Shown: positions 1 through 64,000 of the stretch, piece by piece | How the letters are laid out: every line of letters begins with the position of its first letter | How positions within the stretch are numbered: position 1 is the first letter of the stretch | NCBI GenBank assembly: GCA_035938215.1 | Contig: DASZHC010000054.1 | Location: 830 to 64,829, forward strand | DNA length: 64,000 nucleotides | Source of the DNA: Chthoniobacterales bacterium | GTDB lineage: Bacteria > Verrucomicrobiota > Verrucomicrobiia > Chthoniobacterales > JAFAMB01 | Direction: 5' to 3' | Notes under the pieces: model-generated | Databases searched by the model: none | The model's input: only the letters and a program-made list of their open reading frames with translations | What the model was told of the DNA's origin: nothing | Position numbers and translations under genes: made by a program

Positions 1-365
1 CTGAACTGGTTGGCTGGTGCCTTGACTCCGGGCATCTTGCGTACGGGGGTGGCGATACGTTCCGCATGCTTAATCATTATGGAGATCGGGTGAGCTACGT
101 TCACATAAAAGACGTGGACGGCAAGGTTCTGGAACGTTCGCGCGCTGAGCAGTGGGGATTTGACAAGGCATTGAAGAACTACATCTTCGCTCCGCTTGGG
201 CATGGCATCGCCCGGGTCCCGCAACTCATTGATGCGCTTCACGCCCATCAATACCACGGCTGGCTTATCATTGAACAAGATACCACCCCGGGGGATCCGA
301 CCGAAATAGCCAGGCAGAATCGGATCTACCTCGAAAATCTGCTAACAAAAATTAATTATGAGTAG
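1..365 (+). CDS. sugar phosphate isomerase/epimerase (xylose-isomerase-like TIM barrel), C-terminal part; 5' end lies outside the window
   Basis: Frame 3 is open from base 3 (ELVGWCLDSGHLAYGG...) into ORF 66..365. The D-x-GH and GWLIIEQD segments are typical of this fold. Confidence 0.6.
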   Translation, partial: ELVGWCLDSGHLAYGGGDTFRMLNHYGDRVSYVHIKDVDGKVLERSRAEQWGFDKALKNYIFAPLGHGIARVPQLIDALHAHQYHGWLIIEQDTTPGDPTEIARQNRIYLENLLTKINYE

Positions 366-1236
366 TGAAGAAGACTATATAAAGCTGGAGATGTTGGCTC
401 GCAGAGGAAGATGGCTCGCTATCAGTACGGTGGCGGGAAGCGGAGCCGGTCATGTCGGTGGACCGTTTTCGGCGATGGATATTCTTGTGGCGCTCTATTT
501 CCGGGTCATGAAGGTGGACCCGAAAGAGCCCCGGATGCCGGACAGGGATCGATTCATTCTTTCGAAGGGACATTCTTCGATTGGACAATATAGCGTCATG
601 GCGCTCCGAGGGTTTTTGCCGGTCGAGGAACTCAAAACGTTTGATAAGGGAGGATCGCGATTGCAGGGACATCCGGATGTCACAAGATTGCCGGGCCTGG
701 AAACATCGACGGGGTCTTTGGGTCAGGGGTTATCTGTTGGACTTGGTATTGCCTTGGGAGCGCGGCTGAGAGGCGAGAAATTCCATACCTTTGTCATGAT
801 TGGCGATGGCGAGTTGCAGGAAGGGATGATCTGGGAAGCGCTCCATATCGCGCCTCGATACAAGCTTGGGAACCTCACGGCTATACTGGACTGGAATGGG
901 TTGCAGCAGTTTGGGTGGGTGCTTGCTATCAACGAAAGGCATCGCGGGGATCGGCGGGATCCCTGGTCGGGTATCGACTTGCGGGGCATATTCGAGAAAC
1001 TAGGTTGGCGTTGTATTGAGATAAATGGACACGATTTCGCTCAGATTGTTCCGGCGCTTGAAGCGGCAAAAGCGTCAGGGGAATCCGACCAGCCAACGAT
1101 GGTTATTGCGCACACGATAAAGGGCAAAGGTGTTCAATTTACCGAAGGTAAACATGAATGGCACTCCAAGGTGGCGACGAGAGATGAACTAAGAGTTGTC
1201 GCACAGGAACTCGGAATTGAGGAGGCAACGGCGTGA
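358..1236 (+). CDS. transketolase, N-terminal (TPP-binding) subunit
   Basis: 292 aa. Motifs GHVGGPFSAMDILVALY, GSLGQGLSVGLGIALG and the TPP motif GDGELQEGMIWEA. Split-tkt arrangement with the next ORF. Confidence 0.9.
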   Translation: MSSEEDYIKLEMLARRGRWLAISTVAGSGAGHVGGPFSAMDILVALYFRVMKVDPKEPRMPDRDRFILSKGHSSIGQYSVMALRGFLPVEELKTFDKGGSRLQGHPDVTRLPGLETSTGSLGQGLSVGLGIALGARLRGEKFHTFVMIGDGELQEGMIWEALHIAPRYKLGNLTAILDWNGLQQFGWVLAINERHRGDRRDPWSGIDLRGIFEKLGWRCIEINGHDFAQIVPALEAAKASGESDQPTMVIAHTIKGKGVQFTEGKHEWHSKVATRDELRVVAQELGIEEATA

Positions 1237-2156
1237 AAGCATTGAGAGATGTGTTTGGCGATACGCTTGTTGATTTGGGCAAGACGAATCCAAACGTTTT
1301 GGTTTTGGATGCCGATTTGGCTAATTCCACGAAGGCAGACAAATTCGCGGTTGCGCATCCGGACCGGTTTCTGGAGATGGGAATTGCAGAACAGAATTTC
1401 GTGGGGGTTGCGGTTGGACTAGCTTCCCTGGGATTTGTACCCTGGTTGTCTTCGTTTACCGTATTTTTTACACATCGTGCGATCGATCCTATTCGTATGT
1501 TGGTCGCGCAAACCCACGCCAACGTCAAAATCGGCGCTGCTTATGCAGGGCTTATGACTGGGCTAACAGGCAAGACGCATCAAGACGTGCAGGATATTGC
1601 GATTATGCGCGCAATGCCAGACATGACGGTTCTTGCGCCGGCCGATGCTGTCGAAGGGGAAGCTTTGATCCGCTGGGCGACCGAATTCGAAGGACCGGTC
1701 TATTTGCGTTTGGCCCGCGACGCCGCCCCCGACCTGTTCGACAAAAACTACCGCTTCAATCCGGCAAAGACAATTACGCTTAGAGAAGGGACGGATGTGC
1801 TTATGATATCGACAGGACCACAAACCGTGCGATGCGTAGAAGCTGCGGACTTGCTGGCGAAGGAGAAGTTGTCTGCAGGGGTTTTGCATATCCCCTCGAT
1901 TAAGCCTGTCAACAAAGACGAGATTGTTAGCGCAGCCGAAAAAGCGAGACTAGTCGTGACAGTCGAGGAGCATACGATTTACGGCGGGTTAGGTGGATTG
2001 GTAGCCGAAGTTCTCTCTGAAGCTTCACCGAGAAAGGTTGTTAGGTTTGGAATCGAGGATCGGTGGGGCGAGTCGGCACCTAACGATTACTTGCTTGAAC
2101 AGTTCCAGATGTCAGCTCCGCGGTTGAGCGAACGCATTCAGAAGCTGGTTGCGTAA
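1233..2156 (+). CDS. transketolase, C-terminal (pyrimidine-binding) subunit
   Basis: 307 aa with EMGIAEQNFVGVAVGLA. The GTG start overlaps the upstream stop (GTGA), suggesting translational coupling. Confidence 0.9.
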   Translation: MKALRDVFGDTLVDLGKTNPNVLVLDADLANSTKADKFAVAHPDRFLEMGIAEQNFVGVAVGLASLGFVPWLSSFTVFFTHRAIDPIRMLVAQTHANVKIGAAYAGLMTGLTGKTHQDVQDIAIMRAMPDMTVLAPADAVEGEALIRWATEFEGPVYLRLARDAAPDLFDKNYRFNPAKTITLREGTDVLMISTGPQTVRCVEAADLLAKEKLSAGVLHIPSIKPVNKDEIVSAAEKARLVVTVEEHTIYGGLGGLVAEVLSEASPRKVVRFGIEDRWGESAPNDYLLEQFQMSAPRLSERIQKLVA

Positions 2157-2234
2157 AATGATGAGGAGTTGGGAGTCAGCAATCAGAATTTGGGCGACTC
2201 CTCGAAAGCCGCGCCCAGCTTCGGAGATCCCACG

Positions 2235-2368
2235 CGACGGGGTCATGTCTCAATATTCAACATTCGCTGAGTGCTGATGGACAGCACGTTCACGCCGGCT
2301 CTCAAGAAATTCAGTCGGCGAGCGTCGTTGATACGCCGAATGTTGAATATTGAGACATGACCCCGTCG
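2235..2368. repeat. family E: 134-bp element bounded by a perfect 32-bp inverted repeat (MITE-like or structured RNA)
   Basis: 2235-2266 CGACGGGGTCATGTCTCAATATTCAACATTCG is the exact reverse complement of 2337-2368. The spacer is 70 bp. It lies in the convergent tkt/pgi gap. Confidence 0.7.
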
Positions 2369-2385
2369 GTTAATGAGGTTCTGGT

Positions 2386-4017
2386 TTAGTGTGCGTTCTT
2401 CAGTTTGCGGTAATGTCTGATGAGCGTGTTTGTCGAGCTGTCATGTTTCAGATCGGGTTCTTTGGAGTCGTCTAGTTCCGGAATGATTCGTGCGGCTAGA
2501 ACTTTACCAAGCTCCACTCCCCATTGATCGAAGGAGTCGATGTCCCAGATGACGCCCTGCGTAAATACGCTGTGTTCATAGAGCGCAACCAGTTTGCCAA
2601 GAATCTCCGGCGTTAGCCGTTCCGCAAGAATCGTGTTCGACGGCCGGTTGCCCTCGAAGGTTCGATGGGGGACCAACCAATCCGGAGTTCCCCCCTCTTT
2701 CACCTCTTCGGCGGTTTTGCCGAAGGCGAGCGCCTCGGCCTGGGCAAATACGTTAGACATCAGAAGATCATGATGATTTCCAAGGGGGTTCAGGGATTGG
2801 CAAAAGCCAATGAAATCGCATGGCACCAATTTTGTTCCTTGATGAATCAGCTGATAAAATGAGTGCTGCCCATTTGTGCCGGGCTCGCCCCAATAGATCT
2901 GCCCCGTCTCATAATCGACGGTCTTGCCCTCAAGGTCGACGTGCTTCCCGTTGCTCTCCATCGTCAGTTGCTGAAGGTACGCTGGGAATCGTTTCAAATA
3001 CTGATCGTAGGGCAAAATAGCGACCGTTTGCGCATTGAAGAAATCGTTGTACCAGACAGCAAGGAGGCCCAGTAACACCGGCAGGTTGCGCTCGAACGGT
3101 GCATGGCGGAAATGTTCATCCATGGCATGAAAACCGGCCAGGAGCGCGCGGAAGTTTTCTGGTCCGATCGCAAGCATTGTCGACAATCCGATTGCGGAAT
3201 CCATCGAATACCTGCCGCCAACCCAGTCCCAGAAGCCGAACATATTAGCGGTATCGATGCCAAACTTCGAAACTTCGACGCCATTGGTCGAAAGCGCCAC
3301 AAAATGTTTTGCGATTGCCTTTTCATCATGCAAAGCCGCCAACGTCCACTGCCGGGCGGTTTGCGCATTGGTCATCGTTTCAAGCGTGGTGAATGTCTTG
3401 GAGGCGACGATGAAAAGAGTCTCGTCGGCAGCAAGATCGCGGGTCGCCTCGGCGAAATCGGTTCCATCAACATTAGAGACAAAGCGAAATGCCAAATCGC
3501 GCCGGCTATAGTGTCGCAATGCTTCGTAGGCCATCACCGGACCCAAATCAGAACCGCCGATGCCGATATTGACAACATTGCGGATTGATTTGCCCGTATG
3601 ACCCTTCCATTCGCCGTTTCTGACTCGCTCGGAAAAGTCGGACATCCGATCCAGCACCTCATGGACCTTCGGTACAACATCTTCGCCATCAACGATGATG
3701 GATTGATCGCGTGCCGCCCGGAGAGCCACATGCAGGACTGCACGCTTTTCAGTGATGTTGATTTTCTCACCTCGAAACATGGCGCCGATGCGGTCACGGA
3801 GGTTAGCGCTCACCGCGAGATCGAGCAATAAGCGAAGCGTTTCCTCCGTTATGCGGTTCTTTGAATAGTCGAGATAAAGACCGACCTCTTCCAAGGTGAA
3901 CCGTTCGTTGCGCTTCGTGTCAGCGAAAAGCTGTCGAAGCGAGGCGCCTTTAATCGTTTCATAGTGCTTCAAAAGCGCCTGCCATTCGTGACGCTGAGTC
4001 AAGGGGGTCGTGCTCAT
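2386..4017 (-). CDS. pgi: glucose-6-phosphate isomerase
   Basis: 543 aa. Motifs [43 protein letters not shown]. Confidence 0.95.
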
Positions 4018-4196
4018 TTTGATTCGTTGTTTTTAGTCGGAATTCTCGCGTGGCTGCTCAGCCACGGCCGCCTGATTGAACTTGCCACTCCGGCATTCAA
4101 TAGTCGGCGGAACCATCAAGATTCCTTCCACAAATCTACGTAGAACGCCGCGGGATCTGGCACAAGCTATTATTTGCTTAAGCGGCGGCAAATGAC

Positions 4197-5429
4197 TCAA
4201 ACCTTCTTATAGATAACGCATGAATTAATGCCTCCAAATCCGAACGCATTGCTCATGACATGGGTCAGAGCCTTTTCGCGAGGCTCGTTGGGAACAACAT
4301 CCAAATCGCACGCCGGATCCGGATTCTTATAATTGAGAGTCGGCGGTATTACTCCTTGTCGAATGGCCAAGGCGCAAATCACGCCTTCAATTGCGGCGCT
4401 TGCACCGAGAGGGTGGCCGTAATAAGGCTTTGTTCCGCTGACCGGTATCTGGCCGGTCCGCGCGCCGAAAACCTTTCGGATGCAGAACGCTTCATTCGCA
4501 TCATTCAATTGCGTGGAACTTGCATGAGCGTTGATGTAGTCAATCTGGTCGGCGCTGAGTCGCGCGTAATCGAGTGCGTCATGCATTGCGCGAACACACG
4601 ATTCACCGGTGGGCAGCGGCGTAGTCATGTGAAACGCGTCATTGTTTAGGCTGTATCCGATGACTTCGGCGTAAATCTCGGCGTTGCGGGCTTTCGCATG
4701 CTCGTATTCTTCAAGAACAAGGCTGGCGGCTCCTTCGCCCATGACGAATCCATCACGCTCGAGATCGAAGGGCCGGCAGGCCACAGCAGGATGCGCGCGA
4801 CTCATTGTTCGAATGAAAGCGAACGCCCCGAACGTCAGTGGACTTAATGGAGCTTCCGCTGAACCCGCGATCATGACATCCGCCCAGCCTTCGCGAATGT
4901 ATCGGAGCGCCTCTCCAATTGCCACATTTCCGCTCGCGCAGCTATTGGAGTTGGTAGTGCCAACGCCTCGAAAGCCGAACTCGATGGCGATATTTGAATG
5001 GGCCGATCCGCCAAAGACTTGCAAAGCCAAGGTTTTTTGGTGGACTGATTTGGGGCCTCCTTGCACAAAGGCCTTGTGTTGCATCTCAGCATTGGACACT
5101 CCTCCGAGAGCCGTCCCAAAGCTGACACCGACACGATGAAGCGGGTTGTCAGGCGAATATTCCAAGCCACTGTCTTCCAAAGCGAGCTTCACTGAGCCGA
5201 CGGAAAATTGGGCGTACCGGTCAAGTCTTTTGAGCCGATGCGCTGGAAAGATCTTCTCCGGCTGCCAGTCGGTGATTTCGGCCGCATTCGTTGACCGGAA
5301 AATCGACGCGTCGAACTTCGAAATAGTCGCGATCCCGGATTTCTTACTTTTTATGGCGTCCCAGAACGCGCCTTTCCCGATTCCGATAGGCGTAACGGGG
5401 CCGACGCCGGTGATCACTGCTCGTCTCAT
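4197..5429 (-). CDS. beta-ketoacyl-ACP synthase II-like condensing enzyme
   Basis: 410 aa. Active-site Cys context NSCASGN; His motifs AFHMTTP and GHPLGASAA; INAHASST. Confidence 0.85.
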   Translation of the reverse strand: MRRAVITGVGPVTPIGIGKGAFWDAIKSKKSGIATISKFDASIFRSTNAAEITDWQPEKIFPAHRLKRLDRYAQFSVGSVKLALEDSGLEYSPDNPLHRVGVSFGTALGGVSNAEMQHKAFVQGGPKSVHQKTLALQVFGGSAHSNIAIEFGFRGVGTTNSNSCASGNVAIGEALRYIREGWADVMIAGSAEAPLSPLTFGAFAFIRTMSRAHPAVACRPFDLERDGFVMGEGAASLVLEEYEHAKARNAEIYAEVIGYSLNNDAFHMTTPLPTGESCVRAMHDALDYARLSADQIDYINAHASSTQLNDANEAFCIRKVFGARTGQIPVSGTKPYYGHPLGASAAIEGVICALAIRQGVIPPTLNYKNPDPACDLDVVPNEPREKALTHVMSNAFGFGGINSCVIYKKV

Positions 5430-5863
5430 CGTTTTTCCACGTATGTTTTCATGTGTCTCAGCGTCTGCGAGGCGACATGATCGATGAACACGCCCCCTAT
5501 GATCAGCTCCGCGAGGGGAGCTAGAGTGGGAATCCGAAAAGCGAGGTCATGAACAATTTCTACTTTGACGCCCGACGGCAAAGTCTGAAATCGCCATAGT
5601 ACCTCCATTCCCTTGGTCCACGCTTTCAGATGCCTGAAGCGAATCTGGCGATGCTCGCGATCGATGATTTGTTCTGAAGTCCAAGCAATCGGAATAAACC
5701 CTCGCTTAGCGGCCATCTTTACCACATTGCGGACGGGATTCTTCTCGTAGTAACGGATGTATCGATAGTGGGGAAGAAAGGTCGGCCAGCGCTGCAAATC
5801 CGCCGCAGCCTCAAAAATAGCCCCTTCCGGGGCATTCATAACTATCGAGTTTGTTCGGTGCAT
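5426..5863 (-). CDS. SRPBCC (START/cyclase-dehydrase fold) family protein
   Basis: ORF 5426..5896. I take the internal Met (MHRTNSIV...) as the start. Its stop overlaps the KAS start (ATGA). Fold assignment rests on size and sequence pattern only. Confidence 0.55.
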   Translation of the reverse strand: MHRTNSIVMNAPEGAIFEAAADLQRWPTFLPHYRYIRYYEKNPVRNVVKMAAKRGFIPIAWTSEQIIDREHRQIRFRHLKAWTKGMEVLWRFQTLPSGVKVEIVHDLAFRIPTLAPLAELIIGGVFIDHVASQTLRHMKTYVEKR

Positions 5864-6546
5864 CCCGCTCCTTTTGATACATAGTGAAGATAACACTCCA
5901 CGGATAAGACATTTATTGATTCCAACCGGTAAAACTGGCTGGCGGAGAGAAATGGTCCTGAGCGGCCGAGTAGTCCTGGAGCCTCAGCGCCCCCGAAAAG
6001 AAATGGAGCAACTGTTAAAAAAAGCTCGTCAATAGCGTCCATTTCCGCAAGCGACCTGGCAAGACCGGGACCTCCTTCGCAAACCAATGTCCGGACGCCG
6101 TGCTGCAGATACAGGTCCTCCAGGACGCCCGGGAGGTGGACCCTCTCTCCTTCGTTCAGATGCAATTGTGCCTGCGCTTTCAGCGCCTGGCGATTGGCTG
6201 AGTTCATTCGTGTGGTCGAATAAACTACAATTGGCGAAAATTGATGGCTGAAAATATTGAGCTGCGTAGAGATATCTCCGGAATTCGAAACGACAACTCT
6301 CAGTGGATATTCGCTTTGGCCTCGCTCCAGTCTCGCTTTCCGCAAATCCTCATCCGGTAGGCTCATCGACATATTGTCCGTTTGAACCGTATTCCTCCCG
6401 AGGATAAGAGCGTCGCCGAGCGAACGGATTTCGAGCAATCGCCGCTTATCATGTTTCGAAGTAAAATTTGCCGGCCCAAGTTTGGCGGTCGACACTTTGC
6501 CATCGACCGTCATCGCAAAGTTTACCAGAACTCGTGGCCGCAGCAT
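5842..6546 (-). CDS. RibD C-terminal domain / dihydrofolate-reductase-like reductase
   Basis: 234 aa. VLVNFAMTVDGKVS...LLEIRSLGDALILGRNTV..D matches the RibD_C pattern. Confidence 0.7.
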   Translation of the reverse strand: MLRPRVLVNFAMTVDGKVSTAKLGPANFTSKHDKRRLLEIRSLGDALILGRNTVQTDNMSMSLPDEDLRKARLERGQSEYPLRVVVSNSGDISTQLNIFSHQFSPIVVYSTTRMNSANRQALKAQAQLHLNEGERVHLPGVLEDLYLQHGVRTLVCEGGPGLARSLAEMDAIDELFLTVAPFLFGGAEAPGLLGRSGPFLSASQFYRLESINVLSVECYLHYVSKGAGCTEQTR

Positions 6547-6610
6547 AAAGGCGAGACCCGCTAGTGTCCTTTATTTTTGGCAACGCGAAATAGCACTGTG
6601 ATGGGGCGAC

Positions 6611-6705
6611 GGTAGGGTCCGATTTCCGAGCGGACCGTCAGGATTGGTCGCCTTAAACTTACGACCTCGCCGTAAAACCGGTCGCCTCGGAGATGCGACC
6701 CTACC
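6611..6705. repeat. family A double-hairpin palindromic element (copy A1)
   Basis: GGTAGGGTCCGATTTCCGAGCGGACC ... GGTCGCCTCGGAGATGCGACCCTACC. Intergenic. Confidence 0.8.
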
Positions 6706-6784
6706 AGTCCCGACTCAGCTGATGGGTCTAACTCGTTGCCAATCAGTAGCTTCCAGCACCAGTCCTTGGAGAGGAATGAATTGC

Positions 6785-7684
6785 TCATGAAGAAAATTTC
6801 TGCTTCCAACGAGCCAATGCGCTGGTGATTTCGCCCCTAGACGCTCGTGAATCCAACTCCCATACGAGTGGCACAGAGGAGGGAATCGCGGCCAACAAGG
6901 CTGCGAAATCAATCATCCCGCTAAATGGCACCTTGTGATCGTCGCAGGGAAAAAGAACGTCATGAATGTGGCATCCCATCAAGTGCGATGCCATTTCGGA
7001 AAGCCACTCGGCGTGGTCCAGAAGCGTGAGATTGTGCCGAATTTGTGCGTGCCCGAAATCATGCCAGTAGCCGATCGAGCCGATCTCGGAAAAGAGCCGG
7101 CGAAATTCTCGTTCGGAAGGGCATGTCTCGATGCCAATACGATTTTCGATACCAAGCATGATGCCTGCCGATGCTGCATGATCGAGAACAGGTTTGAGCC
7201 ACTCGACGATGCAATCATAAAGGGAGTTAGCCTCTCTTTTCTTAATTGCCTTCAGTTTCATGGCGACGTAAGAGCGGCTCAGATATCGTCCTGAATTGAT
7301 GAGTTTGCACAGTCGCTCTGTATAAGGAGCCATTGGAACTGAGCCCAAATGCATGACAACATACTTTGCGCCGAGTTTCCGGGCGTAATCGATGGTGCGC
7401 AAAGCATGAATTTGCGCGCGTTCTCTCTCTTCGGCTCGAAGAGCAGCGCATTCGTAGCGGTCTTGGGCGACATCAACGCCGGCGGGCAGTGGACAGAAAT
7501 TGTGGAGACTGGTCACCCTCATTGTATGATTGGCTAGAAACCGTTCAATCCCTTCCCATTGCGAGATCCGAATGCCTTGACCAAGTTCGATATGATCGAA
7601 TCCGAGGGAATAGATTTCCGCCAACATCCCGTCTCCGCTTGAGTGACGGCTTGAATTCCAACAGGTGGAAAACGCCAGCGGCAC
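6785..7684 (-). CDS. sugar phosphate isomerase/epimerase family TIM-barrel protein
   Basis: 299 aa. FSTCWNS...GFDHIELG N-terminus typical of the family. GTG start directly abuts the glgP stop. Confidence 0.65.
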   Translation of the reverse strand: MPLAFSTCWNSSRHSSGDGMLAEIYSLGFDHIELGQGIRISQWEGIERFLANHTMRVTSLHNFCPLPAGVDVAQDRYECAALRAEERERAQIHALRTIDYARKLGAKYVVMHLGSVPMAPYTERLCKLINSGRYLSRSYVAMKLKAIKKREANSLYDCIVEWLKPVLDHAASAGIMLGIENRIGIETCPSEREFRRLFSEIGSIGYWHDFGHAQIRHNLTLLDHAEWLSEMASHLMGCHIHDVLFPCDDHKVPFSGMIDFAALLAAIPSSVPLVWELDSRASRGEITSALARWKQKFSS

Positions 7685-10252
7685 TTATTTCGCCCAAGTA
7701 ATCAACCTGAGTTCGTGCTCCTGCACCAGGTGTGGATGCGTCGGAATGACGCGGACGTTAAATCCGTAGCTTCCGCTTTCGGAGGCAGGAATCATTCCGC
7801 TAAAACGGTAGACTCCATTGGCGGTTGTCTTTTCGACATCCAGAAGATCAATTGTGTAAGGATTACGAAGCGCACCGTTATCTGATTCACCGACATATGC
7901 TTGAACCCGAACATGAGTTGGCTGAACCGGGCCCAGGAATACGTGTGCGGTTATCTCGAGTTTATCCCCAACGAACAGCGAGACTCGCCCGGATTGCGAT
8001 GTTTCGACCGATTCAATTTGGACGTGGGGCCAGTCCACGCGCGTACTATGCTTCCACTGTGCTAATTCCACGCCGGCCTGGCATCCGTTTGCGCTGAGTG
8101 CTTTGTAACCCTCTGCAGCCGGTTCATACAGGCGTTCGTTGTACTCTTTGACCATTCTATGAGTGTTAAAGACAGGAGTAACACTGCGTATTGATTCACG
8201 CATCAACTGTATCCAGGCTACCGGAATCCGACCATCCGGCTTGGCATAATAAAGGGGGATGATTTGATTCTCCAGGACATTGAACAGGCTATCTGCGTCG
8301 ACCTCGTTTTGAAATTCGGGTGTCCCCTGAGTAATCTCCGGGCCAATAGCCCAGCCATTTTTACGGTTGTACCCCTCACACCACCACCCATCCAGCACGC
8401 TGAGATTCAATCCTCCGTTAGGCGGCAATTTCATTCCACTGGTTCCGCTAGCCTCCAAGGGGCGAAGGGGGTTGTTAAGCCAGAGATCGACGCCCTGATA
8501 CATGCGACGTCCGATGTAAGTGTCATAGTCTTCCACGAAGACCACCGCATGCTCCAGGCCGGATTCTCGCGATCGATTGTAGACCTCCTGTATGAACCGT
8601 TTCCCAGGCTCATCCTTCGGATGCGATTTGCCGGCAAAAATAAACTGAACCGGGCGTTCGGCGTTCTGCACCAGCCGCAGAAGGCGCTCTTTCTGACCGA
8701 ATAGCAGCGTGCCGCGCTTGTAGGTCGCAAAGCGGCGAGCAAAACCGACCGTTAAGACGTCCGGATTGAGAATGCTGTTAATCTTCCGCAGCTGTTCTGG
8801 GGACTCGCCGATTCGAACGCGCTGCCGGCGCAGACGGTCTCGGATAAAGTCGATCAGCCGACTTTTGAGCAACTGGTGGGTTTCCCAGAGAACGTCGTCA
8901 GGGATGTCGATTACACGGCGCCAATACTCTGAATCCGTAAGATGCTCTTCCCAGTCAGATCCCAAAAATTTGGAATAAATGCGGTGAAATTCCGGTGCAG
9001 TCCAGGTCTTGGTGTGAATGCCGTTGGTGATGCTGGTAATCGGAACTTCTTGTAGAGGAACGCCGGCCCAGACGTCTTTCCACAAACCCTGGCTCACGTT
9101 GCCGTGAAGTTTGCTCACTCCGTTTGCATGTCGGCTGACCCGAAGCGCAAGGATGGTCATGCTAAACGTATCGGTCGCATTGACCATCGGTTCTCCGAGA
9201 CGAAAGAAATCGTCGAAGCTGATCCGAAAATCTTCCGCGTATGTGGAGAAATGGCGTGCCATCATATCGCGGGGAAAGGCATCGTTTCCAGCCGGCACGG
9301 GCGTATGCGTCGTAAAGACGTTCGAAGCTGCGACGATCTGCAATGCCGAGTAATAATCAAGACCTTTGTCCCGGACATACTGGCGAATGCGCTCCAGTGA
9401 AAGAAAGGCCGAGTGGCCTTCGTTCATGTGATAAACCTCGGGTTTGATGCCAAGTGCGTCCAGAGCTCTGACGCCGCCGATACCGAGTACGATTTCCTGC
9501 CGTATCCGCATCTCCAGGTCGCCGCCATAAAGTTGTTCGGTGATCAACCGATTTTCCGGAGCGTTTTGTTGAATATCGGTATCGAGCAGGTAAAGCTTTA
9601 TCCGGCCGATCTGCAATTCCCAGACTTTGGCTACGACGTAGCGGCCGAGAATTGAGACGGTGACGTGAAGCGGCTCGCCTCCGACTTTGGTTTCGAGCAG
9701 CGGCAGATGATTGAAGTTCTGGTTCAGGCTTACCGCCTCCTGCCATCCCTCCTTGTTAATCTGCTGTTTGAAATAGCCGTGTCTGTAGAGGAGAGTTACC
9801 GCGCAAAAATCCAGGTCAAGGTCGCTCGCTGATTTACAATGATCGCCGGAAAGAATTCCCAGGCCGCCTGAATAGTTTGGAACCGATTCATGGAACCCGA
9901 ACTCTGCAGAAAAATAGGCGATCCGCGGGGCCGTGGTCCGGAGCTTTCCGTAGGTATCCGTCCTTCGCATGTAGGCGGCAAATTTCTGGTAGACGCTCTG
10001 CATCTCGCGGATGTAATCGTCGTCCACCGAAAGTTCCAGGAGGCGCGCTTGGCGCGAGAGTTGGAGCATACGAATCGGATTATGGTTCGTTCGATCCCAC
10101 AACTCGGTGTCCAGGTGGCGAAAAAGCCGCCGGGCGTCCGGCTCCCAGGTCCACCAAAGATTGTGAGCCATTTCCCGAAGTGGTTCCAACACCTCCGGCA
10201 AACGGGGTGCCACGTTGAACGTTTGTACAGGTTGCATTGATTTTCCCTTCAA
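7685..10252 (-). CDS. glgP: alpha-glucan (glycogen/maltodextrin) phosphorylase, GT35
   Basis: 855 aa. NLWWTWEPDARRLF N-terminus, PLP-lysine context EASGTSGMKLPPNGGLNLSVLDGWW. The start may instead be the Met at 10237. Confidence 0.9.
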   Translation of the reverse strand: MKGKSMQPVQTFNVAPRLPEVLEPLREMAHNLWWTWEPDARRLFRHLDTELWDRTNHNPIRMLQLSRQARLLELSVDDDYIREMQSVYQKFAAYMRRTDTYGKLRTTAPRIAYFSAEFGFHESVPNYSGGLGILSGDHCKSASDLDLDFCAVTLLYRHGYFKQQINKEGWQEAVSLNQNFNHLPLLETKVGGEPLHVTVSILGRYVVAKVWELQIGRIKLYLLDTDIQQNAPENRLITEQLYGGDLEMRIRQEIVLGIGGVRALDALGIKPEVYHMNEGHSAFLSLERIRQYVRDKGLDYYSALQIVAASNVFTTHTPVPAGNDAFPRDMMARHFSTYAEDFRISFDDFFRLGEPMVNATDTFSMTILALRVSRHANGVSKLHGNVSQGLWKDVWAGVPLQEVPITSITNGIHTKTWTAPEFHRIYSKFLGSDWEEHLTDSEYWRRVIDIPDDVLWETHQLLKSRLIDFIRDRLRRQRVRIGESPEQLRKINSILNPDVLTVGFARRFATYKRGTLLFGQKERLLRLVQNAERPVQFIFAGKSHPKDEPGKRFIQEVYNRSRESGLEHAVVFVEDYDTYIGRRMYQGVDLWLNNPLRPLEASGTSGMKLPPNGGLNLSVLDGWWCEGYNRKNGWAIGPEITQGTPEFQNEVDADSLFNVLENQIIPLYYAKPDGRIPVAWIQLMRESIRSVTPVFNTHRMVKEYNERLYEPAAEGYKALSANGCQAGVELAQWKHSTRVDWPHVQIESVETSQSGRVSLFVGDKLEITAHVFLGPVQPTHVRVQAYVGESDNGALRNPYTIDLLDVEKTTANGVYRFSGMIPASESGSYGFNVRVIPTHPHLVQEHELRLITWAK

Positions 10253-10387
10253 TTCTCGGCCAAAGCTCCAATTTGGACGCCGGAAGCTCCGCTAGCTCAA
10301 CCTCTCCTCGCAAGAGTTGCAAGCATTTAGTAGCGAGGGCCGTGCCGTTGACGTAGCGGTTCCACCAAGACATACTGATCAATCGCA

Positions 10388-11437
10388 ATGAAATATCGTA
10401 CTTATCGCAACACCGATCTGACCGTAAGCGAAGTCGGATTTGGGCTCTGGACGGTCTCGACGGGTTGGTGGGGTGACTTCACCGAGGAGCAGGCCGTCGG
10501 TCTGATGCGAAAAGCACTGGATCTGGGCATAACCTTGTACGACGCCGCAGATACCTACGGGAATGGCTTGAGCGAAGAATTGATAGCCAAGGCCTTCCGG
10601 CAGCACCGCGATCAGATTGTGATCGCCACAAAGATCGGATACGATTTTGTGCATTACGGAAATGAGCGGCGTGGTCAACGGGAAATACCGCAGGACTTTT
10701 CGCCTGAGGCTTTGACTCGCGCCACGGAAGCCGCGTTAAGGCGCCTGCAAACGGATCGGATCGACCTTTTGCAACTCCACAATATTCGCATGGCACAGGT
10801 CAGCGAGGACTCTATCTGGGAAACGCTCGAAAGGCTGCGCGACAAAGGATGGGTGCGATTTTACGGGATCGCTTTAGGACCGGCAATCGGGTGGATGTAC
10901 GAAGGGATCAACTGCGTCAAAGAGCGGCCGGTGACGAGTGTGCAACATATTTATAATATGCTTGAACAGCATCCCGGCGCAGCGATTCATAACGCTGCGA
11001 CAGAGTCAGGAAGAGATACAATGTTCCTGATTCGTGTACCACATTCCTCAGGCATGCTAGAGGGCCACTACACGCTGGAGACCAAGTTCCCGCCAGGCGA
11101 TCACCGGAATCATCGTCCACGCTCATGGCTTGTGAATGGCGTAAAAAAGGTGGAGCAGCTTCGATTTTTGGAATCTCCTCTCCGAACGCTCGCGCAGGCT
11201 GCATTGCTCTGGCTTCTAAAAGATGAACGAGTTGCTTCAGTTTTGCCGAATATCTATGACGAAAAGCAGCTATCTGAATTCGCTACGGCCACAGAAGCTC
11301 CTGATTTCACCGATAAGGAAATGGAAAAAGTCAGCTCCCTTTATAGATCGAATTTTGGCATAAAGGAGGACGATCCTCCGAAGTTCAAGGGAACAATGAG
11401 CCCGGCTTTGACTGTAAATTCCGGCGCCGGCGCTTAA
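10388..11437 (+). CDS. aldo/keto reductase
   Basis: 349 aa. LYDAADTYGNGLSEE and RIDLLQLHN patterns. Confidence 0.85.
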   Translation: MKYRTYRNTDLTVSEVGFGLWTVSTGWWGDFTEEQAVGLMRKALDLGITLYDAADTYGNGLSEELIAKAFRQHRDQIVIATKIGYDFVHYGNERRGQREIPQDFSPEALTRATEAALRRLQTDRIDLLQLHNIRMAQVSEDSIWETLERLRDKGWVRFYGIALGPAIGWMYEGINCVKERPVTSVQHIYNMLEQHPGAAIHNAATESGRDTMFLIRVPHSSGMLEGHYTLETKFPPGDHRNHRPRSWLVNGVKKVEQLRFLESPLRTLAQAALLWLLKDERVASVLPNIYDEKQLSEFATATEAPDFTDKEMEKVSSLYRSNFGIKEDDPPKFKGTMSPALTVNSGAGA

Positions 11438-11557
11438 GGAAACAAGCTCTCAGGCACTGGTGTGGAAGCTATTGGGAGGCAAAGAGTTAGAAATTACGCT
11501 AGAGAGCCACATTGTGGGTGGTTTCGCCTTCTAAAGCGATTGCTGGTAGGCTAGCGA

Positions 11558-11653
11558 GGTAGGGCCGGATCTCCGAGCCGGTCGTTCTGACGAGGCAGAC
11601 TCGTAAGGCAAGGACGCTATGCTCGGCGGGCAGCTCGGAGATCTGCCCCTACC
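11558..11653. repeat. family A double-hairpin palindromic element (copy A2, reference copy)
   Basis: GGTAGGGCCGGATCTCCGAGCCGGTC ...core... GGGCAGCTCGGAGATCTGCCCCTACC. Confidence 0.85.
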
Positions 11654-11713
11654 GTGGGTTACGAATCGCGCGGATCTATTCCATGTTCACAGAGATGCAG
11701 GTACTTGTGAACG

Positions 11714-12160
11714 CTAGCTATCGGTATCCATGCAGATAGTCACGGGGCCGTCGTTGACTAGGCTAACTTGCATGCGAGCTCCGAAAACGCCACGCCCAAC
11801 CGGCCTCCCGATTTCCTGTTCTAACCTCATACAGAACCTTTCATAGGTTTGCCGGGCTACGCCGGGAGCCGCCGCGCGAACGAAGGAAGGTCGATTTCCT
11901 TTCCGGGTTTCAGCGAGAAGAGTAAACTGGCTAACGACAAGTATTCCCCCGCCGACATCCTCAACCGAACGATTCATTGCGCCTGCCTCGTCGGGAAAAA
12001 TTCTGAGCCGAGAAACCTTTCCAACGAGCCAATCGAGTTCCTTTTCGGTGTCGCCGTCCTGTACGCCGAGCAAAATCAGGAGCCCGGGGCCGATTTCGCT
12101 AATAAGGCGCTCTTCTACTGTGACCGAAGCCTTTGCTACACGCTGAATCACCACCTTCAT
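11714..12160 (-). CDS. dtd: D-aminoacyl-tRNA deacylase
   Basis: Start taken at MKVVIQRV (CAT at 12158-12160). SQFTL and NDGPVTI motifs present. The 85-codon upstream extension of ORF 11714..12415 reads through repeat A3 and is not coding. Confidence 0.9.
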   Translation of the reverse strand: MKVVIQRVAKASVTVEERLISEIGPGLLILLGVQDGDTEKELDWLVGKVSRLRIFPDEAGAMNRSVEDVGGGILVVSQFTLLAETRKGNRPSFVRAAAPGVARQTYERFCMRLEQEIGRPVGRGVFGARMQVSLVNDGPVTICMDTDS

Positions 12161-12224
12161 CGCACTCGATCTAAAACCTTGGCGCGGGTTCGCAAGCAAA
12201 AACCCTTCTTCGAGCTTCTTGCGC

Positions 12225-12366
12225 GGTAGGGGTAGATCTCCGAGCTGCCCGCGCAGAGGGGCGATTCCGATGCAACCTTCGTAGATTGCGGCTGCGAGGG
12301 ACCGCAGCCCTCCAAGCCTTGCGAGTCTGCGTCCTAATAACGGTCGGCTCGGAGATTCGGCCCTGC
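12225..12366. repeat. family A element with a nested family F module (copy A3/F1)
   Basis: Arms GGTAGGGGTAGATCTCCGAGCTGCCC and CGGCTCGGAGATTCGGCCCTGC. The interior carries CTTCGTAGATTGCGGCTGCGAGGGACCGCAGCCCTCCAAGC (12277-12317). Confidence 0.75.
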
Positions 12367-12422
12367 GTCGCAGCTGCGCTTGGAACGTCACTCGTTCATG
12401 TGTAGGTTGCGCCAATTGTTTA

Positions 12423-13223
12423 ATGAATGCTCTTACTGCTTTATTTCTTGCGCTACTCGTTGGCGCAAGTGTCGCTTTTTACCTTCGGATTTTCCGATTA
12501 ATTTATTTGCAAGCCGGCGGGAAAGTTGTTGCGAGCCATTTCGCCCGGCCTGATGCCTACGTGGCTCTCGGCTGTGTCACCATGTTTATCGTTCAATGCT
12601 TCCAGAGCCTGAATGGAAATAGAGGCACGTTGCCCGCTACAATCGACACCACACTTCTCTTCATGGTTCAGCTTGGGTTTTGGATCTTTGTGATTGGAGT
12701 CATTGTTTTGTCTTTCGTGTTGCGCGGCATGCATCCCAGCGCGCTCTTTGGATTCGATCGTCTCGGTTTCTCTAAAGTGTTTTTCCTTGGTTTGGGTCTC
12801 CTCTTTGCGGCGTTGCCCTTGATTCTGGCCAGCAGTACGCTGATTAGCGACTTTTTACGCTCCAATGCCCAGCGAGATACTCAGCCGATTATGCAGCTTT
12901 TTGAGCGGGCAAGCGATCCGGGCAAGCGCGTGCCGCTGATCATTCTTGCGGTCGTGATCGCGCCGATTTCCGAGGAATTCGTTTTTCGCGGGTTCCTTTA
13001 CGGAGTGCTCAAGAGGTTTGCGGGTGCGCTGCCTGCCTTGTTTTTCTCTGCTCTCTTGTTCTCTTTGATTCACATGCATATTCCTTCTTTGCTGCCTCTC
13101 TTCCTGTTGGGATGCGTGTTGACGTTTGCCTACGAACTTTCGGGATCGTTGCTGGTCCCGATGGCCATGCACGCATTTTTCAATACTCTCACGCTCGTTC
13201 AGGTGTTTTTTGCGGGTAGATGA
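12423..13223 (+). CDS. CPBP family intramembrane glutamic endopeptidase
   Basis: 266 aa, multi-TM. EEFVFRG, LIHMH and MHAFFN motifs. Confidence 0.8.
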   Translation: MNALTALFLALLVGASVAFYLRIFRLIYLQAGGKVVASHFARPDAYVALGCVTMFIVQCFQSLNGNRGTLPATIDTTLLFMVQLGFWIFVIGVIVLSFVLRGMHPSALFGFDRLGFSKVFFLGLGLLFAALPLILASSTLISDFLRSNAQRDTQPIMQLFERASDPGKRVPLIILAVVIAPISEEFVFRGFLYGVLKRFAGALPALFFSALLFSLIHMHIPSLLPLFLLGCVLTFAYELSGSLLVPMAMHAFFNTLTLVQVFFAGR

Positions 13224-14107
13224 AGCTGAATGAGCTTGGTGAAGATGAAGTTATACGGGGCTTGACCCGCGGATTGAAGTTGGATCGCCGCGTCGTTCTT
13301 GGTCCCGGCGATGACTGCGCAGTCGTGAAAACTGCGGGTAATCTTCAGTTGCTGAAATCAGATTGCATCGTTGAAGGGATCCATTTCCTTGCCGATGCCG
13401 ATCCAATGTGGGTTGGCTGGAAAGCGATGTGCCGCTCAATCAGCGACATAGCGTCGATGGGCGGGTTGCCTCTGGATGCGTTAGTGACTGTGGCAATCCG
13501 CTCCGATGTCGAATTTGAATGGTTGAAGGAGCTTTATCGAGGATTGCGTAAGGCAGCCTCTACCTACCTGGTGAACCTGGTCGGCGGAGAAACAGCAAGA
13601 TCGCCGGGGCCACTTTTTTTGTCGGTCACGTTAACCGGTATGGCCGAAAAAGGAAAATATGTTAGTCGCTCGGGAGGCAGGAGGGGGGACTGGCTCTTCG
13701 TTACCGGAAAGCTGGGGGGCTCGATCGATGGCAAACATCTCCGGTTTTCACCGCGAGTGAGAGAAGCTCGCTGGTTGGTCGGCCGTTTTCCGATTCATGC
13801 CATGATGGATTTGAGTGACGGTCTCGGAAGTGATCTTCCCCGTCTGGCGGCCGCAAGCGGTGTGGGATTTGAAGTGGCCCTCAAAAATCTCCCTCTGAAC
13901 AAAGGTTGCGTTCCGGAAAACGCAGTACGGGACGGAGAAGACTACGAACTGCTTTTCGCGGTTCCGAGGGCCGTCAAATCGCGCCTTGAATTCGAATGGA
14001 AGAAAGCCTTCCCCAGATTGCAGCTCACCCCCATTGGACGGCTGGTTGATTCCGGCCGTTATGAATTCGAGCAAAAGGGGTTCGACCATTTTCGAGGCAG
14101 CACATGA
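13220..14107 (+). CDS. thiL: thiamine-monophosphate kinase
   Basis: 295 aa. PGDDCAV and GGETARSP patterns. 4-nt overlap with the upstream ORF. Confidence 0.85.
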   Translation: MKLNELGEDEVIRGLTRGLKLDRRVVLGPGDDCAVVKTAGNLQLLKSDCIVEGIHFLADADPMWVGWKAMCRSISDIASMGGLPLDALVTVAIRSDVEFEWLKELYRGLRKAASTYLVNLVGGETARSPGPLFLSVTLTGMAEKGKYVSRSGGRRGDWLFVTGKLGGSIDGKHLRFSPRVREARWLVGRFPIHAMMDLSDGLGSDLPRLAAASGVGFEVALKNLPLNKGCVPENAVRDGEDYELLFAVPRAVKSRLEFEWKKAFPRLQLTPIGRLVDSGRYEFEQKGFDHFRGST

Positions 14108-14523
14108 TTTCTCCGAACGAATGGATTTCCAAAAGCCCGGATCAGACGCGGTTCATCGCGGCTGGTCTGGCAAGAAGCCTGATCGCCGGTTCAGTGATCA
14201 AACTGGTGGGCGATCTGGGGGCAGGCAAGACCGAATTCGTTAAGGGTCTTGCAACAGGCCTTAACTACAGGAACGTCGTCACAAGTCCGACGTTTACTCT
14301 GGTGCAAGAATATCGCGGGGGGAGATTGCCATTGTTTCATATGGACCTCTATCGCCTGAATGAAGAAGCCGAGCTGGACGATATCGGGTTTGAAGACTAC
14401 CTGAGAGCCGGCGGTATTTGTGCCGTCGAATGGGCGGACAAATTTCCTGGTCGCATGCCGCATGATTCCGTTGAGATTGTCCTGACCATTCGCGAAAACA
14501 CCACGCGAAGGATCACGTGGTGA
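14104..14523 (+). CDS. tsaE: tRNA t6A37 biosynthesis ATPase TsaE
   Basis: 139 aa. P-loop GDLGAGKTEFVKG, SPTFTLVQEY, HMDLYRL. Confidence 0.85.
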   Translation: MISPNEWISKSPDQTRFIAAGLARSLIAGSVIKLVGDLGAGKTEFVKGLATGLNYRNVVTSPTFTLVQEYRGGRLPLFHMDLYRLNEEAELDDIGFEDYLRAGGICAVEWADKFPGRMPHDSVEIVLTIRENTTRRITW

Positions 14524-15092
14524 AGAGTCTTCTGATCGAAAATTCGACCGACATCGGAACCGTAGCTCTGGCGGATGGCATCAAGGTTCTTGCGCTAGGC
14601 GAGATCACGAAGCACGGGATGCTCTCGGCTACGATCCGTGATCTCGTTTTGGAATTCGGTCCTCCGGACGAAATCATCGTTGGCCTGGGGCCCGGCTCAT
14701 ATGCCGGTAGTCGAGTAGCTGTTGCGACCGTGATCGGTCTTAAAATTGGATTCAGATGCCCAGCATTTGGTTGCCCATCTGTGCTTGCATACGGAGCGGC
14801 GACCTACTATGTCGTCGGCGACGCGAGACGTGGCTCCGTATTTCTGGCGAGCATTGAAGAGAACCGATTGGTTCGCGTGCCGGAACTACGTTCTGGTGAG
14901 GAGTTTCGTCTCCTGTTGCCGGAGCTCCGCAGCCGAGCGGTTTTTGCGGTTGGGCCAATCCCCGGCGTAGTCGATGTTCCGATCGTGCGGCCTCGTGCCG
15001 AATATTTGTTATCGCGTCGAGATTCGTTCCAGCCTTCTTTGGAGCCGCTTTACCTGAAGGAGCCGCACATCACACAACCTAAGAAGAGCTAG
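14517..15092 (+). CDS. tsaB: tRNA t6A37 biosynthesis protein TsaB
   Basis: 191 aa. GLGPGSYAGSRVAVA matches the GPGSFTGLRIG region. Lies directly after tsaE. Confidence 0.65.
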   Translation: MVKSLLIENSTDIGTVALADGIKVLALGEITKHGMLSATIRDLVLEFGPPDEIIVGLGPGSYAGSRVAVATVIGLKIGFRCPAFGCPSVLAYGAATYYVVGDARRGSVFLASIEENRLVRVPELRSGEEFRLLLPELRSRAVFAVGPIPGVVDVPIVRPRAEYLLSRRDSFQPSLEPLYLKEPHITQPKKS

Positions 15093-15510
15093 CCCCTCGG
15101 CTTTTTGCCGTCCAGACGAATGGCGCATTCAGCCACTCCGTGCCCACCGTGTCCTCCGTGTGAGGCTTTTCCTCTCCTCATTGTTTGACGAGCGCGTTTT
15201 AATATGGTCCCCAGAACCAAATCAACGGGGTCAGGACGATTCTAGCCGAACAGATCGTCCCTTTCGGGGTTTCAGAGGCGGCGACCGGGGCCCATCTGTT
15301 CAATCAAGCCGGGCGGCGGCGAGGCGCGCGCGTGGATTCATTTTTTGCTGCCTCAGCGATACTCGCTGGCGCTCCGTTATTGACCAAAAACCTTGCGGAC
15401 TTTGAGATCTTCGAACCATTCGGCCTTCAGCTTCAGAGGTAGGCAATAGGGAGGCCGCTTCACCCCAATCCCTTGACAGATCGCGGAGGTTCGTGGGCCG
15501 GGGTTGGGTC

Positions 15511-15708
15511 TCAAGCGCCACAACATTTTTTGTACTTTCTGCCACTGCCACAGGGACAGGGTTCGTTTCGACCAGGTTTGGGCGCCTGCAACCGGATTGT
15601 TTTTGTCCTTAGGGCGCGGCGATACAACCGGCGCAACCGGGTTTGGCGCTTGGCCAAGACGGAATCTAAGTCCGGCTGGACTTCTTTTAGCGCATCGTCG
15701 GATATCAA
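15511..15708 (-). CDS. small SEC-C motif (SecA C-terminal zinc-binding type) protein
   Basis: 65 aa ending [18 protein letters not shown] start, so the start is uncertain. Confidence 0.6.
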
Positions 15709-15790
15709 GGTCTGTGCTCACTCTAATCAGCCTTCAGAGTGAGCCTGAACTCGACGGAGACCCGTCGAGCATATATTGGTTGCAGGCGGA

Positions 15791-17083
15791 ATGAAAATTG
15801 TTGTTGCTTATTCGGGGGGACTCGACACCTCGGTAATTCTGAAATGGATAAAAGAGACCTACGCTGCTGATGTCGTCGCGTTTTGCGCTGATATCGGTCA
15901 AGAAGAGGAATTGGATGGATTGGAGCAGAAGGCTCTGAAAACCGGCGCGTCCAAATGCTATGTGGATGATTTGCGCGAGGAATTTGCGCGAGATTTCATT
16001 TTTCCAATGTTTCAAGCATCGGCGCTTTACGAAAATCAGTATTTCCTGGGGACGAGCATTGCCCGGCCGCTGATCGCAAAAAGGATGGTCGAGATTGCCC
16101 GCGCCGAGGGGGCCGAGGCGGTTGCGCATGGCGCAACGGGCAAAGGCAACGACCAGGTTCGCTTCGAATTGACGGTTGCGGCTCTAGCTCCACATATCAG
16201 AGTGATTGCCCCATGGCGGCTTGAAGAGTTTCGTGAAAGATTTCCCGGTCGAGCGGAAATGATCCGATACGCCGAAGAGCAGGGAATTCCTGTCGCTGCG
16301 AGCGCAAAAAAGCCGTATTCGATGGATCGCAACCTCCTCCATATAAGTTTTGAAAGCGGCGTTCTGGAAGATCCCTGGATTGACGCGAGCAGTCCCGAAA
16401 TGCGCGACATGTACAAGCTAAGCGTCTCTCCGGAAGACGCCCCTGACGCCAGTGAATATGTAGAGCTTGAGTTTGAGAAAGGGTCTTGCGTTGCGCTCAG
16501 CCACCCAAATATCAGCGAGATTCTGGATCGAATAGGCTCGTCTTCGGAAGCTCGTGGAGGCCGAGTTCAGCTGTCCCCATTCTGGATCATGAAAGCTCTG
16601 AATTTTCTGGGGGGCCGAAATGGAATTGGCAGGGTCGACATGGTTGAGAATCGCTTCGTCGGCATGAAAAGCCGAGGGGTCTATGAGACGCCCGGAGGCG
16701 CAATCCTGTTTTTTTCGCACCGGCAGATCGAATCCCTGACGATGGATCGCGAAGTGATGCATATCAGAGACGCCCTGGGCCCGAAGTATGCGGAGCTTGT
16801 TTATAACGGCTTCTGGTTTGCCCCGGAGCGCGAAGCGATTCAGGCGCTACTGAGCGAATCGCAAAAGAACGTTTCCGGCGTCGTGCGAGTAAAATTGTAC
16901 AAAGGAAACATTATTGCGGCCGGACGAAGGAGCCCGGTAAGTCTCTATAATCCTGATATCGCGACGATGGAGGCGGATCCCACCAAGGCGTACAATCAAT
17001 CGGATGCGACGGGCTTTATCGCGCTGAACGCGCTTCGTTTGAAAGTTGCTGCGAAAGTTCACGGAAGCATTTCCGGCTCTTAA
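15791..17083 (+). CDS. argG: argininosuccinate synthase
   Basis: Start at [14 protein letters not shown] (ATG 15791). [13 protein letters not shown] motif. Confidence 0.95.
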
Positions 17084-17130
17084 TTAAGCCTGAAAATTTC
17101 GTGCGATAGACGAACGGGAATCTTGCCGAA

Positions 17131-17399
17131 GGCTCACGCAAAGGTACGCGGAGGTACGCAAAGGCATGGATTTAAAGTTTGTTCGCTATGCGGCGGATCC
17201 CTTGGTGTTCGTCGCCAAAGCTAATCAAGAGACATGTTCAAATAGTCCGGGGCCAAGCACGGAGTGAACGCGAAAGGCGGAATCCAAAATCACTTTCGAT
17301 AGAGCATTCCGGCTCTTATGGCATAACACTCTATTAGAATGTATCGGATAGCTTCAAATCTGATCCTTTGCGTGCCTCGGCGTACCTCTGCGCGAGGCC
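17131..17399. repeat. family D: 269-bp element with imperfect inverted termini of about 48 bp
   Basis: 17131-17177 GGCTCACGCAAAGGTACGCGGAGGTACGCAAAGGCATGGATTTAAAG resembles the reverse complement of 17351-17399 (about 80% by eye). Lies in the argG/glpD convergent gap. Confidence 0.6.
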
Positions 17400-17421
17400 C
17401 AAATATCTGAGTGCCCGAAAC

Positions 17422-19002
17422 TCAATTACTTTTCGGCTTAAGCTGATAATTTCTTGCGACGCCCCTGAATGCCTCGACCTGATTTTGCTGCCAGCCTGTG
17501 TCGCGTCCCAATTCTTTAGCCAATAATTCGGCGACAGCCGGAGCCGCATCTACAGCTGCCGTGGAATCGAGCAGCAGCGCGCGAGTCCTTCGCGCAAGTA
17601 CATCCTCGACCGTACGCGCCATTTCTTCGCGCACTGCCCAAACAACTTCGGCCTTCATATAGGGAAGCCTGCGATCGAGGGGCGCGTCAAGCTCTTTGTC
17701 CGATGCTGCCAGCTCATTGATCCTCGCACGATCGGCCCCGTAGACAGCCAAATGGAGAGGGGATGCAAAAGTTTCCACGCTCCGGCTGTGCCCGTGAAGT
17801 GGAAGCTCAGATGTACGTGAAGGAGCGGAGGGCAACCCGGCGAGTTTGATGACCTGATCGATGCAGTCTTCGCCCATCCGGCGATAGGTTGTCCATTTGC
17901 CTCCAGTGATTGTGACCAAGCCGGAAGCAGAAATAGCGACAGTGTGTTCGCGGGATAATCCTGACGTTTTGCTGGCGTGTCCAGCCTTGACCAAAGGCCG
18001 AAGCCCAGCGTAGCAAGAAAGCGCGTCTGATTCGGTTGGATCCTTTGCGAGATACTTGCCTGCTTCAGAAAGAATAAATGCAATTTCGTGGGCCTGGATG
18101 CGGGGCTCTTCCACCGGCTCAGGAACTGGTCCGTCAGTGGTGCCGAGAATCACCCGGTCGTGCCACGGTATGCCAAACAGAACCCTGCCATCAGAGGTCT
18201 TGGGCACCATCAGCGCCGAGGTGCCCGGTAGAAAAGTCCGCGGCAGAACCAAATGCGCGCCCTGACTAACCGCGAGCATCTTCTCCGTTCCCGGCGCATC
18301 CATTTGCCGGATCGAATCGACGAAAACTCCGGTCGCATTAACGACCGCTCGAGCCCTAACTTCAAACTCCGACCCGCTCTCTCGATCCCGAATCACCGCT
18401 CCGACTACTTTGCCGCCGTGCTTAGTAATTCCGACGACTTCGGCGTAATTGACCGGGAAGCCGCCAAGATCCGAAAGCGTATGCGCCAGAGTCACGGCCA
18501 GTCGCGCGTCATCAAACTGCCCATCAAGATAAAGAATCCCCCCTTTCAGGTGGTTCTGTTCGACCGTAGGCAGATGGCGAATGGTTTCGGACTTGCCTAA
18601 CGCTTTAGAGGGACCAAGAGAGAGCTTTCCCGACAATCTATCGTAAATTCCTAAGCCGATTGCATAAAACGGAATTTCCCAGAGGCGATAAGCAGGGATC
18701 ACGAACTTGAGCGGATGGACAAGGTGAGGGGCATTCTTTAGCATCAACCCTCTCTCATGCAGGGCTTCCCTCACCAACGCGATATTGCCTTGTTGCAGGT
18801 AGCGAACGCCGCCATGAGCCAATTTCGTCGCGCGGCTCGAGGTTCCCTTTGCAAAATCCGTTTTTTCCACAAGAAGGGTTCGAAATCCGCGCGACGCGGC
18901 CTCCACTGCGGTGCCGAGACCCGTCGCTCCGCCGCCTAGAACCAGGCAATCCCAGACGATTGACGAGTCTGAGATTGCTTGGATTGCAACGCTCCTGTCC
19001 AC
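17422..19002 (-). CDS. glpD: FAD-dependent glycerol-3-phosphate dehydrogenase
   Basis: 526 aa. VLGGGATGLGTAVEAASRG dinucleotide fold. Adjacent to glpK and glpF. Confidence 0.9.
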   Translation of the reverse strand: MDRSVAIQAISDSSIVWDCLVLGGGATGLGTAVEAASRGFRTLLVEKTDFAKGTSSRATKLAHGGVRYLQQGNIALVREALHERGLMLKNAPHLVHPLKFVIPAYRLWEIPFYAIGLGIYDRLSGKLSLGPSKALGKSETIRHLPTVEQNHLKGGILYLDGQFDDARLAVTLAHTLSDLGGFPVNYAEVVGITKHGGKVVGAVIRDRESGSEFEVRARAVVNATGVFVDSIRQMDAPGTEKMLAVSQGAHLVLPRTFLPGTSALMVPKTSDGRVLFGIPWHDRVILGTTDGPVPEPVEEPRIQAHEIAFILSEAGKYLAKDPTESDALSCYAGLRPLVKAGHASKTSGLSREHTVAISASGLVTITGGKWTTYRRMGEDCIDQVIKLAGLPSAPSRTSELPLHGHSRSVETFASPLHLAVYGADRARINELAASDKELDAPLDRRLPYMKAEVVWAVREEMARTVEDVLARRTRALLLDSTAAVDAAPAVAELLAKELGRDTGWQQNQVEAFRGVARNYQLKPKSN

Positions 19003-19018
19003 AACCGTGAAAGGCGTT

Positions 19019-20500
19019 TTACGCCCAGGCTTTCGCGCGTTCCAATGCTTTGTTCCAACCTGCGCGAAGTTTCTGGCGCTCGTCGCTTCCGATTTTTGGT
19101 TCGAACGTGCGGTCCGAGCCCCATTGCGACTCGATTTCGCCGATCGAATTGTAGAAGCCGACGGCTAGGCCTGCCAGATATGCTGCGCCCATCGCCGTTG
19201 TCTCCGGGTTCGACGCACGCACCACCGGCACTCCGAGCAGGTCCGCCTGGAATTGCATGAGCAGGTTGTTACCGCACGCGCCGCCGTCGACTCGGAGTTC
19301 CGCCAATTTTATTGACGAGTCAGACTCCATCGCGGTCAGAATATCGGCAACTTGGTAGGCAATGCCCTCCAGAGCGGCTCGCGCGATGTGCGCCGCGGTG
19401 CTGCCGCGGGTGAGCCCGACAATTGCGCCTCTCGCATAGGCATCCCAGTGTGGAGCGCCAAGGCCGACAAAGGCTGGAACCAGATACACACCGCCGTTGT
19501 CTTGCACACTGGCTGCGAGACTTTCAACCTCAGGGGATGTTCGGATGATGCCGAGACCATCACGCAACCACTGTACGACGGCCCCTGCAATGAAGACGCT
19601 TCCTTCAAGCGCGTATTCGGTTATGTTATTCCTTCGCGACGCAATGGTCGTGAGGAGATTGTTTTTTGACGGGACGGCTTCGGTGCCGGTGTTCATCAGC
19701 ATAAAGCAGCCGGTACCGTAAGTATTTTTAGACATTCCGGGTTTACTGCACATCTGACCGAACAGAGCGGCTTGCTGATCACCGGCGATCCCTGCGATGG
19801 GAATTCCGGCTAACGTGCCGGCTGACGACACTCCGTAGACTTCACTTGAGCTCTTCGCGGCAGGCAGCACGGAGCGTGGTACGTGCAAAGCGTTAAGGAG
19901 CTCGTCATCCCAGTCCCGGGTGTGAATATTGAAAAGCATGGTTCGCGAGGCATTGGTTTCATCCGTCACGTGAACTTTGCCATCTGTCAGTTTCCAAATA
20001 AGCCAGGAGTCGACTGTTCCAAATGCGAGCTCGCCGCGCTCCGCTCTTTCCCGGACCCCCGGAACGTTGTCCAGGAGCCAGCGCACCTTTGTTCCAGAAA
20101 AGTAGGCGTCGATCACCAGTCCCGTTTTGCCCTGGATAAGCGGCAGCAGGCCATCGGCACGCATCTGATCGCAGATCGGAGCGGTTCTGCGGTCCTGCCA
20201 CACGATCGCATGGAAGACGGGTTCGCCCGTTTTTCGATCCCACAGAAGCGTGGTCTCACGCTGGTTTGTTATTCCGACGGCGGCGATGTCCGCCAAGCTG
20301 ATATTCGCGCGACCGATTGCGTCCGCTGCGACAGCAATCTGGCTCGCCCAGATTTCATTCGGATCGTGTTCGACCCAGCCAGGCTGGGGAAAGAACTGGG
20401 TAAATTCCATTTGTGCGACGGAGACAACTTTACCGGAGTGATCGATCACTAGAGCTCGAGAGCTCGTGGTACCCTGATCCAGAGTAATTAGGTATTTCAT
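19019..20500 (-). CDS. glpK: glycerol kinase (copy 1)
   Basis: Start at [15 protein letters not shown] (CAT at 20498-20500). Full-length FGGY kinase with canonical DQGTTSSR. Confidence 0.95.
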
Positions 20501-20525
20501 ATTATTTCCTTGAGATGCGTTTAGG

Positions 20526-21275
20526 TTATTGGGGGGGCGGGGCACTCCCGAAAGTGGCTGCATAGACAAGCGCGCCGATCACACCGCCGATGATTGGGCC
20601 AACAACTGGGATCCAGCCGTAGCTAAAATCGGAGTCACGTTTGCCCGGAATTGGCAGTATAGCGTGGGCAATGCGAGGCCCAAGGTCACGCGCAGGATTG
20701 ATTGCATAGCCGGTTGGACCGCCTAGCGACATGCCGATTGCCCACACCAGAACCGCGACAACCCATGGTCCGATCGCACTTCCGAAACCCTCCGGCGTCT
20801 TTGGGCCGGAGAAATAGGTCATCGAAAGAACGCCGAAAACCAGAGTGAAGGTTCCGATGATCTCTGTTACCACGTTTGCCGCGTAATCACGAATAGCCGG
20901 ACCTGTGCAGAAAACGGCCAGTTTCAGGTCGGCGTTTTCCGTTGCCTCAAAATGTCTCCTGTAAGCGATCCAGACAATGACACCGCCCAGGAAGGCGCCG
21001 ATCATTTGAGCGATAATGTATGGCACCACGTTTGCCCAAGGGAATTTGCCGATGACCGCCAGGCTAATCGTTACAGCCGGGTTAATGTGAGCGCCGCTGA
21101 TCGGCCCGGACGCGTACACGCCCACGGCGACCGCCATGGCCCAGCCGGTGGTTATCACAATCCAGCCGGAGTTTTGTCCCTTTGTCTTACTTAAAACGAC
21201 GTTAGCAACAACGCCGTCTCCGAAAATTATGAGCAACATCGTGCCGATGAGCTCGCCGATGAATGGATTATTCAT
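20526..21275 (-). CDS. glpF: MIP-family glycerol uptake facilitator
   Basis: 249 aa. Two NPA boxes (HINPAVT, AINPARD). Confidence 0.9.
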
Positions 21276-21393
21276 GAGTTACGTTTGATGGGGGGTAACC
21301 GACAACAGCATTTACGCTAGCATGTCCTACGAACAAATGTTTGTAAGAATGTAGTGTCTTCTAGAATCCAACCCGTGCGGAGGCAAGAAAAAT

Positions 21394-22100
21394 TTGTTAA
21401 AAGAGCGTTGGCTTTTGCTAAGCCCGGGAGCTGGTCGGGGTCGATTTGGTGCATTGAAAGAGGATCGCGCCAATGTCAGTCCAGATGAACATCTGCTAAT
21501 TCTATTGGCTGTAGAAAGAGGATTTACGAGTGCGAAGAACGGTGGGAGCAAATGGCAATCAGTATTAGAAATTGTCAACGGCGATCAAGCGCAACGATTG
21601 ACTTGTGGCAATTAATGGCCAACCCATCTGTTGGGATTCTGCGATTTCCGCTCTCATGGATCGGAGTTGGGGCTTTCGATGGAGTGCTGATCCAAATTAC
21701 GCTCTATTTTCTGTAATCCTTATAGACATCTGGATCTATACCCCATTTGTCGTCATCCTGGCGCTCGCCGGTCTGCGTTCCTTGCCGAAATCTCCGTACG
21801 AAGCTGCGCTGATTGATGCGGTTCGGCGTGGTTCGTTTTTCGTAACCTGACGCTGCCGATGCTAGCCCCGGTTTTGTTAATCGCGTTGATTTTCCGGTTG
21901 ATGACTTCCCGCAGGAATTCGCAATTATCTTTGCTTCAACACGCGGCGGTCCAGGAGACCTTACATTAAATGTTGCGATCGCGGCTTATAACCAGGCATT
22001 TCCTTTTTGTAATCTGGCCGGATCGATCCCCATGCTTCTTTTCCTCTGGGCGTTTATTTACGCCGTTTGTTTCATTCTGATCGGCTACTGGAGGAAGGCT
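21394..22100 (+). pseudogene. decayed MalF/UgpA-type ABC sugar permease (several frameshifts)
   Basis: Permease-like segments in three frames: ...DIWIYTPFVVILALAGLRSLPKSPYEAALID..., then LTLPMLAPVLLIALIF, then ...TRGGPGDLTLNVAIAAYNQAF...LLFLWAFIYAVCFILIGYWRK. Confidence 0.55.
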
Positions 22101-22313
22101 CAAATCCGAACCGTTGCCTCTTGCGCGGCGCCAAGGTTCCCTGCCAGAGGTGGTCGACATGTTTGTGGGATTTGCCTCCAGAACGATCAAAAAAAACGAG
22201 CAAAACCTCGCAGAGTGAGCGAAACTAATATTCAATTGGTTTCTTTCAGCGGCCGCCCGTCCGCAGCGTTGTTGGCCCCCCAAAAAAAATCTAACCTTGA
22301 GAGGCTTCACCCG

Positions 22314-23417
22314 ATGGCTTACTTGGAACTGACTAAGATCGAGAAACATTACGACTCGTTTCACGCTCTGAAGAGCATCGATCTTCAGGTTGAAAGAGAG
22401 GAATTCGTCGTCTTTGTCGGACCATCGGGATGCGGAAAGAGTACCCTTCTTCGCTCCATCTGCGGTCTCGAAACGGTCAGTAGCGGCAGAATCGTGCTCG
22501 ATGGCCAGGACATCACCGATATCCATCCATCGAAGCGAAACTTGGCTATGGTGTTCCAAAACTACGCGTTGTTCCCGCACTTAAGCGTCTTTGATAACAT
22601 TGCCTTTGGGCTGCAGTTGCACGGTGTTTCGAAAGACGATATCCGAAAGCGCGTTGAGCGTGCTGCGGCGCTCTTGCACCTGGAGAAAATGCTGGACCGC
22701 AAACCCAAGCAGCTCTCAGGGGGTCAGCGTCAACGGGTCGCCATCGGGCGCTGTATTGTGAAGGCACCAAAATTATTCCTTTTCGATGAGCCGCTTTCCA
22801 ACCTGGATGCCAAGCTTCGAGTACGGATGCGAGTAGAGCTGCTCAACCTGCACTATGAAACTCGTAACACGGTGGTCTACGTTACTCACGACCAAGTGGA
22901 AGCAATGACCATGGCGGATAAAATAGTGGTCTTGCAGGACGGTCGCATCGAACAGTTCGGAAGGCCGATGCTCCTGTACGAACATCCAGTGAACAAGTTT
23001 GTGGCTGGTTTCATTGGATCGCCGCAGATGAACTTTCTCGCCGGCAAGGCCGGTGCTTCGAACCCGAAAGGGATTTCCTGCGCAGTTGACGGGATTGGTA
23101 CGCTTACACTGCCACTGCAGGCGGATGGTTGGAAACTAAACGAATCGATAACGGTCGGCGTGCGACCCGAACATATCGAGCTGGAAGACGGAGTATCGTG
23201 CACTTCGGTTAAGGGAATCGTGAACATTGTAGAGAATCTCGGCGGCGAGACTTACCTGCATGTCGAAATCGCTCCCGGAGCACCACTAATCATGGTCAAG
23301 CTGCACGGTTCACACGGTCCGAACCGTGGAGAACGCGTTACACTCTATCTGCCCGCGGACAGGATTTACCTTTTTGGCGATGAGGGGAACGCTATCCCGG
23401 CGAAGCCGCTAAAATAG
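22314..23417 (+). CDS. ABC sugar-transporter ATP-binding protein (UgpC/MalK/MsmX type)
   Basis: Start at MAYLELTKIEKHY (ATG 22314). GPSGCGKST, LSGGQRQRV, LFLFDEPLS. The upstream part of ORF 22032.. is the permease remnant. Confidence 0.9.
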   Translation: MAYLELTKIEKHYDSFHALKSIDLQVEREEFVVFVGPSGCGKSTLLRSICGLETVSSGRIVLDGQDITDIHPSKRNLAMVFQNYALFPHLSVFDNIAFGLQLHGVSKDDIRKRVERAAALLHLEKMLDRKPKQLSGGQRQRVAIGRCIVKAPKLFLFDEPLSNLDAKLRVRMRVELLNLHYETRNTVVYVTHDQVEAMTMADKIVVLQDGRIEQFGRPMLLYEHPVNKFVAGFIGSPQMNFLAGKAGASNPKGISCAVDGIGTLTLPLQADGWKLNESITVGVRPEHIELEDGVSCTSVKGIVNIVENLGGETYLHVEIAPGAPLIMVKLHGSHGPNRGERVTLYLPADRIYLFGDEGNAIPAKPLK

Positions 23418-23523
23418 GGCTTCGGGGCATACTCGTCGTAACGAACTTCGGTCGTTAGAGAGTCCCATCCATGAACAGCGGTGGCTGACATCCTGCAAAT
23501 CTCTCCCCAAATTTACATGGTTT

Positions 23524-25038
23524 ATGGCTACGATCTGCGTTGATGTCGGTACCTCGGTCATCAAGACGGTCGCTTTCAACGACCGCGGCACCGAGATCGC
23601 CCTTGCCCGCCAGGAAACGGAAGTGCTGCGTCCCGCACCCGGCTTTTCCGAGCAAGACATGTATTCTGTGTGGGACGCGGCAGCCTTCACGGTCCGCACT
23701 GTTGTAAGCCAACTGTCCGATCCGGTACGCCTTATCTCGCTGACGGCTCAGGGGGATGGTTGCTGGCTGGTGGATGCCGACGGTCACCCTACCGGCCCTG
23801 CAATCCTGTGGAACGACGCGCGGTCCGCCACGATTGTTGATCGCTGGCGAGGGGCAGGCGTATTGAAGGAAGCCTTTCGCTGCAACGGCTCGCAGGCCTT
23901 CGCCGGCCTTCCCAACGCCCTCTTCACCTGGCTCAAGCAACATGATCCCGATCGCATGGAGCGTTCTTACAAGTCGCTCTGCTGCAACGGCTGGATTTTC
24001 TACAATCTGACCGGCCGGATGGCCATCGATGAGTCAGACGCATCCGTGCCATTTTTCGACGTGCGCGAGCGGCGCTATTCCCGCGAACTCCTTCAACTCT
24101 ACGACCTGGAGTGGGCCGAGCGGTTGTTGCCGGATGTACTTGCCAATGACCAGCGCATCGGCGAGCTGCGTTCGGCGGCGGCTGCCGAATTGGGTCTGCC
24201 GGCAGGGCTGCCTGTGGTCATGTCGCCTTATGATGTTGCCTCAACGGCCATCGGTGTCGGCGCGGTCAGCGACGGGCAGGCGTGCAGCATTCTCGGTACG
24301 ACGCTTTGTACTGAGCTTGTTATGGACCACGTCAACCTGGAAGGGGAACCGTCCGGGTTGACTATCCCATTCGGTCCGCCGGGGCTGTACCTGCGCGCCT
24401 TCCCAACCCTGGCCGGGGGCGAGGTTATCCATTGGGCGGTAAGACAGCTTGGTCTCAGCGAGCCATCGGACCTTAGTCAACTGGCTTCCAAAGTCGCGCC
24501 GGGTGCGGGCGGCCTTTGCCTTCTGCCGTACTTTTCTCCCGCCGGCGAGCGCGTACCGTTCCTGAACACTGGCGCCCGCGGCTCGCTTTTCGGGTTGTCG
24601 TTCGAACACGGCCGGGAGCATATCGCCCGAGCGGTGCTCGAAGGATTGTCTCTGGTCATCCGCGATTGTTTGCAGGCATCGCAAGAGGTGCCCTTTCCCC
24701 TACACGTTTGCGGCCTGTGCGGTGGTGGTGCGAAGAGCGAAGTATGGTGTCAACTGATTGCTGACGTCACAGGCACGCCAACCTTTCGCACCGTGGACCA
24801 GGAAGTCGGTGCGAAGGGGGCTTTCATTGCGGGATTGGTCGCCGTGGGCAAAGAGGCGGATTTTTCCAGCGCAACCAAGGATTATCTGCAAATCCGGGAC
24901 ATGTTCGAGCCGCACAAAGAATCGCACGCCCGTTACGATGAGTTGTTCGAGCAATTCCTCGCCATCCGCGAGAACACGTTGCCCATCTGGAAACAGATGG
25001 CGGATGGCGGCGCTCGATTGAGTCCGGCGGCAGCCTGA
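23524..25038 (+). CDS. FGGY-family carbohydrate kinase (substrate unknown)
   Basis: 504 aa. ICVDVGTSVIKTVAF N-terminus, C-terminal GGGAKSEVWCQLIADV. Confidence 0.85.
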   Translation: MATICVDVGTSVIKTVAFNDRGTEIALARQETEVLRPAPGFSEQDMYSVWDAAAFTVRTVVSQLSDPVRLISLTAQGDGCWLVDADGHPTGPAILWNDARSATIVDRWRGAGVLKEAFRCNGSQAFAGLPNALFTWLKQHDPDRMERSYKSLCCNGWIFYNLTGRMAIDESDASVPFFDVRERRYSRELLQLYDLEWAERLLPDVLANDQRIGELRSAAAAELGLPAGLPVVMSPYDVASTAIGVGAVSDGQACSILGTTLCTELVMDHVNLEGEPSGLTIPFGPPGLYLRAFPTLAGGEVIHWAVRQLGLSEPSDLSQLASKVAPGAGGLCLLPYFSPAGERVPFLNTGARGSLFGLSFEHGREHIARAVLEGLSLVIRDCLQASQEVPFPLHVCGLCGGGAKSEVWCQLIADVTGTPTFRTVDQEVGAKGAFIAGLVAVGKEADFSSATKDYLQIRDMFEPHKESHARYDELFEQFLAIRENTLPIWKQMADGGARLSPAAA

Positions 25039-25061
25039 TTTACTTGCAAGGCCCTTTCTTT

Positions 25062-26552
25062 ATGGCATTAAAGCAATCCTCGGACGCTGCCTGGCTCGGA
25101 CTGGATCTCGGCACTCAAAGTGTGCGCGCCATGGTTGTTTCCGGTACCGGCGAGACCTTGGCCGCCGGTTCGCACAAACTGACCAGCCGCCGCAACGGAC
25201 CCCGGCACGAACAGGACCCCGAGGAATGGTGGCGCGCCATCTCAGCCGCTTCCCGAGTGGCTCTTGCTGCGCTGCCTGCCGGCTTGACCATCTATGGTGT
25301 CGCAGTGGATGGCACGTCGGGCACGATCCTGCTTGTTGATGGCGGCGGCCGGCCGTTGACGCCGGGGTTGATGTACGATGACACCCGGGCGTTTGAGGAA
25401 ACCAAACGCGCCAACGAGGCCGGCGCGGCGGTTTGGGCCACGCTGGGCTACAACCGGATGCAGGCGCCTTGGGGTTTGCCGAAATTGCTCTGGCTGTTGG
25501 GTCAACATCGTGGCTTGGCCGCCGGGACGCGCCTGGCGCACCAGACCGATTTTATCAACCGTCGGCTAGTCGGCAGCGAGGTCGCCACGGACACGAGCAA
25601 CGCGCTGAAAACCGGCGTGGACCTGATCAACGAACGCTGGCCGCGCGAGGTGTTCGCCGCGCTTGGAGTGCCCGGCGAAATTCTGCCAGCCGTGGTGCGT
25701 GCCGGGACCGCTCTAGGGGTGGTGAGCGCGGAGGCGGCTACGCAGACGGGCATCCCGCAAGGCACGCCGGTCATCGCAGGCATGACGGACGGTTGTGCGG
25801 CACAGATGGGTGCGGGGGCATTGAGCGTCGGAAGCTGGAACTCCGTGCTGGGCACCACGCTCGTCCTCAAAGGGGTGACGCCCGATCTGATCAAGGACCC
25901 GGCTGGGGTCGTGTATTCACACCGTTCGCCCGATGGCAACTGGCTACCCGGCGGCGCTTCGAGCGCTGGCGCGGGAGTGATCTCCAAGCGTTTCCCCGAG
26001 CGCGATCTGGAAGCGCTCGGGACACAGGCTGCCGAGAGGGAGCCGGCAAGCGTGGTCACCTACCCTCTGCACGGACGCGGTGAACGTTTCCCCTTCATCG
26101 CGCCGGAAGCGGAGGGTTTTACCCTGGGCCGACCCGCCGACGAGATCGACCAGTATGCCGCGCTGCTCCAAGGCGTGGCGTTCATCGAGCGTCTCTGTTT
26201 TGACTACCTGGACATGCTCGGCGCGCCGGTCGGCGGCCCATTCGTGCTCACCGGCGGCGGGGCGAAGAGCCGGTACTGGTGCCAGTTGCGGGCGGACGTG
26301 CTCGGCAGCCCGGTTACCCTGCCGGAGAACGCCGAGGCGGCTTTAGGCATGGCGGTTCTGGCGGCGGCGGCCGGGCGCAAGGTGGCTGACGTTGCCCGCG
26401 CGATGGTGCGCATTCGCGAGGTGATCGACCCGCGCCCGGACCACGCCGGACGCTTCCGCGAGTCGTACCTGCGGCTGGTCGATGAACTCGCCCGTCGGGG
26501 CTGGGAGACGCCAGCCGTCGCGCAACACGCCCACCGGAGGGCCGCCGTGTGA
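25062..26552 (+). CDS. FGGY-family carbohydrate kinase (second, divergent; substrate unknown)
   Basis: LGLDLGTQSVRAMVV N-terminus, TGGGAKSRYWCQLRADV. ATG at 25062 preferred over the TTG at 25044. Confidence 0.85.
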   Translation: MALKQSSDAAWLGLDLGTQSVRAMVVSGTGETLAAGSHKLTSRRNGPRHEQDPEEWWRAISAASRVALAALPAGLTIYGVAVDGTSGTILLVDGGGRPLTPGLMYDDTRAFEETKRANEAGAAVWATLGYNRMQAPWGLPKLLWLLGQHRGLAAGTRLAHQTDFINRRLVGSEVATDTSNALKTGVDLINERWPREVFAALGVPGEILPAVVRAGTALGVVSAEAATQTGIPQGTPVIAGMTDGCAAQMGAGALSVGSWNSVLGTTLVLKGVTPDLIKDPAGVVYSHRSPDGNWLPGGASSAGAGVISKRFPERDLEALGTQAAEREPASVVTYPLHGRGERFPFIAPEAEGFTLGRPADEIDQYAALLQGVAFIERLCFDYLDMLGAPVGGPFVLTGGGAKSRYWCQLRADVLGSPVTLPENAEAALGMAVLAAAAGRKVADVARAMVRIREVIDPRPDHAGRFRESYLRLVDELARRGWETPAVAQHAHRRAAV

Positions 26553-27175
26553 CACACCTCTTCCTCGTTCGCCACGGGGCGACCGTCTGGCACGCTGAGA
26601 ACCGCTATGCCGGCACTTCCGACGTGGCATTGGACCCGGGTGGCTATGCGCAGGCCGAGCGACTTGCCGCATGGGCATCCGAGGCCGGGCTGGCGGCGAT
26701 CTGGTGCTCTCCGCTGAATCGCTCACGCGAAACGGCTGCCCCGGCCGCGCGCGCGGCGGGCCTTGAGCCGCGGATTGACGAACGCCTGCGCGAGATCGAC
26801 TTCGGCCAGATCGAGGGCAAGACCATGGCCGAGGCGGAGCAGCTTTTTCCCGAGGAAATCCGGCGCTTCAAAACCGATCCCGCGACTTATCCGATGCCCG
26901 GCGGCGAAGACCCGCATAAGGCTGCTTGCCGCGGGGTGTCAGCTCTGCGCGACATCGCCGCCGCGCACCCGCACGGGCGCGTGCTGGTCGTCGCGCATAA
27001 CACGCTCATCCGCCTGGCGCTCTGCTCCCTGTTTAGTATTCCGCTGGCGCGTTACCGGACGGTTTTTCCGGGTGTCCGCAATGGTGCGCTGACCGAAATC
27101 GGATTTGAGGATGAAAACGCCGCTCTCCTGCAATACAACTCTCCGCTGGGCACGGCCGGCGGACCACAGACCTAA
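26549..27175 (+). CDS. histidine phosphatase (phosphoglycerate-mutase-like) family protein
   Basis: 208 aa. LVRHGATVWH catalytic RHG motif. GTG start overlaps the upstream stop (GTGA). Confidence 0.85.
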   Translation: MTHLFLVRHGATVWHAENRYAGTSDVALDPGGYAQAERLAAWASEAGLAAIWCSPLNRSRETAAPAARAAGLEPRIDERLREIDFGQIEGKTMAEAEQLFPEEIRRFKTDPATYPMPGGEDPHKAACRGVSALRDIAAAHPHGRVLVVAHNTLIRLALCSLFSIPLARYRTVFPGVRNGALTEIGFEDENAALLQYNSPLGTAGGPQT

Positions 27176-27192
27176 CCTCCCAAACAAACATA

Positions 27193-28242
27193 ATGAACAC
27201 ACGCATCCTTGTCGCCGGCGATCACTTCATCCTGCCTTCCATCTTTGCCGACGCGATTCGCGCCGAAGTGAAGACCGCCATTGAGTTCCGCGAGTATCAA
27301 TCCCCTTGGCCGGGCGTGCCGTTTGGCGAGATCGGTGAGGTCACGGAAGCGTCTGGCTCGGAGGACGAGGTCATCCAGGCTCTTCAAGGGGTGAGCATCT
27401 ATGTGGCAAACCATGCTCCTCTCACGAAGAAAGTTCTCGAAGGCGCGCCCGACCTGAAACTTGCCGTCATTGCTCGCGGAGGTCCGACCAACGCTAACGT
27501 CAAGGCTGCTACCCAGCACGGCGTGCTCGTCTGCAACGCCCCCGGCCGCAACGCCACGGCCACCGCCGAGCACACCATGAGCCTGATCCTCGCGGTTCTG
27601 CGCCGCATTCCCGAAACGCATGCTGCGCTCGCGCTAGGCGAATGGCGCGGCGATTACTACGAATACGACAAGTGCGGGCTGGAGCTGGAAGATTCCACCG
27701 CCGGGTTGATCGGCTACGGCGCGATCGGCACCCGCGTGGCCCGGATGCTCCGCGGCTTCGGGTGTCACGTGCTCGTCTACGATCCCTATGTGAAGCCTGA
27801 GACCTTGGGAGACCTGGCGCAAAATGTCGAACTTAACGAACTGCTCTCCCGCTCACGCATCGTTTCCTTGCACGCGCGGGCCACAACCGAAACCCAGGGC
27901 ATGATCGGCGCGAAACAGCTCGCCGTGATGTCTGCCGGGTCGGTGCTTATCAACTGCGCGCGCGGCACGCTCGTCGATTACAACGCAGTTTGCGACGCGC
28001 TCGACAACGGCCACCTCTGGGGTGCCGGCTTCGACGTGTTTCCCGAAGAGCCGATCCCGGCGGACTCGCGCCTGCTGACAACTCCGCACATCGTGATGAC
28101 GCCTCACGTTGCGGGTGCCAGCAAGCAGACCGCCGAGAGAGCCGCGCAGATCGCCGCCGGTGAGGTTCGCCGCTTCCTTCACGGTGAACCGCTCGAACAC
28201 TGCATCAACCCGGAAGCCGCCGCCGGCAAATCTGCCCGGTAA
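27193..28242 (+). CDS. D-isomer-specific 2-hydroxyacid dehydrogenase (PGDH-like), NAD-binding
   Basis: 349 aa. GLIGYGAIGTRVARML Rossmann motif. NCARG...D and TPHVAG patterns. Confidence 0.85.
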   Translation: MNTRILVAGDHFILPSIFADAIRAEVKTAIEFREYQSPWPGVPFGEIGEVTEASGSEDEVIQALQGVSIYVANHAPLTKKVLEGAPDLKLAVIARGGPTNANVKAATQHGVLVCNAPGRNATATAEHTMSLILAVLRRIPETHAALALGEWRGDYYEYDKCGLELEDSTAGLIGYGAIGTRVARMLRGFGCHVLVYDPYVKPETLGDLAQNVELNELLSRSRIVSLHARATTETQGMIGAKQLAVMSAGSVLINCARGTLVDYNAVCDALDNGHLWGAGFDVFPEEPIPADSRLLTTPHIVMTPHVAGASKQTAERAAQIAAGEVRRFLHGEPLEHCINPEAAAGKSAR

Positions 28243-28275
28243 GCACCCGTTCTTCAGCAGATCATTATCCTTCCG

Positions 28276-29121
28276 CTACTTAATCGCTCCGGCCGTGAGA
28301 CCGCGGACCAGTTGACGCGAGACGATCATGCTAAATATGATCACCGGCATGGCCACCAAGGTGCCCGTGGCCATAATCTGGCCCCAAGGCAGTTCATAGC
28401 CGCTCATGAAGCTTGTGGCGACGACCGGCGCGGTCTTGGCCTCGGTTCTTGTCAGTATCAGGGCGTAGAGCAACTCGTTCCAGGAGAAGATAAAACTGAA
28501 GATTGCCGAGACAGCGAGTGCGGGTGTGGCCAGCGGCAGCGCAATCTTTAAAAATATCGCAAACGAGTTGTAGCCTTCGAGTGTCGCTGCCTCGTCCAAC
28601 TCTTTTGGAATATTGCGGAACTGGTCAGCACAGATCCAGACCACGATTGGCACGTTGAACGTGAGGTAAATGAGGATAAGTGCCCACGTCGTATCCAGGA
28701 GTCTGAAGTTGCGGGCGATGAGAAAAAACGGGAGCGCCACAACGATCGGACTGAGCATTCGGTTCGAGATAAACCAAAACCAGATGTCCCGCTTCCCTTT
28801 AAACTCGAACCGGGCAATCGCGTAGGCGGCCGGCGTTCCGAGCACCAGCGAAATCAGGACTGTCACCAAAGCGACAAACAACGAGTTCTGCAGGCTCTTT
28901 AGAATGTCGAACTTGCTAAAGGCGTTCACATAGTTTTCCAACGTCGGTTGGAAAAGGAATTGAGGGGTCGATGCGAGGATCGCCGGTTGCTGCTTGAAGG
29001 ACGCCGTGACCATCCAGTAAAACGGGAAAACGCAAACCAATATTACCAAAAGCAGGGCCACGAAGTGGAGTATGTCGTCAAGTTGCAGGCCCTTTCTTCG
29101 CCTAGATTCGCTTGTTTTCAT
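28276..29121 (-). CDS. ABC sugar-transporter permease (UgpE/MalG type)
   Basis: 281 aa, multi-TM. EAA-loop region DEAATLEGYNSFAIFLKIALP. Confidence 0.85.
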   Translation of the reverse strand: MKTSESRRRKGLQLDDILHFVALLLVILVCVFPFYWMVTASFKQQPAILASTPQFLFQPTLENYVNAFSKFDILKSLQNSLFVALVTVLISLVLGTPAAYAIARFEFKGKRDIWFWFISNRMLSPIVVALPFFLIARNFRLLDTTWALILIYLTFNVPIVVWICADQFRNIPKELDEAATLEGYNSFAIFLKIALPLATPALAVSAIFSFIFSWNELLYALILTRTEAKTAPVVATSFMSGYELPWGQIMATGTLVAMPVIIFSMIVSRQLVRGLTAGAIK

Positions 29122-29126
29122 GGTCT

Positions 29127-30050
29127 TCAGATCTCCTTGTAAACGTACTTCACATAAAGGCGGGATAGAATGGTAGCAATGATCAACAACACCACAGCCT
29201 GTGCCGAAGCCATCCCCTGGTCGAAAACGCGGAAGCCGATACGTTGTATATACACGCTTATGAGTTCAGTAGCCGAACCGGGTCCCCCGCGAGTCATCGT
29301 ATAAACGACGTCAAACAGCTTAAGAATATCCGCAGTTCGTAGAATCAGGATTACGGTTATGCCGGGCAGCATGAACGGGAGTTGTACCTTCCAGAGTATA
29401 TGCCACCATTTTTCCGTTTCGAGGCGAGCCGCTTCTTCAATTTCGAGCGGGACCATCGTCAGGCTCGAAAACAAGATCAGGGCGCAGAACGGGGTCCATT
29501 GCCAGTCTTCCATTATCGAGATGGAAACGAAGGCGAGGTCCGGATCAGCCAGCCAATCAAGCTTATGCGCAAAAATCAGGCTCCAGAAATAGTTTAACAC
29601 CCCAAAGTCCAGATTGAACATGAGCCGGCCCGACAGCCCTACGACAGCGAAGGTGGTGGCCAGAGGAATGACCAGCGCAACTCGACCTATCTTCTTCAAG
29701 AGCTCATTTCCGGGTCTATGCAAAAGCAACGCAATCGCCAGCCCGAGCGCCAACTGAATCGGCAAGTTGACAACGAGGAAAAGCAAGGTTCGACCGAGCG
29801 CTTCCCGGAAGGATTGGTCCGTGAGAAGCGCCAGGTAGTTTCCGAACCAGTTAAAAGGCGCGTCGAAGAGCGGCCAGATCCCCAAAAAACTCCCCTGCGA
29901 ATGGACTTTCGGCAAGATAAACTGGTGCAATGAGTTCCAGACCGCAAAGAGCAGAGGAAAAATCCCCACGAAGAACAATACAATCACCGCCGGGGCAAGG
30001 AAGTACCAGGCCCCGGGAGAGTAGGTTTTCTTTCCTGTATTCGCTTTCAT
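29127..30050 (-). CDS. ABC sugar-transporter permease (UgpA/MalF type)
   Basis: 307 aa, multi-TM. EEAARLETEKWWHILWKVQLP EAA loop. Confidence 0.85.
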   Translation of the reverse strand: MKANTGKKTYSPGAWYFLAPAVIVLFFVGIFPLLFAVWNSLHQFILPKVHSQGSFLGIWPLFDAPFNWFGNYLALLTDQSFREALGRTLLFLVVNLPIQLALGLAIALLLHRPGNELLKKIGRVALVIPLATTFAVVGLSGRLMFNLDFGVLNYFWSLIFAHKLDWLADPDLAFVSISIMEDWQWTPFCALILFSSLTMVPLEIEEAARLETEKWWHILWKVQLPFMLPGITVILILRTADILKLFDVVYTMTRGGPGSATELISVYIQRIGFRVFDQGMASAQAVVLLIIATILSRLYVKYVYKEI

Positions 30051-30193
30051 CCTCGGCGTTGATCTTTGTAGCGTAGCCGGTGAAATCCGACATATGCGGA
30101 GGGAGGCTCGCGAAGCGGCCCGGTTTGGCCCCGCTCACGCGGGGCCACCGTTGAACAGAAAGTTCGGCGCTAGACCGTCGGCGCTCTCGCGTC

Positions 30194-31534
30194 TCATTGT
30201 GCCAACGGCTTCTTACCGTTGTAATAGCCGGCTTTCTTGAGTGTGTCCTCCACCAGTTTGCAAATCTGCGCCGATGCCTGCTTTACAGTCGATTGTCCAT
30301 CCATCATCTTGGTGCCCCACTCGGCGATGATGTCTGAGAGCTGGGGCCATTCTGCGAACCGGGGGCGAAACTCTGGCACACCCTGCTGCCAGGATTCGAC
30401 CATTGGAGCAATGAATGGGTATTTTGCCACCAGTTCTTTGTCTTGGTAGGTCGATTGGCGCCCGCTGACACCGCCGTTTTCCACATACTCCTTCGCCTTG
30501 GCTTTGGATGTTACCCACTGGATGAATAGCCAGGCAGCTCCTTTTTTCTTATCATCGACCTGAGTCGTCACAGCGAGCGAGAATCCGCCGAGCGCGGGTT
30601 TACGGCCGTCCGGACCCTTCGGTTCGGGTGCAATCCCGAGCGAATTGACGATTTTCGAAGTCTTCGGGTCGACCAGTGTCTGATAAAACGCTGACCACTC
30701 GGTGATCATCGCAACCTGACCTTGGGCGAGGGCATTGACTGCCTCGCTGTGGTCGAAGTCCACGATGCCCGGCGGCATGTATTTCATCAGCCTTAAACGG
30801 AACTCGAGTCCCGCTTGCGTTTTCGGATCCGAGAGGTTGCACTTGAAATTAGAATCGAGCAGAGAGCCGCCCCAAGGCCAGATGAAACGCATGAAGCTAT
30901 CGCAAGATTGCGTCTCGCCGCGCCGCGACTGCAATGCGAACGCGTACTTGCCGTCCTTTGTGAGCTTCGGAGCGTAGTCGTTAATAAGTTGGTCCCACGT
31001 TTCTGGCGGCTTATCGAAGCCGGCCGCTTTCAGCATGTCTTTGTTGTAATAGAGGAGACCTGAATAGTTATCGAAAGGTAATCCGTAAGTTTTACCGTTC
31101 CAGGTGCCAAACGCGTTCAATAACAGCGGGAAGAAGTCTTTTAGATCCAGGTCGGGATCAACCAGGTTCGGAAACTTCTTTTGCAGATCGTCGATCGGGA
31201 CAATCCAGCCGGATTCGGCGTATTCACCGATCCAGACAAGGTCCACGAGCGCAATCGCTAGGTCGCCCTGTGCGCTAAAGTCCAGGACTTCTTTTTCACG
31301 ACTGTTCTCGTACGGAACGATCTCATAGGACACTTTGATGCCAGTCTTCTGCTCGAATTCCGGCAACATCTTGATCGCCGCCCTGTAACCCGGACGATCG
31401 AGGAATATCACCTTGATCTCTGTTCCTTTGTAATCCTTCGCCGCTTCCTCGAGGGACCAGGCTTGAGCAACGCTCAGGCCGACCGACGAGAAGGCAACTC
31501 CAACACATAACATGCAGAGGAATTTCTTCTTCAT
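30194..31534 (-). CDS. ABC transporter extracellular solute-binding protein (family 1, sugar type)
   Basis: 446 aa. Signal peptide MKKKFLCMLCVGVAFSSVGLSVAQA. First gene of the SBP-permease-permease run. Confidence 0.85.
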   Translation of the reverse strand: MKKKFLCMLCVGVAFSSVGLSVAQAWSLEEAAKDYKGTEIKVIFLDRPGYRAAIKMLPEFEQKTGIKVSYEIVPYENSREKEVLDFSAQGDLAIALVDLVWIGEYAESGWIVPIDDLQKKFPNLVDPDLDLKDFFPLLLNAFGTWNGKTYGLPFDNYSGLLYYNKDMLKAAGFDKPPETWDQLINDYAPKLTKDGKYAFALQSRRGETQSCDSFMRFIWPWGGSLLDSNFKCNLSDPKTQAGLEFRLRLMKYMPPGIVDFDHSEAVNALAQGQVAMITEWSAFYQTLVDPKTSKIVNSLGIAPEPKGPDGRKPALGGFSLAVTTQVDDKKKGAAWLFIQWVTSKAKAKEYVENGGVSGRQSTYQDKELVAKYPFIAPMVESWQQGVPEFRPRFAEWPQLSDIIAEWGTKMMDGQSTVKQASAQICKLVEDTLKKAGYYNGKKPLAQ

Positions 31535-31717
31535 AGTAGGGGATATCGATTAATGATCGACGGACTCTAAGACTTTAATATTATCTCTTTCTGGGCAAGT
31601 TAACTAATGGGTTAGCAGACGTAACTATTTGCTTATTGGCAGCAGTCGGCCAATCCGACACGAAACCCGGGGTGGGAATGAGCGCAACGACTGCGTCCTG
31701 TCTGTATCCTGTCAACT

Positions 31718-31762
31718 GAAAATGCACCTGCGTTAGTGAGTTTCGAAATACAGGTGCGTTTT
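31718..31762. terminator. 12-bp inverted repeat with flanking T/A runs (possible bidirectional terminator)
   Basis: GAAAATGCACCTG (31718-31730) pairs with CAGGTGCGTTTT (31751-31762), 11/12. The loop is 20 nt, which is long for a terminator. Confidence 0.3.
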
Positions 31763-31854
31763 AATCCTCACCTTTTTCACCGCCGTTTCGCGATGGTTCA
31801 CGAACGATGTGTCGAACAAGGGCTTCCCGAATTCGCTGTGTTTTGGCTGTCAGG

Positions 31855-32199
31855 TTACCTCCCTTCCGCTGGGGCTGCTGTTGATCCCCGAACATGGAGC
31901 GGGGAATTGATCACATTGCTCGGAGCCTTATTGGCAAAGCGCTCTTTCTCGTTGATCCGCTGAAGCAATAACTCCACCGCCTTCCCGCCAATATTCGGAA
32001 TAACGAACCCGACGGAATGTGTTGTCCGTAGCCGTAGACTTCTCGCGCCGAGGTTCACCCGATAACTCAACGCGGCAATCGCCCGCTCAGCGTTTTGCGC
32101 GGTGCCCGGCGAAACCGGCGCGCTATGTTCGATGTAGTGCGATACAGTGCTCGGTGCGACACCGGCGAGTTTCGCGACGCTTAGGATGGTAGCCTCCAT
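31855..32199 (-). pseudogene. truncated LacI-family regulator (HTH domain only)
   Basis: 114 aa. TILSVAKLAGVAPSTVSHYI...ALSYRVNLGARSLR...SVGFVIPNI is the LacI N-terminus. The roughly 250-aa sugar-binding domain is missing, and I see no LacI-like frames downstream. Confidence 0.6.
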
Positions 32200-32342
32200 G
32201 GAACGTTCAAGGGCGGGGGGAGTAGCTGCAACATCAACTTATAGCGACTCGGTTGAAACGTTTTCAAGAATTATCCGAACCAAATTGTCGAGAGGCTCTC
32301 GTCCCGCGAATTTACCGATGGGGTTCCGATAGCAGGTGGACA

Positions 32343-32364
32343 ATTATGGAAGGCGTTCCATAAT
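32343..32364. promoter_or_regulatory. perfect 9-bp inverted repeat with 4-bp spacer (candidate operator)
   Basis: ATTATGGAA-GGCG-TTCCATAAT, about 145 bp upstream of the LacI remnant. Confidence 0.25.
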
Positions 32365-32809
32365 GCAGAGCATTCTTAGCCCACCGCCGCGGCGACCACT
32401 CTCTCGATCTTCTGTTTTTTAAGGGACAAACCCCGGTGGGGGCCATCCTCTTCTGTTTTACGAGCAGCCCAAATCCAGCCACGACGAACTCTCCGTTCCT
32501 TTTGGCAGCTTTGTAGGCTCTGGCGCTAAGCGTATCGAGGAATATCCCAGCACTCTTTTATCGGTCTGCCCGGCTCCGGCAAGTGCGGCTTGAAGTTCGC
32601 CGGGGCTGTGTTGCATCTGAGCTTTGATGACCAGGACCCCCATCTCTTTGACGTGCAGGACGAGCAAAGGCTTGTAGCATAGTTTACCAGTCGCACTACG
32701 CCGAGTTTATGCGCGGTGCGGTGGGACGGGGCGGCAGGAATAATCCTTTTTGGGAGGAAGCCAGGGCACGCGATTTTTGCAGCGGAAGTGCTAACTAAGT
32801 TGGGTTAAG

Positions 32810-34927
32810 ATGCTTGGCATGGCTTCGGATTTGCAAGCCTCTCCTTCTTCCTTGGCACGGAACTCTCTTATCGAGTACCTGAGCATCCCGCGCGAACTCG
32901 CGTGGGGCTATGTCGGCCTGTTGCTGTTCATGATGGGGGACGGGGTGGAGTCAGGGTACCTGGCTCATTACCTTCACGGCGAGGGGATTTCCCAGGGAAA
33001 AATCGCGTTGATATTCACGGTTTATGGCGCGTTCGCGACAATGGGGGGTCGCTATTCGGGCGCTTTGGCCGATGTGTGGGGACCGCGTTTGGTGATGTGG
33101 ATCGGTCTTCTGACCTGGACCGCATTCCAGATCGTCTTTTTGGGCTTCTCGCTCCCGACGGGTAATTTCCCTGCCCTGCTCGTGAGCTACGGGCTCCGGG
33201 GCTTTGGCTACCCGCTGTTTGCCTACGGCTTCCTGGTTTTGATTACGAACGTTACTCCGTCGAAGCGGCTCGGATCCGCCGTTGGATGGTTTTGGTTTGC
33301 TTTCAGCGCAGGACTGCCGACCTTGGGTGCTTTTGTTGCTAGTCTGCTCATTCCTCACGTCGGCGAGTACGTGACCTTCTGGTGTTCGCTTGCGATGGTG
33401 ATTGCCGGCGGTGTTGTCGCTCTTTCGGGACTGCCAAGAAGAGCCGGCCTATCTGCGCCGGGCGCGCCTCAAAAGAAGACGCGCGATTCACTTTTCTCCA
33501 GCTTTTCGATTGCCTGGAAAAAGCCAAAGACGGCGATTGGCTGTGTCGTGCGCATGATCAACACCGCCCCGCAATTCGGTTTCTTGGTATTCTTGCCAAC
33601 TTTTTTCACAACCGATGTCGGATTGCATCTTAGCCAATGGCTGCAGTTGCTGAGCTATATGTTCCTGAGCAACATGGTTGCGAGCCTGTTGTCGGGAATC
33701 GTTGGGGACAAACTCGGTTGGCGGCATACGGTTGCCTATGTTGGCGGGATGGGTTGCACGATCACGACGCTTCTGCTTTACTACGTGCCAGTTGCACACC
33801 GGGGAAATTTCGTGTTGGCCGTCGTGGTTGCCGTTCTTTACGGGGCAACCCTTGCTGGCTACGTCCCGCTCACCGCCATCATGCCACTCTTGGCGCCGGA
33901 CAACAAAGGTGCGGCCATCTCGATGCTAAACCTCGGGGCGGGGGCAAGCGCTCTGCTTGGTCCGGCGATCGTTGGCGTCTTCATTGGGCCGCTTGGGGTT
34001 GAAGGGGTGATGTGGATCTTCGCCGGGCTTTATGGGCTCAGTGCGTTGCTGGCTCTGTTCCTGACGTTGCCGGACGAAGTGGAACGCGGGACCCTTGGGT
34101 GGAGTGGCATTGGCGAGGCAGCGTTTGGCGCGTCTGCGGGTCTGCTGGACCATCCCCCGGCGATGGCTGCTCTGGCGGGCCAGCACGACATCGATCTGGT
34201 GCTGTTTGACCTGGGGGGGACAATTTATGACGACTCAACTTACACGAGGGCGTTGCTCCGGGCCGTTCACGAGATTGATCCGAAGGCCCAGGAACAGGAA
34301 TTCTGGGCGGTTTATGATGCCGAACGGATGAAGGCGTCGGGTTCGTTGCGCACTGCCATCGCGAACCATTTTGTTCCTAATCGGGATCGCGAGAGGCTGA
34401 CGACCCTCGCAAAGGTCTACTGGGAATACCCAGCGTCGGCCCTTTATCCGGATGTGAAACCTGCGTTGAAAGCGCTGGCTGACCACTTCAAATTGGGCCT
34501 AGTAGCAAACTCGGGTGAGGCGGCTCTTAAGGCGTTGCGACGGGACGGTATCGAGGACCTTTTTGCCGTCATTGCCCTCGCAGACTTCGTTGGGGTGGAA
34601 AAGCCCGATGAGAGGATCTTCCAATACGCCCTGAAAACCGCCGGCGTTTCGCCGAGCCGCGTGGTGCATGTGGGTAACCGTCTCGAGAGCGACATCCGAC
34701 CGGCTCAGCGATTGGGAATGCGGACCGTGTGGCTGTTGCGCGGCGACGCTCCTCCGGCGCCAACCTTGGACCAATTGGTTGAACCGGATGCCGTGATCAC
34801 TTCGCTCCTGGGTTTGCCGACGGCATTATCAAGGTTAACGGGCGGCAAGGAGCTTAAGTCATCCTCAGCAACTTCTGCGGTTAAGGATCTTTCGGAAGCT
34901 CGTAAGGAGCGCATCAAAGCTTTGTAA
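32810..34927 (+). CDS. MFS transporter fused to a C-terminal HAD-superfamily domain
   Basis: 705 aa. About 440 aa of TM-rich MFS sequence, then IDLVLFDLGGTIYDD ... LGLVANSG ... VEKPDERIF ... HVGNRLESD (HAD motifs I-IV, with non-canonical I and IV). Confidence 0.8.
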   Translation: MLGMASDLQASPSSLARNSLIEYLSIPRELAWGYVGLLLFMMGDGVESGYLAHYLHGEGISQGKIALIFTVYGAFATMGGRYSGALADVWGPRLVMWIGLLTWTAFQIVFLGFSLPTGNFPALLVSYGLRGFGYPLFAYGFLVLITNVTPSKRLGSAVGWFWFAFSAGLPTLGAFVASLLIPHVGEYVTFWCSLAMVIAGGVVALSGLPRRAGLSAPGAPQKKTRDSLFSSFSIAWKKPKTAIGCVVRMINTAPQFGFLVFLPTFFTTDVGLHLSQWLQLLSYMFLSNMVASLLSGIVGDKLGWRHTVAYVGGMGCTITTLLLYYVPVAHRGNFVLAVVVAVLYGATLAGYVPLTAIMPLLAPDNKGAAISMLNLGAGASALLGPAIVGVFIGPLGVEGVMWIFAGLYGLSALLALFLTLPDEVERGTLGWSGIGEAAFGASAGLLDHPPAMAALAGQHDIDLVLFDLGGTIYDDSTYTRALLRAVHEIDPKAQEQEFWAVYDAERMKASGSLRTAIANHFVPNRDRERLTTLAKVYWEYPASALYPDVKPALKALADHFKLGLVANSGEAALKALRRDGIEDLFAVIALADFVGVEKPDERIFQYALKTAGVSPSRVVHVGNRLESDIRPAQRLGMRTVWLLRGDAPPAPTLDQLVEPDAVITSLLGLPTALSRLTGGKELKSSSATSAVKDLSEARKERIKAL

Positions 34928-34953
34928 TCGAATTGAGGCCATGTTACTCGCAA

Positions 34954-34982
34954 CGGCTACGAGGGACCCTAGCCCTCCAAGA
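34954..34982. repeat. family F hairpin module (copy F3)
   Basis: CGGCTACGAGGGACCCTAGCCCTCCAAGA compared with F1 CGGCTGCGAGGGACCGCAGCCCTCCAAGC. Lies in a convergent gene gap. Confidence 0.6.
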
Positions 34983-35020
34983 CCAGAACGGCCAATGAAG
35001 TTGCTGGTGCGTGCCGTCGA

Positions 35021-35773
35021 TCAGGTCGCTAGAAATCCACCGTCTATTGGAAGGGCCAATCCATTGAGCATCGCTGCGGCATCGCTCAGCAGGAAGCAAA
35101 CCACCGACGCTATATCCTCACACTCCGCAAATCGGCCCAATGGAATTCGCTGAAGCATCGGTCCCCCTTTTTCAGGATCACTCCACGCCCGTTTCCCCAT
35201 TTCAGTCAATACGACTGTGGGATTTACAGAGTTAACGCGAATGCCATGTTTGCCAAGCTCCACGGCCATCACTTTGGTCAACTGGTCCAGCCCAGCCTTG
35301 GAAGCGCAATAGGCAGCATGTTTTTCGAGTGCCTGAAATGCCGCCATACTGGAAACGTTCACAATTGAACCTCGAATACCGCGCTCAATCATTTGGGCGG
35401 CGATCACCTGTGAAATGATAGCGACCGATCTTAGATTCACCGCCATCGTTAGATCCCATGCCTCAACGGTGGAGGTGAGAAAAGGCTGCAGAATCGCTAT
35501 GCCGGCGTTGTTCACGAGAAGATCAACGTCCCCCGCCGACTCCGCTGCTCGCTTCGCGGACACGGGATCGGCAAGGTCCGCGATGATCGTTTCGCAACCG
35601 ATCTCTTCCTTGAGGCTTCGAAGGTCTTTCTCGGTTCTGCTGAGTGCGATGACTCGCGCATTAAAGCGAGTCAGCATGCCGGCGATTTCTCTGCCAATTC
35701 CCTTTCCGGCACCGGTAACAAGTGCACGTCGATTCTTAAAGTCGATTTGATGAACGATGGGATCGAGTTTCAT
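35021..35773 (-). CDS. short-chain dehydrogenase, L-xylulose reductase / carbonyl reductase (DCXR)-like
   Basis: 250 aa. LVTGAGKGIGR, LLVNNAG, IVNVSS, YCASKAGLD, RVNSVNPTVV, RIPLGRFAE, FLLSD. From memory these are near-identical runs to animal DCXR. Confidence 0.8.
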   Translation of the reverse strand: MKLDPIVHQIDFKNRRALVTGAGKGIGREIAGMLTRFNARVIALSRTEKDLRSLKEEIGCETIIADLADPVSAKRAAESAGDVDLLVNNAGIAILQPFLTSTVEAWDLTMAVNLRSVAIISQVIAAQMIERGIRGSIVNVSSMAAFQALEKHAAYCASKAGLDQLTKVMAVELGKHGIRVNSVNPTVVLTEMGKRAWSDPEKGGPMLQRIPLGRFAECEDIASVVCFLLSDAAAMLNGLALPIDGGFLAT

Positions 35774-35876
35774 GGGTTGAGGGGAAGAATGGATAATTTT
35801 TGTTCGCAGCTATCTTGTGACAGTTAATACCGCTAAAAATTCCGGCTGAACGATTAATCTATTCTCAACGAATAGT

Positions 35877-35979
35877 AGTGCGCCGTCTCGCATATAATGG
35901 TGATGTCGCCGCAGGTCAGTCGGCTGTTTTTCAGGCGCGAGCGACGAGCATATCTAGATCGATACCTAAGGACTGGGCA
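35877..35979. repeat. family B element, diverged left half (copy B1)
   Basis: ...GTCAGTCGGCTGTTTTTCAGGCGCGAGCGACGAGCATATCTAGATCGATACCTAAGGACTGGGCA aligns with the first roughly 100 bp of B3. Confidence 0.55.
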
Positions 35980-36000
35980 CCCGAGCTTTTGTCCCGAAAC

Positions 36001-36087
36001 GCGGCTCGCCGGAAGGCTCGCCCTACCATTGATGCGCCATGGAAACATGACCCTGCAGCGGTAGGGCGAAGCTCTGCTGAGCCGTCG
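36001..36087. repeat. degenerate family A-like arms in tail-to-head order (copy A6)
   Basis: CGGCTCGCCGGAAGGCTCGCCCTACC ... GGTAGGGCGAAGCTCTGCTGAGCCGTCGC. Diverged loop sequence. Confidence 0.4.
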
Positions 36088-36527
36088 CAATTCTCCACCA
36101 CAAACTAAACTCGGGATACATCATTCCCAAATAAATCTTCGGCGCCGTAAACGGTGGACTCGAATGTATGGGGAGGGCCGAAAACGGAGCACTGATGCAC
36201 AATCTTGCAGCGGCTCCTGTTCACCCGAGCGCTCGCTGAGCTCTCAATACTCGCGAGTTGTCTTGGCTGAGACCAGGCGAGCGTCGCCGGATTAGCCGGT
36301 ACAGGCGACCTGTGTGTCACTTGTCAAGCCGGCCGCAATTGGCGCTTAGGCCGGCTACTTGGGCTTGGACTGACCTATTCGCAGGCCAAGGCAAAGCACA
36401 TGGCGGTTCGCCAGACACGCTCGAGGGTCGCTGGGACGATTATCCTTGGTTCAAGGAATCGGTGAATTGGACAGAGGCGCGATTCGGGTGGAAATTTGCG
36501 ATCGGATTGCAGAGTTTCGATGTCCAG

Positions 36528-36688
36528 TGCGGCGAGTTATAAGCAGGAGGCATCCCGCCGCCCGCGAGTTGGTTGATTTTCAAGCCACGAACGACGAGCA
36601 TATCTAAACCGGATATGCTCCTCAGGTACGTCTCGCATACGGATCCTTTTGAAGCCAACGGTATAGCTCCTATTTATGACTCGATGTA
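36528..36688. mobile_element. family B MITE-like element, internally deleted form (copy B2)
   Basis: Both termini and flanking modules align with B3. About 107 bp of the B3 centre is absent. Central hairpin GAGCATATC-N7-GATATGCTC. Confidence 0.65.
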
Positions 36689-37185
36689 CCAGCCCCTGGG
36701 TTTTTGTTTTGGTCGTCTTGTTGCTTGTGGTGGGTTTTGCCCCGCGTTCAAGCGGCGAAATGATTGATCAACGTAACTTTGCGATTGATACCTATTTTCC
36801 TGGGCCGAATGAAATCCGTTTGGCCGGGCAACGAGCGCGGAACTATTGGGCGAAGAATGCGAATCGTTATGGCTCCAATCCGGTTTATCTTGCTGTCGAA
36901 ACTTCAAAGATTTTCGAAAGCGAAATTGTGCAGGATCTTTGGCCCAAGTTGATAAAGTCGCAAACAACAAGCTCCTTTTTCTCTAAGTCGCCGGGGAGAC
37001 ATCACACCGAAGCCGACTTAAAGGGAATCATGATTTTTGATACCCGCACCGGGACCGTTGTAGGTAATCGGGGCTTCGTTTTGGTCGATACTCCTAGCCG
37101 CGGGCGCGTCGCTCGGTTTGGCGATTACGTTGCCCGGTACATCGGCACTGGGCGGTCCTTCCCTGGGATTGTTGGTGGAAACTGA
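36676..37185 (+). CDS. hypothetical exported protein
   Basis: 169 aa. N-terminal hydrophobic segment VFVLVVLLLVVGFA. The ATG and first codons lie inside the right terminus of repeat B2. I recognise no family. Confidence 0.5.
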   Translation: MTRCTSPWVFVLVVLLLVVGFAPRSSGEMIDQRNFAIDTYFPGPNEIRLAGQRARNYWAKNANRYGSNPVYLAVETSKIFESEIVQDLWPKLIKSQTTSSFFSKSPGRHHTEADLKGIMIFDTRTGTVVGNRGFVLVDTPSRGRVARFGDYVARYIGTGRSFPGIVGGN

Positions 37186-37231
37186 ATGCCCTGGTCGCCG
37201 GTTCCCTCGGCGCTGTGGTGAAGGATGCTGG

Positions 37232-37271
37232 CTTCGTAGAGCGCGGCTGCGACGGAGCGCAGCCCTCCAGC
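37232..37271. repeat. family F hairpin module (copy F2)
   Basis: CTTCGTAGAGCGCGGCTGCGACGGAGCGCAGCCCTCCAGC matches F1 (12277-12317) at about 36/41. Lies in a convergent gene gap. Confidence 0.7.
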
Positions 37272-37313
37272 AACAAAGGGATGATTCCGGTTTCGAAGCC
37301 GAATGTGGTTCAT

Positions 37314-38261
37314 TCAGTGAAATCCGAGGCTTAGAAGATTGACGACTTTTCCGATGTTTTCCGATGTTACAAGACTTGGGCCGGTGAGAATAAAATCATT
37401 CTGCAGGATCGAGCCGTACCTGATGTAGTTGGCGAGAAATACAATGGGGAGATAACCTTGCAACCATTCCTGTTGGTCAATCGCAAATTCGATTTGCTTC
37501 TTCGCGAGGGCGGCCATGACAGCCGGAGAAATGTCGAATGTGCATAGTTTGATCTGGCCCATTTTTCCGAGCTGAACGATGGTTGCCAAAGCCGGTTCAG
37601 CAGCTGTTGAGCCGAGAGCCATAATCCCGTCGACATTCTGGTTCCTCTGCAAATAGTCGCGAACCAGATTCTGGCATTCTCCGAAATCCATTTTGACCGC
37701 GAGAACCTGAACGTGATGAAACGGACCTTCGAACCCTGCCCGGAAGCCTTTAATTCGCTGTTCAAGCCCAAAATTTCCAACCTCCTGGTTTAAAATGATG
37801 GCTTCCTTGACTCCCATTGCTTTCATCTTTTGACCCGCTTTGCGACCTGCGGCTCCCTCATCTTGACCGATGTACATGAGACACCCGAGTTGGCGGGATA
37901 CCTCCAACCCGGAGTTAATCGAGATCACAGGAATTTTTGCAGCGACCGCAGCCTTTATGGATCTTGATAATGCGGCAGCGTCGGGAATCGACACGACGAG
38001 GGCATCGGGTTTGGATGCGACGGCTTCATCGATTAGTTGCGCCATTGCCTGCACATCAAATTTCTCAGGAGCACGATATTCAACGTCGCTGCCCGTTTCT
38101 TCGGTGGCAATTTCTACGCCGTTTCTGACAATCAACCAAAATGAGTCCGCGGCCTGGCCATGGGTCACCACGATGATCCTGGGTTTTGTTAGCGCGTGGG
38201 AGACGAGAGGAGTGAGGAGAGCCACGGCCAATGCCAGCCACAACTTGAATCTCGGATTCAT
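37314..38261 (-). CDS. periplasmic sugar-binding protein (RbsB-like, PBP type 1); no cognate permease or ATPase adjacent
   Basis: Start at [16 protein letters not shown] (signal peptide). The ATG overlaps the glpK2 stop (TGATG at 38259-38263). Confidence 0.8.
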   Translation of the reverse strand: MNPRFKLWLALAVALLTPLVSHALTKPRIIVVTHGQAADSFWLIVRNGVEIATEETGSDVEYRAPEKFDVQAMAQLIDEAVASKPDALVVSIPDAAALSRSIKAAVAAKIPVISINSGLEVSRQLGCLMYIGQDEGAAGRKAGQKMKAMGVKEAIILNQEVGNFGLEQRIKGFRAGFEGPFHHVQVLAVKMDFGECQNLVRDYLQRNQNVDGIMALGSTAAEPALATIVQLGKMGQIKLCTFDISPAVMAALAKKQIEFAIDQQEWLQGYLPIVFLANYIRYGSILQNDFILTGPSLVTSENIGKVVNLLSLGFH

Positions 38262-39754
38262 CAGGGGAGGTTCGCGTGGATATCCGGCCTCGTACCATGT
38301 AAAACCTTGCTCCATCCGGAGCGCAACGATTCGCGCCGGTCCTGACTCATGCGCGGAGTGAAAGTTTCGCCAGCCTTCCATTGGGAGCTGATCTCCCCAG
38401 TCGATTTGAAGTAGCCCACGCCCAGACCCGCCAGGTAAGCGGCACCCATTGCCTTTGTTTCATCATTCTTCGGGCTGACGACAGGAACCCCGAGTATGTC
38501 CGCTTGAAACTGCATGAGCAGTTTGTTCTTGCAGGCGCCACCATCGACGCGCAGGTCGGAAAGCTGGATGCCGGAATCGGATTCCATCGCCGTGAGGATA
38601 TCCGTCACCTGATAGGCAATACTTTCAAGGGCTGCGCGAGCGATGTGGCCAGCCTTTGTGCTTCGCGTCAAGCCAACGATCCGTCCCTGTGCATACGGAT
38701 CCCAATAAGGGGCCCCCAAACCGGCAAAGGCGGGCACAAAATAGACGCCTCCGTTGTCCTTCACCGTAGCGGCGAGTTGTTCAACTTCGTCAGCCGATCG
38801 GATGATTCCCAATCCGTCCCGTAACCACTCAACCACAGCGCCTGCGCTGAAGACGCTGCCTTCGAGGGAATACTCGGTTTTGTGATTAATTCGCCAGGAA
38901 ACAGTCGTAACCAATTTGTTCTTTGAAACGATCGGCTGTGACCCCGTGTTCATGAGCATGAAACAACCGGTACCATAGGTATTCTTCACCATTCCCGGCC
39001 GGTTACACATGTGGCCAAAAAGCGCAGCCTGCTGATCCCCGGCATTTCCGGCGATTGGGATTCCGCGAAGCCCTGTTGTCACCTCGCCATAAATTTCGCT
39101 GGAACCTCTAATTTCTGGCAACAGCAGCCTTGGAATACCGAGCGCGTTGAGAAGGTGATCATCCCAACTATGCGTACGAATGTTATAGAGCATTGTTCGA
39201 GACGCATTCGTTTCGTCTGTGCAGTGGCACCGACCCCCCGTGAGTTTCCAGATCAGCCAGGAGTCGATCGTTCCAAAGGCCAGTTCACCCCTCTCAGCGC
39301 GCTCCCGGGCGCCAGGGACGTGATCCAGAAGCCAACGAACTTTCGTGCCGGAAAAATACGCATCGATCATAAGCCCGGTTTTTCGCTGAATAAACGGCTC
39401 CAAACCGTCGGCTTTCATCGTTTCGCACATGGGCGACGTCCGACGATCCTGCCAAACGATCGCGTTAGCAATCGGCTGCGAGGTTTGCCGATCCCAAATC
39501 ACCGATGTTTCGCGTTGATTGGTAATGCCGACGGCAGCAATATTCTCGGGCCCGATGTTTGCCTGACGCAATGCTTGAGTAGCGACACCGATTTGGGCCG
39601 ACCAGATTTCGTTGGGATCATGTTCCACCCAACCCGGGTGCGGATAAATCTGGGTGATTTCCTTCTCTGCGACCGAAACCTTTTGACCGAGATAATCCAC
39701 CACCAGTGCGCGAGCGTGCGTAGTGCTTTGATCAAGAGCGAGAAGATATTTCAT
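38261..39754 (-). CDS. glycerol kinase paralogue (copy 2, divergent phosphate-1 loop)
   Basis: 497 aa. Collinear with copy 1 at roughly 70% identity by eye, but has [10 protein letters not shown] where copy 1 has [13 protein letters not shown] overlap with the dhaM stop. Confidence 0.9.
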
Positions 39755-42252
39755 GCCGTAAGGCTTCTAGAGAATTTTCGAACATCCGACGCGGCGCTGA
39801 ACGAAGTGATTCTTGGTGCCAGTTGGCTGGAGATCCACCCGGCGTTCAATTTTCGGATCAGAGATTTCGTTCCCGGAATTGCTGCCGTCGTTACGCTGAA
39901 CTCGCGCAAGCCCAATCCCAGCAAGATGGGAATAGCATCGGGATCTGACGCTGCCTCGCCGCAAACGGATGCTTCCACTCCATTTTCACGCGACTTTCGG
40001 ATTACCTGTTCACAAATTCGTATGACAGCTGGATGGAGCGGGTCAGCGAACGCTGAGAGTGCAGGACTTCCGCGTTCCGCACAGAGCAGATATTGGGTCA
40101 GATCGTTCGTGCCGATGCTTAGGAAATCGATATGCGGAATAAGTTGATCGATCAACAGAGCCGCGGCCGGCGTTTCGATCATCGCGCCCAGGGGGATTGG
40201 CCAATGACATGGGAGTGCCTGGTTCCTGAGTTCGTGCGCCAGTTCATCCAGGAGCCTTTTCAGGTCGAGGATTTCGGAAACATCGGTGATCATCGGCACG
40301 AGAAGCTTGAGCGGAACGGATTCAGCGAGCCTCAACAGGGCACGCAGATGGGTGCGCAAAAATCCCGGATTGGCAAAGAGCAATCTGATCCCTCGCACAC
40401 CTAGAAAAGGGTTGGCTTCTTTGTGCGAGCGCAAGAACTTGAGCGGCTTGTCTGCACCTACATCCAGCAAACGGACGGTGATAGGCAAGACTTTCTTGTC
40501 GCTTCCAAACGCGCGGCGATAGATGTTCAGCTGTTCCTCTTCGTCCGGTTCGTGGTTAAAATGCTGAAAAAGGAATTCTGAGCGAAAAAGTCCAATCGAT
40601 TCAGCGCCATATTTATGCGCGTTGGAGATATCCTGGGCAGAGCCCGCATTTGCCGCTACGAGGATTTGAACGCTATCTGAAGTTACGGCCGGTTGCTCGC
40701 TCTGCTTCAACGCTTCTTCCAGCTGAGAATATTCAAGTTGCTGCAATCCTGTAAGCCGCGCAAGAAGATCGGAGGGAGGATCGATCCAGAGTGAACCTTC
40801 AGCGCCGTCGATAGCGACTGTACCCGCGGTTCGAATCTTTTGCTCATAGCTTTGCGCGCCGCCGATCGCCGGAAGATTGAGAGCGCGTGCTAGAATGGCG
40901 CCGTGGGACGTTGTCCCGCCTTGCAGTTGAATCACGCCAAAGATGCCAAGGCGAGTAAGCTCTTCGGCAAGAGATGGAGTCAGTTCGTCGCAGACCAATA
41001 TTTGACCGTCGGTAAATGGTTTCTCCTGCAAAGGGGAAGCGTCTGTCTCAATTATGTGATCCAATGCGATCCGTTCCACCTCGCGGAGATCTGCGGCGCG
41101 AGCGCGAAAATAAGGATCATCGGCTCTTTCCTGATCCGCGATATGGCGAGCCAGGATCTGGTGCCATGCCGCGGCGGAATTCAGGCGATCTTTCCGGATT
41201 TTTTGCTCGACCTCATGGACGATCGACGGATCTTGCAAAATCATGCGCTGCGCTTCGAGGATCTCAAGATCAATGGGTTGCAGAGAAGATCGCAGGCGGC
41301 TGACCCGGGCGTCGAAATCTTCGGTCGAAGCGTCTAGAGCCAAATGAAGCCGCGAAATTTCCGAAGCGATCTCGGAGTCCGTCTGAACCTTGTAGGTCGG
41401 AATTTCGGCGGGAATCGAAGCAAAAAAGGCGGGATGGCCGATCGCGATTCCTCGCGACACGCCGAATGTACCGGATTTCTTTGGTTCTTCAGCGAGCTTG
41501 GCAGAAGCCGCGGCTTGCCGTGGAGATTCACCAAATTGGTTTGCAACCAACGACCGGATCGAATCAATCAAGGGTTGAGGGTCTGGCGAGGAAATCGAGA
41601 AGCGGACGGAGTCTCCCTGCCGAATCTGGAGTCGCGTGACATCGACCAGACTTTTTGCCGCAACCGGCCCGCGACCGGCGGTCAGATTTTCGATCAATAC
41701 CTCTCCTTGAAATGCGGCCAGCGTTTTTATCAGAGTCGCGGCGGGCCGAAGATGCAGGCCATGTTCGTTCTCGACTGTGAGCTCCAGGATTTCAGATCCG
41801 GAGGGGGTAACGATCGACAGCCCTTTGTCCTCAACCGGGATGCTATCCTGGACATGGTCCTGTTTCGGAAGCAGGCTTTCCCGGGCCGCCTTGGCTACGT
41901 CTGAAATCGGGGAGCCCAACTGCGCTTGAACGGCGGCGGCGATACCGCCTTCCACAAGAGGGGCAGAACTAAGAACGATTTTCTCCTGCTGTTGAAAGTC
42001 GAGAAAATCCTTCGCCGTCTCTGCGCTAAGAATAGCGCTTCCCATATCCATGAGCACCAAAACACCCTCCTCCGAATAGACGCTTGTAACCGCCTCCTGA
42101 ATTTCAACCGCATCGGTTCCCAATTCCTCTCGTTTGTCGCCGATGCCACCCGAGCAAGCGATAGAAAGATTGGGGTGAACCGTGCGACGAATCAAGTCGA
42201 CTGCGGCCTCCGCCAAAGGCCGGCTGTGCGAAACCAGGACAAGTCCTACCAT
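39751..42252 (-). CDS. dhaM: DhaM-type multiphosphoryl transfer protein: EIIA(Man)-like + HPr-like + complete enzyme I domain
   Basis: 833 aa. [13 protein letters not shown] (EIIA His), [11 protein letters not shown] (HPr His), [19 protein letters not shown] (EI His), C-terminal PEP-binding barrel ([22 protein letters not shown]). Confidence 0.85.
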
Positions 42253-42330
42253 TCGATAACGGATGCTATGCGCGCTCCAGGTCGCAAGCGACCGGGAACG
42301 CTTCGGTTAGTTGATTCTACTTTGATCCTA

Positions 42331-42966
42331 TTACAGAGAAAGAGTCTCAGCAGCTGCGCGGAAAAGAAGGACAGTCGAAGTAGCGCCCGGATCCGCGTGT
42401 CCAGCACTCCGCTCACCTAAGTAACTCGCCCGCCCCTTTCGCGCGACGATTGGAATCGTCGATCTCAATCCCTCTTCCGCCGCAACCGTTGCGCTTTCCA
42501 GAGCCTTCTGCAGGTCCTCTCCAGCCCCGATCGAGTACTTATAAGCTTTGATGGCCGGCTGCAGCGCATCGACCATGGTCTTGTCGCCTACTGCGGCCTT
42601 TCCTCGCAATACAATTCCCGCGAGACCTTTATCCAGTACGGTTCCGAACTCGGCCGGAGAGAGTTCAGGTTTAGCACCGGCGGCCGTGCTTGCCTGCAAA
42701 AAGAAGGTTCCATACAACGCACCGCTTGCCCCACCCACCGTTTGAATAAGCGTCATCGCGACGATTTTGAACAACCCGCCGACGTCTTTGTTCTGAAGGT
42801 CCGCCTTCTTCGCCAGAACGGCTTGAAAACCGCGATGCATGTTTGCGCCGTGATCTGCATCACCAATCGCGGAATCGAGTTCGGTTAGATAATCTTTCTG
42901 GTCTGCGATATGTCCGGCATATCGCTCAATCCAGCTGATAAATTTATCTTTGGAAATATTGGACAT
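42331..42966 (-). CDS. dhaL: dihydroxyacetone kinase, ADP-binding subunit
   Basis: 211 aa. LDSAIGDADHGANM motif. Confidence 0.9.
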   Translation of the reverse strand: MSNISKDKFISWIERYAGHIADQKDYLTELDSAIGDADHGANMHRGFQAVLAKKADLQNKDVGGLFKIVAMTLIQTVGGASGALYGTFFLQASTAAGAKPELSPAEFGTVLDKGLAGIVLRGKAAVGDKTMVDALQPAIKAYKYSIGAGEDLQKALESATVAAEEGLRSTIPIVARKGRASYLGERSAGHADPGATSTVLLFRAAAETLSL

Positions 42967-43051
42967 AATTTTCTAGCGAATTCGGGAGCAACTCTCTGGG
43001 AACTGGTGGTGGAATGTGGCTGAGTGGCAACGAGTTGTAGATTGCGGCGTT

Positions 43052-43132
43052 GGTAGGGCCGGATCTCCGAGCCGGCCGGTTGCTGGCTGGCAGCCAGGTT
43101 CTCGACGGGCGGCTCGGAGATCCGCCCCTACC
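43052..43132. repeat. family A double-hairpin element (copy A4) inside the dhaK-dhaL gap
   Basis: GGTAGGGCCGGATCTCCGAGCCGGCC ... GGGCGGCTCGGAGATCCGCCCCTACC. Preceded by an F-like half GTAGATTGCGGC. Confidence 0.85.
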
Positions 43133-43266
43133 AAGTCGTATGAGTCATCTTGAGCTTTTTGCACAAGTCACATAGCTTCAAGTAGTTGTGAACGCTATCT
43201 AGACCAGCTGAGAGTCGCTCCCGGAATGGCGCATGCGGACGCCCGGACCTTTCGGTCGCGTTCCGA

Positions 43267-44268
43267 TCAGGTGCCCCACCGAAGACCCGGAGTCAAGACC
43301 GGTGCATCCCAAAGCCTTGTCAACTCGTCATCCAGCTTCAAGACTGTGATCGATGTGCCCGCCATCTCCAGACTGGTGATGTATGGGCCGACCAGACTCC
43401 GCGTCACCTTGATCCCGGCTTTCGTGAGAATTTCGTGTGCCTTGCGGTAAACAACGAAAAGCTCCAGGAGCGGTGTTCCACCCATGCTATTGACAAAAAG
43501 GAGAACTTCATTCCCGCTCTTAAAAGGCAAATCCTCTACGATCGGTCCGAGAAGAATTTCAGTAATTTCGTCAGCGCTTTTGAGCTTTGTTCTGGTGCGT
43601 CCGGGCTCGCCGTGGATACCTATGCCAATCTCCATCTCGTCCTCTGGAAGATCGAAGGTCGGCTTGCCGACGTGAGGCACGGTACACGAAGTGAGAGCCA
43701 TTCCCATGCTACGACCGTTGGCATTCACCTTATGGCAAAGGGCAGCAACTTCTTTGAGGGAACTACCTGCCTCGGCGGCCGCGCCGCAGATTTTTTCAGC
43801 AAGCACTGTTGCGCCAACGCCGCGCCGTCCGGCCGTGTAAAGGCTATCCTTCACGGCAACATCATCGTCGATCACCACGGCTTCGACCTCGATAGTCTCC
43901 GCGCGCGCCAGATCGGCTGCCATCTCAAAGTTCATCACGTCCCCGGTGTAGTTCTTGACGATGTGCAGAACCCCATTGCCACCATTCACCGCTTTTGTGG
44001 CTTCATACATTTGGTCGGGCGTCGGACTTGTGAAAACCGCACCCGGGCACGCCGCGTCAAGCATTCCGCGGCCGACGAACCCACCATGCATCGGTTCATG
44101 GCCGCTTCCGCCGCCCGAAACCAGGGCGACCTTGCCCTTTACGGGGGCATCGGCGCGAGTGATGAAATTGGGATTGGTGTGAACTTTGATAATATCGCTG
44201 AAAGCGGCACCGAGGCCGGTAATTGATTCGAGGACAACGTTCTCAGGCGAGTTGATGAGCTTTTTCAT
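43267..44268 (-). CDS. dhaK: dihydroxyacetone kinase, DHA-binding subunit
   Basis: Start at [12 protein letters not shown] (CAT at 44266-44268). [15 protein letters not shown] motif. Confidence 0.9.
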
Positions 44269-44368
44269 TTTTAGGGGGGAGAGACTTAAGTTAGCAGATT
44301 TCCTGTTCAGGGATGCTGCAAAAAAGGAAACGACATCATTAAGGATAAGGAAATAAAATAAAACTGGC

Positions 44369-44398
44369 AATACTGAACCAGCCAGCCGGTTCAGTATT
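44369..44398 (-). promoter_or_regulatory. perfect 11-bp inverted repeat between tetR and dhaK (tetR terminator and/or operator)
   Basis: AATACTGAACC-AGCCAGCC-GGTTCAGTATT with T-rich flanks on both strands, about 100 bp upstream of the dhaK start. Confidence 0.4.
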
Positions 44399-44450
44399 TT
44401 TCGCTAAGCGATTCCTTTGTGCCGCCAAGGCTTCTGTTTCCAAGGGATTT

Positions 44451-45083
44451 CTATTTCGCCTCACTCGAAGACGAGCAAGACGAACCCTTGGAATGATTTG
44501 ACCGGTCGAATTCCTCGACTAACTGCAACATGCGCTCGGTGACTTTTCGAATCTGGGAGGGGGTCAGGAAGGAAAGATTTAATAACTCCATCAAGAGCAA
44601 TCCCTGTGATGCGAGAAACAGGACCGCGACATCCTCCATTCTGAGGTTCAACTGTTTACAGAGGTCTTGAAACTCGTTTTGAAACGACTCGCGCATCGGT
44701 GCCACAAGCTTCGGATCATTCGCGATAGCCGCCACGACAGCCGTCAATACCGGTCGCTGTCCCTCAAGGTGGCGAAGAGTTCCGATGATGTTGGCTTTCA
44801 TTTTGCCGTTTCGCTCCCCGATCAGCGATTCAGCAACCTTGGTGTGTTCACTCTCCAGCAGCTGCATCGAGCGTCGGATCATGGCCTCGAGCAAAGCTTC
44901 CTTGGATCGGAAGTGATAGAAAAGGCCGCCCTTGCTGACCTTGGCTTCATTAGCAGCTGTTTCGAGGGTAAGGTGGGCTGGGCCGCGTCTTGCGACAATC
45001 TCTTCGGCTGCCTGCAGGATCGATTCGCGTGAATCTCGTTTGCGTCTACCGGGAACCGGGGGGCCGGTGGGGGTTCGGCTCAT
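44451..45083 (-). CDS. TetR/AcrR family transcriptional regulator
   Basis: 210 aa. HTH region LTLETAANEAKVSKGGLFYHFRSKEAL. Confidence 0.85.
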   Translation of the reverse strand: MSRTPTGPPVPGRRKRDSRESILQAAEEIVARRGPAHLTLETAANEAKVSKGGLFYHFRSKEALLEAMIRRSMQLLESEHTKVAESLIGERNGKMKANIIGTLRHLEGQRPVLTAVVAAIANDPKLVAPMRESFQNEFQDLCKQLNLRMEDVAVLFLASQGLLLMELLNLSFLTPSQIRKVTERMLQLVEEFDRSNHSKGSSCSSSSEAK

Positions 45084-45263
45084 TCCAGATCATACGAATA
45101 ACCGGCCCAATAGTACACCGAAAAGCGCAATCGTCCGGCAGGCGGCCATTTTTAACGCAGCGAAATTCTAGCGAATCAGGTATTCCTCTTCGATTTTCGG
45201 CGCTCGTTGTCTATGCTCTTTTTGCAAGGTCTCAATCCAAATTCAACACGCGGGAATTTATTC

Positions 45264-45533
45264 ATGTTAAGCCTCCTTGGCACTTTACTAATCGGGCTGA
45301 TCGTAGGAGCAATCGCGAAGCTCATTGTTCCTGGGAAGGAACCGGGAGGCTGTCTCATAACGATTGCAATCGGCATCGCTGGCTCGTTTGTCGCCTTTTA
45401 TCTTGGAGGATTACTTGGCTGGACTTCTGGACATCCCGACAGCTTGCGACCGGTTGGCTTTATCCCGTCACTGCTAGGGGCCATTATCCTGCTGCTTATC
45501 TACCATTGGATACGTCGGAGAACGGGGCACTAG
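45264..45533 (+). CDS. GlsB/YeaQ/YmgE family small membrane protein
   Basis: LIGLIVGAIAKLIVPGKEPGGCLITIAIGIAGSFVAFYLG. ATG at 45264 preferred over 45207. Confidence 0.8.
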   Translation: MLSLLGTLLIGLIVGAIAKLIVPGKEPGGCLITIAIGIAGSFVAFYLGGLLGWTSGHPDSLRPVGFIPSLLGAIILLLIYHWIRRRTGH

Positions 45534-46126
45534 TCCACAATCTGGACGGGCGTCCCTACCTCGACGTTGTTGTAAAATGCCTCTGCCATCTTGCCGGGCA
45601 TTCGAATACACCCATGAGAAGCGGGGTAGCCAGGCAAATAGCCTTGATGCATTCCAACACCTCCAGTGATTCGCATAAAAAAAGGCATCGGCGCGCCTTT
45701 GAAAATTGCGCCCGGAGGTTTGGGATTTTTACCTAGGTCAACGTCCTTCTGAACAACATTGCCTGCAGCATCTACATAGTCTCCGTAGAGGTTGGAGGCA
45801 TGATCATGATCCTTCTGCATAATCTTATAGTTCCCAATTGGCGTATTATGGCCTTCTCGTCCGGCGGAGACCTGCGAAACGCCGACCAGTTGATCCCCTT
45901 TGTAAAAATAGGCTCGCTGTTCCTTGAGGTAGATAACAACGGATGGAGGACCGGAAACTCCGTCTCCGTCCCAGTACGAAATCGAGTCAATCCCGGCCTG
46001 TGGACCACCGCCACCAGTTGAAGGGATGTAAGAGGTGTTTGGATTTGCGAGCCGAGCTTTTTCGCTTTCGCCGCACCCCGCAAGCAGGGCTGCTACCAAC
46101 ACGACGGAGGTACATCGCATATTCAT
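45530..46126 (-). CDS. L,D-transpeptidase (YkuD) lipoprotein
   Basis: 198 aa. Lipobox LLAGC. Catalytic HGCIRMP. Confidence 0.85.
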   Translation of the reverse strand: MNMRCTSVVLVAALLAGCGESEKARLANPNTSYIPSTGGGGPQAGIDSISYWDGDGVSGPPSVVIYLKEQRAYFYKGDQLVGVSQVSAGREGHNTPIGNYKIMQKDHDHASNLYGDYVDAAGNVVQKDVDLGKNPKPPGAIFKGAPMPFFMRITGGVGMHQGYLPGYPASHGCIRMPGKMAEAFYNNVEVGTPVQIVD

Positions 46127-46176
46127 ATACGGAGAACAGGTGGGATAACCTGTCTTGCAAAATTGTCAAGCTAGTG

Positions 46177-46444
46177 CATCGAGTCATAAGTAGGGGGCAT
46201 ACCGCCGTCGGTCAGTTGGCTGATTTTCAAGGCGCGAACGACGAGCATATCTCAATCGATACGTAAGGAGTGAGCAACGCTGAAAATCAGCCAACTGGCT
46301 ACGGCCCAAAGGTTGGCTTGAAAAGGGTCCGTCTGCGTCGTTGTTCGTTCGTTACGTATCGCACGGATATGCTCCTCACTCACGCCTCGCATCCAGACCC
46401 TTTTTGAAGCCAACGGTATGCCTCCTACTTATGGCTCGATGCAT
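46177..46444. mobile_element. family B MITE-like element, full-length copy (B3)
   Basis: About 30-bp inverted termini: TGCATCGAGTCATAAGTAGGGGGCATACCG (46177-46206) versus the reverse complement of 46415-44 (27/30). Internal hairpins 46214-30/46282-98 (17/17) and 46312-30/46397-416. Confidence 0.75.
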
Positions 46445-46531
46445 CAGGCACTCCCGTTTTGAGGGTCCCAAAAACCGGTTCTCCTGTTTGATCGAATCGG
46501 TAGCCTCTGCTATATGCTGAACTTGGACCAT

Positions 46532-46876
46532 ATGCCGACGTACGAATATCTCTGCGAAAAGTGCGGACAGACCTTCGAGGCTTTCCAATCAATGAAGGAC
46601 GAACCTTTGAAAATCTGTTCAAAGGAACTCTGCAGGCAAGATCGTTGGGGTCAGGGTACAGTGAAGCGCCTTTTGGGAAGGGGCGCCGGCCTTCTTTTCA
46701 AAGGCTCCGGCTTTTATATCACCGACTACCGAAGTTCAAGCTACAAAGAGAGTGCCAAGAAAGAGAGCAATTCACCGTCGAGCGAGAGCGCAAAGGGAGG
46801 GAGCGCAAAGGGAGGGAGCGAAAAGGCTTCCGGGGCCACAGGTTCTTCGAATAAACCGTCTTCGTCGAACTCTTAG
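46532..46876 (+). CDS. FmdB-family (CxxC_CxxC_SSSS) zinc-ribbon protein
   Basis: MPTYEYLCEKCGQTFE...KICSKELC. Low-complexity tail with a 15-bp tandem repeat at 46786-46825. Confidence 0.8.
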   Translation: MPTYEYLCEKCGQTFEAFQSMKDEPLKICSKELCRQDRWGQGTVKRLLGRGAGLLFKGSGFYITDYRSSSYKESAKKESNSPSSESAKGGSAKGGSEKASGATGSSNKPSSSNS

Positions 46877-46931
46877 CTTCGGCGCTGTGGAGACAAGGTG
46901 ACAAAGGCAGCCGATGCCGTATAATAGCGCG

Positions 46932-47057
46932 ATGTTTCGCTTGACTCGGGGTGAACAGTTGCTCGTGGCCGGATTCAGCTTAGCGCTTCTCGTGGGAGCT
47001 ATCGTCGAACACGCTCGGCAGACTTTCCGTCAACAACACGCCGTTGAGTCAAAGTAA
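46932..47057 (+). CDS. possible 41-aa single-TM protein
   Basis: MFRLTRGEQLLVAGFSLALLVGAIVEHARQTFRQQHAVESK. Ends 5 nt before the next gene. It is below the ORF-track cutoff and was found by reading the sequence. Confidence 0.3.
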   Translation: MFRLTRGEQLLVAGFSLALLVGAIVEHARQTFRQQHAVESK

Positions 47058-47062
47058 GAAAA

Positions 47063-47464
47063 ATGCAGAAATCGTTTAGCGAAGTTGTCGAACTGGTAAT
47101 CGAGAAAGACCCGCGGTACACTAAAGAGGCCTACATCTTCCTGAAGGAAGCGCTCGAATTCACTATCAAGCAAAAGAGGCGAGGCAAGAGCGAAGCCGGT
47201 TCCCATGTCGATGCCGGTGAATTGCTGGACGGTTTCCGGCAACTCGCCCTTAAAGAGTTTGGGCCAATGGTTATGACGGTTCTAGAATATTGGGGCGTTG
47301 CCGCCTCCGAGGACGTGGGCAACATGGTTTTCAATCTGATCGACGCGGGAGTTTTTGGGAAAACGAAATCCGACTCGGTGGAAGATTTTCGTGGCGCCTT
47401 GAATTTCCGAACCGCGTTCGTCGAACCTTTCGAGGCTCGCAGCTCAAAGCCTGCGAAGTCCTGA
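47063..47464 (+). CDS. conserved hypothetical protein, possibly the PVC-restricted TIGR04138 / Minf_1886 family
   Basis: 133 aa. The family guess rests on size and my recollection of the family. No HMM was run. Confidence 0.5.
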   Translation: MQKSFSEVVELVIEKDPRYTKEAYIFLKEALEFTIKQKRRGKSEAGSHVDAGELLDGFRQLALKEFGPMVMTVLEYWGVAASEDVGNMVFNLIDAGVFGKTKSDSVEDFRGALNFRTAFVEPFEARSSKPAKS

Positions 47465-47481
47465 TTTGCTGAAAGAAAGTA

Positions 47482-49995
47482 ATGCAGATTCCGGAGGTTG
47501 AGTCGGCGTACTTTGAATTGGCCAACGGCTTGACGCTCATCGTGGCGGAGCATCACTCGGCTCCTCTAGCCAGTGTTCAGGCATGGTGTCAGACGGGAAG
47601 TATTCATGAAGGTGAATGGTTGGCGGGCGGTTTGACGCACTTGCTCGAGCACCTGCTTTTTAATGGGACGGGGCGACGCACGTCGAAACAGATCAGTGAC
47701 GAGATTCATGCGGTGGGCGGCTATCTTAACGCCTACACCTCTTTTGATCGCACGGTTTTCTGGGTCGACTGTCCGGCAAGCGCTGTGCGCCAATCGATCG
47801 ATATACTGGGCGATATGCTGTTTTGTTCCATTCTGGAACCTGAAGCTCTTGGCAGGGAGATGGATATCATTCGTCGTGAGTTTGACATGGGTCTGGACGA
47901 TCCGGATCGGGTGCTGAGTTATCTCACGTTCAGGACCGCGTTTCAGGTGCATCCGTGTCGCTACCCGGTGATTGGAATTCGCGATATTTTCGACCGGTTA
48001 ACTCCTGCCGACGTCTCTCGGTATTACCGCAAGCGTTATGTACCCAACAACATCTTCCTGGTCGTTGCGGGCGATGTGGAAGCCGATCGCGTGAAAACCG
48101 ATGCGGAGGAGTTGTTGAGCTTTGCGAAGCGCACTGCGTTGGAGCCTGTCATCTTGCCCGAAGAGCCGCCCCAGCTTGGGCGTCGCACTGCTGAACAGGC
48201 GTTCAAATCGGATCTTGCTTATTTCAATCTTGGTTGGCACGTGCCGGCAGTTTCCCACGAAGATATGGCGTCGCTTGACGCGGCTTCAGTAGTGCTGGGT
48301 GGTGGAACAAGCTCGCGTCTTTATCAGGAACTACGAGAAAAAGAAGGTTTGGTCTACGGAGTGGGAGCGTATGCATACACCCCGGGTTTCCCGGGTTTGC
48401 TTACCGTCTCGGGCACTTGTGCCAAGGAAGTTTCAGAGCTGGTATCCGAACGCGTGGTCCGTTGCGTTGATGACTACCGTGAACGCCGAATAAGCGAGGA
48501 GGAAGTTCAAAAGGCGAAGCGGATCCTTGCAGTGAATATGATCGAACAGCTTCAGACCGTTAAAGGAGTGGCGTCGGATCTCGGGTTGAATTGGCTGTAC
48601 GCTAGGAATCTGGGGTTCAGCCGGCATTATCTCGAGCGGGTCCAATCGGTCACCGTTCCGGATCTTGAGCGCGTAGTGGGTCGGTACATGACGGATTCGA
48701 ACCTCACGGTCGCGATGCTGCGACCGGAGATCAGTTCCAGACGCGCACCGGCGGTCGCGCGATTCAGTTCGCAACCGCAGTTTCGTCGCCTGACTAATGG
48801 AGCCAAGGCAGTGCTCATTCCGGATCGGCGGTTGCCGATGATCTACAGTTCCCTTGTTGTCCGTGGCGGGGCGCTATTCGAGACGCTCGAGAACAACGGT
48901 ATCCACCGGCTTCTTTCGCAAGCGATGCTGAAGGGCACTCACTCCAGATCCGCCGAACAAATCGCGCAGGGGATCGAGGAAATCGGCAGTTTGCTCTCAG
49001 TTGAATCAGGCTACAATACGTTGCGTGCCGCCGTCAGTTCGCTTTCCGGCGATTTCCAGAAGGCGTTTTCGGTGCTCATGGATGTTGCAACCGATCCAAC
49101 ATTTCCCGCCGAATTCACCGAGCGCGAGCGCGAAAGCCAGATTGCCGCGATTCGCTCGGAGAATGTGCAACCGCACGTCGTAGCACGGAACTTGCTCCGC
49201 AGCGAAATTTATGGATCTCATCCGTACGCCTTGAACCCGCTTGGCCGGGAGAGGAGCGTTCTCCAGATCACGCGGGATCAACTTTTGGAACGGCATCGGG
49301 ATTGTTTTATCTGGCCACAATCGACATTTGGCTTCTGCGGCAACTTTGAGTCTGAGCAGGTCATCGACATGCTTGAGAAAGCACTGGCAGCAGCACCCTC
49401 AGATCGTCAGGCTCAACCCTTCGCTATTCCGCAGGTGGATGAGATAGGGGAGCGCACCGTGTATTCGCACGAAGGGAGACATCAGGCGGTCGTTTACATC
49501 GGGTTCCTTGCGTGCGGGCTTATGGATCCTGATCGGGTCGGTCTCGAGTTGCTGGATGAAGCAGCCGGTGATTCGAGCTCCCGATTTTTTGTGAGGATTC
49601 GCGAGGAACTGGGATTGGCCTATTCCGTGGGGAGTTCGTTATTCATTGGCTTGGCTCGCGGGGTTTTCAGCTTTTACGCAGCGACGTCTCCGGAAAACGC
49701 GGAGAATGTCGCACGGATAATTCGCGATGAGTTAGCCGAGCTGGCCAGGAATGGCTTGGAAGAGCAAGAGTTCGCCCGGGCCAAGGCCAGGAGTATCGCG
49801 CAACTCGAGTTCCAGCTTCAAAGCATGGAGGCCTGCGCACAGAGCGCCGCTTTGAACGAACACTACGATCTCGGATATGACTATGTCCGTCGCCGGAAGC
49901 GGATGATTGAGGAGTTGAACAGAAGCACGGTGAGCGATTTAGCCAGGAAATATTTGATGGATAAACCGGCGATAACGGTCATTGTTAACCCTTGA
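47482..49995 (+). CDS. M16-family zinc peptidase (double-length pitrilysin type)
   Basis: 837 aa. Inverted zinc motif HLLEHLLFNG near the N-terminus. A second M16-like half follows. Confidence 0.85.
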   Translation: MQIPEVESAYFELANGLTLIVAEHHSAPLASVQAWCQTGSIHEGEWLAGGLTHLLEHLLFNGTGRRTSKQISDEIHAVGGYLNAYTSFDRTVFWVDCPASAVRQSIDILGDMLFCSILEPEALGREMDIIRREFDMGLDDPDRVLSYLTFRTAFQVHPCRYPVIGIRDIFDRLTPADVSRYYRKRYVPNNIFLVVAGDVEADRVKTDAEELLSFAKRTALEPVILPEEPPQLGRRTAEQAFKSDLAYFNLGWHVPAVSHEDMASLDAASVVLGGGTSSRLYQELREKEGLVYGVGAYAYTPGFPGLLTVSGTCAKEVSELVSERVVRCVDDYRERRISEEEVQKAKRILAVNMIEQLQTVKGVASDLGLNWLYARNLGFSRHYLERVQSVTVPDLERVVGRYMTDSNLTVAMLRPEISSRRAPAVARFSSQPQFRRLTNGAKAVLIPDRRLPMIYSSLVVRGGALFETLENNGIHRLLSQAMLKGTHSRSAEQIAQGIEEIGSLLSVESGYNTLRAAVSSLSGDFQKAFSVLMDVATDPTFPAEFTERERESQIAAIRSENVQPHVVARNLLRSEIYGSHPYALNPLGRERSVLQITRDQLLERHRDCFIWPQSTFGFCGNFESEQVIDMLEKALAAAPSDRQAQPFAIPQVDEIGERTVYSHEGRHQAVVYIGFLACGLMDPDRVGLELLDEAAGDSSSRFFVRIREELGLAYSVGSSLFIGLARGVFSFYAATSPENAENVARIIRDELAELARNGLEEQEFARAKARSIAQLEFQLQSMEACAQSAALNEHYDLGYDYVRRRKRMIEELNRSTVSDLARKYLMDKPAITVIVNP

Positions 49996-50014
49996 ATGAA
50001 ACGGAAGATTCTAT

Positions 50015-50443
50015 ATGGCAGAATACCAGAATACGACTGTATCTTCGGGTGAGATGACTCAGCGCTTCATTGAGTTTGTCATGATGCAGGCTCAAAACGC
50101 TGCTTTCGTATTGGGGCAGATCCCACACCCTCAAACGGGAAAAGCAGATGTCAATCTGGACATGGCCCAGCTCTTGATTGATCAGCTCGTCATGATTCAG
50201 GAAAAAACAAAGGGCAACCTGAATTCCGACGAGTCGCGTATTCTTGCGCAGACTGTATCGAATCTTCAGATGCTCTTTGTCGAAGCCGCCCGAGAAAAGT
50301 CTTCGACCGCTGCAGAAACGCGTCCGGTAGAACCACAGAAAGCGGAACCGACAAAGGCGGAATCGCGCCAGCCTGAACAGGCAGCTTCGGAACAAACGGA
50401 CGCTGATGGGAAAAAGAAATTTGTCAAAAGCTACGGCTCCTGA
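50015..50443 (+). CDS. DUF1844 domain protein
   Basis: 142 aa. FIEFVMMQAQNAAFVLGQ...IDQLVMIQEKTKGNL matches my memory of the DUF1844 pattern. Confidence 0.65.
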   Translation: MAEYQNTTVSSGEMTQRFIEFVMMQAQNAAFVLGQIPHPQTGKADVNLDMAQLLIDQLVMIQEKTKGNLNSDESRILAQTVSNLQMLFVEAAREKSSTAAETRPVEPQKAEPTKAESRQPEQAASEQTDADGKKKFVKSYGS

Positions 50444-50504
50444 TTTTTTCCCGCGTCCGAAAAATCAGATTTTCTGTCTGTTGCGTAATAGATTAGTGTT
50501 TTCG

Positions 50505-51320
50505 ATGGTAATGAGCTTTGACCTCGGGAACGTAAGGATTGGCGGACCTGCACCGTTTTACGTTCTTGGGCCATGCGTTATCGAGTCTGAAAAGTTTTTG
50601 TTCTCCATCGCGTCCGATCTCAAGGAGATTTGCGGCGCGCTGAATATTTCCTGGATCTTCAAGGCGTCCTACGACAAAGCGAATCGAACTTCGGTCAAAT
50701 CGTTTCGGGGAATCGGCATGGAAGCTGGTTGCCGTGTGCTAAGGCAAATAGGGGACGATTTAGGGGTGCCGGTTACGACGGATGTTCATTCGCCGGAGGA
50801 GGCGCGGGCAGCCGGGGAATCGATCGACCTTTTGCAAATTCCCGCCTTCCTGAGCCGGCAAACGGATTTGATTCGGGCGGCAGCCGAGACCGGGCGGGCG
50901 GTTAATGTAAAGAAGGGACAATTTCTCGCGCCCTGGGATGTGCGAAATATCGCGGATAAACTCGAAACTTTCGGATGCCGTTCATACGTCTTTACCGAGA
51001 GAGGCTTCAGTTTTGGCTACAACAATCTCGTCGCAGACATGCGTTCGCTTTATTGGATCAGGGAACTTGGATATCCGGTTATCTTTGATGCCACGCATTC
51101 AGTGCAACGACCGAGCGGTGTTGGTGACCGCAGCGGAGGAGACGGCGTTTTGGCGCCTGTATTAGCGCGGGCGGCGGCTGCGGCGGGATGCGATGGCATA
51201 TTTATCGAGACTCACTATAATCCAAGTGAAGCGCTGTCAGACGGTCCGAATCAGATCCCGCTCAGGGAGCTTTCGAGAGTACTGGACAAGCTAAAAAGAA
51301 TCCATGAACTCGTTCGCTAG
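50505..51320 (+). CDS. kdsA: 3-deoxy-8-phosphooctulonate (KDO-8-P) synthase
   Basis: Start MVMSFDLGN (ATG 50505). PCVIES, FKASYDKANRTS, IPAFLSRQTDL, KKGQF, FDATHSVQ. Confidence 0.9.
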   Translation: MVMSFDLGNVRIGGPAPFYVLGPCVIESEKFLFSIASDLKEICGALNISWIFKASYDKANRTSVKSFRGIGMEAGCRVLRQIGDDLGVPVTTDVHSPEEARAAGESIDLLQIPAFLSRQTDLIRAAAETGRAVNVKKGQFLAPWDVRNIADKLETFGCRSYVFTERGFSFGYNNLVADMRSLYWIRELGYPVIFDATHSVQRPSGVGDRSGGDGVLAPVLARAAAAAGCDGIFIETHYNPSEALSDGPNQIPLRELSRVLDKLKRIHELVR

Positions 51321-51414
51321 AATCCTTGAAAAGCAAAATCGGTTGCAAAGGAGTCAAGCTTTTTCCGTGTCCGTGCATCAACCATCAGATGGCCTTGCTT
51401 TTCAAGGATTCTAT
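51317..51414. mobile_element. family C 98-bp MITE-like hairpin (copy C1)
   Basis: CTAGAATCCTTGAAAAGCAA ... TTGCTTTTCAAGGATTCTAT. TA dinucleotide on each side of the GAATCC...GGATTC termini. The kdsA stop TAG lies in its first bases. Confidence 0.75.
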
Positions 51415-51459
51415 AGAGCGAGGCTGCTTCACCCAAGCGACGCAGTTCCCAACTCGACC

Positions 51460-51990
51460 ATGCTACCCCTGGCTCTCGCCGGTCTGAGGCGCGGCCTCGC
51501 CAGGTGGGGCTTTTCTTTTGCGCTGGTTGCAGGGATTCTGGCGTCTGGTTTGGCGGAAGAACCTGCTCAGCTAAGAAAGATTGAAGTACCGGTGCCGATC
51601 GGGCACGAGGTCAAGGGATTGCGTCTCCCCGTTCGTAATGAAGAGGGAAAGATGGAAATGCAGTTTGATATCGAATCGGCGAGGCGCCTCAACGACCAGG
51701 ATATCGAAATGCACACGACCACTATACAGACTTATAACCAGCAAACCGCGGAACCGGATGCCAAGATCGAATTGAAAATCGCTGTGATAAATTTGGACAC
51801 CGATGTCATCAAGACGGAAGACCCTGTCAGGATTTCGAGGGAGGACTTTGTTCTCACAGCCGACGGAGGTGAATTCAACTCGAAGCTTCGCCAGGGACGA
51901 GTGCTTGGAAATGTCCACCTCATCATCTATGATCGGGAAAAATTTCAAACGAAGTCCGGCGCCCCAGAGTCAACAACAATAAGTCAGTGA
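51460..51990 (+). CDS. LptC-like membrane-anchored OstA-fold protein
   Basis: Start at MLPLALAGLRRGLARWGFSFALVAGILA (TM anchor). Sits immediately before lptA/lptB. The ORF-track extension back to 51304 reads through repeat C1. Confidence 0.5.
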   Translation: MLPLALAGLRRGLARWGFSFALVAGILASGLAEEPAQLRKIEVPVPIGHEVKGLRLPVRNEEGKMEMQFDIESARRLNDQDIEMHTTTIQTYNQQTAEPDAKIELKIAVINLDTDVIKTEDPVRISREDFVLTADGGEFNSKLRQGRVLGNVHLIIYDREKFQTKSGAPESTTISQ

Positions 51991-52739
51991 AGAGATTAGC
52001 AATTCTGGCCGGAACGATCTGCTGTTTAAGTTGCCAAATCGGAGATGCTCAGCCCAAGACGCCCACGCCAACCCGCGGCAACAAGCCATCGTCTGCTGCA
52101 ACAGCAAGGTCACCCCAGGGGAGCGCGAAACAGGCTCCCGGGGTACCGGAGTCTCAAGGTAAAACGAATGATGCATTTGGAGGTGACGACAAAGATCGTC
52201 CCAAGGGACCTACGGATATACGGTGCTCCCAGGAAGCACAGTTTGATACGAAGACACGGTCAGGGGTATTTTTTGGGAATGTGAAGGTTGTGGATCCGCA
52301 GTTTACACTGACGACGGATCGGCTGGCTGTAAGGCTTAACAAGGAAGAAGATGGAGGAGGGTTGCAGGAAGCTCAGGCAGACGGAAACGTCCTGATTGTG
52401 CATGTCAACCAGCCTAAGAGCGGCCAGAGCCCAGCTACGGCTGCTCCGGGCGCCCAGCCTCAGCCCCAGCAGCCCCAGCAGCCCCAGCCTCAACCCCAAC
52501 AACAACCGGTCACTTCGACAGGCAAATCCGAAAGAGCCGTCTACGAAGCGAAGGATGGTTCGATTACGCTCACCGGCTGGCCTCAGGTGACCCAGGGGGT
52601 CAATACGCATATAGCCACCGCACCGGGAACGAAGATGATTCTATACCGGGATGGGCGAATGCAAACCTACGGAAGCACTAGAACATTGATTCAGGATAGA
52701 ACGGCTACCAACAAACCCAATGCGAATGGCGCCCAGTAG
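51987..52739 (+). CDS. lptA: LptA-like (OstA N-terminal domain) periplasmic protein with a Q/P-rich insertion
   Basis: 250 aa. Signal peptide, OstA-like GNVKVVDPQFTLTTDRLAV...ADGNVLIV. PQPQQPQQPQPQPQQQP at nt 52455-52508. GTGA overlap with the upstream stop. Confidence 0.6.
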   Translation: MKRLAILAGTICCLSCQIGDAQPKTPTPTRGNKPSSAATARSPQGSAKQAPGVPESQGKTNDAFGGDDKDRPKGPTDIRCSQEAQFDTKTRSGVFFGNVKVVDPQFTLTTDRLAVRLNKEEDGGGLQEAQADGNVLIVHVNQPKSGQSPATAAPGAQPQPQQPQQPQPQPQQQPVTSTGKSERAVYEAKDGSITLTGWPQVTQGVNTHIATAPGTKMILYRDGRMQTYGSTRTLIQDRTATNKPNANGAQ

Positions 52740-52761
52740 ACTAGAACTTGAATCCCTCGTG

Positions 52762-53508
52762 ATGGAGGACCGGAAGCGGATCGAGAGGCCGATTCTACGG
52801 ACTGAGAGGCTGGTAAAAATTTACGGCGGACGCTCGGTCGTAAATGGGATCGACATCCAGGTCAACAAAGGGGAGATTGTAGGAATTTTAGGTCCAAATG
52901 GTGCTGGTAAAACGACTACATTTTATCTTATAGTAGGTTTAGTTCGGCCCAATAGTGGACGAGTCTATTTTCAGGATCGTGATGTGACCGGGTTTGCGAT
53001 GCATCGGAGAGCCCGCATGGGTATGGGTTACTTGCCTCAGGAAGAATCCATTTTCCGGAAACTAACCGTCGAACAGAATATCCTGGCCATTCTCGAAACA
53101 CTGCGCATTTCGCGCAAGGAACGACGCCGGCGCTGCGGCGAACTGCTCCGTCAATTCGGCATTGACAATCTGGCGAAGAATCAGGCCTTGACCCTGAGTG
53201 GAGGCGAGAAACGCCGACTAACTATCGCACGGTCACTGGTGACAAGTCCAAGATTGATGATGCTCGACGAGCCCTTCAGCGGTGTTGACCCGATCGCGGT
53301 TTCCGAAATTCAGCAACACATCTCGAATCTCAGTAAATCGGGATTAGCAATTTTGATTACCGATCACAATGTTCGGGAAACCTTGGAGATTGTGGACCGG
53401 GCTTATCTAATTTATGAGGGCAGAGTCGAGAGCCAGGGTACCCGTGAATTTTTGATCAACGATCCAATCAGCCGACAACTCTATCTCGGTGAACGCTTTC
53501 GGATGTAA
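52762..53508 (+). CDS. lptB: LPS export ABC transporter ATP-binding protein
   Basis: GPNGAGKTT, LSGGEKRRLTIARSL, MMLDEPFSGVDP. ATG at 52762 preferred. Confidence 0.9.
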   Translation: MEDRKRIERPILRTERLVKIYGGRSVVNGIDIQVNKGEIVGILGPNGAGKTTTFYLIVGLVRPNSGRVYFQDRDVTGFAMHRRARMGMGYLPQEESIFRKLTVEQNILAILETLRISRKERRRRCGELLRQFGIDNLAKNQALTLSGGEKRRLTIARSLVTSPRLMMLDEPFSGVDPIAVSEIQQHISNLSKSGLAILITDHNVRETLEIVDRAYLIYEGRVESQGTREFLINDPISRQLYLGERFRM

Positions 53509-53644
53509 CCCACGAACAATGCTGCCTGCCATCAGTAGCCAGCGTGTGCCAGGACTGCGTCTTGACGCCTGTGGCGCAATTCTTGCTCCCTGCTCGGGGA
53601 ACCGGAATGCTGATTCCAGCAGCCTAAAAAGAAAGCGCCCCATT

Positions 53645-54280
53645 ATGCAGATACGAAATGCAAATCCACCAATCCAGGTGACTGGGAGGCATGTGAGTGT
53701 CACGGATGCCATGAAGGAATATTGCCGACGCAGGTTGGCGTGCCTTCACCTCGACTATCCGAAAATCATCGAAGTCCAGGTTATCCTGGATGTAGAGAAG
53801 TACCGTCACACTGCCGAGGTGATTTTGCATTGCAGCAACCACATCACACTTGAGGCTAGCGCTGAGAGCGATGATATGTACGCTTCCATTGACCAGGTCG
53901 TGGACAAGATCGCGCGTCAGATGCGCAAATATAAGACGCGTCTCATGCGCCACCACCGCCCACGCAGACACGGCATCCGCCATCTCGAAGAGAAGGTGCT
54001 TCGATGGGAATGGACCGATGAAGTCGAGGAGGTTCCGCAAGCCGACCTTAGTCGAGCGCCGGCAGAGGAAGAGACAGTGGTCCCGGATCAATCCGGACCG
54101 CAAGTGATTCACAGCGAAAAGTATCCGGTGAAGCCGATGTTTATTGATGAAGCCGTGCTTCAAATGGAGATGTCCTCGAAGCAATTCCTCGTGTTCCTGA
54201 ACGCGAAGTCCGAGAAGGTCAGTGTCATCTATCGGCGCAAAAGCGGGGATTTCGGGTTGATCGAGCCGACATTTAGCTGA
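53645..54280 (+). CDS. hpf: ribosome hibernation-promoting factor, long form
   Basis: Start MQIRNANPPIQVTGRHVSVTDAMKEY (ATG 53645). C-terminal dimerisation domain KPMFIDEAVLQMEMSSKQFLVFLN. Confidence 0.9.
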   Translation: MQIRNANPPIQVTGRHVSVTDAMKEYCRRRLACLHLDYPKIIEVQVILDVEKYRHTAEVILHCSNHITLEASAESDDMYASIDQVVDKIARQMRKYKTRLMRHHRPRRHGIRHLEEKVLRWEWTDEVEEVPQADLSRAPAEEETVVPDQSGPQVIHSEKYPVKPMFIDEAVLQMEMSSKQFLVFLNAKSEKVSVIYRRKSGDFGLIEPTFS

Positions 54281-54518
54281 ACTGGGACACCAGACAATAT
54301 CTGAATCTGCCCGGGATTGAGCGCTCAGAGCGCCGTCTCGGGCGCTGCTTTTTGCCGAGCGAAAAAGTATTTGCCAAAGCTCTATCACGCGCATTTTTCT
54401 CGGGACGTGAGAAATGCAAGGGTTTGCGCCGGCGCCGGTTATTAGCTTCCGGTGTGGTGTTTCTCCGAAAGGCGCGATTTGATCGGAACAAAATCCATGC
54501 TATTTCGGGGACTGGACA

Positions 54519-54616
54519 CTAGAATCCTTGAAAAGCAAAACCGACTGCAGATGAGTCAAGTTTTTTCCGTATCTTCGGATTCATCATTAGGTGGTTTTGC
54601 TTTTCAAGGATTCTAG
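54519..54616. mobile_element. family C 98-bp MITE-like hairpin (copy C2)
   Basis: CTAGAATCCTTGAAAAGCAAAACC ... GGTTTTGCTTTTCAAGGATTCTAG. Same orientation as C1 and TA-flanked. Lies 28 bp upstream of hprK. Confidence 0.8.
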
Positions 54617-54643
54617 TGAGGAGAAAACCGCACAGATGCGAGA

Positions 54644-55600
54644 ATGAGACGAGGGAAGTTACCTTTTATTCCGGTTGGCGAATTTTACACCCGGCATGCG
54701 GACCCGCTTCAGCTCAAACTCGTAGGACCGTCTCTTGGCTTCGAACGCAAAATTCGTGAACCTACGATCAATCGCCCCGGTTTGGCGCTCTCCGGTTTTT
54801 TTACCTATTTTGCCGCGAAACGCATTCAAGTGCTGGGGAACGCAGAAGTTAGCTACTTAAAGAGCCTGCCACAAATCGAACAGCAGGAGCGGTGTCTCCA
54901 ACTCTGCCGCCAGCATGTCCCTTGTATCGTCGTCTCTCGAAATTTGCCGGTTCCGAAAGCTTTGTCAGATGCTGCCGCAGAACTGACCATCGCCATTTTT
55001 AGAACACCGATGGTAACGATGCGGTTTATCAACGCGGCGACGATCGGCCTTGAAATGGATTTTGCTCCCACCACTACCGAGCACGGCAGCATGGTGGACA
55101 TTATGGGCATTGGGGCGATGATCCGGGGTTCGAGTGGCGTTGGCAAAAGCGAGTGCGTCCTCGGTCTGATTGAACGCGGGTACAGTCTTGTAAGCGACGA
55201 TGTTACGCGCTTCCGCGTTTTGGATGGGCGTGAACTTGTTGGCACAGCACCGGATCTAACGCGTTATCATATGGAAGTCCGAGGGCTCGGAATCATTAAT
55301 GTCGCTTCCATTTTTGGAGTTGGTAGCATCAGGATTGAAAAGCGTCTTGACCTGGTAGTAACCCTGCGTGACTGGCAAGAGCTTGAAGAGGTTGATAGGA
55401 TTGGACTTGAGCAGGAATTTTACGAGATTCTAGACATTCGGATTCCGCACATCACCATTCCTGTCAGGACGGGGCGCGATCTGGCTCGATTGGTTGAGGT
55501 GGCCGCCTTGGATCAAAAGCTGAAAGGCCTTGGTCAGAACAGCGCGGTGGAATTTAACCAGCGGTTGTTGAATTTAATGCAATCGAACAAGGAGATGTGA
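54644..55600 (+). CDS. hprK: HPr kinase/phosphorylase
   Basis: 318 aa. P-loop GSSGVGKSE; signature EVRGLGIINV. Confidence 0.9.
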   Translation: MRRGKLPFIPVGEFYTRHADPLQLKLVGPSLGFERKIREPTINRPGLALSGFFTYFAAKRIQVLGNAEVSYLKSLPQIEQQERCLQLCRQHVPCIVVSRNLPVPKALSDAAAELTIAIFRTPMVTMRFINAATIGLEMDFAPTTTEHGSMVDIMGIGAMIRGSSGVGKSECVLGLIERGYSLVSDDVTRFRVLDGRELVGTAPDLTRYHMEVRGLGIINVASIFGVGSIRIEKRLDLVVTLRDWQELEEVDRIGLEQEFYEILDIRIPHITIPVRTGRDLARLVEVAALDQKLKGLGQNSAVEFNQRLLNLMQSNKEM

Positions 55601-55899
55601 TGGGTTTGTTGAGTAGGCGACTAGCTTCGGGAAAAATTCAAAAAGAGGTAACGATTTTGAATAAGCTCGGCTTACACGCTCGCCCGGCGGCCATGTTCGT
55701 ACGTGTGGCCAACAAACACAGAGCGGATATCTGGGTTGAAAAAGACGGAGAACAAGTTAACGGGAAGAGCATCATGGGACTGATGATGCTTGCGGCCGGC
55801 CAGGGGACAAAACTGCTTTTATCGGTTGAGGGCACTGATGCCGAAAAGGCTATTCAGGAACTCGAACTGCTGATCGAAAAACGATTCGATGAGGAATAA
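55600..55899 (+). CDS. ptsH: phosphocarrier protein HPr
   Basis: GLHARPAAMF (His-15 site) and NGKSIMGLMML (Ser-46 site). The ATG overlaps the hprK stop (TGATG); a GTG at 55597 is also possible. Confidence 0.9.
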   Translation: MGLLSRRLASGKIQKEVTILNKLGLHARPAAMFVRVANKHRADIWVEKDGEQVNGKSIMGLMMLAAGQGTKLLLSVEGTDAEKAIQELELLIEKRFDEE

Positions 55900-57661
55900 G
55901 GCCGGAATGAGCGGTCAGGAAGCAAGATTTCAGGGGCTGGGTGTAGGTCCAGGGATTGCCCGCGGGATCGTTTTTATCCATCACCCCGACGACGAAGAAC
56001 CTCCTAAAAGGCGAATTGATGAATCTGACGTCGCCAACGAGATCGTTCGCTTCGAGAGTGCGCTCATTGCGACTCGCGCGCAGATCCTCGAAATGCAGCA
56101 ACGCATCGCCGAGGCGATCGGCGCAAAAGATGCCAGCATTTTCGACGCGCATTTACTGGTCGTCGAAGACCGAACCTTGATCGACGAGGTGCTTCGCACG
56201 CTTGAGCGGGACAAGTTTAACGTGGAATTCATTTTCGCCGAGGTTGCGAATCGGTATGCGAAAACGTTAAGCGAGATAGACGATCCGTATCTGCGTGAAC
56301 GGGCGTTCGATATACACGATGTTACTCGTCGTGTGATTCGCAATTTGCTCGGGCGGTCGACGAAGACCCTTGGTGCCATGGATGTGCCTCAAATCGTGGT
56401 CGCCCACAACATCACGCCGTCTGATACGGCGATGCTGAATCGCCAGATGGTCCTTGGCTTTGCTACAGACGTGGGTAGCCGGACATCGCACACGGCGATC
56501 ATGGCGCGTTCATTGAACATCCCCGCGGTGGTGGGTCTGAAGGATATTTCATTGCGCCTGCAACCGGGGGATCAAGTACTGCTCGACGGAAACAGTGGCG
56601 TTGTGATCCTGAATCCCACCGAGCAGACCTTGTGGGAATACGGCGAGATCGAGGTCAAATTGGAACATGTCCAGGAGGTGCTGACGGGACTACGGGACAC
56701 TGAAAGCACAACGGCGGACGGCCGTCATGTTATCCTCTCCGCCAACATTGAATTGCCGGAAGATGTTCCGCTCGTAGTCGAAGCCGGAGCCGAAGGCATA
56801 GGCCTCTATAGAACCGAGTTTTTCTATATGAACAAAAACGAGCTGCCGAGCGAGGAAGAGCAATTTGACACTTATCGCTCGGTTGCCGAGGCAATTATGC
56901 CGGAATCGGTCATTATTCGAACTCTGGATTTAGGCGGTGACAAGTTTTTGAGCCATTCCCATCTTCCAACGGAGATCAATCCATTTCTCGGTTGCCGAGC
57001 CATCCGGTTTTGCATTGAGCGTCCCGATATTTTCAAGGCCCAGTTGCGTGCGATTCTGAGAGCGGCAGCTACAGGAAATGTTCGAATGATGTTCCCAATG
57101 ATATCCGGATTGTCCGAGTTGCGACAGGCGAAGGAAATTCTGGAAGTCTGCAAAGCGGAGCTTCGGGACGAGCGCAAGCCGTTTAAGGAGGATATCGAGC
57201 TTGGAATAATGATCGAGGTGCCGAGCGCGGTTCTGGTCGCGGACGCGCTGGCCCGTGAGGTGAAGTTTTTCAGCATCGGCACTAATGATTTGATTCAGTA
57301 CACAATTGCCGTGGACCGGGTAAATGAACGAATCGCGCACCTTTACGAACCTACGCATCCCGCGATTCTGCGTCTGATCGAGATGACGGTGACAGCGGCT
57401 CATGCCAACGGTATCTGGGTCGGCGTTTGCGGAGAGATGGCCGGCGAAATCACTTTGACGCCGCTTTTGCTCGCACTTGGGGTCGATGAGTTGAGTGCCA
57501 GCGCCAGCCTGGTGCCAAGAGTAAAAAAAGCTGTACAGACATTGGACACGAAAGAGTGCAATCGGCTACTCGAAGATATTCGGGACCTTCATTCCGCAGC
57601 CGAAATCCTGGAGCGTTGCGAAGAAGTTGCGCGGCGTCATTATGCGGAATTATTGAATTGA
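55889..57661 (+). CDS. ptsI: phosphoenolpyruvate-protein phosphotransferase (enzyme I)
   Basis: 590 aa. GSRTSHTAIMARSLNIPAVVG; FFSIGTNDLIQY; GVCGEMAG. The start may be the Met at 55907. Confidence 0.9.
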   Translation: MRNKAGMSGQEARFQGLGVGPGIARGIVFIHHPDDEEPPKRRIDESDVANEIVRFESALIATRAQILEMQQRIAEAIGAKDASIFDAHLLVVEDRTLIDEVLRTLERDKFNVEFIFAEVANRYAKTLSEIDDPYLRERAFDIHDVTRRVIRNLLGRSTKTLGAMDVPQIVVAHNITPSDTAMLNRQMVLGFATDVGSRTSHTAIMARSLNIPAVVGLKDISLRLQPGDQVLLDGNSGVVILNPTEQTLWEYGEIEVKLEHVQEVLTGLRDTESTTADGRHVILSANIELPEDVPLVVEAGAEGIGLYRTEFFYMNKNELPSEEEQFDTYRSVAEAIMPESVIIRTLDLGGDKFLSHSHLPTEINPFLGCRAIRFCIERPDIFKAQLRAILRAAATGNVRMMFPMISGLSELRQAKEILEVCKAELRDERKPFKEDIELGIMIEVPSAVLVADALAREVKFFSIGTNDLIQYTIAVDRVNERIAHLYEPTHPAILRLIEMTVTAAHANGIWVGVCGEMAGEITLTPLLLALGVDELSASASLVPRVKKAVQTLDTKECNRLLEDIRDLHSAAEILERCEEVARRHYAELLN

Positions 57662-57777
57662 CCGGGAAAGGGAGAGGTTCGCTTGGATGGGCTGTTTTTT
57701 CGCCGGCGCCCACAAATACCTTCAGCTCTGTGGCTTGTGCAACGATCGGTGCGCTGTGCAGGTTCGGCAGTGGACGT

Positions 57778-57835
57778 GGTAGGGGCAGATCTCCGAGCTG
57801 CCCACCGAGAATAGCGCCCTTGCCTTACGAGTCTA
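57778..57835. repeat. family A half element (copy A5: one arm plus core)
   Basis: GGTAGGGGCAGATCTCCGAGCTGCCC plus a core that matches the reverse complement of A2 at 31/35. The second arm is absent. Confidence 0.7.
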
Positions 57836-57922
57836 GTCTACTCTGAGTCTGCTCAGTCGCTTTCACCACCGGTTCCCGGAGCGGGCAAGTCGCGAGCAGA
57901 TAGCGGATTCGAAAGAAAAGTG

Positions 57923-58357
57923 TCAGCTCTCGTCCAGTGCCTTATAAAAATTCGTCACGCGACTTACGCAGAGCAGCCGATTTGTCTCCTCGTGAATGAT
58001 TTCTACGTTGTGTACTGCCAGTTTCGACGAACGTCGTACCACGGTGCCCTTTGCAAGGATGCGTCCCTCTGAGGCGGATCGCAGATGGCTTCCATTAATC
58101 TCCACGCCGACCGGTACGAAGCGGGAAAGATCAATCTCCCAACACGCGTGCAGGCTGGCTGCGGACTCGGCAAGCACCATGCTGATGCCACCATGCAATA
58201 GTCCCATCGGCTGGCGCGCACGATCGGACATTGGCATTCGCAGAAGAATATGCTCCGAATCGACGGACACGATTTCCACGCCAAGAGCTTCGACTGCAGT
58301 ATTGGGAATCAACGCGCGCAATTGCTCGAGAGTGTTGATCATAGACGGGAGGGGCAT
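57923..58357 (-). CDS. PaaI-family hotdog-fold thioesterase
   Basis: 144 aa. LLHGGISMVLAESAAS pattern. Confidence 0.8.
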   Translation of the reverse strand: MPLPSMINTLEQLRALIPNTAVEALGVEIVSVDSEHILLRMPMSDRARQPMGLLHGGISMVLAESAASLHACWEIDLSRFVPVGVEINGSHLRSASEGRILAKGTVVRRSSKLAVHNVEIIHEETNRLLCVSRVTNFYKALDES

Positions 58358-58367
58358 TCAGCTCAGT

Positions 58368-59201
58368 TCACAAAATTTCCCGTGACGCTTCGCATAAGGG
58401 CACAGACGGCACCAGCACAACCGGTTCTCCAGCCGCAACATTCAGCTCCCGCGCGGCGGAGGATCGTGTGACGGAGATTTCCAAATGCCCGGCACTTCCG
58501 ATGATCAAGAACGGTTCGTGAGCATCCGCGCTCGTTTCTTCATAGTATCTTAAGAGCTTCCGGATAGCGATTCCCTTAACCCAAAGGCAAAAGGCTTGGC
58601 GACCCCAATCGATATTGACTTCATCGCATGCAAAACTGGTTACACAGTTTCCGAAATGATCGATATGAATGACGGATCCAAGAATGGCGCCCTCTTTTGT
58701 GACTTGGTTCTGGCTCACTTCAAAGCGGACGGGATTCTGAATGGTCGGCCCCAAAAGATCCGGAGCCGTGCCCTGCGCAAGTGCAGCAGCCACCGGCGAA
58801 AACAGATCGCGACCGTGAAAGGTCGTGCTGACGTTTGGCAGAAAAAAAGCGCGATTTGTAATCTGCGTGACCTTAGCATTGCCGCTTTTGCTTAAAACAA
58901 GTGAAAAGACACCGTTATCTGGACCAACGAAAAGATGATCGCCGGACTCGACGATCACAGGACGCCGATCCGAGCCGACGCCTGGATCAACGACCACTAG
59001 ATGGACCGTGCCGGCTGGAAAACAGCGATAGGCGGCATAGAGAGTGAATGCTGCTGCGCGGACGTCGTGAGGCGGAATGATGTGCGTAATGTCCACCAGA
59101 ATAGCCTGTGAAAATCGGCTCAGAATGACGCCCTTCATCGCACCGACAAAATAATCGGCCGAGCCAAAATCAGTGAGAAGAGTAACGATCCCTGAGCGCA
59201 C
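58368..59201 (-). CDS. SAM hydroxide adenosyltransferase / DUF62 (fluorinase-chlorinase superfamily) protein
   Basis: 277 aa. IVTLLTDFGSADYFVGAMKGVI N-terminus and VVDPGVGS. GTG start. Confidence 0.8.
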   Translation of the reverse strand: MRSGIVTLLTDFGSADYFVGAMKGVILSRFSQAILVDITHIIPPHDVRAAAFTLYAAYRCFPAGTVHLVVVDPGVGSDRRPVIVESGDHLFVGPDNGVFSLVLSKSGNAKVTQITNRAFFLPNVSTTFHGRDLFSPVAAALAQGTAPDLLGPTIQNPVRFEVSQNQVTKEGAILGSVIHIDHFGNCVTSFACDEVNIDWGRQAFCLWVKGIAIRKLLRYYEETSADAHEPFLIIGSAGHLEISVTRSSAARELNVAAGEPVVLVPSVPLCEASREIL

Positions 59202-59406
59202 AAGAGGTAACTATATGGCTGCTCTAGACCATGTAATTGTTCAGGAGTCCGTATAGAACCGCAACCATTTCGATTTTGTTACATAAAAAGGCTTGAGTCT
59301 TTTCCCGATCTGGCAAAAGGCTGCCTTTTTTTTGCGTAAAAATGTGTCAGCTCATCACATTCCAAAGGCAGACAGGCATCAGAGGTCCAACTGTTCGATT
59401 TGAGAA

Positions 59407-61329
59407 ATGAAAACGCTGATCGTATTAACCATTGCAGCATTCGGGTCACATGCCGCCTTCGCGGTGGAGCAAGTTGACAAAAATTTCGTCGCACCCGTGC
59501 CATCGCCTCCCGGCAGCTATTTCCGAAGCAACGAATTGAGCGTAGGAGTTTTTGGTAGTTACTTGGGCACATACGGGGCAAACAATCAAGGCATCGGGGA
59601 TCGCGCTTGGGGAGGCGGCCTCGAAGCGAGTTACTTCTACTTTAAGTATTTGGGGCTGTCGATTGACGGTGATGCGTTTAATGAGACTCCGGGAGATAAT
59701 TTTGGCGGTACGGTAACGGGTAACCTGATCCTACGGCTTCCACTGGACGATTATCTACCGCATTTTCATCTAGCACCGTATCTTTTCGGCGGAGCCGGCA
59801 AATTTTATAGTGAACGGGTCGGCATCCCAACATCGACGCCTGGCTTCAAGCGATACGTTGGCAGAAGCGGCATTCTTGCGGACGTCGGTGGGGGTGTTGA
59901 GTACCGCCTGACCCCGAGTTTCGGAGTCTTCGCCGACGCGCGCTATAACTTTGCCGAGAACCCCCGGAACGAGTTCATCACCACGCGGGTCGGCGTTCGA
60001 TACGCGTTTCGCGAATTTGGGCAGAAATCCATCGAAGAGGAGGCGGCAGGCGACAAGAAGATAGAGGTCGTCGAGACCGAAAACGGAGGCGAGCATCAAA
60101 ACTGGGCGATACATTTTGATGCAGTGGAGGTCCTCCAGGGACAACCTGGGTTTCATTCACCCTACCGGGGACCTCAAAGCCTCTTCTCAGACGATAATTT
60201 CCGTCAGACTTCCGAAGCCGATTTGTTTTTCGCTGCTCGGGTTTGGCCCGGCGGCGAAATTTATTTTAATCCCGAGTATTACCAGGGGTTCGGGTTCGGA
60301 TCCACCCATGGAATGGCCGCCTTTCCGAATTCCATGGCGTACAAAGCGGGGAAGTTTCGTGGCGACTTCAACATCACACGAATTTTCTTTCGTCAGACTT
60401 GGGGATTCGGAGGGGAACAGGAGCAGCTTGATGCCGATTTGCTGCAGCTTGCCGAAAAAGTGGACATCTCCCGACTGACTCTGCAAGCGGGAAGATTCTC
60501 CGTTGTCGATGTGTTCGACAACAACGCTTTTGCACATGATCCCAGGGCGGATTTCCTGAATTGGGCGGCGGTCGACGCCGTGGCCTTCGATTACGCCGCA
60601 GATTCTCTGGGGTTCGAGGAGGGCCTGTCTTTGGAACTAAACCAGAAGGCGTGGGCGGCGCGCTGGGGTATTTTCACGATTCCACGCATGCCTAACGTAA
60701 ATGCGACGGACGGTCAGTACCTCAGGGGTTGGCAGCAGGTGGCGGAAATGGAAGGACGCTACACCCTGTGGGGTCACCCAGGGAAAGTGCGATTCCTCGG
60801 TTACCTTGAGAGCGCTCGAATGGGCAGCTATAGCGCGGCGGTAGAAGACTTTCCCGCTGGTATGCCAAATATGGCCGCCACCAGGCGGTACCGATATACC
60901 TACGGATTAGTGCTAAACTTCGAGCAAGAATTTACCAAAGATCTGGGCGGCTTCCTCCGCCTGGCTATGCGGGACCCGAATTATGAGGTGTACCAGTTCG
61001 CCGATGTTTCGCGGAGTCTAGAAGTCGGGCTTTCGCTCAAAGGGACCGCTTGGAACCGCCCAAATGATACGGTAGGCCTGGCTGAGATGCTAGGAGGTCT
61101 CGGCCATGCGCAACGGAGATTCTTCAACGACGGCGGACTTGGAATTCTGATCGGGGACGGGAAACTGCCGCATTACGGTCCAGAAAACGTTATTGAGGCT
61201 TACTACAATTGCGAGCTTTTCCAGGGCATAAATTTCACACTGGACTATCAGCTGGCTGCCGATCCGGCGTATAACAAAGACCGCGGACCTATCAACATAT
61301 TTTCCGCCCGTCTTCGGATTAGATTCTAG
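59407..61329 (+). CDS. outer-membrane protein: N-terminal small OMP beta-barrel domain fused to an OprB-family carbohydrate porin
   Basis: 640 aa. Signal peptide ...HAAFA. aa 20-201 is OMP_b-brl-like and ends VGVRYAF. An acidic linker follows. aa 232-640 is OprB-like (FHSPYRGPQSLF, NPEYYQGFGFG, FDNNAFAHDPRADFLNWA) and ends RLRIRF. Confidence 0.8.
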   Translation: MKTLIVLTIAAFGSHAAFAVEQVDKNFVAPVPSPPGSYFRSNELSVGVFGSYLGTYGANNQGIGDRAWGGGLEASYFYFKYLGLSIDGDAFNETPGDNFGGTVTGNLILRLPLDDYLPHFHLAPYLFGGAGKFYSERVGIPTSTPGFKRYVGRSGILADVGGGVEYRLTPSFGVFADARYNFAENPRNEFITTRVGVRYAFREFGQKSIEEEAAGDKKIEVVETENGGEHQNWAIHFDAVEVLQGQPGFHSPYRGPQSLFSDDNFRQTSEADLFFAARVWPGGEIYFNPEYYQGFGFGSTHGMAAFPNSMAYKAGKFRGDFNITRIFFRQTWGFGGEQEQLDADLLQLAEKVDISRLTLQAGRFSVVDVFDNNAFAHDPRADFLNWAAVDAVAFDYAADSLGFEEGLSLELNQKAWAARWGIFTIPRMPNVNATDGQYLRGWQQVAEMEGRYTLWGHPGKVRFLGYLESARMGSYSAAVEDFPAGMPNMAATRRYRYTYGLVLNFEQEFTKDLGGFLRLAMRDPNYEVYQFADVSRSLEVGLSLKGTAWNRPNDTVGLAEMLGGLGHAQRRFFNDGGLGILIGDGKLPHYGPENVIEAYYNCELFQGINFTLDYQLAADPAYNKDRGPINIFSARLRIRF

Positions 61330-61404
61330 AACAATGAAGACAACTATACGATTGCACGAACGTACGGTTAGTCCGTGATAGTCGTCCAATCCGCTCTGCC
61401 CAAG

Positions 61405-61548
61405 TTGAGGAATATTTCAATCCAACTTGCAATCATCCTGGCACTTGGCGTGTCGTTTACGCTGCTATCCTGTGTGAGCGATGGAAGCGAGAATACCTCT
61501 ACACATACGGGCCCATTTCCGATCCATCACATCGGTGGGCGACACTAG
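61405..61548 (+). CDS. possible 47-aa lipoprotein (TTG start)
   Basis: MRNISIQLAIILALGVSFTLLSC... with an LLSC lipobox. Very short, non-ATG start, no other support. Confidence 0.2.
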   Translation: MRNISIQLAIILALGVSFTLLSCVSDGSENTSTHTGPFPIHHIGGRH

Positions 61549-61549
61549 C

Positions 61550-62035
61550 GGGCGATCGCCGCGGCTTCAAAAATCACGGTGCAGATCGATAATAGGCCTT
61601 GGCTCAGGGCAGTAGGGAATGGAATGAGCGGCACGTTACTGGGAAGCTCTGGCCGAGGAACTTGGAACGACACCAGCACCGCTCAATAACGACTGGAGCT
61701 GGGACCGCAACGCACGTCGGTTTCGACGTTCTCGCGCACGATTTTGCCGATCTCAGCATCGTGTGGCGCCAATTCCAATGCCGTATTTTGTATAAGACAT
61801 CCCCGCCTATTTGACCAGGATGTCGAGTTTTCCAAAGCGGTCGACGACATCGCCAACGAGCCTGGAGATCTGGGCGGGATCAGCCTGGTCGGCTTTGAAA
61901 GCCTCGCCCTGCACGCCGTGCTTCCTGACGTCCGCTATTACCGCCTGGGCTTTCTCGTCTGACACGACGTAGCGCTCCCAGACCACGGGAGCCGCCTGTT
62001 ACGAGTACCGTTTTACCTTCAAAAGTCTTGGCCAT
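61550..62035 (-). pseudogene. decayed short-chain dehydrogenase gene
   Basis: Minus strand reads MAKTFEGKTVLVTGGSRGLGA, then a frame break, then YVVSDEKAQAVIADVRKHGVQGEAFKADQADPAQISRLVGDVVDRFGKLDILV, then a stop. A further fragment TALELAPH follows in another frame. Confidence 0.5.
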
Positions 62036-62206
62036 TCTCATCCCCTATGATCGGATCAGCCGTTGACGCTCTAAGCAACCCCTGGGCCGCCTTCTGTTCG
62101 CGAGCAAAATGAACTGCAGTGATTGCGCCGTCCTTCGCTAATCGCAGGGCCGTCAACTGCAGGAATATCCTACCATTCGCGCAAATCTTGTGTTAATGTA
62201 TGACAA

Positions 62207-62380
62207 ATGAAATCAGCTTCTCCGCAATCTGGGGAGTCCCCGGCGACAGTTACGGAGAAGGGGTTGGCTGCGTACATCCGTCGCGGCCACATCTTTTACG
62301 CGATCGTTGCCATCCTGACAATTGGCATTGCAACGACGCTGGCCTTGGTCCTGCTCAAGTTGATCACCGCGGGTCCTTGA
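62207..62380 (+). CDS. possible 57-aa tail-anchored membrane protein
   Basis: MKSASPQSGESPATVTEKGLAAYIRRGHIFYAIVAILTIGIATTLALVLLKLITAGP. Found by reading; below the ORF-track cutoff. No family recognised. Confidence 0.25.
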   Translation: MKSASPQSGESPATVTEKGLAAYIRRGHIFYAIVAILTIGIATTLALVLLKLITAGP

Positions 62381-62548
62381 TCGGTCTGGTCACCGCTCCA
62401 GAATCTGTCTTGCTTCTTCGTGATTCCATCCTTCCTACTGCTGCGTTCCCCTGCGTCCTCTGCGTGAGGCTCTTACCGAGTACTGACATCGACGACTGCG
62501 CTACCTCGCGCGAGCGAGTTCAGCAGGCGAGGGGATCTGTGAACCGGT

Positions 62549-63910
62549 TCACCTCACCAAGGCCGGCTGGATGTTGCTTATGGTCTGACCAGGTGGAAAA
62601 CTGATGTCCCAAAAGCCTGCTGCCTGTTCCAGTGCGACTAAAGCGCTTGCCCTCTCGGTCAGGGCGGTAATGTAATTGAGATGCACGTCGGTGTCGTCTT
62701 TTTGGGCTTGCAATACGTCCAGCAGGGAAACGGCGCCCAGTCGGTAGCTTGTCAGCTTCGCCTCCAGCACCTTTCTGGCGAGCTCGATAGCGTTTCCCTG
62801 GTATTTAGCGAGTTGCTGTTTGGCTAATTGGTACCGATCAAAATTCGTCCGAACATCGACCTCGGCTTTTAGCTTAACGGAATCCAGGATTTTTTGAGCC
62901 TGCAAAGCAGTCTGCACGGCAGCCTCGTATTCGCCCCGATAGCTATTGAAAAGCGGGAGCGGTAACGAGAGCGAGAGGTTAAGCGTGTTAAAGCTCGGGG
63001 CCGGATCAATCGGGTTGCGGATTTGACCGATCTCTCCTACAGCGACGCCAATCGTCGGATCCGGTATCCGATTCGCCTTTGCCAGCTTCACCGAAGATTG
63101 GGTCGACTCGACAGCAAAATGCGCGGCCCGTACATCCGGACGATTTTGCATCGCTACCGCCAGAATTGACGCCAAGCTGAGATCCCGGTTGGGGAATAAT
63201 AGGCTGCCTTCGGGGTTCGGCGCCCGGGCTCGTCTTTTACCGAGCAGTTGGACCAGCGCGAAAAGATTGGCGCTTTGGGCGGACTGAGCGACTACCAGAT
63301 CGGCCTCAGCCCGCTTGGCTGCCAACCGGGCTTGATCGGCATCAGCCTCGCCCAGATCACCTTCGCTTAATCGTTTCTCGTTGGCTTTCGCTAGATCATT
63401 GAGCGCTTCAAAGGCGCGACGCTTTTCATCGACTGTCAGCTCCCCGGCCAGCGCTGTGACAAACGCGGTGGCGGCGGTTCCCCGCAGCGTCCGAAAGAAA
63501 TCGTCCACGGTCGCCGAGACAGCGAGAAGATTTTTTTGTGCAACCGAGACGCGAAACTTTCGTTTACCCCCAACCTCGATCTCTTCGATGAGTCCCTCCG
63601 AGTAAGCAGTCGCCTGTTCCCGGTGAGAGATGTCCGTGATGAAGGTTGCAGCGAAGACGGGGTTAGGGGAGACTTTCGCCGCAACCACTTGAGCTTGCGC
63701 AATCGAGATGTTGTATCGCTGGGCAGCGAGATCAAGGTTGTTTGCGGCAACGCCTGCCAGGAATTGGTCAAGGGTTAATCGCCGTGTCTGGGTCTTCGGC
63801 GCGGGGGACTCGGGAGTTGTGGGGTGCTGACCATCCGGCCCGCGATCACCAGCTGGCGTACGCTCCACGGCCAGGAACCAGATGGCCAGATAGACGGTGC
63901 ATTGAGACAA
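62549..63910 (-). CDS. TolC/CzcC-type outer-membrane efflux protein
   Basis: 453 aa. Two tandem OEP-like coiled repeats (LDLAAQRYNISIAQAQV..., VRAAHFAVESTQSSVKLAKA...). No MFP or RND/ABC partner downstream in the window. Confidence 0.85.
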   Translation of the reverse strand: MSQCTVYLAIWFLAVERTPAGDRGPDGQHPTTPESPAPKTQTRRLTLDQFLAGVAANNLDLAAQRYNISIAQAQVVAAKVSPNPVFAATFITDISHREQATAYSEGLIEEIEVGGKRKFRVSVAQKNLLAVSATVDDFFRTLRGTAATAFVTALAGELTVDEKRRAFEALNDLAKANEKRLSEGDLGEADADQARLAAKRAEADLVVAQSAQSANLFALVQLLGKRRARAPNPEGSLLFPNRDLSLASILAVAMQNRPDVRAAHFAVESTQSSVKLAKANRIPDPTIGVAVGEIGQIRNPIDPAPSFNTLNLSLSLPLPLFNSYRGEYEAAVQTALQAQKILDSVKLKAEVDVRTNFDRYQLAKQQLAKYQGNAIELARKVLEAKLTSYRLGAVSLLDVLQAQKDDTDVHLNYITALTERASALVALEQAAGFWDISFPPGQTISNIQPALVR

Positions 63911-64000
63911 GGAGAGGTGGCATCGAATTAGGCCTAGGCAGTCGTCCCGGGAGGAGATGAGGATTGAGACTCGGTGCCTCGATCGACCCGTGGTCCCATG

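Follow-up and report, generated by a model that had tools for sequence, protein, structure and literature searches.

A G+C-rich kinase, phosphatase, and dehydrogenase operon in a Chthoniobacterales genome and its possible role in pentitol catabolism

The rbt and dal operons of Klebsiella encode an FGGY pentulokinase for D-ribulose and another for D-xylulose, together with the RbtT and DalT permeases, and their end products are D-ribulose 5-phosphate (Ru5P) and D-xylulose 5-phosphate (Xu5P). As summarized in PMC6685057, the arabitol regulon of Corynebacterium glutamicum consists of atlR, xylB, rbtT, mtlD, and sixA (Laslo et al., 2012), and a Firmicute route combining the PTS with arabitol-phosphate dehydrogenase oxidizes the pentitol phosphate directly to a pentulose 5-phosphate. 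In the erythritol pathway of Brucella and Sinorhizobium the FGGY kinase EryA yields a polyol phosphate, which EryB then oxidizes beside the phosphate to a ketose 1-phosphate (PMC3599248; PMC12780249). An earlier note on the DNA described here had claimed that its quartet of two FGGY kinases, a histidine phosphatase, and a dehydrogenase matches no textbook pathway, and a search of the literature and comparison with known systems gave no characterized equivalent; the quartet is a lead for pathway discovery.

The DNA analyzed is a 64,000-nt stretch (hereafter the window) of a metagenome-assembled genome of Chthoniobacterales (Verrucomicrobiota), in which positions 23524–28242 are one real operon. 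The genes of the quartet and their neighbors are as follows:

21680–21965, plus strand: decayed ABC permease fragment, 5' of the ATPase (tblastn with permease 1)
22215–23417, plus strand: MalK/UgpC-type ABC ATPase (NCBIfam UgpC subfamily, 442 bits; ABC_tran, OB_MalK, TOBE_2)
23524–25038, plus strand: FGGY kinase 1 (FGGY1), 504 aa (Pfam FGGY_N and FGGY_C)
25062–26552, plus strand: FGGY kinase 2 (FGGY2), 496 aa, SePSK/AtXK-1 (putative D-ribulokinase) type (Pfam FGGY_N and FGGY_C)
26549–27175, plus strand: histidine phosphatase (HisPhos), branch 1, 208 aa (His_Phos_1, 187.6 bits)
27193–28242, plus strand: PGDH-like D-2-hydroxyacid dehydrogenase family enzyme (DH), NAD type, 349 aa (Pfam 2-Hacid_dh and 2-Hacid_dh_C)
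28276–31534, minus strand: CUT1 ABC importer, convergent with the quartet (BPD_transp_1 twice and SBP_bac_1), with permeases at 28276–29121 and 29127–30050 and a solute-binding protein at 30194–31534
31855–32199, minus strand: remnant of a LacI-family regulator, 114 aa, its effector-binding core removed by an internal in-frame deletion
32810–34927, plus strand: RbtT/DalT/CsbX-family polyol permease with a fused C-terminal HAD-like domain (NCBIfam TIGR00897)
35021–35773, minus strand: SDR of GolD/DthD or L-xylulose-reductase type (NCBIfam and JGI names)

The Pfam domains agree with the families which the earlier note had assigned to the four genes. The tight packing it described was also found, with a 17-bp gap before DH and a 4-nt GTGA overlap (26549–26552) between the FGGY2 stop and the HisPhos start, which is conserved across phyla (also in Streptomyces L007 and Verrucomicrobia L009 and L096). 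However, the FGGY1–FGGY2 gap given as 6 bp becomes 23 bp, since gene callers and alignment with homologs make the ATG at 25062 the most likely start of FGGY2.

Judged by sequence, none of the four proteins has lost its catalytic residues. FGGY1 keeps the DxGT motif, the catalytic Asp, and the GGGA motif; it is XylB-like (top NCBIfam match, 279.8 bits; cut-off 380) with E. coli xylulokinase (2itm) as its top PDB match, yet it lies under all equivalog cut-offs. FGGY2, which likewise attains no NCBIfam equivalog cut-off, is closest in the PDB to SePSK (5htn, 177 bits) followed by AtXK-1 (5htr), and conserves the catalytic Asp/Thr/Asp as these do. HisPhos falls in the phosphatase size class and has the RHG motif and second catalytic His (AHN), its nearest solved structures being PspA (4ij5) and PhoE (1h2e). 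In NCBIfam DH matches PGDH best (243.6 bits; cut-off 454), and in the PDB 5tx7 and M. tuberculosis PGDH (1ygy) come first. The DH triad Arg257-Glu286-His305 is invariant in alignment A1, as is Asp197 after the GxGxxG motif, which indicates NAD specificity and fits a catabolic role.

Of the 80 best species-level loci related to the quartet, about 70, spread over three phyla, have the same gene order, FGGY1-FGGY2-HisPhos-DH. Carriers among these 80 are mostly Actinomycetota, with a few Acidobacteriota and Verrucomicrobiota, and many are soil bacteria; Actinomycetota are also the majority of the 572 relatives in total. The usual company of the module is a sugar-phosphate-type repressor plus either an ABC importer or an MFS permease of the polyol family (DeoR and an MFS permease in Streptomyces), and the adjoining transporter may be a CUT1 ABC, a CUT2 ABC, or an RbtT/DalT polyol permease. 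No further oxidoreductase is conserved beside the quartet in the related loci. The operon is best read as one copy of a catabolic module that is self-contained and widespread. A lone FGGY2 homolog (70%) was also observed in Korobacteraceae, adjoining PRK-CbbX-RuBisCO.

In the window, the ATPase lies directly 5' of the quartet and codirectional with it, a position shared by relatives L095 and L096. The permease fragment before it consists of two out-of-register pieces with 31–33% identity to permease 1 (tblastn), where JGI calls a 64-aa fragment (BPD_transp_1, weak) and an EAA-loop remnant is visible. The LacI remnant comprises residues 1–69 (90%) and 292–338 (85%) of the 338-aa LacI of L095, back to back. 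The CUT1 importer genes have normal GC (GC3 0.65–0.71), and the closest solved relative of the solute-binding protein is 5IAI (189 bits), a structure containing ribitol (PMC8468352). The polyol permease (TIGR00897, 504.6 bits; cut-off 375) also matches HAD families, with DLGGT as motif I and the second Asp missing, a fusion found again in Pseudonocardia L035. In 26 loci an ortholog of the permease (51–58%) lies directly 5' of the quartet; judged by these neighborhoods, the permease is a fifth component travelling with the quartet in other phyla. The SDR is possibly linked as well, a 74% ortholog adjoining the 3' end of the quartet in Chthoniobacterales L017. Among the nearby genes of a polyol theme, a link to the quartet in other genomes is seen only for the permease and the SDR, and not for the split transketolase and DHA kinase that the earlier note had included.

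The probable role of the quartet is to bring a five-carbon sugar alcohol into central metabolism. The substrate, a small neutral polyol that is imported and for which a pentitol (ribitol, D-arabitol, or xylitol, for example) would fit best, would most likely be converted to Ru5P or Xu5P and so enter the pentose phosphate pathway. FGGY1 would phosphorylate the polyol, DH would oxidize the carbon adjoining the phosphate in a PGDH-like manner to give a ketose 1-phosphate, HisPhos would release the ketose by dephosphorylation, and the D-ribulokinase-like FGGY2 would re-phosphorylate it at C5. Such a phosphorylate-oxidize-dephosphorylate route, suggested in the earlier note, is plausible and leans on the transporters and the sub-module structure. 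A pentitol is suggested by the RbtT/DalT permease, by the ribitol in the nearest solved relative of the CUT1 binding protein, and by XylF as the nearest relative of the CUT2 binding proteins at actinobacterial loci. The proximity of FGGY1 to xylulokinase and of FGGY2 to SePSK, and the lack of another conserved oxidoreductase, point to a polyol as well. Precedent for a kinase acting first is given by S. meliloti EryA, which serves erythritol, adonitol, and L-arabitol (PMC3599248), while the response of SePSK to D-ribulose was seen as stimulated ATP hydrolysis only and is weak as evidence for a D-ribulokinase (PMC4880283).

FGGY1 and DH look like the core of the module and FGGY2 and HisPhos like an accessory pair. 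The pair is jointly lost from L015 and L062, where FGGY1 and DH are retained, and a paralogous Streptomyces set is split into FGGY1-DH and HisPhos-DeoR-FGGY2. Loss in two lineages shows that FGGY2 and HisPhos can be dispensed with, a point against their being an obligatory step. A variant cluster in alphaproteobacteria (Shinella L013, Gemmobacter L014, and Sinorhizobium fredii) consists of a SorC regulator, a CUT1 ABC, an FGGY kinase directly before a DH ortholog (42–44%), and a class II aldolase of FucA or ribulose-1-phosphate aldolase type, which would be an alternative fate for the ketose 1-phosphate; no characterization of this cluster was found in the literature. Several points count against the proposed route. 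We know of no 2-hydroxyacid-dehydrogenase-family enzyme which oxidizes a polyol or polyol phosphate, and the catalytic Arg of these enzymes normally binds a carboxylate. The nearest characterized relatives of both kinases use ketoses, not polyols, and two ATP would be needed against one in the classical route. The best explanation as a whole, comprising a catabolic polyol module, this order of steps, and an acquired high GC, is offered tentatively, at a little short of an even chance.

A classical pentitol route in which the dehydrogenase acts first is possible but rather doubtful. DH would have evolved into a free-polyol 2-dehydrogenase, FGGY1 would phosphorylate D-xylulose (from D-arabitol or xylitol) and FGGY2 D-ribulose (from ribitol), and HisPhos would be a safety or repair enzyme clearing pentitol phosphates from kinase side reactions, to which sixA of C. 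glutamicum may be comparable. This agrees with pentulokinases being the nearest characterized relatives of both kinases and with the parallel to the Klebsiella operons, and the loss of FGGY2 and HisPhos would read as that of one substrate branch. The make-up also parallels the C. glutamicum regulon (rbtT, xylB, a dehydrogenase, sixA, and a DeoR-type regulator; PMC6685057), and D-ribulokinase-type FGGY enzymes have a side activity as kinases of ribitol and arabitols (PMC13576159). However, oxidation of a neutral polyol would be without known precedent in the DH family, the closest relatives using phosphorylated acids, and the tight HisPhos–FGGY2 coupling across phyla is left without a reason.

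As to composition, the cassette (23524–28242) is an outlier when measured against the 64-kb window, which is one stretch of the genome: its G+C content is 64.0%, compared with a mean of 0.538 (sd 0.009, maximum 0.561) for the other non-overlapping 4719-bp segments. The anomaly reported earlier is thereby confirmed, the six 60-nt hand counts behind it being exact (63.3, 65.0, and 75.0% inside; 48.3, 55.0, and 58.3% outside). G+C content changes abruptly at the two gene borders (~23.5 and ~28.25 kb), and the tetranucleotide distance of the cassette, a check which the earlier note had proposed, is the largest in the window (0.369 vs. a median of 0.135). The four shadow ORFs it named exist, but such ORFs are not confined to the cassette (others at 19883–20452, 39011–40147, and 43435–44226). 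The quartet genes have a GC of 0.61–0.67 and a GC3 of 0.70–0.77, with GC1 and GC2 also raised, while the 40 other ORFs of the window average 0.537 (sd 0.019) and 0.588 (sd 0.041), respectively. Recoding with host codon usage lowers the quartet from 0.644 to 0.590 (host genes 0.541); about half of the excess is amino-acid composition (proteins rich in Ala, Gly, Arg, and Pro) and about half is synonymous, in the form of GC-rich codon choice.

Sequence comparison supports horizontal spread of the quartet, neither recent nor peculiar to the host genome. The acquisition from a high-GC donor proposed earlier holds in outline, given the overwhelmingly actinobacterial distribution, the order kept across phyla (identity 55–65%), and the varied contexts among Verrucomicrobia, but no recent insertion is seen. 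The closest relatives (80–91% aa) are other Verrucomicrobia (Chthoniobacterales/Verrucomicrobiota), thus of the same lineage as the flanks, an outcome that the earlier note had named beforehand as speaking against acquisition. Two of them (87–91%) share the whole locus layout and GC contrast, so that the event is old and shared. This fits a scenario in which an ancestor of the host Chthoniobacterales lineage acquired the quartet from a high-GC source, the synonymous half of the excess being best explained as codon choice still unadjusted to the host. The module type would ultimately be actinobacterial, while the immediate donor could be a high-GC verrucomicrobium. The copies of Verrucomicrobia and Acidobacteria form a clade, and the direction of transfer relative to Actinomycetota is read from distribution only.

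It is improbable that the anomaly is instead an intrinsic, selected property (protein composition, codon preference) of a quartet native to Verrucomicrobia. In all hosts examined, Actinomycetota included, the quartet exceeds its flanks in GC (mean +3.4 points, n = 73), and the amino-acid half of the excess and the verrucomicrobial closest relatives agree with a native origin, as does the lack of mobility signatures at the cassette (no tRNA, integrase, or flanking repeat). However, the synonymous half (GC3 0.70–0.77 vs. 0.59) is missing from the 82% identical L009 copy, the GC3 of which (0.56–0.62) equals that of its own host, and high GC3 is therefore not intrinsic to these genes. Also against a native origin, the quartet is patchy in Verrucomicrobia and Acidobacteriota and broad in Actinomycetota, its cross-phylum identity (55–63%) matches that within Actinomycetota (minimum 54%), and the block from the ATPase to LacI shares 88–91% DNA identity with L095 against 76% for the adjacent glp genes.

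With regard to the substrate, a four-carbon polyol (erythritol or threitol), with FGGY1 EryA-like and DH replacing the GlpD-like EryB, is quite unlikely. Some members of the FGGY1 90% cluster are named "erythritol kinase" by JGI, a GlpD-like gene adjoins the alphaproteobacterial variant in Gemmobacter, glpK-glpD adjoin the module in the host and in Bryobacteraceae L019, and the linked SDR resembles D-threitol dehydrogenase (GolD/DthD, 233 bits). However, the host GlpD-like gene belongs to a normal glpF-glpK-glpD set, isomerases toward erythrose 4-phosphate (EryC, TpiB/EryH, and RpiB/EryI types) are not conserved beside the quartet in related loci, and the relatives of the binding proteins and permease point to C5 compounds. 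Slighter still is the chance of a sugar-acid or 2-keto-sugar-acid module with a gluconokinase-like FGGY and DH as 2-keto-(phospho)aldonate reductase (cf. Pseudomonas KguK/KguD), for although well-studied DH-family members all use 2-hydroxy or 2-keto acids, the Arg-Glu-His triad is intact, and FGGY-type gluconokinase is the third-best NCBIfam match of FGGY1 (182 bits), the associated transporter types (polyol-permease MFS, CUT1 and CUT2 ABC) are all known for neutral sugars or polyols and no dehydratase, decarboxylase, or aldolase of the kinds usual in acid-sugar routes is conserved near the quartet in related loci.

The proposed kinase-first pentitol module shares with the Klebsiella rbt and dal operons two FGGY kinases, RbtT/DalT permeases, and Ru5P/Xu5P as end products, but these have SDR- and MDR-type free-polyol dehydrogenases and no phosphatase, whereas the only dehydrogenase of the quartet is PGDH-like. 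The C. glutamicum regulon resembles the quartet loci in being an actinobacterial polyol locus, where an RbtT-family permease and a DeoR-type repressor accompany an FGGY pentulokinase, a single dehydrogenase, and a gene of the histidine phosphatase superfamily (Streptomyces quartets having DeoR and MFS). It differs in its single kinase and mannitol-dehydrogenase-type enzyme, where the quartet has two kinases and a 2-hydroxyacid dehydrogenase, and its phosphatase is SixA-type, a subfamily (NCBIfam) to which HisPhos has no match. The Firmicute route also oxidizes a pentitol phosphate directly, but with PTS phosphorylation, an MDR-type dehydrogenase, and neither phosphatase nor FGGY kinase (PMC6685057). 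SePSK of Synechococcus and AtXK-1 of the Arabidopsis plastid, the nearest solved relatives of FGGY2 with the same catalytic residues (PMC4880283), are single genes with a putative physiological substrate only, unlike the operon-borne FGGY2. The alphaproteobacterial cluster has the orthologous DH directly after an FGGY kinase, but a ketose-1-phosphate-type class II aldolase in place of FGGY2 and the phosphatase. Finally, the erythritol pathway of Brucella and Sinorhizobium shares the kinase-first logic of the proposed route but differs in that EryB is a GlpD-like flavoenzyme and is followed by isomerases, where the quartet has a phosphatase and a second kinase.

The four codirectional genes of the GC-rich cassette, together with their relatives in other genomes, constitute a widespread, uncharacterised variant of what is probably a polyol-utilisation operon. 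The four genes (the quartet) and the transport genes bordering them are as follows:

22215..23417, plus strand, ABC ATPase
23524..25038, plus strand, first FGGY kinase (FGGY1)
25062..26552, plus strand, second FGGY kinase (FGGY2)
26549..27175, plus strand, branch-1 histidine phosphatase (HisPhos)
27193..28242, plus strand, PGDH-like D-2-hydroxyacid dehydrogenase (DH)
28276..31534, minus strand, CUT1 ABC importer, convergent with the quartet (binding protein at 30194-31534)

A tblastn search of plasmids found the quartet adjacent and in unchanged order in Streptomyces and Nonomuraea at 54–63% identity, and a species-level scan (one genome per species, by alignment of DH) yielded at least 572 confirmed DH relatives, the best 80 loci being analysed. 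These 80 comprise four from Verrucomicrobiota (80–91% identity) and two from Bryobacteraceae (Acidobacteriota, 63–65%), the remainder being Actinomycetota of many genera (58–65%). The order FGGY1-FGGY2-HisPhos-DH is kept in approximately 70 of the 80 best loci, with exceptions which are mostly truncations or contig ends, and the same order spans Actinomycetota, Acidobacteriota and Verrucomicrobiota. Carriers in culture include Arthrobacter sp. Soil762, Streptomyces rimosus and Nonomuraea gerenzanensis. A locus identical to that of the window was found on 19 metagenome contigs; a DNA search with the locus gave no match in E. coli genomes and only short, distant matches in plasmids. No published function for the quartet was found, literature searches returned no paper on this gene combination and the 2011 survey of the FGGY family makes no mention of it. 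The L-threonate 3-dehydrogenase cluster of 2026 is different, having an SDR and a DUF1537 kinase. The earlier note could name no textbook pathway that matches the quartet, and no characterised one was found to fit.

The gene identities read from the sequence were borne out: two FGGY kinases, a branch-1 histidine phosphatase and a D-2-hydroxyacid dehydrogenase nearest to PGDH. None of the four proteins reaches a curated equivalog cut-off (NCBIfam). FGGY1 is a member of the FGGY family (Pfam) with xylulokinase as its nearest relative, and scores 279.8 bits against the XylB equivalog TIGR01312, below the cut-off of 380.25; some members of its 90% cluster are labelled 'erythritol kinase' by JGI, the one hint that it may act on a polyol itself. 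FGGY2 likewise falls below the ribulokinase and FGGY pentulose kinase models NF003154 and TIGR01315 (93.3 and 80.7 bits; cut-offs 428 and 408.7) and is of the SePSK/AtXK-1 type, its nearest solved relative being SePSK (177 bits). Both kinases retain the DxGT motif, the catalytic Asp and the GGGA motif. DH (349 aa) scores 243.6 bits against SerA TIGR01327 (cut-off 454), with the Arg-Glu-His catalytic triad of the wider family intact and an Asp after the dinucleotide-binding motif which marks NAD specificity. The RHG motif and second His of HisPhos place it in the histidine phosphatase superfamily, and its scores lie below the cut-offs for both PspA (98.7 bits, cut-off 350) and GpmB (72.5 bits, cut-off 261). 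A mutase would also have a length of ~250 aa and a C-terminal tail; HisPhos, at 208 aa, is in the phosphatase size class, and a mutase is unlikely by this size and by its nearest relatives. A serine pathway (SerA with PspA) was rejected, as the scores are far under the cut-offs and an aminotransferase is absent from all ~80 loci. No fusion of HisPhos to a kinase or to DH was found among the best 150 representatives at 50% identity, the long matches being tandem duplications or a cyclase fusion. The gap between FGGY1 and FGGY2, previously counted as ~6 bp, becomes 23 bp with the most likely FGGY2 start, the ATG at 25062. The 4-nt overlap of FGGY2 and HisPhos is kept in Streptomyces and Verrucomicrobia.

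The quartet appears to be built around a core. In the closest GTDB relative (L015, DH 91%) FGGY1 is followed directly by DH, with FGGY2 and HisPhos absent; in Microtetraspora a deletion took the end of FGGY2 together with HisPhos; and Streptomyces NBC_01727 has, besides, a second and more divergent set of these genes, divided into [FGGY1-DH] and [HisPhos-DeoR-FGGY2]. In Alphaproteobacteria a 42–44% orthologue of DH lies in clusters of a SorC regulator, a CUT1 ABC system with two ATPases, an FGGY kinase, DH and a FucA-like class II aldolase, which is nearest to L-fuculose-phosphate and ribulose-1-phosphate aldolases and not to the epimerase/decarboxylase branches. These layouts argue for FGGY1 and DH as the core pair, downstream of which stands either HisPhos with FGGY2 or an aldolase of ketose-1-phosphate type. 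The alphaproteobacterial cluster is apparently uncharacterised. It is held by Shinella (L013, 7445-10718), Gemmobacter (L014, 7431-13241) and Sinorhizobium fredii replicons, the Gemmobacter cluster also containing a gene for a true GlpD and another gene of the aldolase family.

What varies between genomes around the quartet is the transporter and the regulator, and no further enzyme was found to be conserved among the neighbours in the ~80 loci. A CUT2 ABC system with a SorC-type regulator lies directly upstream in ~36 loci, a DeoR regulator and an MFS transporter precede the quartet in Streptomyces sp. KN37, a closed-looking verrucomicrobial contig of 3.0 Mb has LacI and a CUT2 ABC system, and the lineage of the window has the CUT1 ABC system. 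In 26 loci an orthologue (51–58%) of the window's RbtT/DalT-family permease (32810-34927; 504.6 bits against TIGR00897, above the cut-off of 375) is directly upstream, which marks this permease as a fifth, co-travelling component; in the window, ABC genes stand between it and the quartet.

The permease, a polyol-permease-family MFS protein encoded on the plus strand, is fused to a cytoplasmic HAD-like C-terminal domain, and the same fusion occurs directly upstream of the quartet in Pseudonocardia (L035, 4234-6219). The domain matches Hydrolase and HAD_2 in Pfam; its motif I reads D-L-G-G-T. Since HAD phosphatases have DxDx(T/V), in which the second Asp is the general acid, and this Asp is missing, phosphatase activity of the domain is in doubt. 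The LacI-family regulator gene at 31855-32199 (minus strand), upstream of the ABC binding-protein gene, carries an in-frame internal deletion which joins residues 1–69 (HTH) to 292–338 of the 338-aa orthologue in a related verrucomicrobium (L095). The effector-binding core is thereby gone, and regulation of the locus may have been lost in this organism. A decayed ABC permease gene (21680-21965, plus strand), in two out-of-register pieces with a remnant of the EAA loop, separates glpF from the ABC ATPase gene; it looks like a relic of an older transporter operon of which the ATPase may once have been a member. Promoter and terminator scans gave results near chance level.

Of the nearby genes which the earlier note fitted to a pentitol/tetritol theme, one is linked to the quartet elsewhere. 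A 74% orthologue of the SDR at 35021-35773 is immediately downstream of the quartet in a Chthoniobacterales MAG (L017); a link to the split transketolase (358-2156) and DhaKLM (39751-44370) was rejected, as they were found beside the quartet in no other genome. The transketolase, on the plus strand near the left edge of the window, is encoded by two overlapping genes, one for the N-terminal half and one for the C-terminal half. The gene at 39751-42252 (minus strand) encodes an 833-aa protein combining a DhaM phosphoryl-donor domain (1–126) with a full PTS enzyme I (264–827), and shares its operon with the DhaL and DhaK genes, a second glycerol kinase gene (38261-39754) lying next to it.

For characterised members of the RbtT/DalT permease family the transported substrates are ribitol and D-arabitol. 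Among the binding proteins, those of the actinobacterial CUT2 systems are nearest to the D-xylose-binding protein XylF, and the closest solved relative of the CUT1 binding protein is 5IAI, the structure of which contains ribitol (PMC8468352). The ATPase activity of SePSK is stimulated by D-ribulose, its true substrate being unsettled (PMC4880283). Taken together, the permease, binding-protein and kinase relatives indicate a neutral C5 substrate, either a polyol or a pentulose. In Korobacteraceae MAGs (L011/L012, 10001-15662) a solitary 70% homologue of FGGY2 is convergent with genes for phosphoribulokinase, CbbX and the large and small subunits of form-I RuBisCO, a context which gives a weak hint that the FGGY2 subfamily, including plant plastid XK-1, is tied to ribulose metabolism.

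We infer a kinase-first route of four steps as the reading which uses all of the parts. The polyol would be phosphorylated by FGGY1, the PGDH-like enzyme would oxidise the carbon adjoining the phosphate, as PGDH does, to give a ketose 1-phosphate, HisPhos would set the ketose free and FGGY2 would then make the 5-phosphate. A kinase-first precedent exists in EryA/EryB, and EryA of S. meliloti also serves adonitol and L-arabitol (PMC3599248). The main rival, which is possible though far from assured, is a classical dehydrogenase-first route with two pentulokinases, in which HisPhos would repair pentitol phosphates arising from side reactions of the kinases. The arabitol regulon of C. glutamicum (rbtT, mtlD, sixA, xylB, atlR) is strikingly alike in family make-up (PMC6685057), and pentitols are phosphorylated by FGGY enzymes of the D-ribulokinase type (PMC13576159). 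Whether the kinase or the dehydrogenase acts first, DH would bring a new activity to its family. A sugar-acid route is improbable: it is the best fit to the family of DH but fits none of the associated transporters. The kinase-first reading in its specific 'phosphate-swap' form, in which HisPhos and the SePSK-type kinase would shift the phosphate of a pentitol-derived ketose 1-phosphate to C5 and the alphaproteobacterial FucA-like aldolase would cleave this intermediate instead, is offered tentatively and is rather doubtful. If true, the 2-hydroxyacid-dehydrogenase family would gain in DH its first polyol-phosphate dehydrogenase, and the SePSK/plant XK-1 kinase subfamily would have a physiological substrate. 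More generally, a polyol route would supply a new pathway for carbon-source prediction in abundant soil bacteria, a new substrate class for the 2-hydroxyacid-dehydrogenase family and a role for the SePSK/XK-1 subfamily, which is present also in cyanobacteria and plant plastids.

The GC anomaly was confirmed at 23524-28242, all six hand counts on 60-nt lines being exact. Kilobase windows from 24 to 28 kb have G+C contents of 0.61, 0.65, 0.69 and 0.62 compared with ~0.53–0.55 in the rest of the window, and a finer profile places sharp steps at ~23.5 kb and ~28.25 kb, which are gene borders. The cassette (4719 bp) has a G+C content of 0.640, the mean of non-overlapping windows of the same size being 0.538 (sd 0.009, maximum 0.561). 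Its tetranucleotide deviation is the largest within the 64-kb window, and GC3 of the quartet genes is 0.70–0.77, whereas the 40 other ORFs average 0.588 (sd 0.041); GC1 and GC2 are likewise raised. The compositional deviation is relative to these 64 kb. Long shadow ORFs, previously thought to be restricted to the cassette, occur in other stretches of the window too.

When the quartet proteins were recoded with the codon usage of the window's other genes, a G+C content of 0.590 was obtained (observed 0.644, host genes 0.541), which attributes about half of the excess to protein composition; Ala, Gly, Arg and Pro make up 32–41% of quartet residues against 29%. The remaining half is synonymous. 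Quartet G+C exceeds that of its flanks in every host examined, Actinomycetota included (mean +3.4 points, n = 73). In one verrucomicrobial relative (L009, 82–87% identical, host G+C ~0.54) quartet GC3 is 0.56–0.62, the same as its neighbours, and in two others (L095 and L096, 87–91%, with the locus layout of the window) it is 0.66–0.77, as in the window. The synonymous excess is thus not intrinsic to the quartet genes. Two cautions follow: protein composition alone can supply half of a striking GC anomaly, and a compositional 'island' may be old and common to a whole lineage.

A concatenated-protein NJ tree (71 taxa, 1472 columns) recovered a Verrucomicrobia clade, an Acidobacteria clade and their union, each with 100% bootstrap, the place of the union among actinobacterial groups not being fixed. 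Identity of the window's proteins to those of Actinomycetota (55–63%) is as high as the lowest value within Actinomycetota (54%), which argues for inter-phylum transfer. The block from the ATPase through the quartet and ABC genes to LacI (22171-32275) has 88–91% DNA identity to L095, compared with ~76% for the adjoining glpD-glpK-glpF, which suggests that ~10 kb was exchanged among related Chthoniobacterales; the block seems to have a history of its own. L095 has a potassium-channel gene between DH and the permease genes. A classical genomic island was rejected: the compositional deviation is present, but the window has no tRNA, only short chance repeats were found at the flanks, and neither integrase nor transposase was found, all ORFs in 21–36 kb being metabolic, transport or regulatory. 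We read the horizontal spread of the quartet as genuine, with Actinomycetota as the centre of the module type and an acquisition older than this genome. A high-GC verrucomicrobium may have been the immediate donor; quartets with 70–72% G+C, at 75–82% identity, are present in MAGs L017 and L018. The earlier proposal of acquisition from a high-GC donor is thus supported in outline, though not as a recent event in this genome; the closest relatives of the quartet are in other Verrucomicrobia. As a whole, the observation made in the earlier note was confirmed and its interpretation only partly supported.

Among known systems, the erythritol pathway possesses a GlpD-like EryB, EryC and isomerases of TpiB/RpiB type, none of which is among the conserved neighbours of the quartet in the ~80 loci. 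The GlpD-like gene near the quartet belongs to glpF-glpK-glpD. Its flavoprotein product (17422-19002, minus strand) scores 294 bits, under the 360-bit cut-off for glycerol-3-phosphate dehydrogenase, with the adjacent GlpK far above its own cut-off, and may simply be a divergent GlpD. With the rbt/dal operon of Klebsiella the quartet shares the RbtT/DalT-family permease (32810-34927 in the window, beside the quartet in 26 loci). However, the Klebsiella operon has an SDR/MDR dehydrogenase for the free polyol, whereas the window's SDR is 7 kb from the quartet, being adjacent only in L017, and the sole oxidoreductase of the quartet is of the 2-hydroxyacid-dehydrogenase family.

Follow-up and report, generated by a model that had tools for sequence, protein, structure and literature searches.

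Characterised members of the RbtT/DalT/CsbX family of MFS permeases are the ribitol and D-arabinitol:H+ symporters of Klebsiella. To our knowledge, the post-translational control of bacterial secondary transporters and aquaglyceroporins is poorly understood; most of the known examples depend on separate proteins such as EIIAGlc and GlnK. Some ABC importers carry a C-terminal trans-inhibition domain, as in MetNI, where it is of the C2/ACT-like type, and in ModBC. In P-type ATPases the P domain has the HAD fold, with DKTGT as its motif I, a Thr in motif II and an Asp pair in motif IV, and it works together with N and A domains. A small enzyme attached covalently to a solute facilitator has been described in the aquaglyceroporin-arsenate reductase fusions (Wu, Song and Beitz 2010, summarised in PMC9775063); in that summary such fusions are called rare, and the attached domain has been proven to work as an enzyme, one that generates the solute which the channel then exports.

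We analysed a 64,000-nucleotide stretch of DNA from a Chthoniobacterales bacterium (the window) in which a single open reading frame joins a permease of this kind to a HAD domain. A preliminary description had taken it for an MFS-HAD fusion whose catalytic motifs are non-canonical, and this is borne out: one frame runs from 32810 to 34927 on the plus strand with no internal stop, and both parts are recognised by Pfam and NCBIfam models. The features of the protein are as follows.

32810..34927, plus strand: MFS-HAD fusion ORF, 705 aa (Pfam and NCBIfam domain matches)
32879..34066, plus strand: MFS domain of the RbtT/DalT/CsbX polyol-permease family, residues 24-419, 12 helices (TIGR00897, AF2)
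34142..34165, plus strand: linker motif L445-L-D-H448-P-P-A-M452 (conserved in homologues)
34181..34840, plus strand: predicted HAD-IA fold domain with C1 helical cap, residues 458-677 (Pfam PF00702, PF13419, PF13242; AF2; Foldseek)
34205..34222, plus strand: motif I, F-D467-L-G469-G-T471, residues 466-471 (aligns to FDLDDT of 3vay and 2hoq)
34226..34234, plus strand: Y473-D474-D475, subfamily signature directly after motif I (homologue alignment)
34502..34510, plus strand: motif II position, V565-A566-N567, Thr/Ser replaced by Ala (alignment to solved HADs)
34595..34609, plus strand: motif III, V-E-K598-P-D, residues 596-600, Lys kept
34673..34693, plus strand: motif IV, G622-N623-R-L-E-S-D628, first (Mg2+-ligand) Asp replaced by Asn
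34841..34927, plus strand: poorly conserved C-terminal tail, residues 678-705, and stop codon (alignment, AF2)

Met4 (nt 32819), conserved in at least 90% of homologues, is a better-conserved possible start. Both domains are present in 118 of the 120 top homologues (56-89% identity), and the same fusion occurs in at least 125 homologue clusters and is encoded by 32 GTDB species genomes of Verrucomicrobiota, Ktedonobacteria, Actinomycetota and Dormiibacterota, cultured Streptomyces, Modestobacter, Hoyosella and Pseudonocardia among them. It had been allowed at the outset that the architecture might turn out to be a common, already annotated family, and this is half true. MFS-HAD proteins are frequent in soil metagenomes and actinomycete genomes and are named automatically, as 'polyol permease family/HAD superfamily hydrolase' by JGI and only as 'RbtT/DalT/CsbX family MFS transporter' by NCBI; their HAD part, however, belongs to no curated family, and full-text literature searches found no description of an MFS-HAD or MIP-HAD protein. 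The architecture is thus auto-annotated by databases yet uncharacterised. One candidate triple fusion, SDR+MFS+HAD (P0325), was set aside, as an N-terminal SDR fragment there sits on the C-terminal MFS half and the gene is probably rearranged or miscalled.

The N-terminal 420 residues correspond to a full-length RbtT/DalT/CsbX permease: residues 24-419 match positions 3-401 of the 401 in TIGR00897 at 504.6 bits (cut-off 375), Pfam MFS_1 covers residues 36-354 at 126 bits, above its gathering score, and AF2 predicts 12 long helices at a block pLDDT of about 79-96. Both MFS termini should be cytoplasmic, because the central loop (residues 208-238) is rich in Lys and Arg (7 K/R). Like the characterised permeases, this one is set among polyol dehydrogenase and kinase genes, and genes for an SDR, FGGY kinases, Dak1/Dak2 and glycerol kinase are found near the fusion gene; transport of a polyol of the ribitol or D-arabinitol type is predicted and is supported by this context. 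What sets the fusion apart from those permeases is a 280-residue C-terminal extension made up of linker, HAD domain and tail. The linker carries a His-centred motif with the consensus L-[L/H]-[G/A]-H-x-[P/A/T]-x-[M/L], 17-21 residues ahead of the nucleophile, in 117 of 121 MFS-HAD and 48 of 49 MIP-HAD proteins, its His being invariant; it is absent from the stand-alone and PP2C-linked HAD forms described below. MFS and MIP proteins, both of which have the motif, are two unrelated membrane folds. The full-length AF2 model (pTM 0.58) predicts no confident interdomain contact, and pLDDT is below 50 across the linker (residues 425-457), its motif included, and in the tail (679-701), whose last ~20 residues (686-705) are gapped in most homologues.

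We are confident that the C-terminal part, as modelled, is a C1-cap HAD-IA fold. Membership of the HAD superfamily follows from profile scores and from a Rossmannoid core with a C1 cap. The Pfam Hydrolase and HAD_2 models cover residues 461-641 and Hydrolase_like residues 597-667, all above gathering scores (PF00702, 78.8 bits against a cut-off of 26.4; PF13419, 59.4 bits); AF2 models the domain alone with pLDDT 93.2 and pTM 0.88, and its best Foldseek matches are C1-cap HAD-IA structures at probability 1.00. These solved structures (3vay, 4ygq, PH1655/2hoq, PH0459/1x42, NANP/HDHD4 and YfnB; Foldseek E 1e-11 to 1e-14, TM 0.6-0.72, profile sequence E to 1e-25) share the fold, the cap type, the nucleophile Asp, the Lys and the second motif IV Asp. 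They are, however, only 18-30% identical to the fusion's HAD, which differs in its Gly at Asp+2, Ala in motif II and Asn for the first motif IV Asp, and in the subfamily signatures YDD, ALRRDG and WLLRG[ED]APPxP. Sequence, profile and Foldseek searches for a solved structure of the subfamily itself found only generic HAD-IA neighbours. In the HAD domain, neither the window protein nor any of ten relatives attains the cut-off of an NCBIfam model; the best-scoring curated HAD model, TIGR02253 (CTE7), gives 97.0 bits (cut-off 169.75), and 75-140 bits with the relatives (n=10).

The preliminary description had placed motif I exactly: the nucleophile Asp467 is kept in 125 of 125 MFS-HAD proteins, and the Asp+2 position, which is the general acid in the DxDx(T/V) motif of HAD phosphatases, is Gly469 in all 125. 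It was also right about the motif III Lys in VEKPD, the Lys/Arg of HAD phosphatases (K598, 123/125), and about GNRLESD, in which Asn623 (124/125) replaces the first Asp of the GDxxxD acidic pair. Its statement that motif II is present, in LVANSG, has to be withdrawn, since Ala566 (123/125) aligns with the Thr/Ser of 'ITN', 'IITD' and 'IVTS' in the solved HADs 3vay, 4ygq and 2hoq and the Ser/Thr of HAD phosphatases is therefore missing. Judged by these alignments, three of five canonical catalytic positions (Asp+2, motif II and the first Asp of motif IV) are replaced, invariantly in the family. Virtually every MFS-HAD, stand-alone and PP2C-linked member retains Asp467, Thr471, Lys598 and Asp628, and the nucleophile Asp and Lys598 are present in 32 of the 32 species genomes. 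Mean column conservation is 0.78 in the HAD domain and 0.76 in the MFS part, and the most conserved HAD residues are those of the active-site region (D467, GG, YDD, N567, K598 and NR..D). The YDD signature, which would lie in the 'squiggle' region of the HAD fold, is present in 125 of 125 MFS-HAD, 55 of 55 MIP-HAD, 12 of 12 PP2C-linked and 33 of 34 stand-alone proteins, the one exception having Ser at D474. A wider clade of small HAD-IA proteins carries the motifs FDxG[GS]T / [IVL]-A-N-Q / K-P / GDRLDxD, so that stand-alone HADs of this outer clade also have Gly at Asp+2, Ala in motif II and acidic residues at +7/+8 (D/N-E; YDD here).

The HAD subfamily is small, and its members come in four architectures: C-terminal to an MFS permease, C-terminal to an MIP channel, N-terminal to GAF-PP2C-HATPase, and stand-alone. 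Of 1.84 billion representative clusters, the closest relatives of the window's HAD domain (E<=1e-30) account for only 26, and these include MIP glycerol channels with a C-terminal HAD, for example MFL5664229.1 (Ktedonobacteraceae) and MBP8920972.1 (Micropruina). The MIP-HAD proteins resemble the window protein in HAD subfamily (45-71% identity), His linker, C-terminal placement and adjoining glycerol or polyol kinase genes; they differ in that their membrane part is an aquaglyceroporin-type channel and in the frequent loss of nucleophile and Lys. Ala or Ser takes the place of the nucleophile in 12 of 55 (22%), and 23 of 55 (42%) lack the Lys, while Asn623 (54/55), Arg624 (55/55) and Asp628 (54/55) are retained along with YDD; such losses were seen only in the actinobacterial MIP-HAD branch and one stand-alone protein. 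In 12 Streptomyces species the domain is the N-terminal module of HAD-GAF-SpoIIE(PP2C)-HATPase_c_2 proteins. The N-terminus is where PPM phosphatases carry sensory input domains, for which PAS, receiver, GAF and HAMP, and not HAD, are listed (PMC12143880). These Streptomyces relatives, rather than the window protein, share the sensor(s)-PP2C-kinase-like layout of the PPM/PP2C partner-switching phosphatases (RsbU, RsbP, OsaC). Finally, Actinopolyspora has an unfused version, in which genes for an RbtT-family MFS permease, a stand-alone HAD protein and an FGGY_B kinase share one orientation and the HAD stop overlaps the FGGY_B start by 4 nt. In three Actinopolyspora genomes an apparent in-frame stop separates the MFS and HAD ORFs; a split fusion or readthrough was considered there and rejected, since the genes are separate, with a spacer of ~250 nt and no linker motif.

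Around the fusion gene the window holds the following genes.

22032..23417, plus strand: ABC ATPase, MalK-type, first gene of the catabolic module (Pfam ABC_tran, OB_MalK, TOBE_2)
23524..25038, plus strand: FGGY sugar kinase 'A', no curated equivalog (Pfam FGGY_N/C)
25044..26552, plus strand: FGGY sugar kinase 'B', of the type with the closest linkage to this HAD subfamily
26549..27175, plus strand: histidine-phosphatase/phosphomutase family protein (Pfam His_Phos_1; no equivalog)
27193..28242, plus strand: D-2-hydroxyacid dehydrogenase family protein (Pfam 2-Hacid_dh, 2-Hacid_dh_C; no equivalog)
28276..30050, minus strand: two ABC sugar permease genes, 281 aa and 307 aa (Pfam BPD_transp_1)
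30194..31534, minus strand: ABC solute-binding protein, 446 aa (Pfam SBP_bac_1)
35021..35773, minus strand: short-chain dehydrogenase, convergent with the fusion gene (Pfam adh_short)

Curated models do not name the pathway: FGGY_A (best NCBIfam match XylB, 279.8 bits, below the cut-off of 380), FGGY_B, His_Phos_1 and 2-Hacid_dh all fall below equivalog cut-offs. The short-chain dehydrogenase, at 233 bits with the GolD/DthD family (cut-off 286), is probably a polyol dehydrogenase. FGGY sugar-kinase genes adjoin all four HAD architectures, and the FGGY-FGGY-HisPhos-2-Hacid_dh module (23524-28242 here) lies beside MFS-HAD, PP2C-linked and, in part, stand-alone HAD genes; the labels 'FGGY_A' and 'FGGY_B' reflect the best hit among the proteins of the window, which is short of proven orthology. 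In three Streptomyces genomes the module stands between MFS-HAD on one side and HAD-PP2C on the other, and the same ABC ATPase gene precedes it in Streptomyces loci. The MIP-HAD loci have glycerol-type genes instead (FGGY kinase, GlpD and NAD-G3P dehydrogenase). Of the 34 stand-alone HAD genes, 32 have an FGGY_B-like gene no more than 10 kb away. The ABC permease/solute-binding trio flanks MFS-HAD in other Verrucomicrobia, and the solute-binding protein gene is conserved beside it in 12 of 32 loci; these locus counts are phylogenetically non-independent, since many loci come from Saccharopolyspora and Streptomyces. Near many verrucomicrobial MFS-HAD loci the kinases are of the Dak type, not FGGY.

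The reading that we favor, at somewhat less than an even chance, is that the HAD part is a metabolite-sensing pseudoenzyme or slow-turnover domain that gates polyol uptake. The fusion would be a proton-coupled polyol importer whose cytoplasmic HAD fold has been converted from a phosphatase into a metabolite-sensing regulatory module, joined through the His-containing linker. Its cleft would bind a cytoplasmic metabolite of the polyol pathway encoded alongside, which would be either the polyol that has been taken up or the phosphorylated compound that the linked FGGY kinase makes; the cap would close over the ligand, and the linker would relay this to the transporter, which would be slowed or locked, a feedback (trans-)inhibition that would avert over-accumulation of polyol or sugar phosphate. 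The fusion itself, the residue pattern with its conservation, the four arrangements of the domain and the gene linkage are observed; we infer ligand binding, the identity of the ligand and gating. The retention of Asp467 and Lys598 with the turnover residues gone is in keeping with binding, or with single-turnover chemistry that is very slow at best. Since MIP-HAD proteins can lose nucleophile or Lys and keep the rest of the signature, the function common to the subfamily should need no HAD catalysis; and since the same domain is found on glycerol channels and on signalling proteins near sugar-alcohol genes, metabolite sensing and throttling of uptake seem the most likely role. Also in favour are the invariant replacement of three catalytic positions in a domain no less conserved than the MFS part, the sensor-like N-terminal placement in the PP2C proteins, the linkage to FGGY genes and the module, the His motif common to two unrelated membrane folds and the unfused version in Actinopolyspora. 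A ligand-sensing regulatory domain was one of two functional guesses made in the preliminary description, and of these it fits the comparative evidence best. The proposed logic is that of MetNI and ModBC, in which a fused cytoplasmic domain shuts transport down once it has bound solute that has built up; MFS-HAD proteins belong to another transporter class, and their putative regulatory domain has another fold. Several points weigh against sensing, among them the AF2 model, which predicts no confident interdomain contact, and the phylogenetic non-independence of the locus counts. MFS-HAD proteins keep the Asp and Lys598 strictly, which a purely non-catalytic binder would not obviously need, and the residue losses of MIP-HAD may not transfer to the window protein. 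In addition, the acidic +7/+8 residues could stand in for the general acid and Asn567 for the motif II hydroxyl, so the domain may be an active non-canonical enzyme.

Such an enzyme, a phosphatase for polyol- or ketose-phosphate that serves as a relief valve for toxic sugar phosphate beside its exit route, is the main rival, and one that we consider rather unlikely. The E. coli phosphatase YihX is active although it, too, has Gly at Asp+2, and the near-universal retention of Asp467, Thr471, Lys598 and Asp628 outside the MIP-HAD branch is what an enzyme would show; moreover, the outer clade already combines Gly and Ala with conserved +7/+8 acids, which suggests a relocated general acid rather than decay. 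The 4-nt overlap of HAD and FGGY_B genes in Actinopolyspora is also as a pathway enzyme might have it. Against this, three catalytic positions are changed together, a Mg2+ ligand among them, the MIP-HAD proteins shed nucleophile or Lys at the frequencies given above, and the domain also heads a PP2C/anti-sigma-kinase-type signalling protein. A phosphatase in an operon with kinases of the same pathway would, in addition, create a futile cycle, and with the His_Phos_1 protein a phosphatase or mutase is already part of the module. If active, the protein would join MIP-arsenate reductase as a true fusion of transporter and enzyme, and channel-enzyme fusions of that kind, as summarised in PMC9775063, are a precedent. 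The two have in common a small cytoplasmic enzyme-fold domain at the C-terminus of a solute facilitator; here, unlike in those fusions, part of the catalytic set is missing and the context is uptake for catabolism. Measured against that type the sequence signals are mixed, with nucleophile and Lys kept and three catalytic residues replaced.

It is less probable still, and in our view improbable, that the HAD domain binds no small ligand and is a docking scaffold that holds the pathway's FGGY kinase where the transporter or channel opens, so that polyol would be phosphorylated as soon as it enters (metabolic trapping). The tight linkage of HAD and FGGY_B-like genes at stand-alone loci, their overlap in Actinopolyspora and the fusion to two different uptake proteins agree with this idea; but conservation is highest in the active-site region, which points to a ligand in the cleft and not to a surface interface, and the Dak-type kinases near many verrucomicrobial loci are not the expected partner.

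The leading idea of the preliminary description, that an L-2-haloacid-dehalogenase-type hydrolase of the DxYGT style cleaves a C-X bond in the imported substrate, is very unlikely. In L-DEX the residues concerned are D10, T14 and S118; motif I is DxYGT, and the carboxylate of the substrate is bound by the Ser of motif II. A non-Asp residue at Asp+2 and the motif IV Asn are indeed found in Mg2+-independent HAD hydrolases, Foldseek matches L-DEX, azetidine-2-carboxylate hydrolase and cis-epoxysuccinate hydrolase (TM 0.6-0.64), and there is a sub-threshold match to TIGR01428 (L-2-haloacid dehalogenase, HAD type II). That match, however, is 64.6 bits against a cut-off of 125.4, motif I is DLGGT without the Tyr, and Ala566 replaces the carboxylate-binding Ser; membership of the dehalogenase family is ruled out by this score and these motifs. 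By the aligned sequences, Gly at Asp+2 is a trait of the wider small-HAD-IA clade and no mark of a dehalogenase; phosphatase-type HADs (3vay, 4ygq, NANP and YfnB) score equally well or better, and the neighbouring genes are all polyol or sugar-phosphate genes, none tied to halo-acids. An assembly or annotation artefact that merged two genes through a frameshift or lost stop codon, for which one might cite the separate adjacent genes of Actinopolyspora, can be dismissed as the possibility of a frameshift raised earlier was, given an identical 705-aa product on 14 independent contigs, the wide occurrence of the fused form and its conserved linker motif.

In its most interesting form, the sensing reading would make the HAD domain, with Asp467 and Lys598 but without the turnover residues, a single-turnover 'receptor-enzyme' or a phospho-aspartate switch that gates a secondary transporter. 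The switch would be formally akin to a receiver domain or to the P domain of P-type ATPases, which likewise couple a HAD fold with nucleophile Asp and non-acidic Asp+2 to a membrane transport domain; here, unlike there, the HAD domain is a terminal appendage of a secondary transporter. More broadly, and tentatively, we suggest that the subfamily is possibly an unrecognised portable small-molecule input domain with three kinds of output, namely the MFS permease and the MIP channel, each joined through the shared His-containing linker, and the PP2C/anti-sigma-kinase-type protein, and that all three respond to a single metabolite of the uncharacterised polyol pathway that the FGGY-FGGY-HisPhos-2-hydroxyacid-dehydrogenase genes would encode. 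This module is widespread in Actinomycetota, industrial Saccharopolyspora and Streptomyces included, and in Verrucomicrobiota. Were the domain an active enzyme instead, it would represent a second natural class of transporter-enzyme fusion, fusions of this kind being considered rare in the summary cited above (PMC9775063); both outcomes can be addressed with a 220-residue soluble domain (AF2 pLDDT 93). If the sensing reading is true, the HAD domain, as a PP2C input, would add a new class of sensory domain to the catalogues of signal transduction and would give a handle on an uncharacterised polyol catabolic module, and soil bacteria would avert polyol or sugar-phosphate overload by means of a feedback sensor fused to an MFS permease and to an MIP channel.

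The 705-codon open reading frame at positions 32810-34927 (forward strand) runs without interruption and joins a transporter to a HAD-fold domain. Pfam assigns residues 36-354 to MFS_1 and covers residues 461-667 with three overlapping HAD models (Hydrolase, HAD_2 and Hydrolase_like), all above their gathering scores. NCBIfam places residues 24-419 in the RbtT/DalT/CsbX polyol-permease subfamily (TIGR00897; 504.6 bits, cut-off 375), and no NCBIfam HAD model reaches its cut-off on the fusion (best TIGR02253, 97 bits versus 169.75). Since the permease has 12 helices and seven Lys or Arg residues in its central loop, the predicted topology places the HAD domain on the cytoplasmic side. The full-length AF2 model has a pLDDT of 79.8 and a pTM of 0.58, with pLDDT below 50 over residues 425-457, and so it does not predict how the HAD cleft is arranged relative to the transporter's cytoplasmic mouth.

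The preliminary description had raised the concern that a frameshift might have merged two genes. The identical 705-aa product is recorded from 14 contigs, the longest of 51.8 kb; both Pfam domains are present in 118 of the 120 best homologues (56-89% identity); and when every GTDB species was scanned through a single genome, relatives of the HAD domain turned up in 301 species, and 32 of the best 80 loci encode the MFS-HAD fusion. Its carriers include the cultured Streptomyces luteolus, whose fusion is WP_349017154.1, Modestobacter marinus, Hoyosella altamirensis DSM 45258 and Pseudonocardia spinosispora, as well as Verrucomicrobiota/Chthoniobacterales, Dictyobacter and Dormiibacterota MAGs. 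Thus the fusion is real and old, and an assembly or annotation artefact can be dismissed. The preliminary description also knew of no described example of the architecture, without excluding one. A full-text literature search found no study of the MFS-HAD fusion, but databases already annotate it automatically (the JGI label for this exact sequence is "polyol permease family/HAD superfamily hydrolase"), so that statement holds only for the absence of an apparent study.

We aligned 120 homologues and set them against solved HADs. The motifs lie where they had initially been read, with FDLGGT at nt 34205-34222, VEKPD at residues 596-600 and GNRLESD at residues 622-628. Motif I aligns to FDLDDT and retains the nucleophile Asp467, with Gly in place of the Asp+2 general acid/base. 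Motif II had been taken as present; its "VAN" aligns to "ITN", "IVTS" and "IITD" of solved HADs, and its Thr/Ser is therefore replaced by Ala566. Motif III keeps Lys598, and in motif IV "VGN" aligns to "VGD", so that the first Mg2+-binding Asp is Asn623, while Asp628 is retained. These residues are nearly invariant among 125 MFS-HAD proteins (D467 and G469 in 125, N623 and D628 in 124, A566 and K598 in 123). The mean frequency of the top residue is 0.78 in the HAD part versus 0.76 in the MFS part; such equal conservation argues that the HAD domain is under selection and not in decay. The isolated domain is modelled by AF2 as a C1-cap HAD-IA fold (pLDDT 93.2, pTM 0.88), for which Foldseek returned generic neighbours only (18-30% identity), a mixture of phosphatases (3vay, 4ygq, NANP, YfnB) and Mg-independent hydrolases (L-DEX, cis-epoxysuccinate hydrolase). 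The suggested kinship with haloacid dehalogenases did not survive scoring against the TIGR01428 equivalog (64.6 bits, cut-off 125.4), and a dehalogenase-type hydrolase is, despite the L-DEX neighbour, very improbable.

Searched exhaustively with phmmer, 1.84 billion representatives yielded only 26 clusters at E<=1e-30 when the HAD domain alone was the query. The subfamily occurs in four architectures. Besides MFS-HAD, an aquaglyceroporin-type MIP channel carries the same domain at its C-terminus in at least 55 clusters from Ktedonobacteria and Actinomycetota (MIP-HAD; for example MFL5664229.1 of Ktedonobacteraceae and MBP8920972.1 of Micropruina; proteins P0121 and P0270-P0330, loci L005-L007, L069 and L082), named in databases only "aquaporin" or "glycerol uptake facilitator". 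In 12 Streptomyces species, proteins some 826 aa long (such as P0125, WP_240123416.1, and WP_240118906.1 of Streptomyces sp. MUM 2J/MUM 203J; loci L037, L057, L075-L081 and L084-L086) have the order HAD-GAF-SpoIIE(PP2C)-HATPase_c_2 and are called merely "HAD-IA family hydrolase" by NCBI; HAD as an input domain of PP2C seems to be undescribed. Stand-alone proteins of about 220-240 aa occur in Saccharopolyspora, Actinopolyspora and others. All four architectures have in common DxGG, YDD, A-N, K-P, G-N-R-L-x-x-D, ALRRDG and WLLRG[ED]APPxP. In a wider, outer clade of small HADs, Gly at Asp+2 and Ala in motif II are already present and GDRLDxD is kept; the Asp-to-Asn change in motif IV marks the inner subfamily. 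In a quick NJ tree, computed without bootstraps, stand-alone forms are basal, Ktedonobacteria MIP-HADs nest within the MFS-HAD clade and actinobacterial MIP-HADs lie separately, which implies that the domain was recruited to MIP channels no fewer than two times. One 624-aa protein, P0325, begins with part of an SDR (about 145 aa) and continues with the C-terminal half of the MFS and the HAD domain. A deletion, a rearrangement or a gene-calling error probably produced it; the MFS-HAD fusion usually has an SDR gene beside it.

Of the 55 MIP-HADs, 12 (22%) have Ala or Ser in place of the nucleophile and 23 lack the motif III Lys, with YDD (55/55), Asn623 (54/55), Arg624 (55/55) and Asp628 (54/55) retained. 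This pattern suggests that the function common to the subfamily can proceed without HAD covalent catalysis. Both membrane-fused forms also carry a linker motif, L-[L/H]-[G/A]-H-x-[P/A/T]-x-[M/L] with an invariant His, 17-21 residues ahead of the nucleophile (117 of 121 MFS-HADs, 48 of 49 MIP-HADs; here LLDHPPAM, residues 445-452, nt 34142-34165); it was not found in the soluble HAD forms. Linker and HAD domain thus appear to behave as one cassette serving two unrelated membrane folds, in which the motif could be a plug, latch or membrane anchor.

In the window the fusion lies in a polyol locus.

Features of the window around the fusion
20526-21275, reverse strand: unfused MIP channel
22032-28242, forward strand: ABC ATPase, FGGY kinase A, FGGY kinase B, His_Phos_1 protein, 2-hydroxyacid dehydrogenase
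28276-31534, reverse strand: ABC binding protein and two permeases
31855-32199, reverse strand: truncated LacI regulator ORF (114 aa), LacI-type HTH and first ligand-binding-domain strand only
36676-37185, forward strand: ORF of 169 aa with a hydrophobic N-terminus and no Pfam match, within the 1.5 kb that separate the SDR gene from the binding-protein gene
37314-38381, reverse strand: Peripla_BP_4 binding protein (longest ORF), rhizopine-SBP match below threshold
38261-44370, reverse strand: second C3 locus, with GlpK, DhaM-like EIIA(Man)-HPr-EI triple fusion (833 aa), Dak2 and Dak1
44451-45083: TetR regulator, just downstream of the second C3 locus

An unfused MIP channel and the MFS-HAD fusion thus coexist in this organism. 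As 320 nt separate the LacI-type ORF from the next gene and its product ends after the first strand, it is what remains of a regulator, lying between the ABC genes and the fusion. The SDR gene is convergent with the fusion, and its GolD/DthD match is below threshold. The longest Peripla_BP_4 ORF overlaps the end of glpK (38261-39754, reverse strand; 764.8 bits for the glycerol kinase) by 121 nt; its true start is probably a downstream Met before a signal-peptide-like stretch of 16 residues.

The four genes from the first FGGY kinase to the dehydrogenase (23524-28242) recur as a module whose content is kept from Verrucomicrobiota to Streptomyces, Hoyosella and Modestobacter, and whose order is kept except at locus L031. 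In Actinomycetota it directly follows MFS-HAD (loci L001, L027, L029-L033); in other Verrucomicrobia Dak1-Dak2 lies upstream of the fusion, and downstream of it comes the ABC trio (binding protein and two permeases) that the window also has (L004, L009, L012-L016, L020). Streptomyces HAD-PP2C genes stand immediately after the module in at least five species (L077-L079, L081, L084), and MFS-HAD and HAD-PP2C bracket it in three genomes (L035/L084, L036/L081 and L037). The operons that hold MIP-HAD genes are of the glycerol type and also encode either an FGGY kinase and GlpD or an NAD-G3P dehydrogenase and a SorC regulator. Near stand-alone HAD genes a kinase best matching FGGY kinase B, a label that does not imply orthology, occurs within 10 kb at 32 of 34 loci. 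In Actinopolyspora the order is RbtT-family MFS (463.7 bits), HAD and FGGY_B, with a 4-nt overlap of kinase start and HAD stop. There the MFS and HAD frames are in phase and one stop apart (L045, L053, L058), and a broken fusion was considered; the spacer of about 250 nt and the missing His linker instead indicate an operon of separate genes, the same pairing in unfused form. No module member reaches a curated equivalog cut-off, and the module probably encodes a polyol or tetrose/pentose pathway that is as yet uncharacterised.

Neither the transporter family nor the HAD fold is unusual. Databases already list the fusion, under names assigned automatically, and transporters with a regulatory or enzymatic domain fused on the cytoplasmic side are of a known kind. 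What appears to be undescribed is a distinct HAD subfamily with its own signature, the four architectures in which it occurs (MIP-HAD and HAD-PP2C among them), the His linker common to the two membrane-fused forms, and the tie to an uncharacterised catabolic module.

PPM phosphatases are known with diverse N-terminal sensor domains (PMC12143880), and in HAD-PP2C the HAD domain occupies that sensory-input position. Because three of five catalytic residues are lost, the other two are losable in a sister branch, the domain sits where PPM phosphatases have sensors and its tie to kinase-containing polyol pathways is constant, the most economical explanation, which we favour tentatively, is a metabolite-binding regulatory module. 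Its main rival, an active non-canonical phosphatase, is rather doubtful given those losses; it draws on the strict retention of Asp467 and Lys598 across the MFS-HAD family, on acidic residues at +7/+8 that could replace Asp+2, on Asn567, which could replace the motif II hydroxyl, and on the precedent of a channel-enzyme fusion, MIP-arsenate reductase (PMC9775063). A scaffold on which the pathway's kinase docks is improbable. As a metabolite-binding module, the HAD domain would bind a polyol of the pathway or its phosphate and may thereby gate the transporter; in the permease, uptake would come under feedback (trans-)inhibition, and in the PP2C protein the control would be transcriptional or through partner switching.

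Follow-up and report, generated by a model that had tools for sequence, protein, structure and literature searches.

A TetR-linked DHA kinase operon with a complete-Enzyme I DhaM in a Chthoniobacterales genome

A DHA kinase operon whose phosphate-donor subunit, DhaM, carries a complete Enzyme I (EI) raises the questions of whether it can draw on PEP independently of the general phosphotransferase system (PTS) and of which substrate it serves. Such a locus is found in a Chthoniobacterales metagenome-assembled genome (Verrucomicrobiota; JAFAMB01; GCA_035938215.1), in a 64-kb stretch of contig DASZHC010000054.1 (positions 830-64,829) that is hereafter termed the window. The original prediction for this locus held that the EI was complete, that DhaM had an unusual architecture and that the substrate might be a ketose derived from a neighboring polyol locus. 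The complete EI and a gene order that is not unique to this strain were borne out, while the unusual architecture and the polyol-ketose substrate were not. Our analysis indicates that the locus is probably a TetR-controlled operon for a PEP-dependent DHA kinase, with a self-charging DhaM, a second glycerol kinase (GlpK2) working in parallel and an unrelated periplasmic binding protein (SBP).

The predicted succession of a TetR gene and dhaK-dhaL-dhaM-glpK2-SBP was recovered as six open reading frames with Pfam and NCBIfam matches, all of them on the minus strand:

44451..45083, minus strand: tetR, TetR-family regulator, 210 aa
43267..44268, minus strand: dhaK, DHA-binding subunit, 333 aa
43050..43134, no strand assigned: palindromic repeat element (REP/MITE-like hairpin) inserted in the 300-nt dhaK-dhaL spacer
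42331..42966, minus strand: dhaL, ADP-binding subunit, 211 aa, separate polypeptide
39751..42252, minus strand: dhaM, 833 aa, domain order EIIA(Man)-HPr-complete Enzyme I
38261..39754, minus strand: glpK2, second glycerol kinase, its start overlapping the dhaM stop
37314..38261, minus strand: orphan periplasmic SBP of the inositol/rhizopine CUT2 family, 315 aa with signal peptide

Mechanically assigned starts were too long for two of these genes. The dhaK start was placed at the ATG at 44268, yielding a length shared by 15 of the 15 cluster members listed, and the SBP start at the ATG at 38261, in agreement with the commonest length among its homologues (315-316 aa). Both anticipated overlaps can be read directly in the sequence, with an ATGA (39751-39754) joining the dhaM stop to the glpK2 start and a TGATG (38259-38263) joining the glpK2 stop to the SBP start. 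Packing of the five genes is not uniform, given the 300-nt gap between dhaK and dhaL. The repeat lying in this gap has 29-nt arms that are 93% complementary, and its predicted RNA fold reaches -65.3 kcal/mol (z = -7.85). Another copy is located at about 11560-11650 of the window, and the element was absent from all the related loci in which it was looked for. An Rfam scan of the 35-46.5 kb region detected no riboswitch; its sole matches were miRNA look-alikes below threshold, located on this repeat. This repeat could interfere with the co-transcription of dhaK and dhaL.

The two kinase subunits match the PTS-dependent type. DhaK (Pfam Dak1, E 9e-135) scores 493.7 bits against the TIGR02363 equivalog (cut-off 406.25) and aligns with the E. 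coli DhaK structure 4lrx (E 4e-112), conserving both the GIHGEPG motif that contains the His218 equivalent and the His56/Asp109 motif region. DhaL (Pfam Dak2, E 1e-53) scores 233 bits against TIGR02365 (cut-off 138.3) and matches E. coli DhaL (3pnl_B, E 4e-52), with a conserved Mg/ADP motif (IGDADHG). The three-subunit design is the same as that of E. coli DhaK-DhaL-DhaM (YcgT/YcgS/YcgC; Gutknecht et al. 2001, cited in PMC2405797), with DhaK and DhaL as clear orthologues and the N-terminal half of DhaM sharing the EIIA(Man)-HPr-EI-N order. The E. coli DhaM, described as the form without EI (PMC2405797), extends no further than the EI N-terminal/His domain and relies on the general EI and HPr; the protein analyzed here has the PEP-binding barrel as well. 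The locus further differs from its E. coli counterpart in having a TetR regulator instead of DhaR, and in the appended glpK2 and SBP genes.

The domains of DhaM are arranged as follows:

41908..42252, minus strand: EIIA(Man)-like domain, residues 1-115, with His9; PF03610 EIIA-man (residues 3-115), 6e-21
41542..41784, minus strand: HPr-like domain, residues 157-237, with His167 and Ser201; PF00381 PTS-HPr, 1e-16
39751..41463, minus strand: Enzyme I, residues 264-833; PF05524, PF00391 and PF02896 (3.5e-91)

The EI portion comprises an N-terminal HPr-binding domain (PEP-utilisers_N, residues 264-385), the mobile His450 domain (PEP-utilizers, 414-486) and the PEP-binding barrel with Cys764 (PEP-utilizers_C, 515-803). 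The motifs quoted in the original prediction are present in the translation, and the C-terminal region, on which the claim of completeness depended, aligns with the EI PEP-binding domain both in Pfam and in solved structures. Alignment with the EI structures 2hro (residues 32-556, E 2e-96) and 2wqd extends over the full length of EI, end to end in the case of 2hro, and includes the SVCGE active-site Cys motif and the phospho-His motif (2hro, 2wqd; Staphylococcus EI). For the DHA-kinase proteins, the sequence-level matches to known structures leave no ambiguity. DhaM exceeds the cut-offs of both the DhaM donor-subunit family (TIGR02364 dha_pts, 115.8 bits, cut-off 98.25) and the EI family (TIGR01417 PTS_I_fam, 444.2 bits, cut-off 341.7, residues 264-827). 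It is not a member of the E. coli-type DhaM family (NF008478, about 473 aa; 292 bits, cut-off 520), the profile of which spans only residues 1-489 of its 833. With this domain order and dhaK-dhaL immediately upstream, DhaM conforms to the definition of IIA(Man)-HPr-EI multiphosphoryl transfer proteins. The NCBI label of the protein, 'phosphoenolpyruvate--protein phosphotransferase', conceals its DhaM nature.

Given a DhaM with a complete EI, the natural reading is a relay that would run without the general EI and HPr, and the conservation of the catalytic residues of DhaK, DhaL and DhaM makes a self-contained relay from PEP through DhaM and DhaL-ADP to DHA the best reading of the sequence data. 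Under such a scheme, DhaM would take phosphate from PEP and pass it from His450 to His167, His9 and DhaL-ADP, and thence to DHA, without PtsI or HPr. DhaL would keep ADP as a fixed cofactor that is re-phosphorylated by DhaM, and DhaK would bind DHA covalently via its His218-equivalent residue. The searchable literature yielded no experiment on any complete-EI DhaM and no apparent published test of one without EI and HPr, so that this self-sufficiency is an inference from sequence. A separate PTS cluster is also encoded in the window, as originally noted, at a distance of about 13 kb rather than the 14 kb given for ptsI/ptsH:

54644..57661, plus strand: hprK-ptsH-ptsI, general regulatory-type PTS, with Hpr_kinase_N/C and three EI domains

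Within this cluster, ptsH (55597-55899) encodes an HPr with GLHARPA and GKSIMG motifs and is followed by ptsI (55889-57661). Cross-talk with the general EI and HPr encoded in the same genome is hence possible. The presence of this cluster also lends itself to a reading in which the fused EI is redundant or chiefly a site of cross-talk, and the HPr and EIIA domains of DhaM are charged in vivo by the general PtsI/HPr, as they are in E. coli, or gated by HprK at Ser201, so that the operon is not autonomous. The Ser46-equivalent Ser201 is in fact invariant among 45 homologues, as are H9, H167, R169, H450 and C764. Ser46 is, however, conserved also in the HPr of organisms that lack HprK, and is therefore not diagnostic. 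Furthermore, the invariant residues include all the catalytic ones of the DhaM EI, and this domain is an old paralogue, only 32% identical to the PtsI encoded in the same window, that has been kept across several phyla. Its retention and its invariant residues argue for selection on the EI's own activity, and we therefore regard a non-autonomous operon as unlikely.

A role for DhaM beyond DHA kinase, for instance in a phosphorelay regulating GlpK2 or other targets, would make the operon partly a signaling device. In two metagenomic contigs (L004 and L005), dhaK and dhaL are deleted and tetR runs directly into an intact dhaM, and the DhaM of this type (P0013) keeps all the invariant catalytic residues; the translational coupling of glpK2 to dhaM would also fit such a role. 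Against it, dhaK and dhaL may reside elsewhere in the genome of these two contigs, or their deletion may be recent, and dhaKL adjoin dhaM at every other locus, apart from two that are cut off upstream of dhaM. In GlpK2, the loop corresponding to the phosphorylated one of Firmicute GlpK shows no His, which speaks weakly against control by His-phosphorylation. Taken together, we deem such a role highly unlikely. The tetR-dhaM-only variant nonetheless hints at DhaM targets beyond DhaL. A 37-aa ORF following dhaM in L004 was considered as a glpK remnant and found not to be one.

The DhaM architecture itself is widespread. IIA(Man)-HPr-EI proteins encoded next to dhaKL were described in 2008, and all of the 120 best database matches share the five domains. 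The same domain order is seen in proteins encoded next to dhaKL in Vibrio parahaemolyticus (PMC2405797) and on plasmids of cultured Vibrio casei and Cryobacterium, where the five-domain protein lies next to dhaK-dhaL; IIA(Man) multiphosphoryl-transfer proteins are reported to invariably accompany DHA kinase genes (PMC2405797). The V. casei protein is 35% identical to DhaM over residues 1-803, in a plasmid with the order gldA-dhaK-dhaL-'ptsP'-dhaR. A single-polypeptide relay from PEP to EIIA for one substrate is likewise known in Pseudomonas FruB (IIA(Fru)-HPr-EI; PMC2405797), but with an EIIA of another class and a membrane permease, instead of a soluble kinase, as acceptor. A scan of genome contigs with DhaM used peptide patterns that were too specific and returned only two loci (a Chthoniobacterales MAG and an unrelated EI). 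A scan of metagenomic contigs (alignment A2) yielded 80 loci through generic EI motifs, mostly HPr-EI or plain EI, of which only the 13 with a match starting near residue 1 were retained. Among 12 distant metagenomic lineages with a five-domain DhaM (34-40% identical), 10 carry dhaK-dhaL with it and two are cut off just upstream. The five-domain DhaM is also accompanied by dhaK-dhaL in the Verrucomicrobia loci compared, apart from the L004 and L005 contigs. Searches for literature on Verrucomicrobia, DHA kinase and PTS found nothing relevant. The operon design is thus already known from many bacteria, and the finding is an ordinary one.

Gene order among relatives bears on the substrate. Related loci retain tetR-dhaKLM, one of them with an identical glpK2-SBP tail, and L001 establishes that the order is not confined to this strain. 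In L002, L009 and L018, dhaM is directly followed by glpF-glpK(-glpD), and distant full-EI dhaM operons also pair with glpF or glpK. Linkage of dhaKLM to glpF, glpK or both is seen at L002, L009, L018, L019, L022, L024, L027, L028 and L041. The window also contains a canonical glycerol operon:

17422..21275, minus strand: glpF-glpK1-glpD, with MIP, FGGY and DAO/DAO_C domains; GlpK 728 bits

The substrate proposed in the original prediction was instead erythrulose or another ketose from the adjacent polyol locus, with the SBP delivering a polyol. DhaK-family enzymes acting on erythrulose exist, and the polyol-type locus at 22-35 kb does encode an RbtT/DalT-family transporter, two xylulokinase-like FGGY kinases and an SDR resembling GolD/DthD (233 bits, cut-off 286). 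In addition, the reported absence of gldA holds true, as tblastn with two GldA proteins gave no match at E <= 1e-3 in the window, nor any in the verrucomicrobial loci compared, and no DHA-producing enzyme was identified in the 64 kb. Yet DhaK and DhaL lie above the equivalog cut-offs for PTS-dependent DHA kinases, and relatives devoid of the polyol locus (L002, L009, L018) keep tetR-dhaKLM running into glpF-glpK-glpD. Moreover, the polyol island deviates in GC content (63-65% versus about 53%) and has kinases of its own, the nearest relatives of the SBP with an annotation belong to inositol loci, and SBP orthologues in other Verrucomicrobia are not linked to dha. A ketose substrate is hence very unlikely, and the glpF/glpK linkage seen in relatives and distant lineages ties the operon to glycerol and DHA, the presumptive physiological substrate, rather than to the high-GC island. 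The SDR (35021-35773) is not favored as the missing glycerol dehydrogenase, though still a lead, as it falls under the GolD/DthD cut-off and generic SDR models score better. It is set apart from the dha operon by a convergent ORF. The locus is not a dha regulon of the Klebsiella/Vibrio type, in which gldA/dhaD is linked to dhaKLM: the Vibrio and Cryobacterium loci have gldA and DhaR or IclR, whereas those of Verrucomicrobia lack gldA and have a TetR gene together with glp genes.

GlpK2 is a genuine glycerol kinase by TIGR01311 (703.5 bits, cut-off 590.35) and a distinct paralogue, being 88% identical to the L001 copy, 67-70% to all glpF-linked GlpKs and 70% to the GlpK1 of the window. Translationally coupled to dhaM and ATP-dependent, it may also act on DHA, which glycerol kinases accept as well; we therefore propose that the operon funnels C3 compounds into DHAP beside glpF-glpK1-glpD. 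A glycerol kinase has a part in DHA use by Haloferax volcanii, where the dhaKLM/glpK cluster is archaeal and DhaM is not described in that study as carrying a fused EI (PMC3863723).

The SBP (Pfam Peripla_BP_4, 5e-44; PDB 4ru1, E 2e-41) shares its fold with the inositol/rhizopine CUT2 binding proteins and is 53-57% identical to those heading SBP-permease-ATPase-iol clusters in Thermus and Rhizobium. Unlike these, it falls short of the rhizopine SBP equivalog (NF052284, 306.9 bits, cut-off 420) and has no permease, ATPase or iol gene. The original observation that transport partners are missing extends to the whole window, with no CUT2 permease homologue at E <= 0.01 and no ATPase or iol gene in the 64 kb. 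No permease adjoins its orthologues at L006, L008 and L013-L015 either, and each of the eight verrucomicrobial contexts examined shows the SBP as an orphan. In other Verrucomicrobia, the orthologue is unlinked to dha and adjoins a CLC channel gene. The link of the SBP to DHA is thus weak, and its gene probably moved here in one sub-lineage, with the protein partnering a permease encoded elsewhere instead of the DHA kinase. The view of the SBP gene as a hitch-hiker leaves unaccounted for its TGATG coupling to glpK2, which speaks for co-expression. It is conceivable, though decidedly unlikely, that coupling from dhaM through glpK2 to the SBP gene is functional, with the SBP binding a small polyol or ketose such as glycerol or DHA, as a periplasmic sensor or scavenger serving the C3 module, or with DhaM as a second autonomous phosphorelay reaching targets beyond DhaL. 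If true, the orphan binding protein or the fused EI would gain a role not described so far.

TetR displays TetR_N (4e-13, 49 bits) and TetR_C_28 (1e-11, 45 bits) domains, which place it in the TetR family. At L001, L002/3, L006, L009 and L018, a TetR gene likewise lies upstream of dhaK, and at L004/5 one lies upstream of dhaM. The dha operon of Lactococcus lactis is reportedly controlled by the TetR-family activator DhaS and its co-activator DhaQ (Christen et al. 2006). TetR-family control of dhaKLM would be common to both systems, but the locus does not present DhaS/DhaQ-type regulation: no second Dak1 gene encoding a DhaQ-like co-activator was detected among its ORFs, its only Dak1 protein fits the DhaK model better than the DhaQ model (494 versus 257 bits), the regulator has a TetR_C_28 C-terminal domain and no NCBIfam DhaS model matched it at E <= 1e-3. 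DhaS and TetR go unmentioned in PMC4777399. An operator-like element was confirmed in the tetR-dhaK spacer:

44369..44398, no strand assigned: operator-like palindrome AATACTGAACC-GGCTGGCT-GGTTCAGTATT, between tetR and dhaK

This previously noted palindrome has perfect arms (11 + 8 + 11 nt) and occurs only once in the window. Its right arm overlaps the -35-like TTGCCA of a promoter-like TTGCCA-17-TATCCT (44370-44342). The exact palindrome was not found in relatives, and the conserved part is its core, TACTG(N)ACCGGCTG(G/A)CTGGTT, which alignment of four loci (A1) revealed as the sole invariant stretch of tetR-dhaK spacers that have diverged elsewhere. The region can alternatively form a weak terminator-like hairpin. 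TetR would most likely act as a repressor of the operon, bound to the 30-bp palindrome over the -35 region, a mode of action suggested by the geometry of the putative operator. Among the results presented here, this predicted operator is the most locus-specific.

The value of these results lies mostly in annotation, and they matter little otherwise. The locus-specific pieces amenable to testing are the conserved predicted TetR operator and the widely conserved orphan SBP of the inositol family. Chthoniobacterales and related soil Verrucomicrobia appear to have a dedicated PEP-driven DHA kinase beside their glycerol genes, with a phosphorelay that would be distinct from that of the regulatory HprK-HPr-EI proteins. 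The conserved predicted operator suggests that, besides DhaR and DhaS, dha genes have a third type of regulator.

Six genes were confirmed as open reading frames (ORFs) on the minus strand at 37.3-45.1 kb of the window:

44451-45083, minus strand: tetR, 210 aa
43267-44268, minus strand: dhaK, 333 aa
42331-42966, minus strand: dhaL, 211 aa
39751-42252, minus strand: dhaM, 833 aa
38261-39754, minus strand: glpK2, a second glycerol kinase gene, 497 aa
37314-38261, minus strand: gene for a secreted type-I binding protein (SBP), 315 aa

The mechanically called ORFs of dhaK (from TTG 44370) and of the SBP gene (from ATG 38381) are too long, and homologue lengths of 333 aa and 315-316 aa, respectively, back the shorter forms. 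The family assignment of every operon protein was supported at curated Pfam and NCBIfam thresholds, with NCBIfam matches for DhaK (TIGR02363, 494 bits against a cut-off of 406), DhaL (TIGR02365, 233 against 138), the DhaM N-domain (TIGR02364, 116 against 98), DhaM residues 264-827 (TIGR01417, Enzyme I, 444 against 342) and GlpK2 (TIGR01311, 704 against 590). The predicted overlapping junctions, ATGA between dhaM and glpK2 and TGATG between glpK2 and the SBP gene, were read directly from the sequence. The ORFs, profile assignments and junctions therefore confirm the operon outlined in the original prediction. Operon proteins have exact NCBI matches (HEV3209184, -185, -187), DhaM being labelled only 'phosphoenolpyruvate--protein phosphotransferase'.

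DhaM had been proposed to carry a complete Enzyme I (EI), and solved EI structures (2hro residues 32-556, E 2e-96; 2wqd) match the whole length of this part, with the active-site segments GGTTSH(450)GAIL and SVC(764)GE lying opposite GGRTSHSAIM and GMCGE. Pfam domains in DhaM comprise EIIA-man (residues 3-115), PTS-HPr (157-237), PEP-utilisers_N (264-385), the mobile His domain PEP-utilizers (414-486) and PEP-utilizers_C (515-803). The profile for E. coli-type DhaM (NF008478, 473 positions) scores below its cut-off and covers only residues 1-489, which locates what E. coli DhaM is missing. Residues H9, H167, R169, S201, H450 and C764 are invariant among 45 DhaM homologues (52-91% identical), the E. 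coli His56, Asp109 and His218 motifs are all retained in DhaK, and DhaL retains the IGDADHG ADP/Mg motif. The conservation of these catalytic residues supports a complete internal relay, in which phosphate would pass from PEP through His450, His167 and His9 to DhaL-ADP and then to DhaK-bound dihydroxyacetone (DHA). The notion of a self-sufficient relay is thus a reasonable reading of domains and residues, from which we infer EI/HPr-independence; no biochemical test of such independence for a complete-EI DhaM was found in the literature searched. Identity between the EI moiety and the PtsI of the window is only 32%; the moiety is an old dedicated paralogue rather than a recent fusion.

A regulatory-type PTS set (kdsA-lptC-lptA-lptB-hpf-hprK-ptsH-ptsI) lies at 50406-57661 on the plus strand; in its lptB-hprK interval, neither rpoN nor an ORF for EIIA(Ntr) is evident. 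Cross-regulation of the DhaM HPr domain by HprK is conceivable, because Ser201, the Ser46 equivalent of this domain, is invariant.

The gene order is not unique to this strain. The tetR-dhaK-dhaL-dhaM arrangement is kept in the comparison loci L001, L002/L003, L006, L009 and L018, which share its chromosomal neighbourhood (M16 peptidase, Zn-ribbon, YkuD, Transgly_assoc), and the genes 3' of dhaM differ between relatives. In L001 (DhaM 75% identical) dhaM is followed by glpK2 and the SBP gene, as in the window; in L006/L007 (~75%; 72-79% by tblastn) the SBP gene directly follows dhaM; and in L002, L009 and L018 (50-61%) dhaM is followed by glpF-glpK(-glpD). The window carries its own glpF-glpK1-glpD at 17.4-21.3 kb, and GlpK1 is orthologous to the kinases linked to glpF (87% and 79%), with GlpK2 being a distinct paralogue (88% identical to its L001 counterpart versus 67-70% to all others compared). 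Distant lineages encoding a full-EI DhaM present the orders glpK-glpF-dhaKLM (L022), glpF-dhaKL-glpK...dhaM (L024), dhaKL-glpK-dhaM (L028) and glpF-dhaKLM (L027 and L041). Given this linkage in both relatives and distant lineages, the recurring partner of this DHA kinase is therefore a glycerol facilitator and kinase set. DHA is also phosphorylated by glycerol kinase (PMC3863723).

The predicted absence of gldA holds throughout the 64-kb window. Furthermore, gldA has no match in any of the verrucomicrobial loci, and the glp-linked loci of other lineages likewise lack it. In E. coli, gldA also lies outside the dha operon. DHA could be either exogenous or the product of some dehydrogenase. A short-chain dehydrogenase (SDR) encoded at 35021-35773 on the minus strand (GolD/DthD subfamily, 233 bits against a cut-off of 286; generic SDR model, 283 bits) is a possible polyol or glycerol dehydrogenase and source of ketose or DHA.

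The original prediction had further suggested that erythrulose or another ketose from the polyol locus at 22-35 kb might be the substrate. This idea is not supported, because the locus is absent from relatives, where it is missing between dhaM and glpF, its GC content is deviant (63-65% in 24-28 kb versus ~53% elsewhere) and it has two kinases of its own; the glp linkage of dhaKLM also argues against it. The deviant GC content suggests horizontal acquisition of the island. Its genes (22000-35800) encode a MalK-like ATPase, two xylulokinase-like FGGY kinases, a histidine phosphatase, a D-2-hydroxyacid dehydrogenase and a CUT1 ABC transporter with its own SBP. An unusual 705-aa fusion (32810-34927, plus strand) joins an MFS polyol transporter of the RbtT/DalT/CsbX family (505 bits, above cut-off) to a C-terminal HAD-type hydrolase domain. 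The ~900 nt beyond the SDR gene (35774-36675) lack a convincing ORF and match nothing in Rfam. They give way to a plus-strand ORF (36676-37185) that converges on the SBP gene; its 169-aa product begins with a signal-like segment and belongs to no Pfam family.

The SBP of the operon combines a signal peptide with a Peripla_BP_4 fold. Its best NCBIfam model is a rhizopine-catabolism SBP (307 bits, below the cut-off of 420) and its best solved relative a CUT2 SBP (4ru1, E 2e-41), and the annotated proteins closest to it (53-57% identical) lead SBP-permease-ATPase clusters that lie among genes of inositol catabolism (iolG, iolD, iolC) on Thermus and Rhizobium plasmids. As predicted, it is an orphan: no CUT2 permease, matching ATPase or iolG was found in the 64-kb window, even as remnants. 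Verrucomicrobia commonly carry this protein, with the best 120 of 2729 matches (E <= 1e-10) being 67-92% identical. In six loci (L008 and L011-L015, at ~8001-8951 or 9001-9951) a ~70%-identical orthologue stands alone, divergent from a CLC chloride-channel/CBS gene. Immediately past the CLC gene, L011/L012 also encode a CUT2 ABC transporter of the inositol type that has a second SBP of its own. Our reading is that of a putative inositol-family binding protein, with a permease encoded elsewhere, that in one sub-lineage would have been relocated to a site 3' of dhaM; this leaves a single feature unexplained, the TGATG coupling of the SBP gene to glpK2.

A palindrome, AATACTGAACC-GGCTGGCT-GGTTCAGTATT, occurs once only in the window, at 44369-44398 in the tetR-dhaK spacer, with its two 15-nt halves matching at 13/15 positions. 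When the diverged spacers from the window, L001, L002 and L009 were aligned, TACTG(N)ACCGGCTG(G/A)CTGGTT was their sole invariant island, and this operator-like core is present in one copy per locus, always in that spacer, as a 3-mismatch variant in L018. The spacer has been lost from L006, where tetR directly adjoins dhaK. The right arm of the palindrome overlaps a -35-like TTGCCA, followed after 17 nt by TATCCT, a geometry that fits a putative TetR repressor operator. DhaS/DhaQ constitute a known type of dha regulator. NCBIfam profile searches with the window's TetR gave no match to any DhaS model, and no DhaQ paralogue is present; on these grounds it would add a third type of dha regulator to DhaR and DhaS/DhaQ. 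At 45093-45116, immediately before the tetR ATG, the block GTACTATTGGGCCGGTTATTCGTA appears by eye to be conserved upstream of tetR in L004 and L006, and may be a candidate autoregulatory site, because it has TACT...GGTT words in common with the dhaK operator.

In all relatives a C-rich tract (CCCCCCAAA(AC)) lies directly 5' of the dhaK ATG (window 44269-44285; L001 ~6170-6182; L002 ~6105-6119; L009 ~7955-7969; L018 ~1340-1354), and no Shine-Dalgarno-like sequence precedes the ATG in any of these five loci; the tract may provide a lineage-typical translation-initiation context. A palindromic element of ~85-95 nt with 29-nt arms (RNA fold -65 kcal/mol, z = -7.9) occurs twice: one copy (43050-43134) has been inserted into the 300 nt that separate dhaK from dhaL, and a second (~11560-11650) is found downstream of an aldo-keto reductase gene. 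Absent from every related locus, it looks like a REP/MITE-type mobile hairpin, and does not seem an obvious terminator, because no U-tract follows.

The assumption that this DhaM architecture is unusual was not borne out by database matches, distant metagenomic loci or cultured bacteria. IIA(Man)-HPr-EI proteins encoded beside DHA kinase genes have been on record since 2008 (PMC2405797). In a search of 5.8 billion proteins, all of the best 120 matches have the same five domains and ~830 aa, many being named 'multiphosphoryl transfer protein' or 'phosphoenolpyruvate-protein phosphotransferase/dihydroxyacetone kinase phosphotransfer subunit' at source. Using the EIIA-HPr half as query against 50%-identity cluster representatives yielded 361 clusters (E <= 1e-30); among the best 150, 73 reach 780 aa or more, with room for a complete EI, and 24 are 430-570 aa long, E. 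coli-like or fragmentary. Five-domain DhaM recurs in 12 metagenomic loci at only 34-40% identity, with dhaK and/or dhaL present in ten and the other two cut off just upstream of dhaM. In cultured bacteria, a Vibrio casei plasmid (gldA-dhaK-dhaL-'ptsP'-dhaR, 'ptsP' of 799 aa) and a Cryobacterium plasmid (iclR-dhaK-dhaL-'ptsP'-gldA) encode the same full architecture as 'ptsP'.

In two metagenomic contigs from different samples (L004 7331-10508; L005 178-3355), 37 nt separate tetR from a downstream dhaM that is intact, with all five domains; dhaK and dhaL are cleanly absent and a PhdYeFM/ParE toxin-antitoxin pair follows. This absence may reflect either a recent deletion or a use for DhaM without DhaKL.

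Overall, the window operon is a verrucomicrobial, TetR-controlled and glp-linked version of a long-recognised, widespread architecture.
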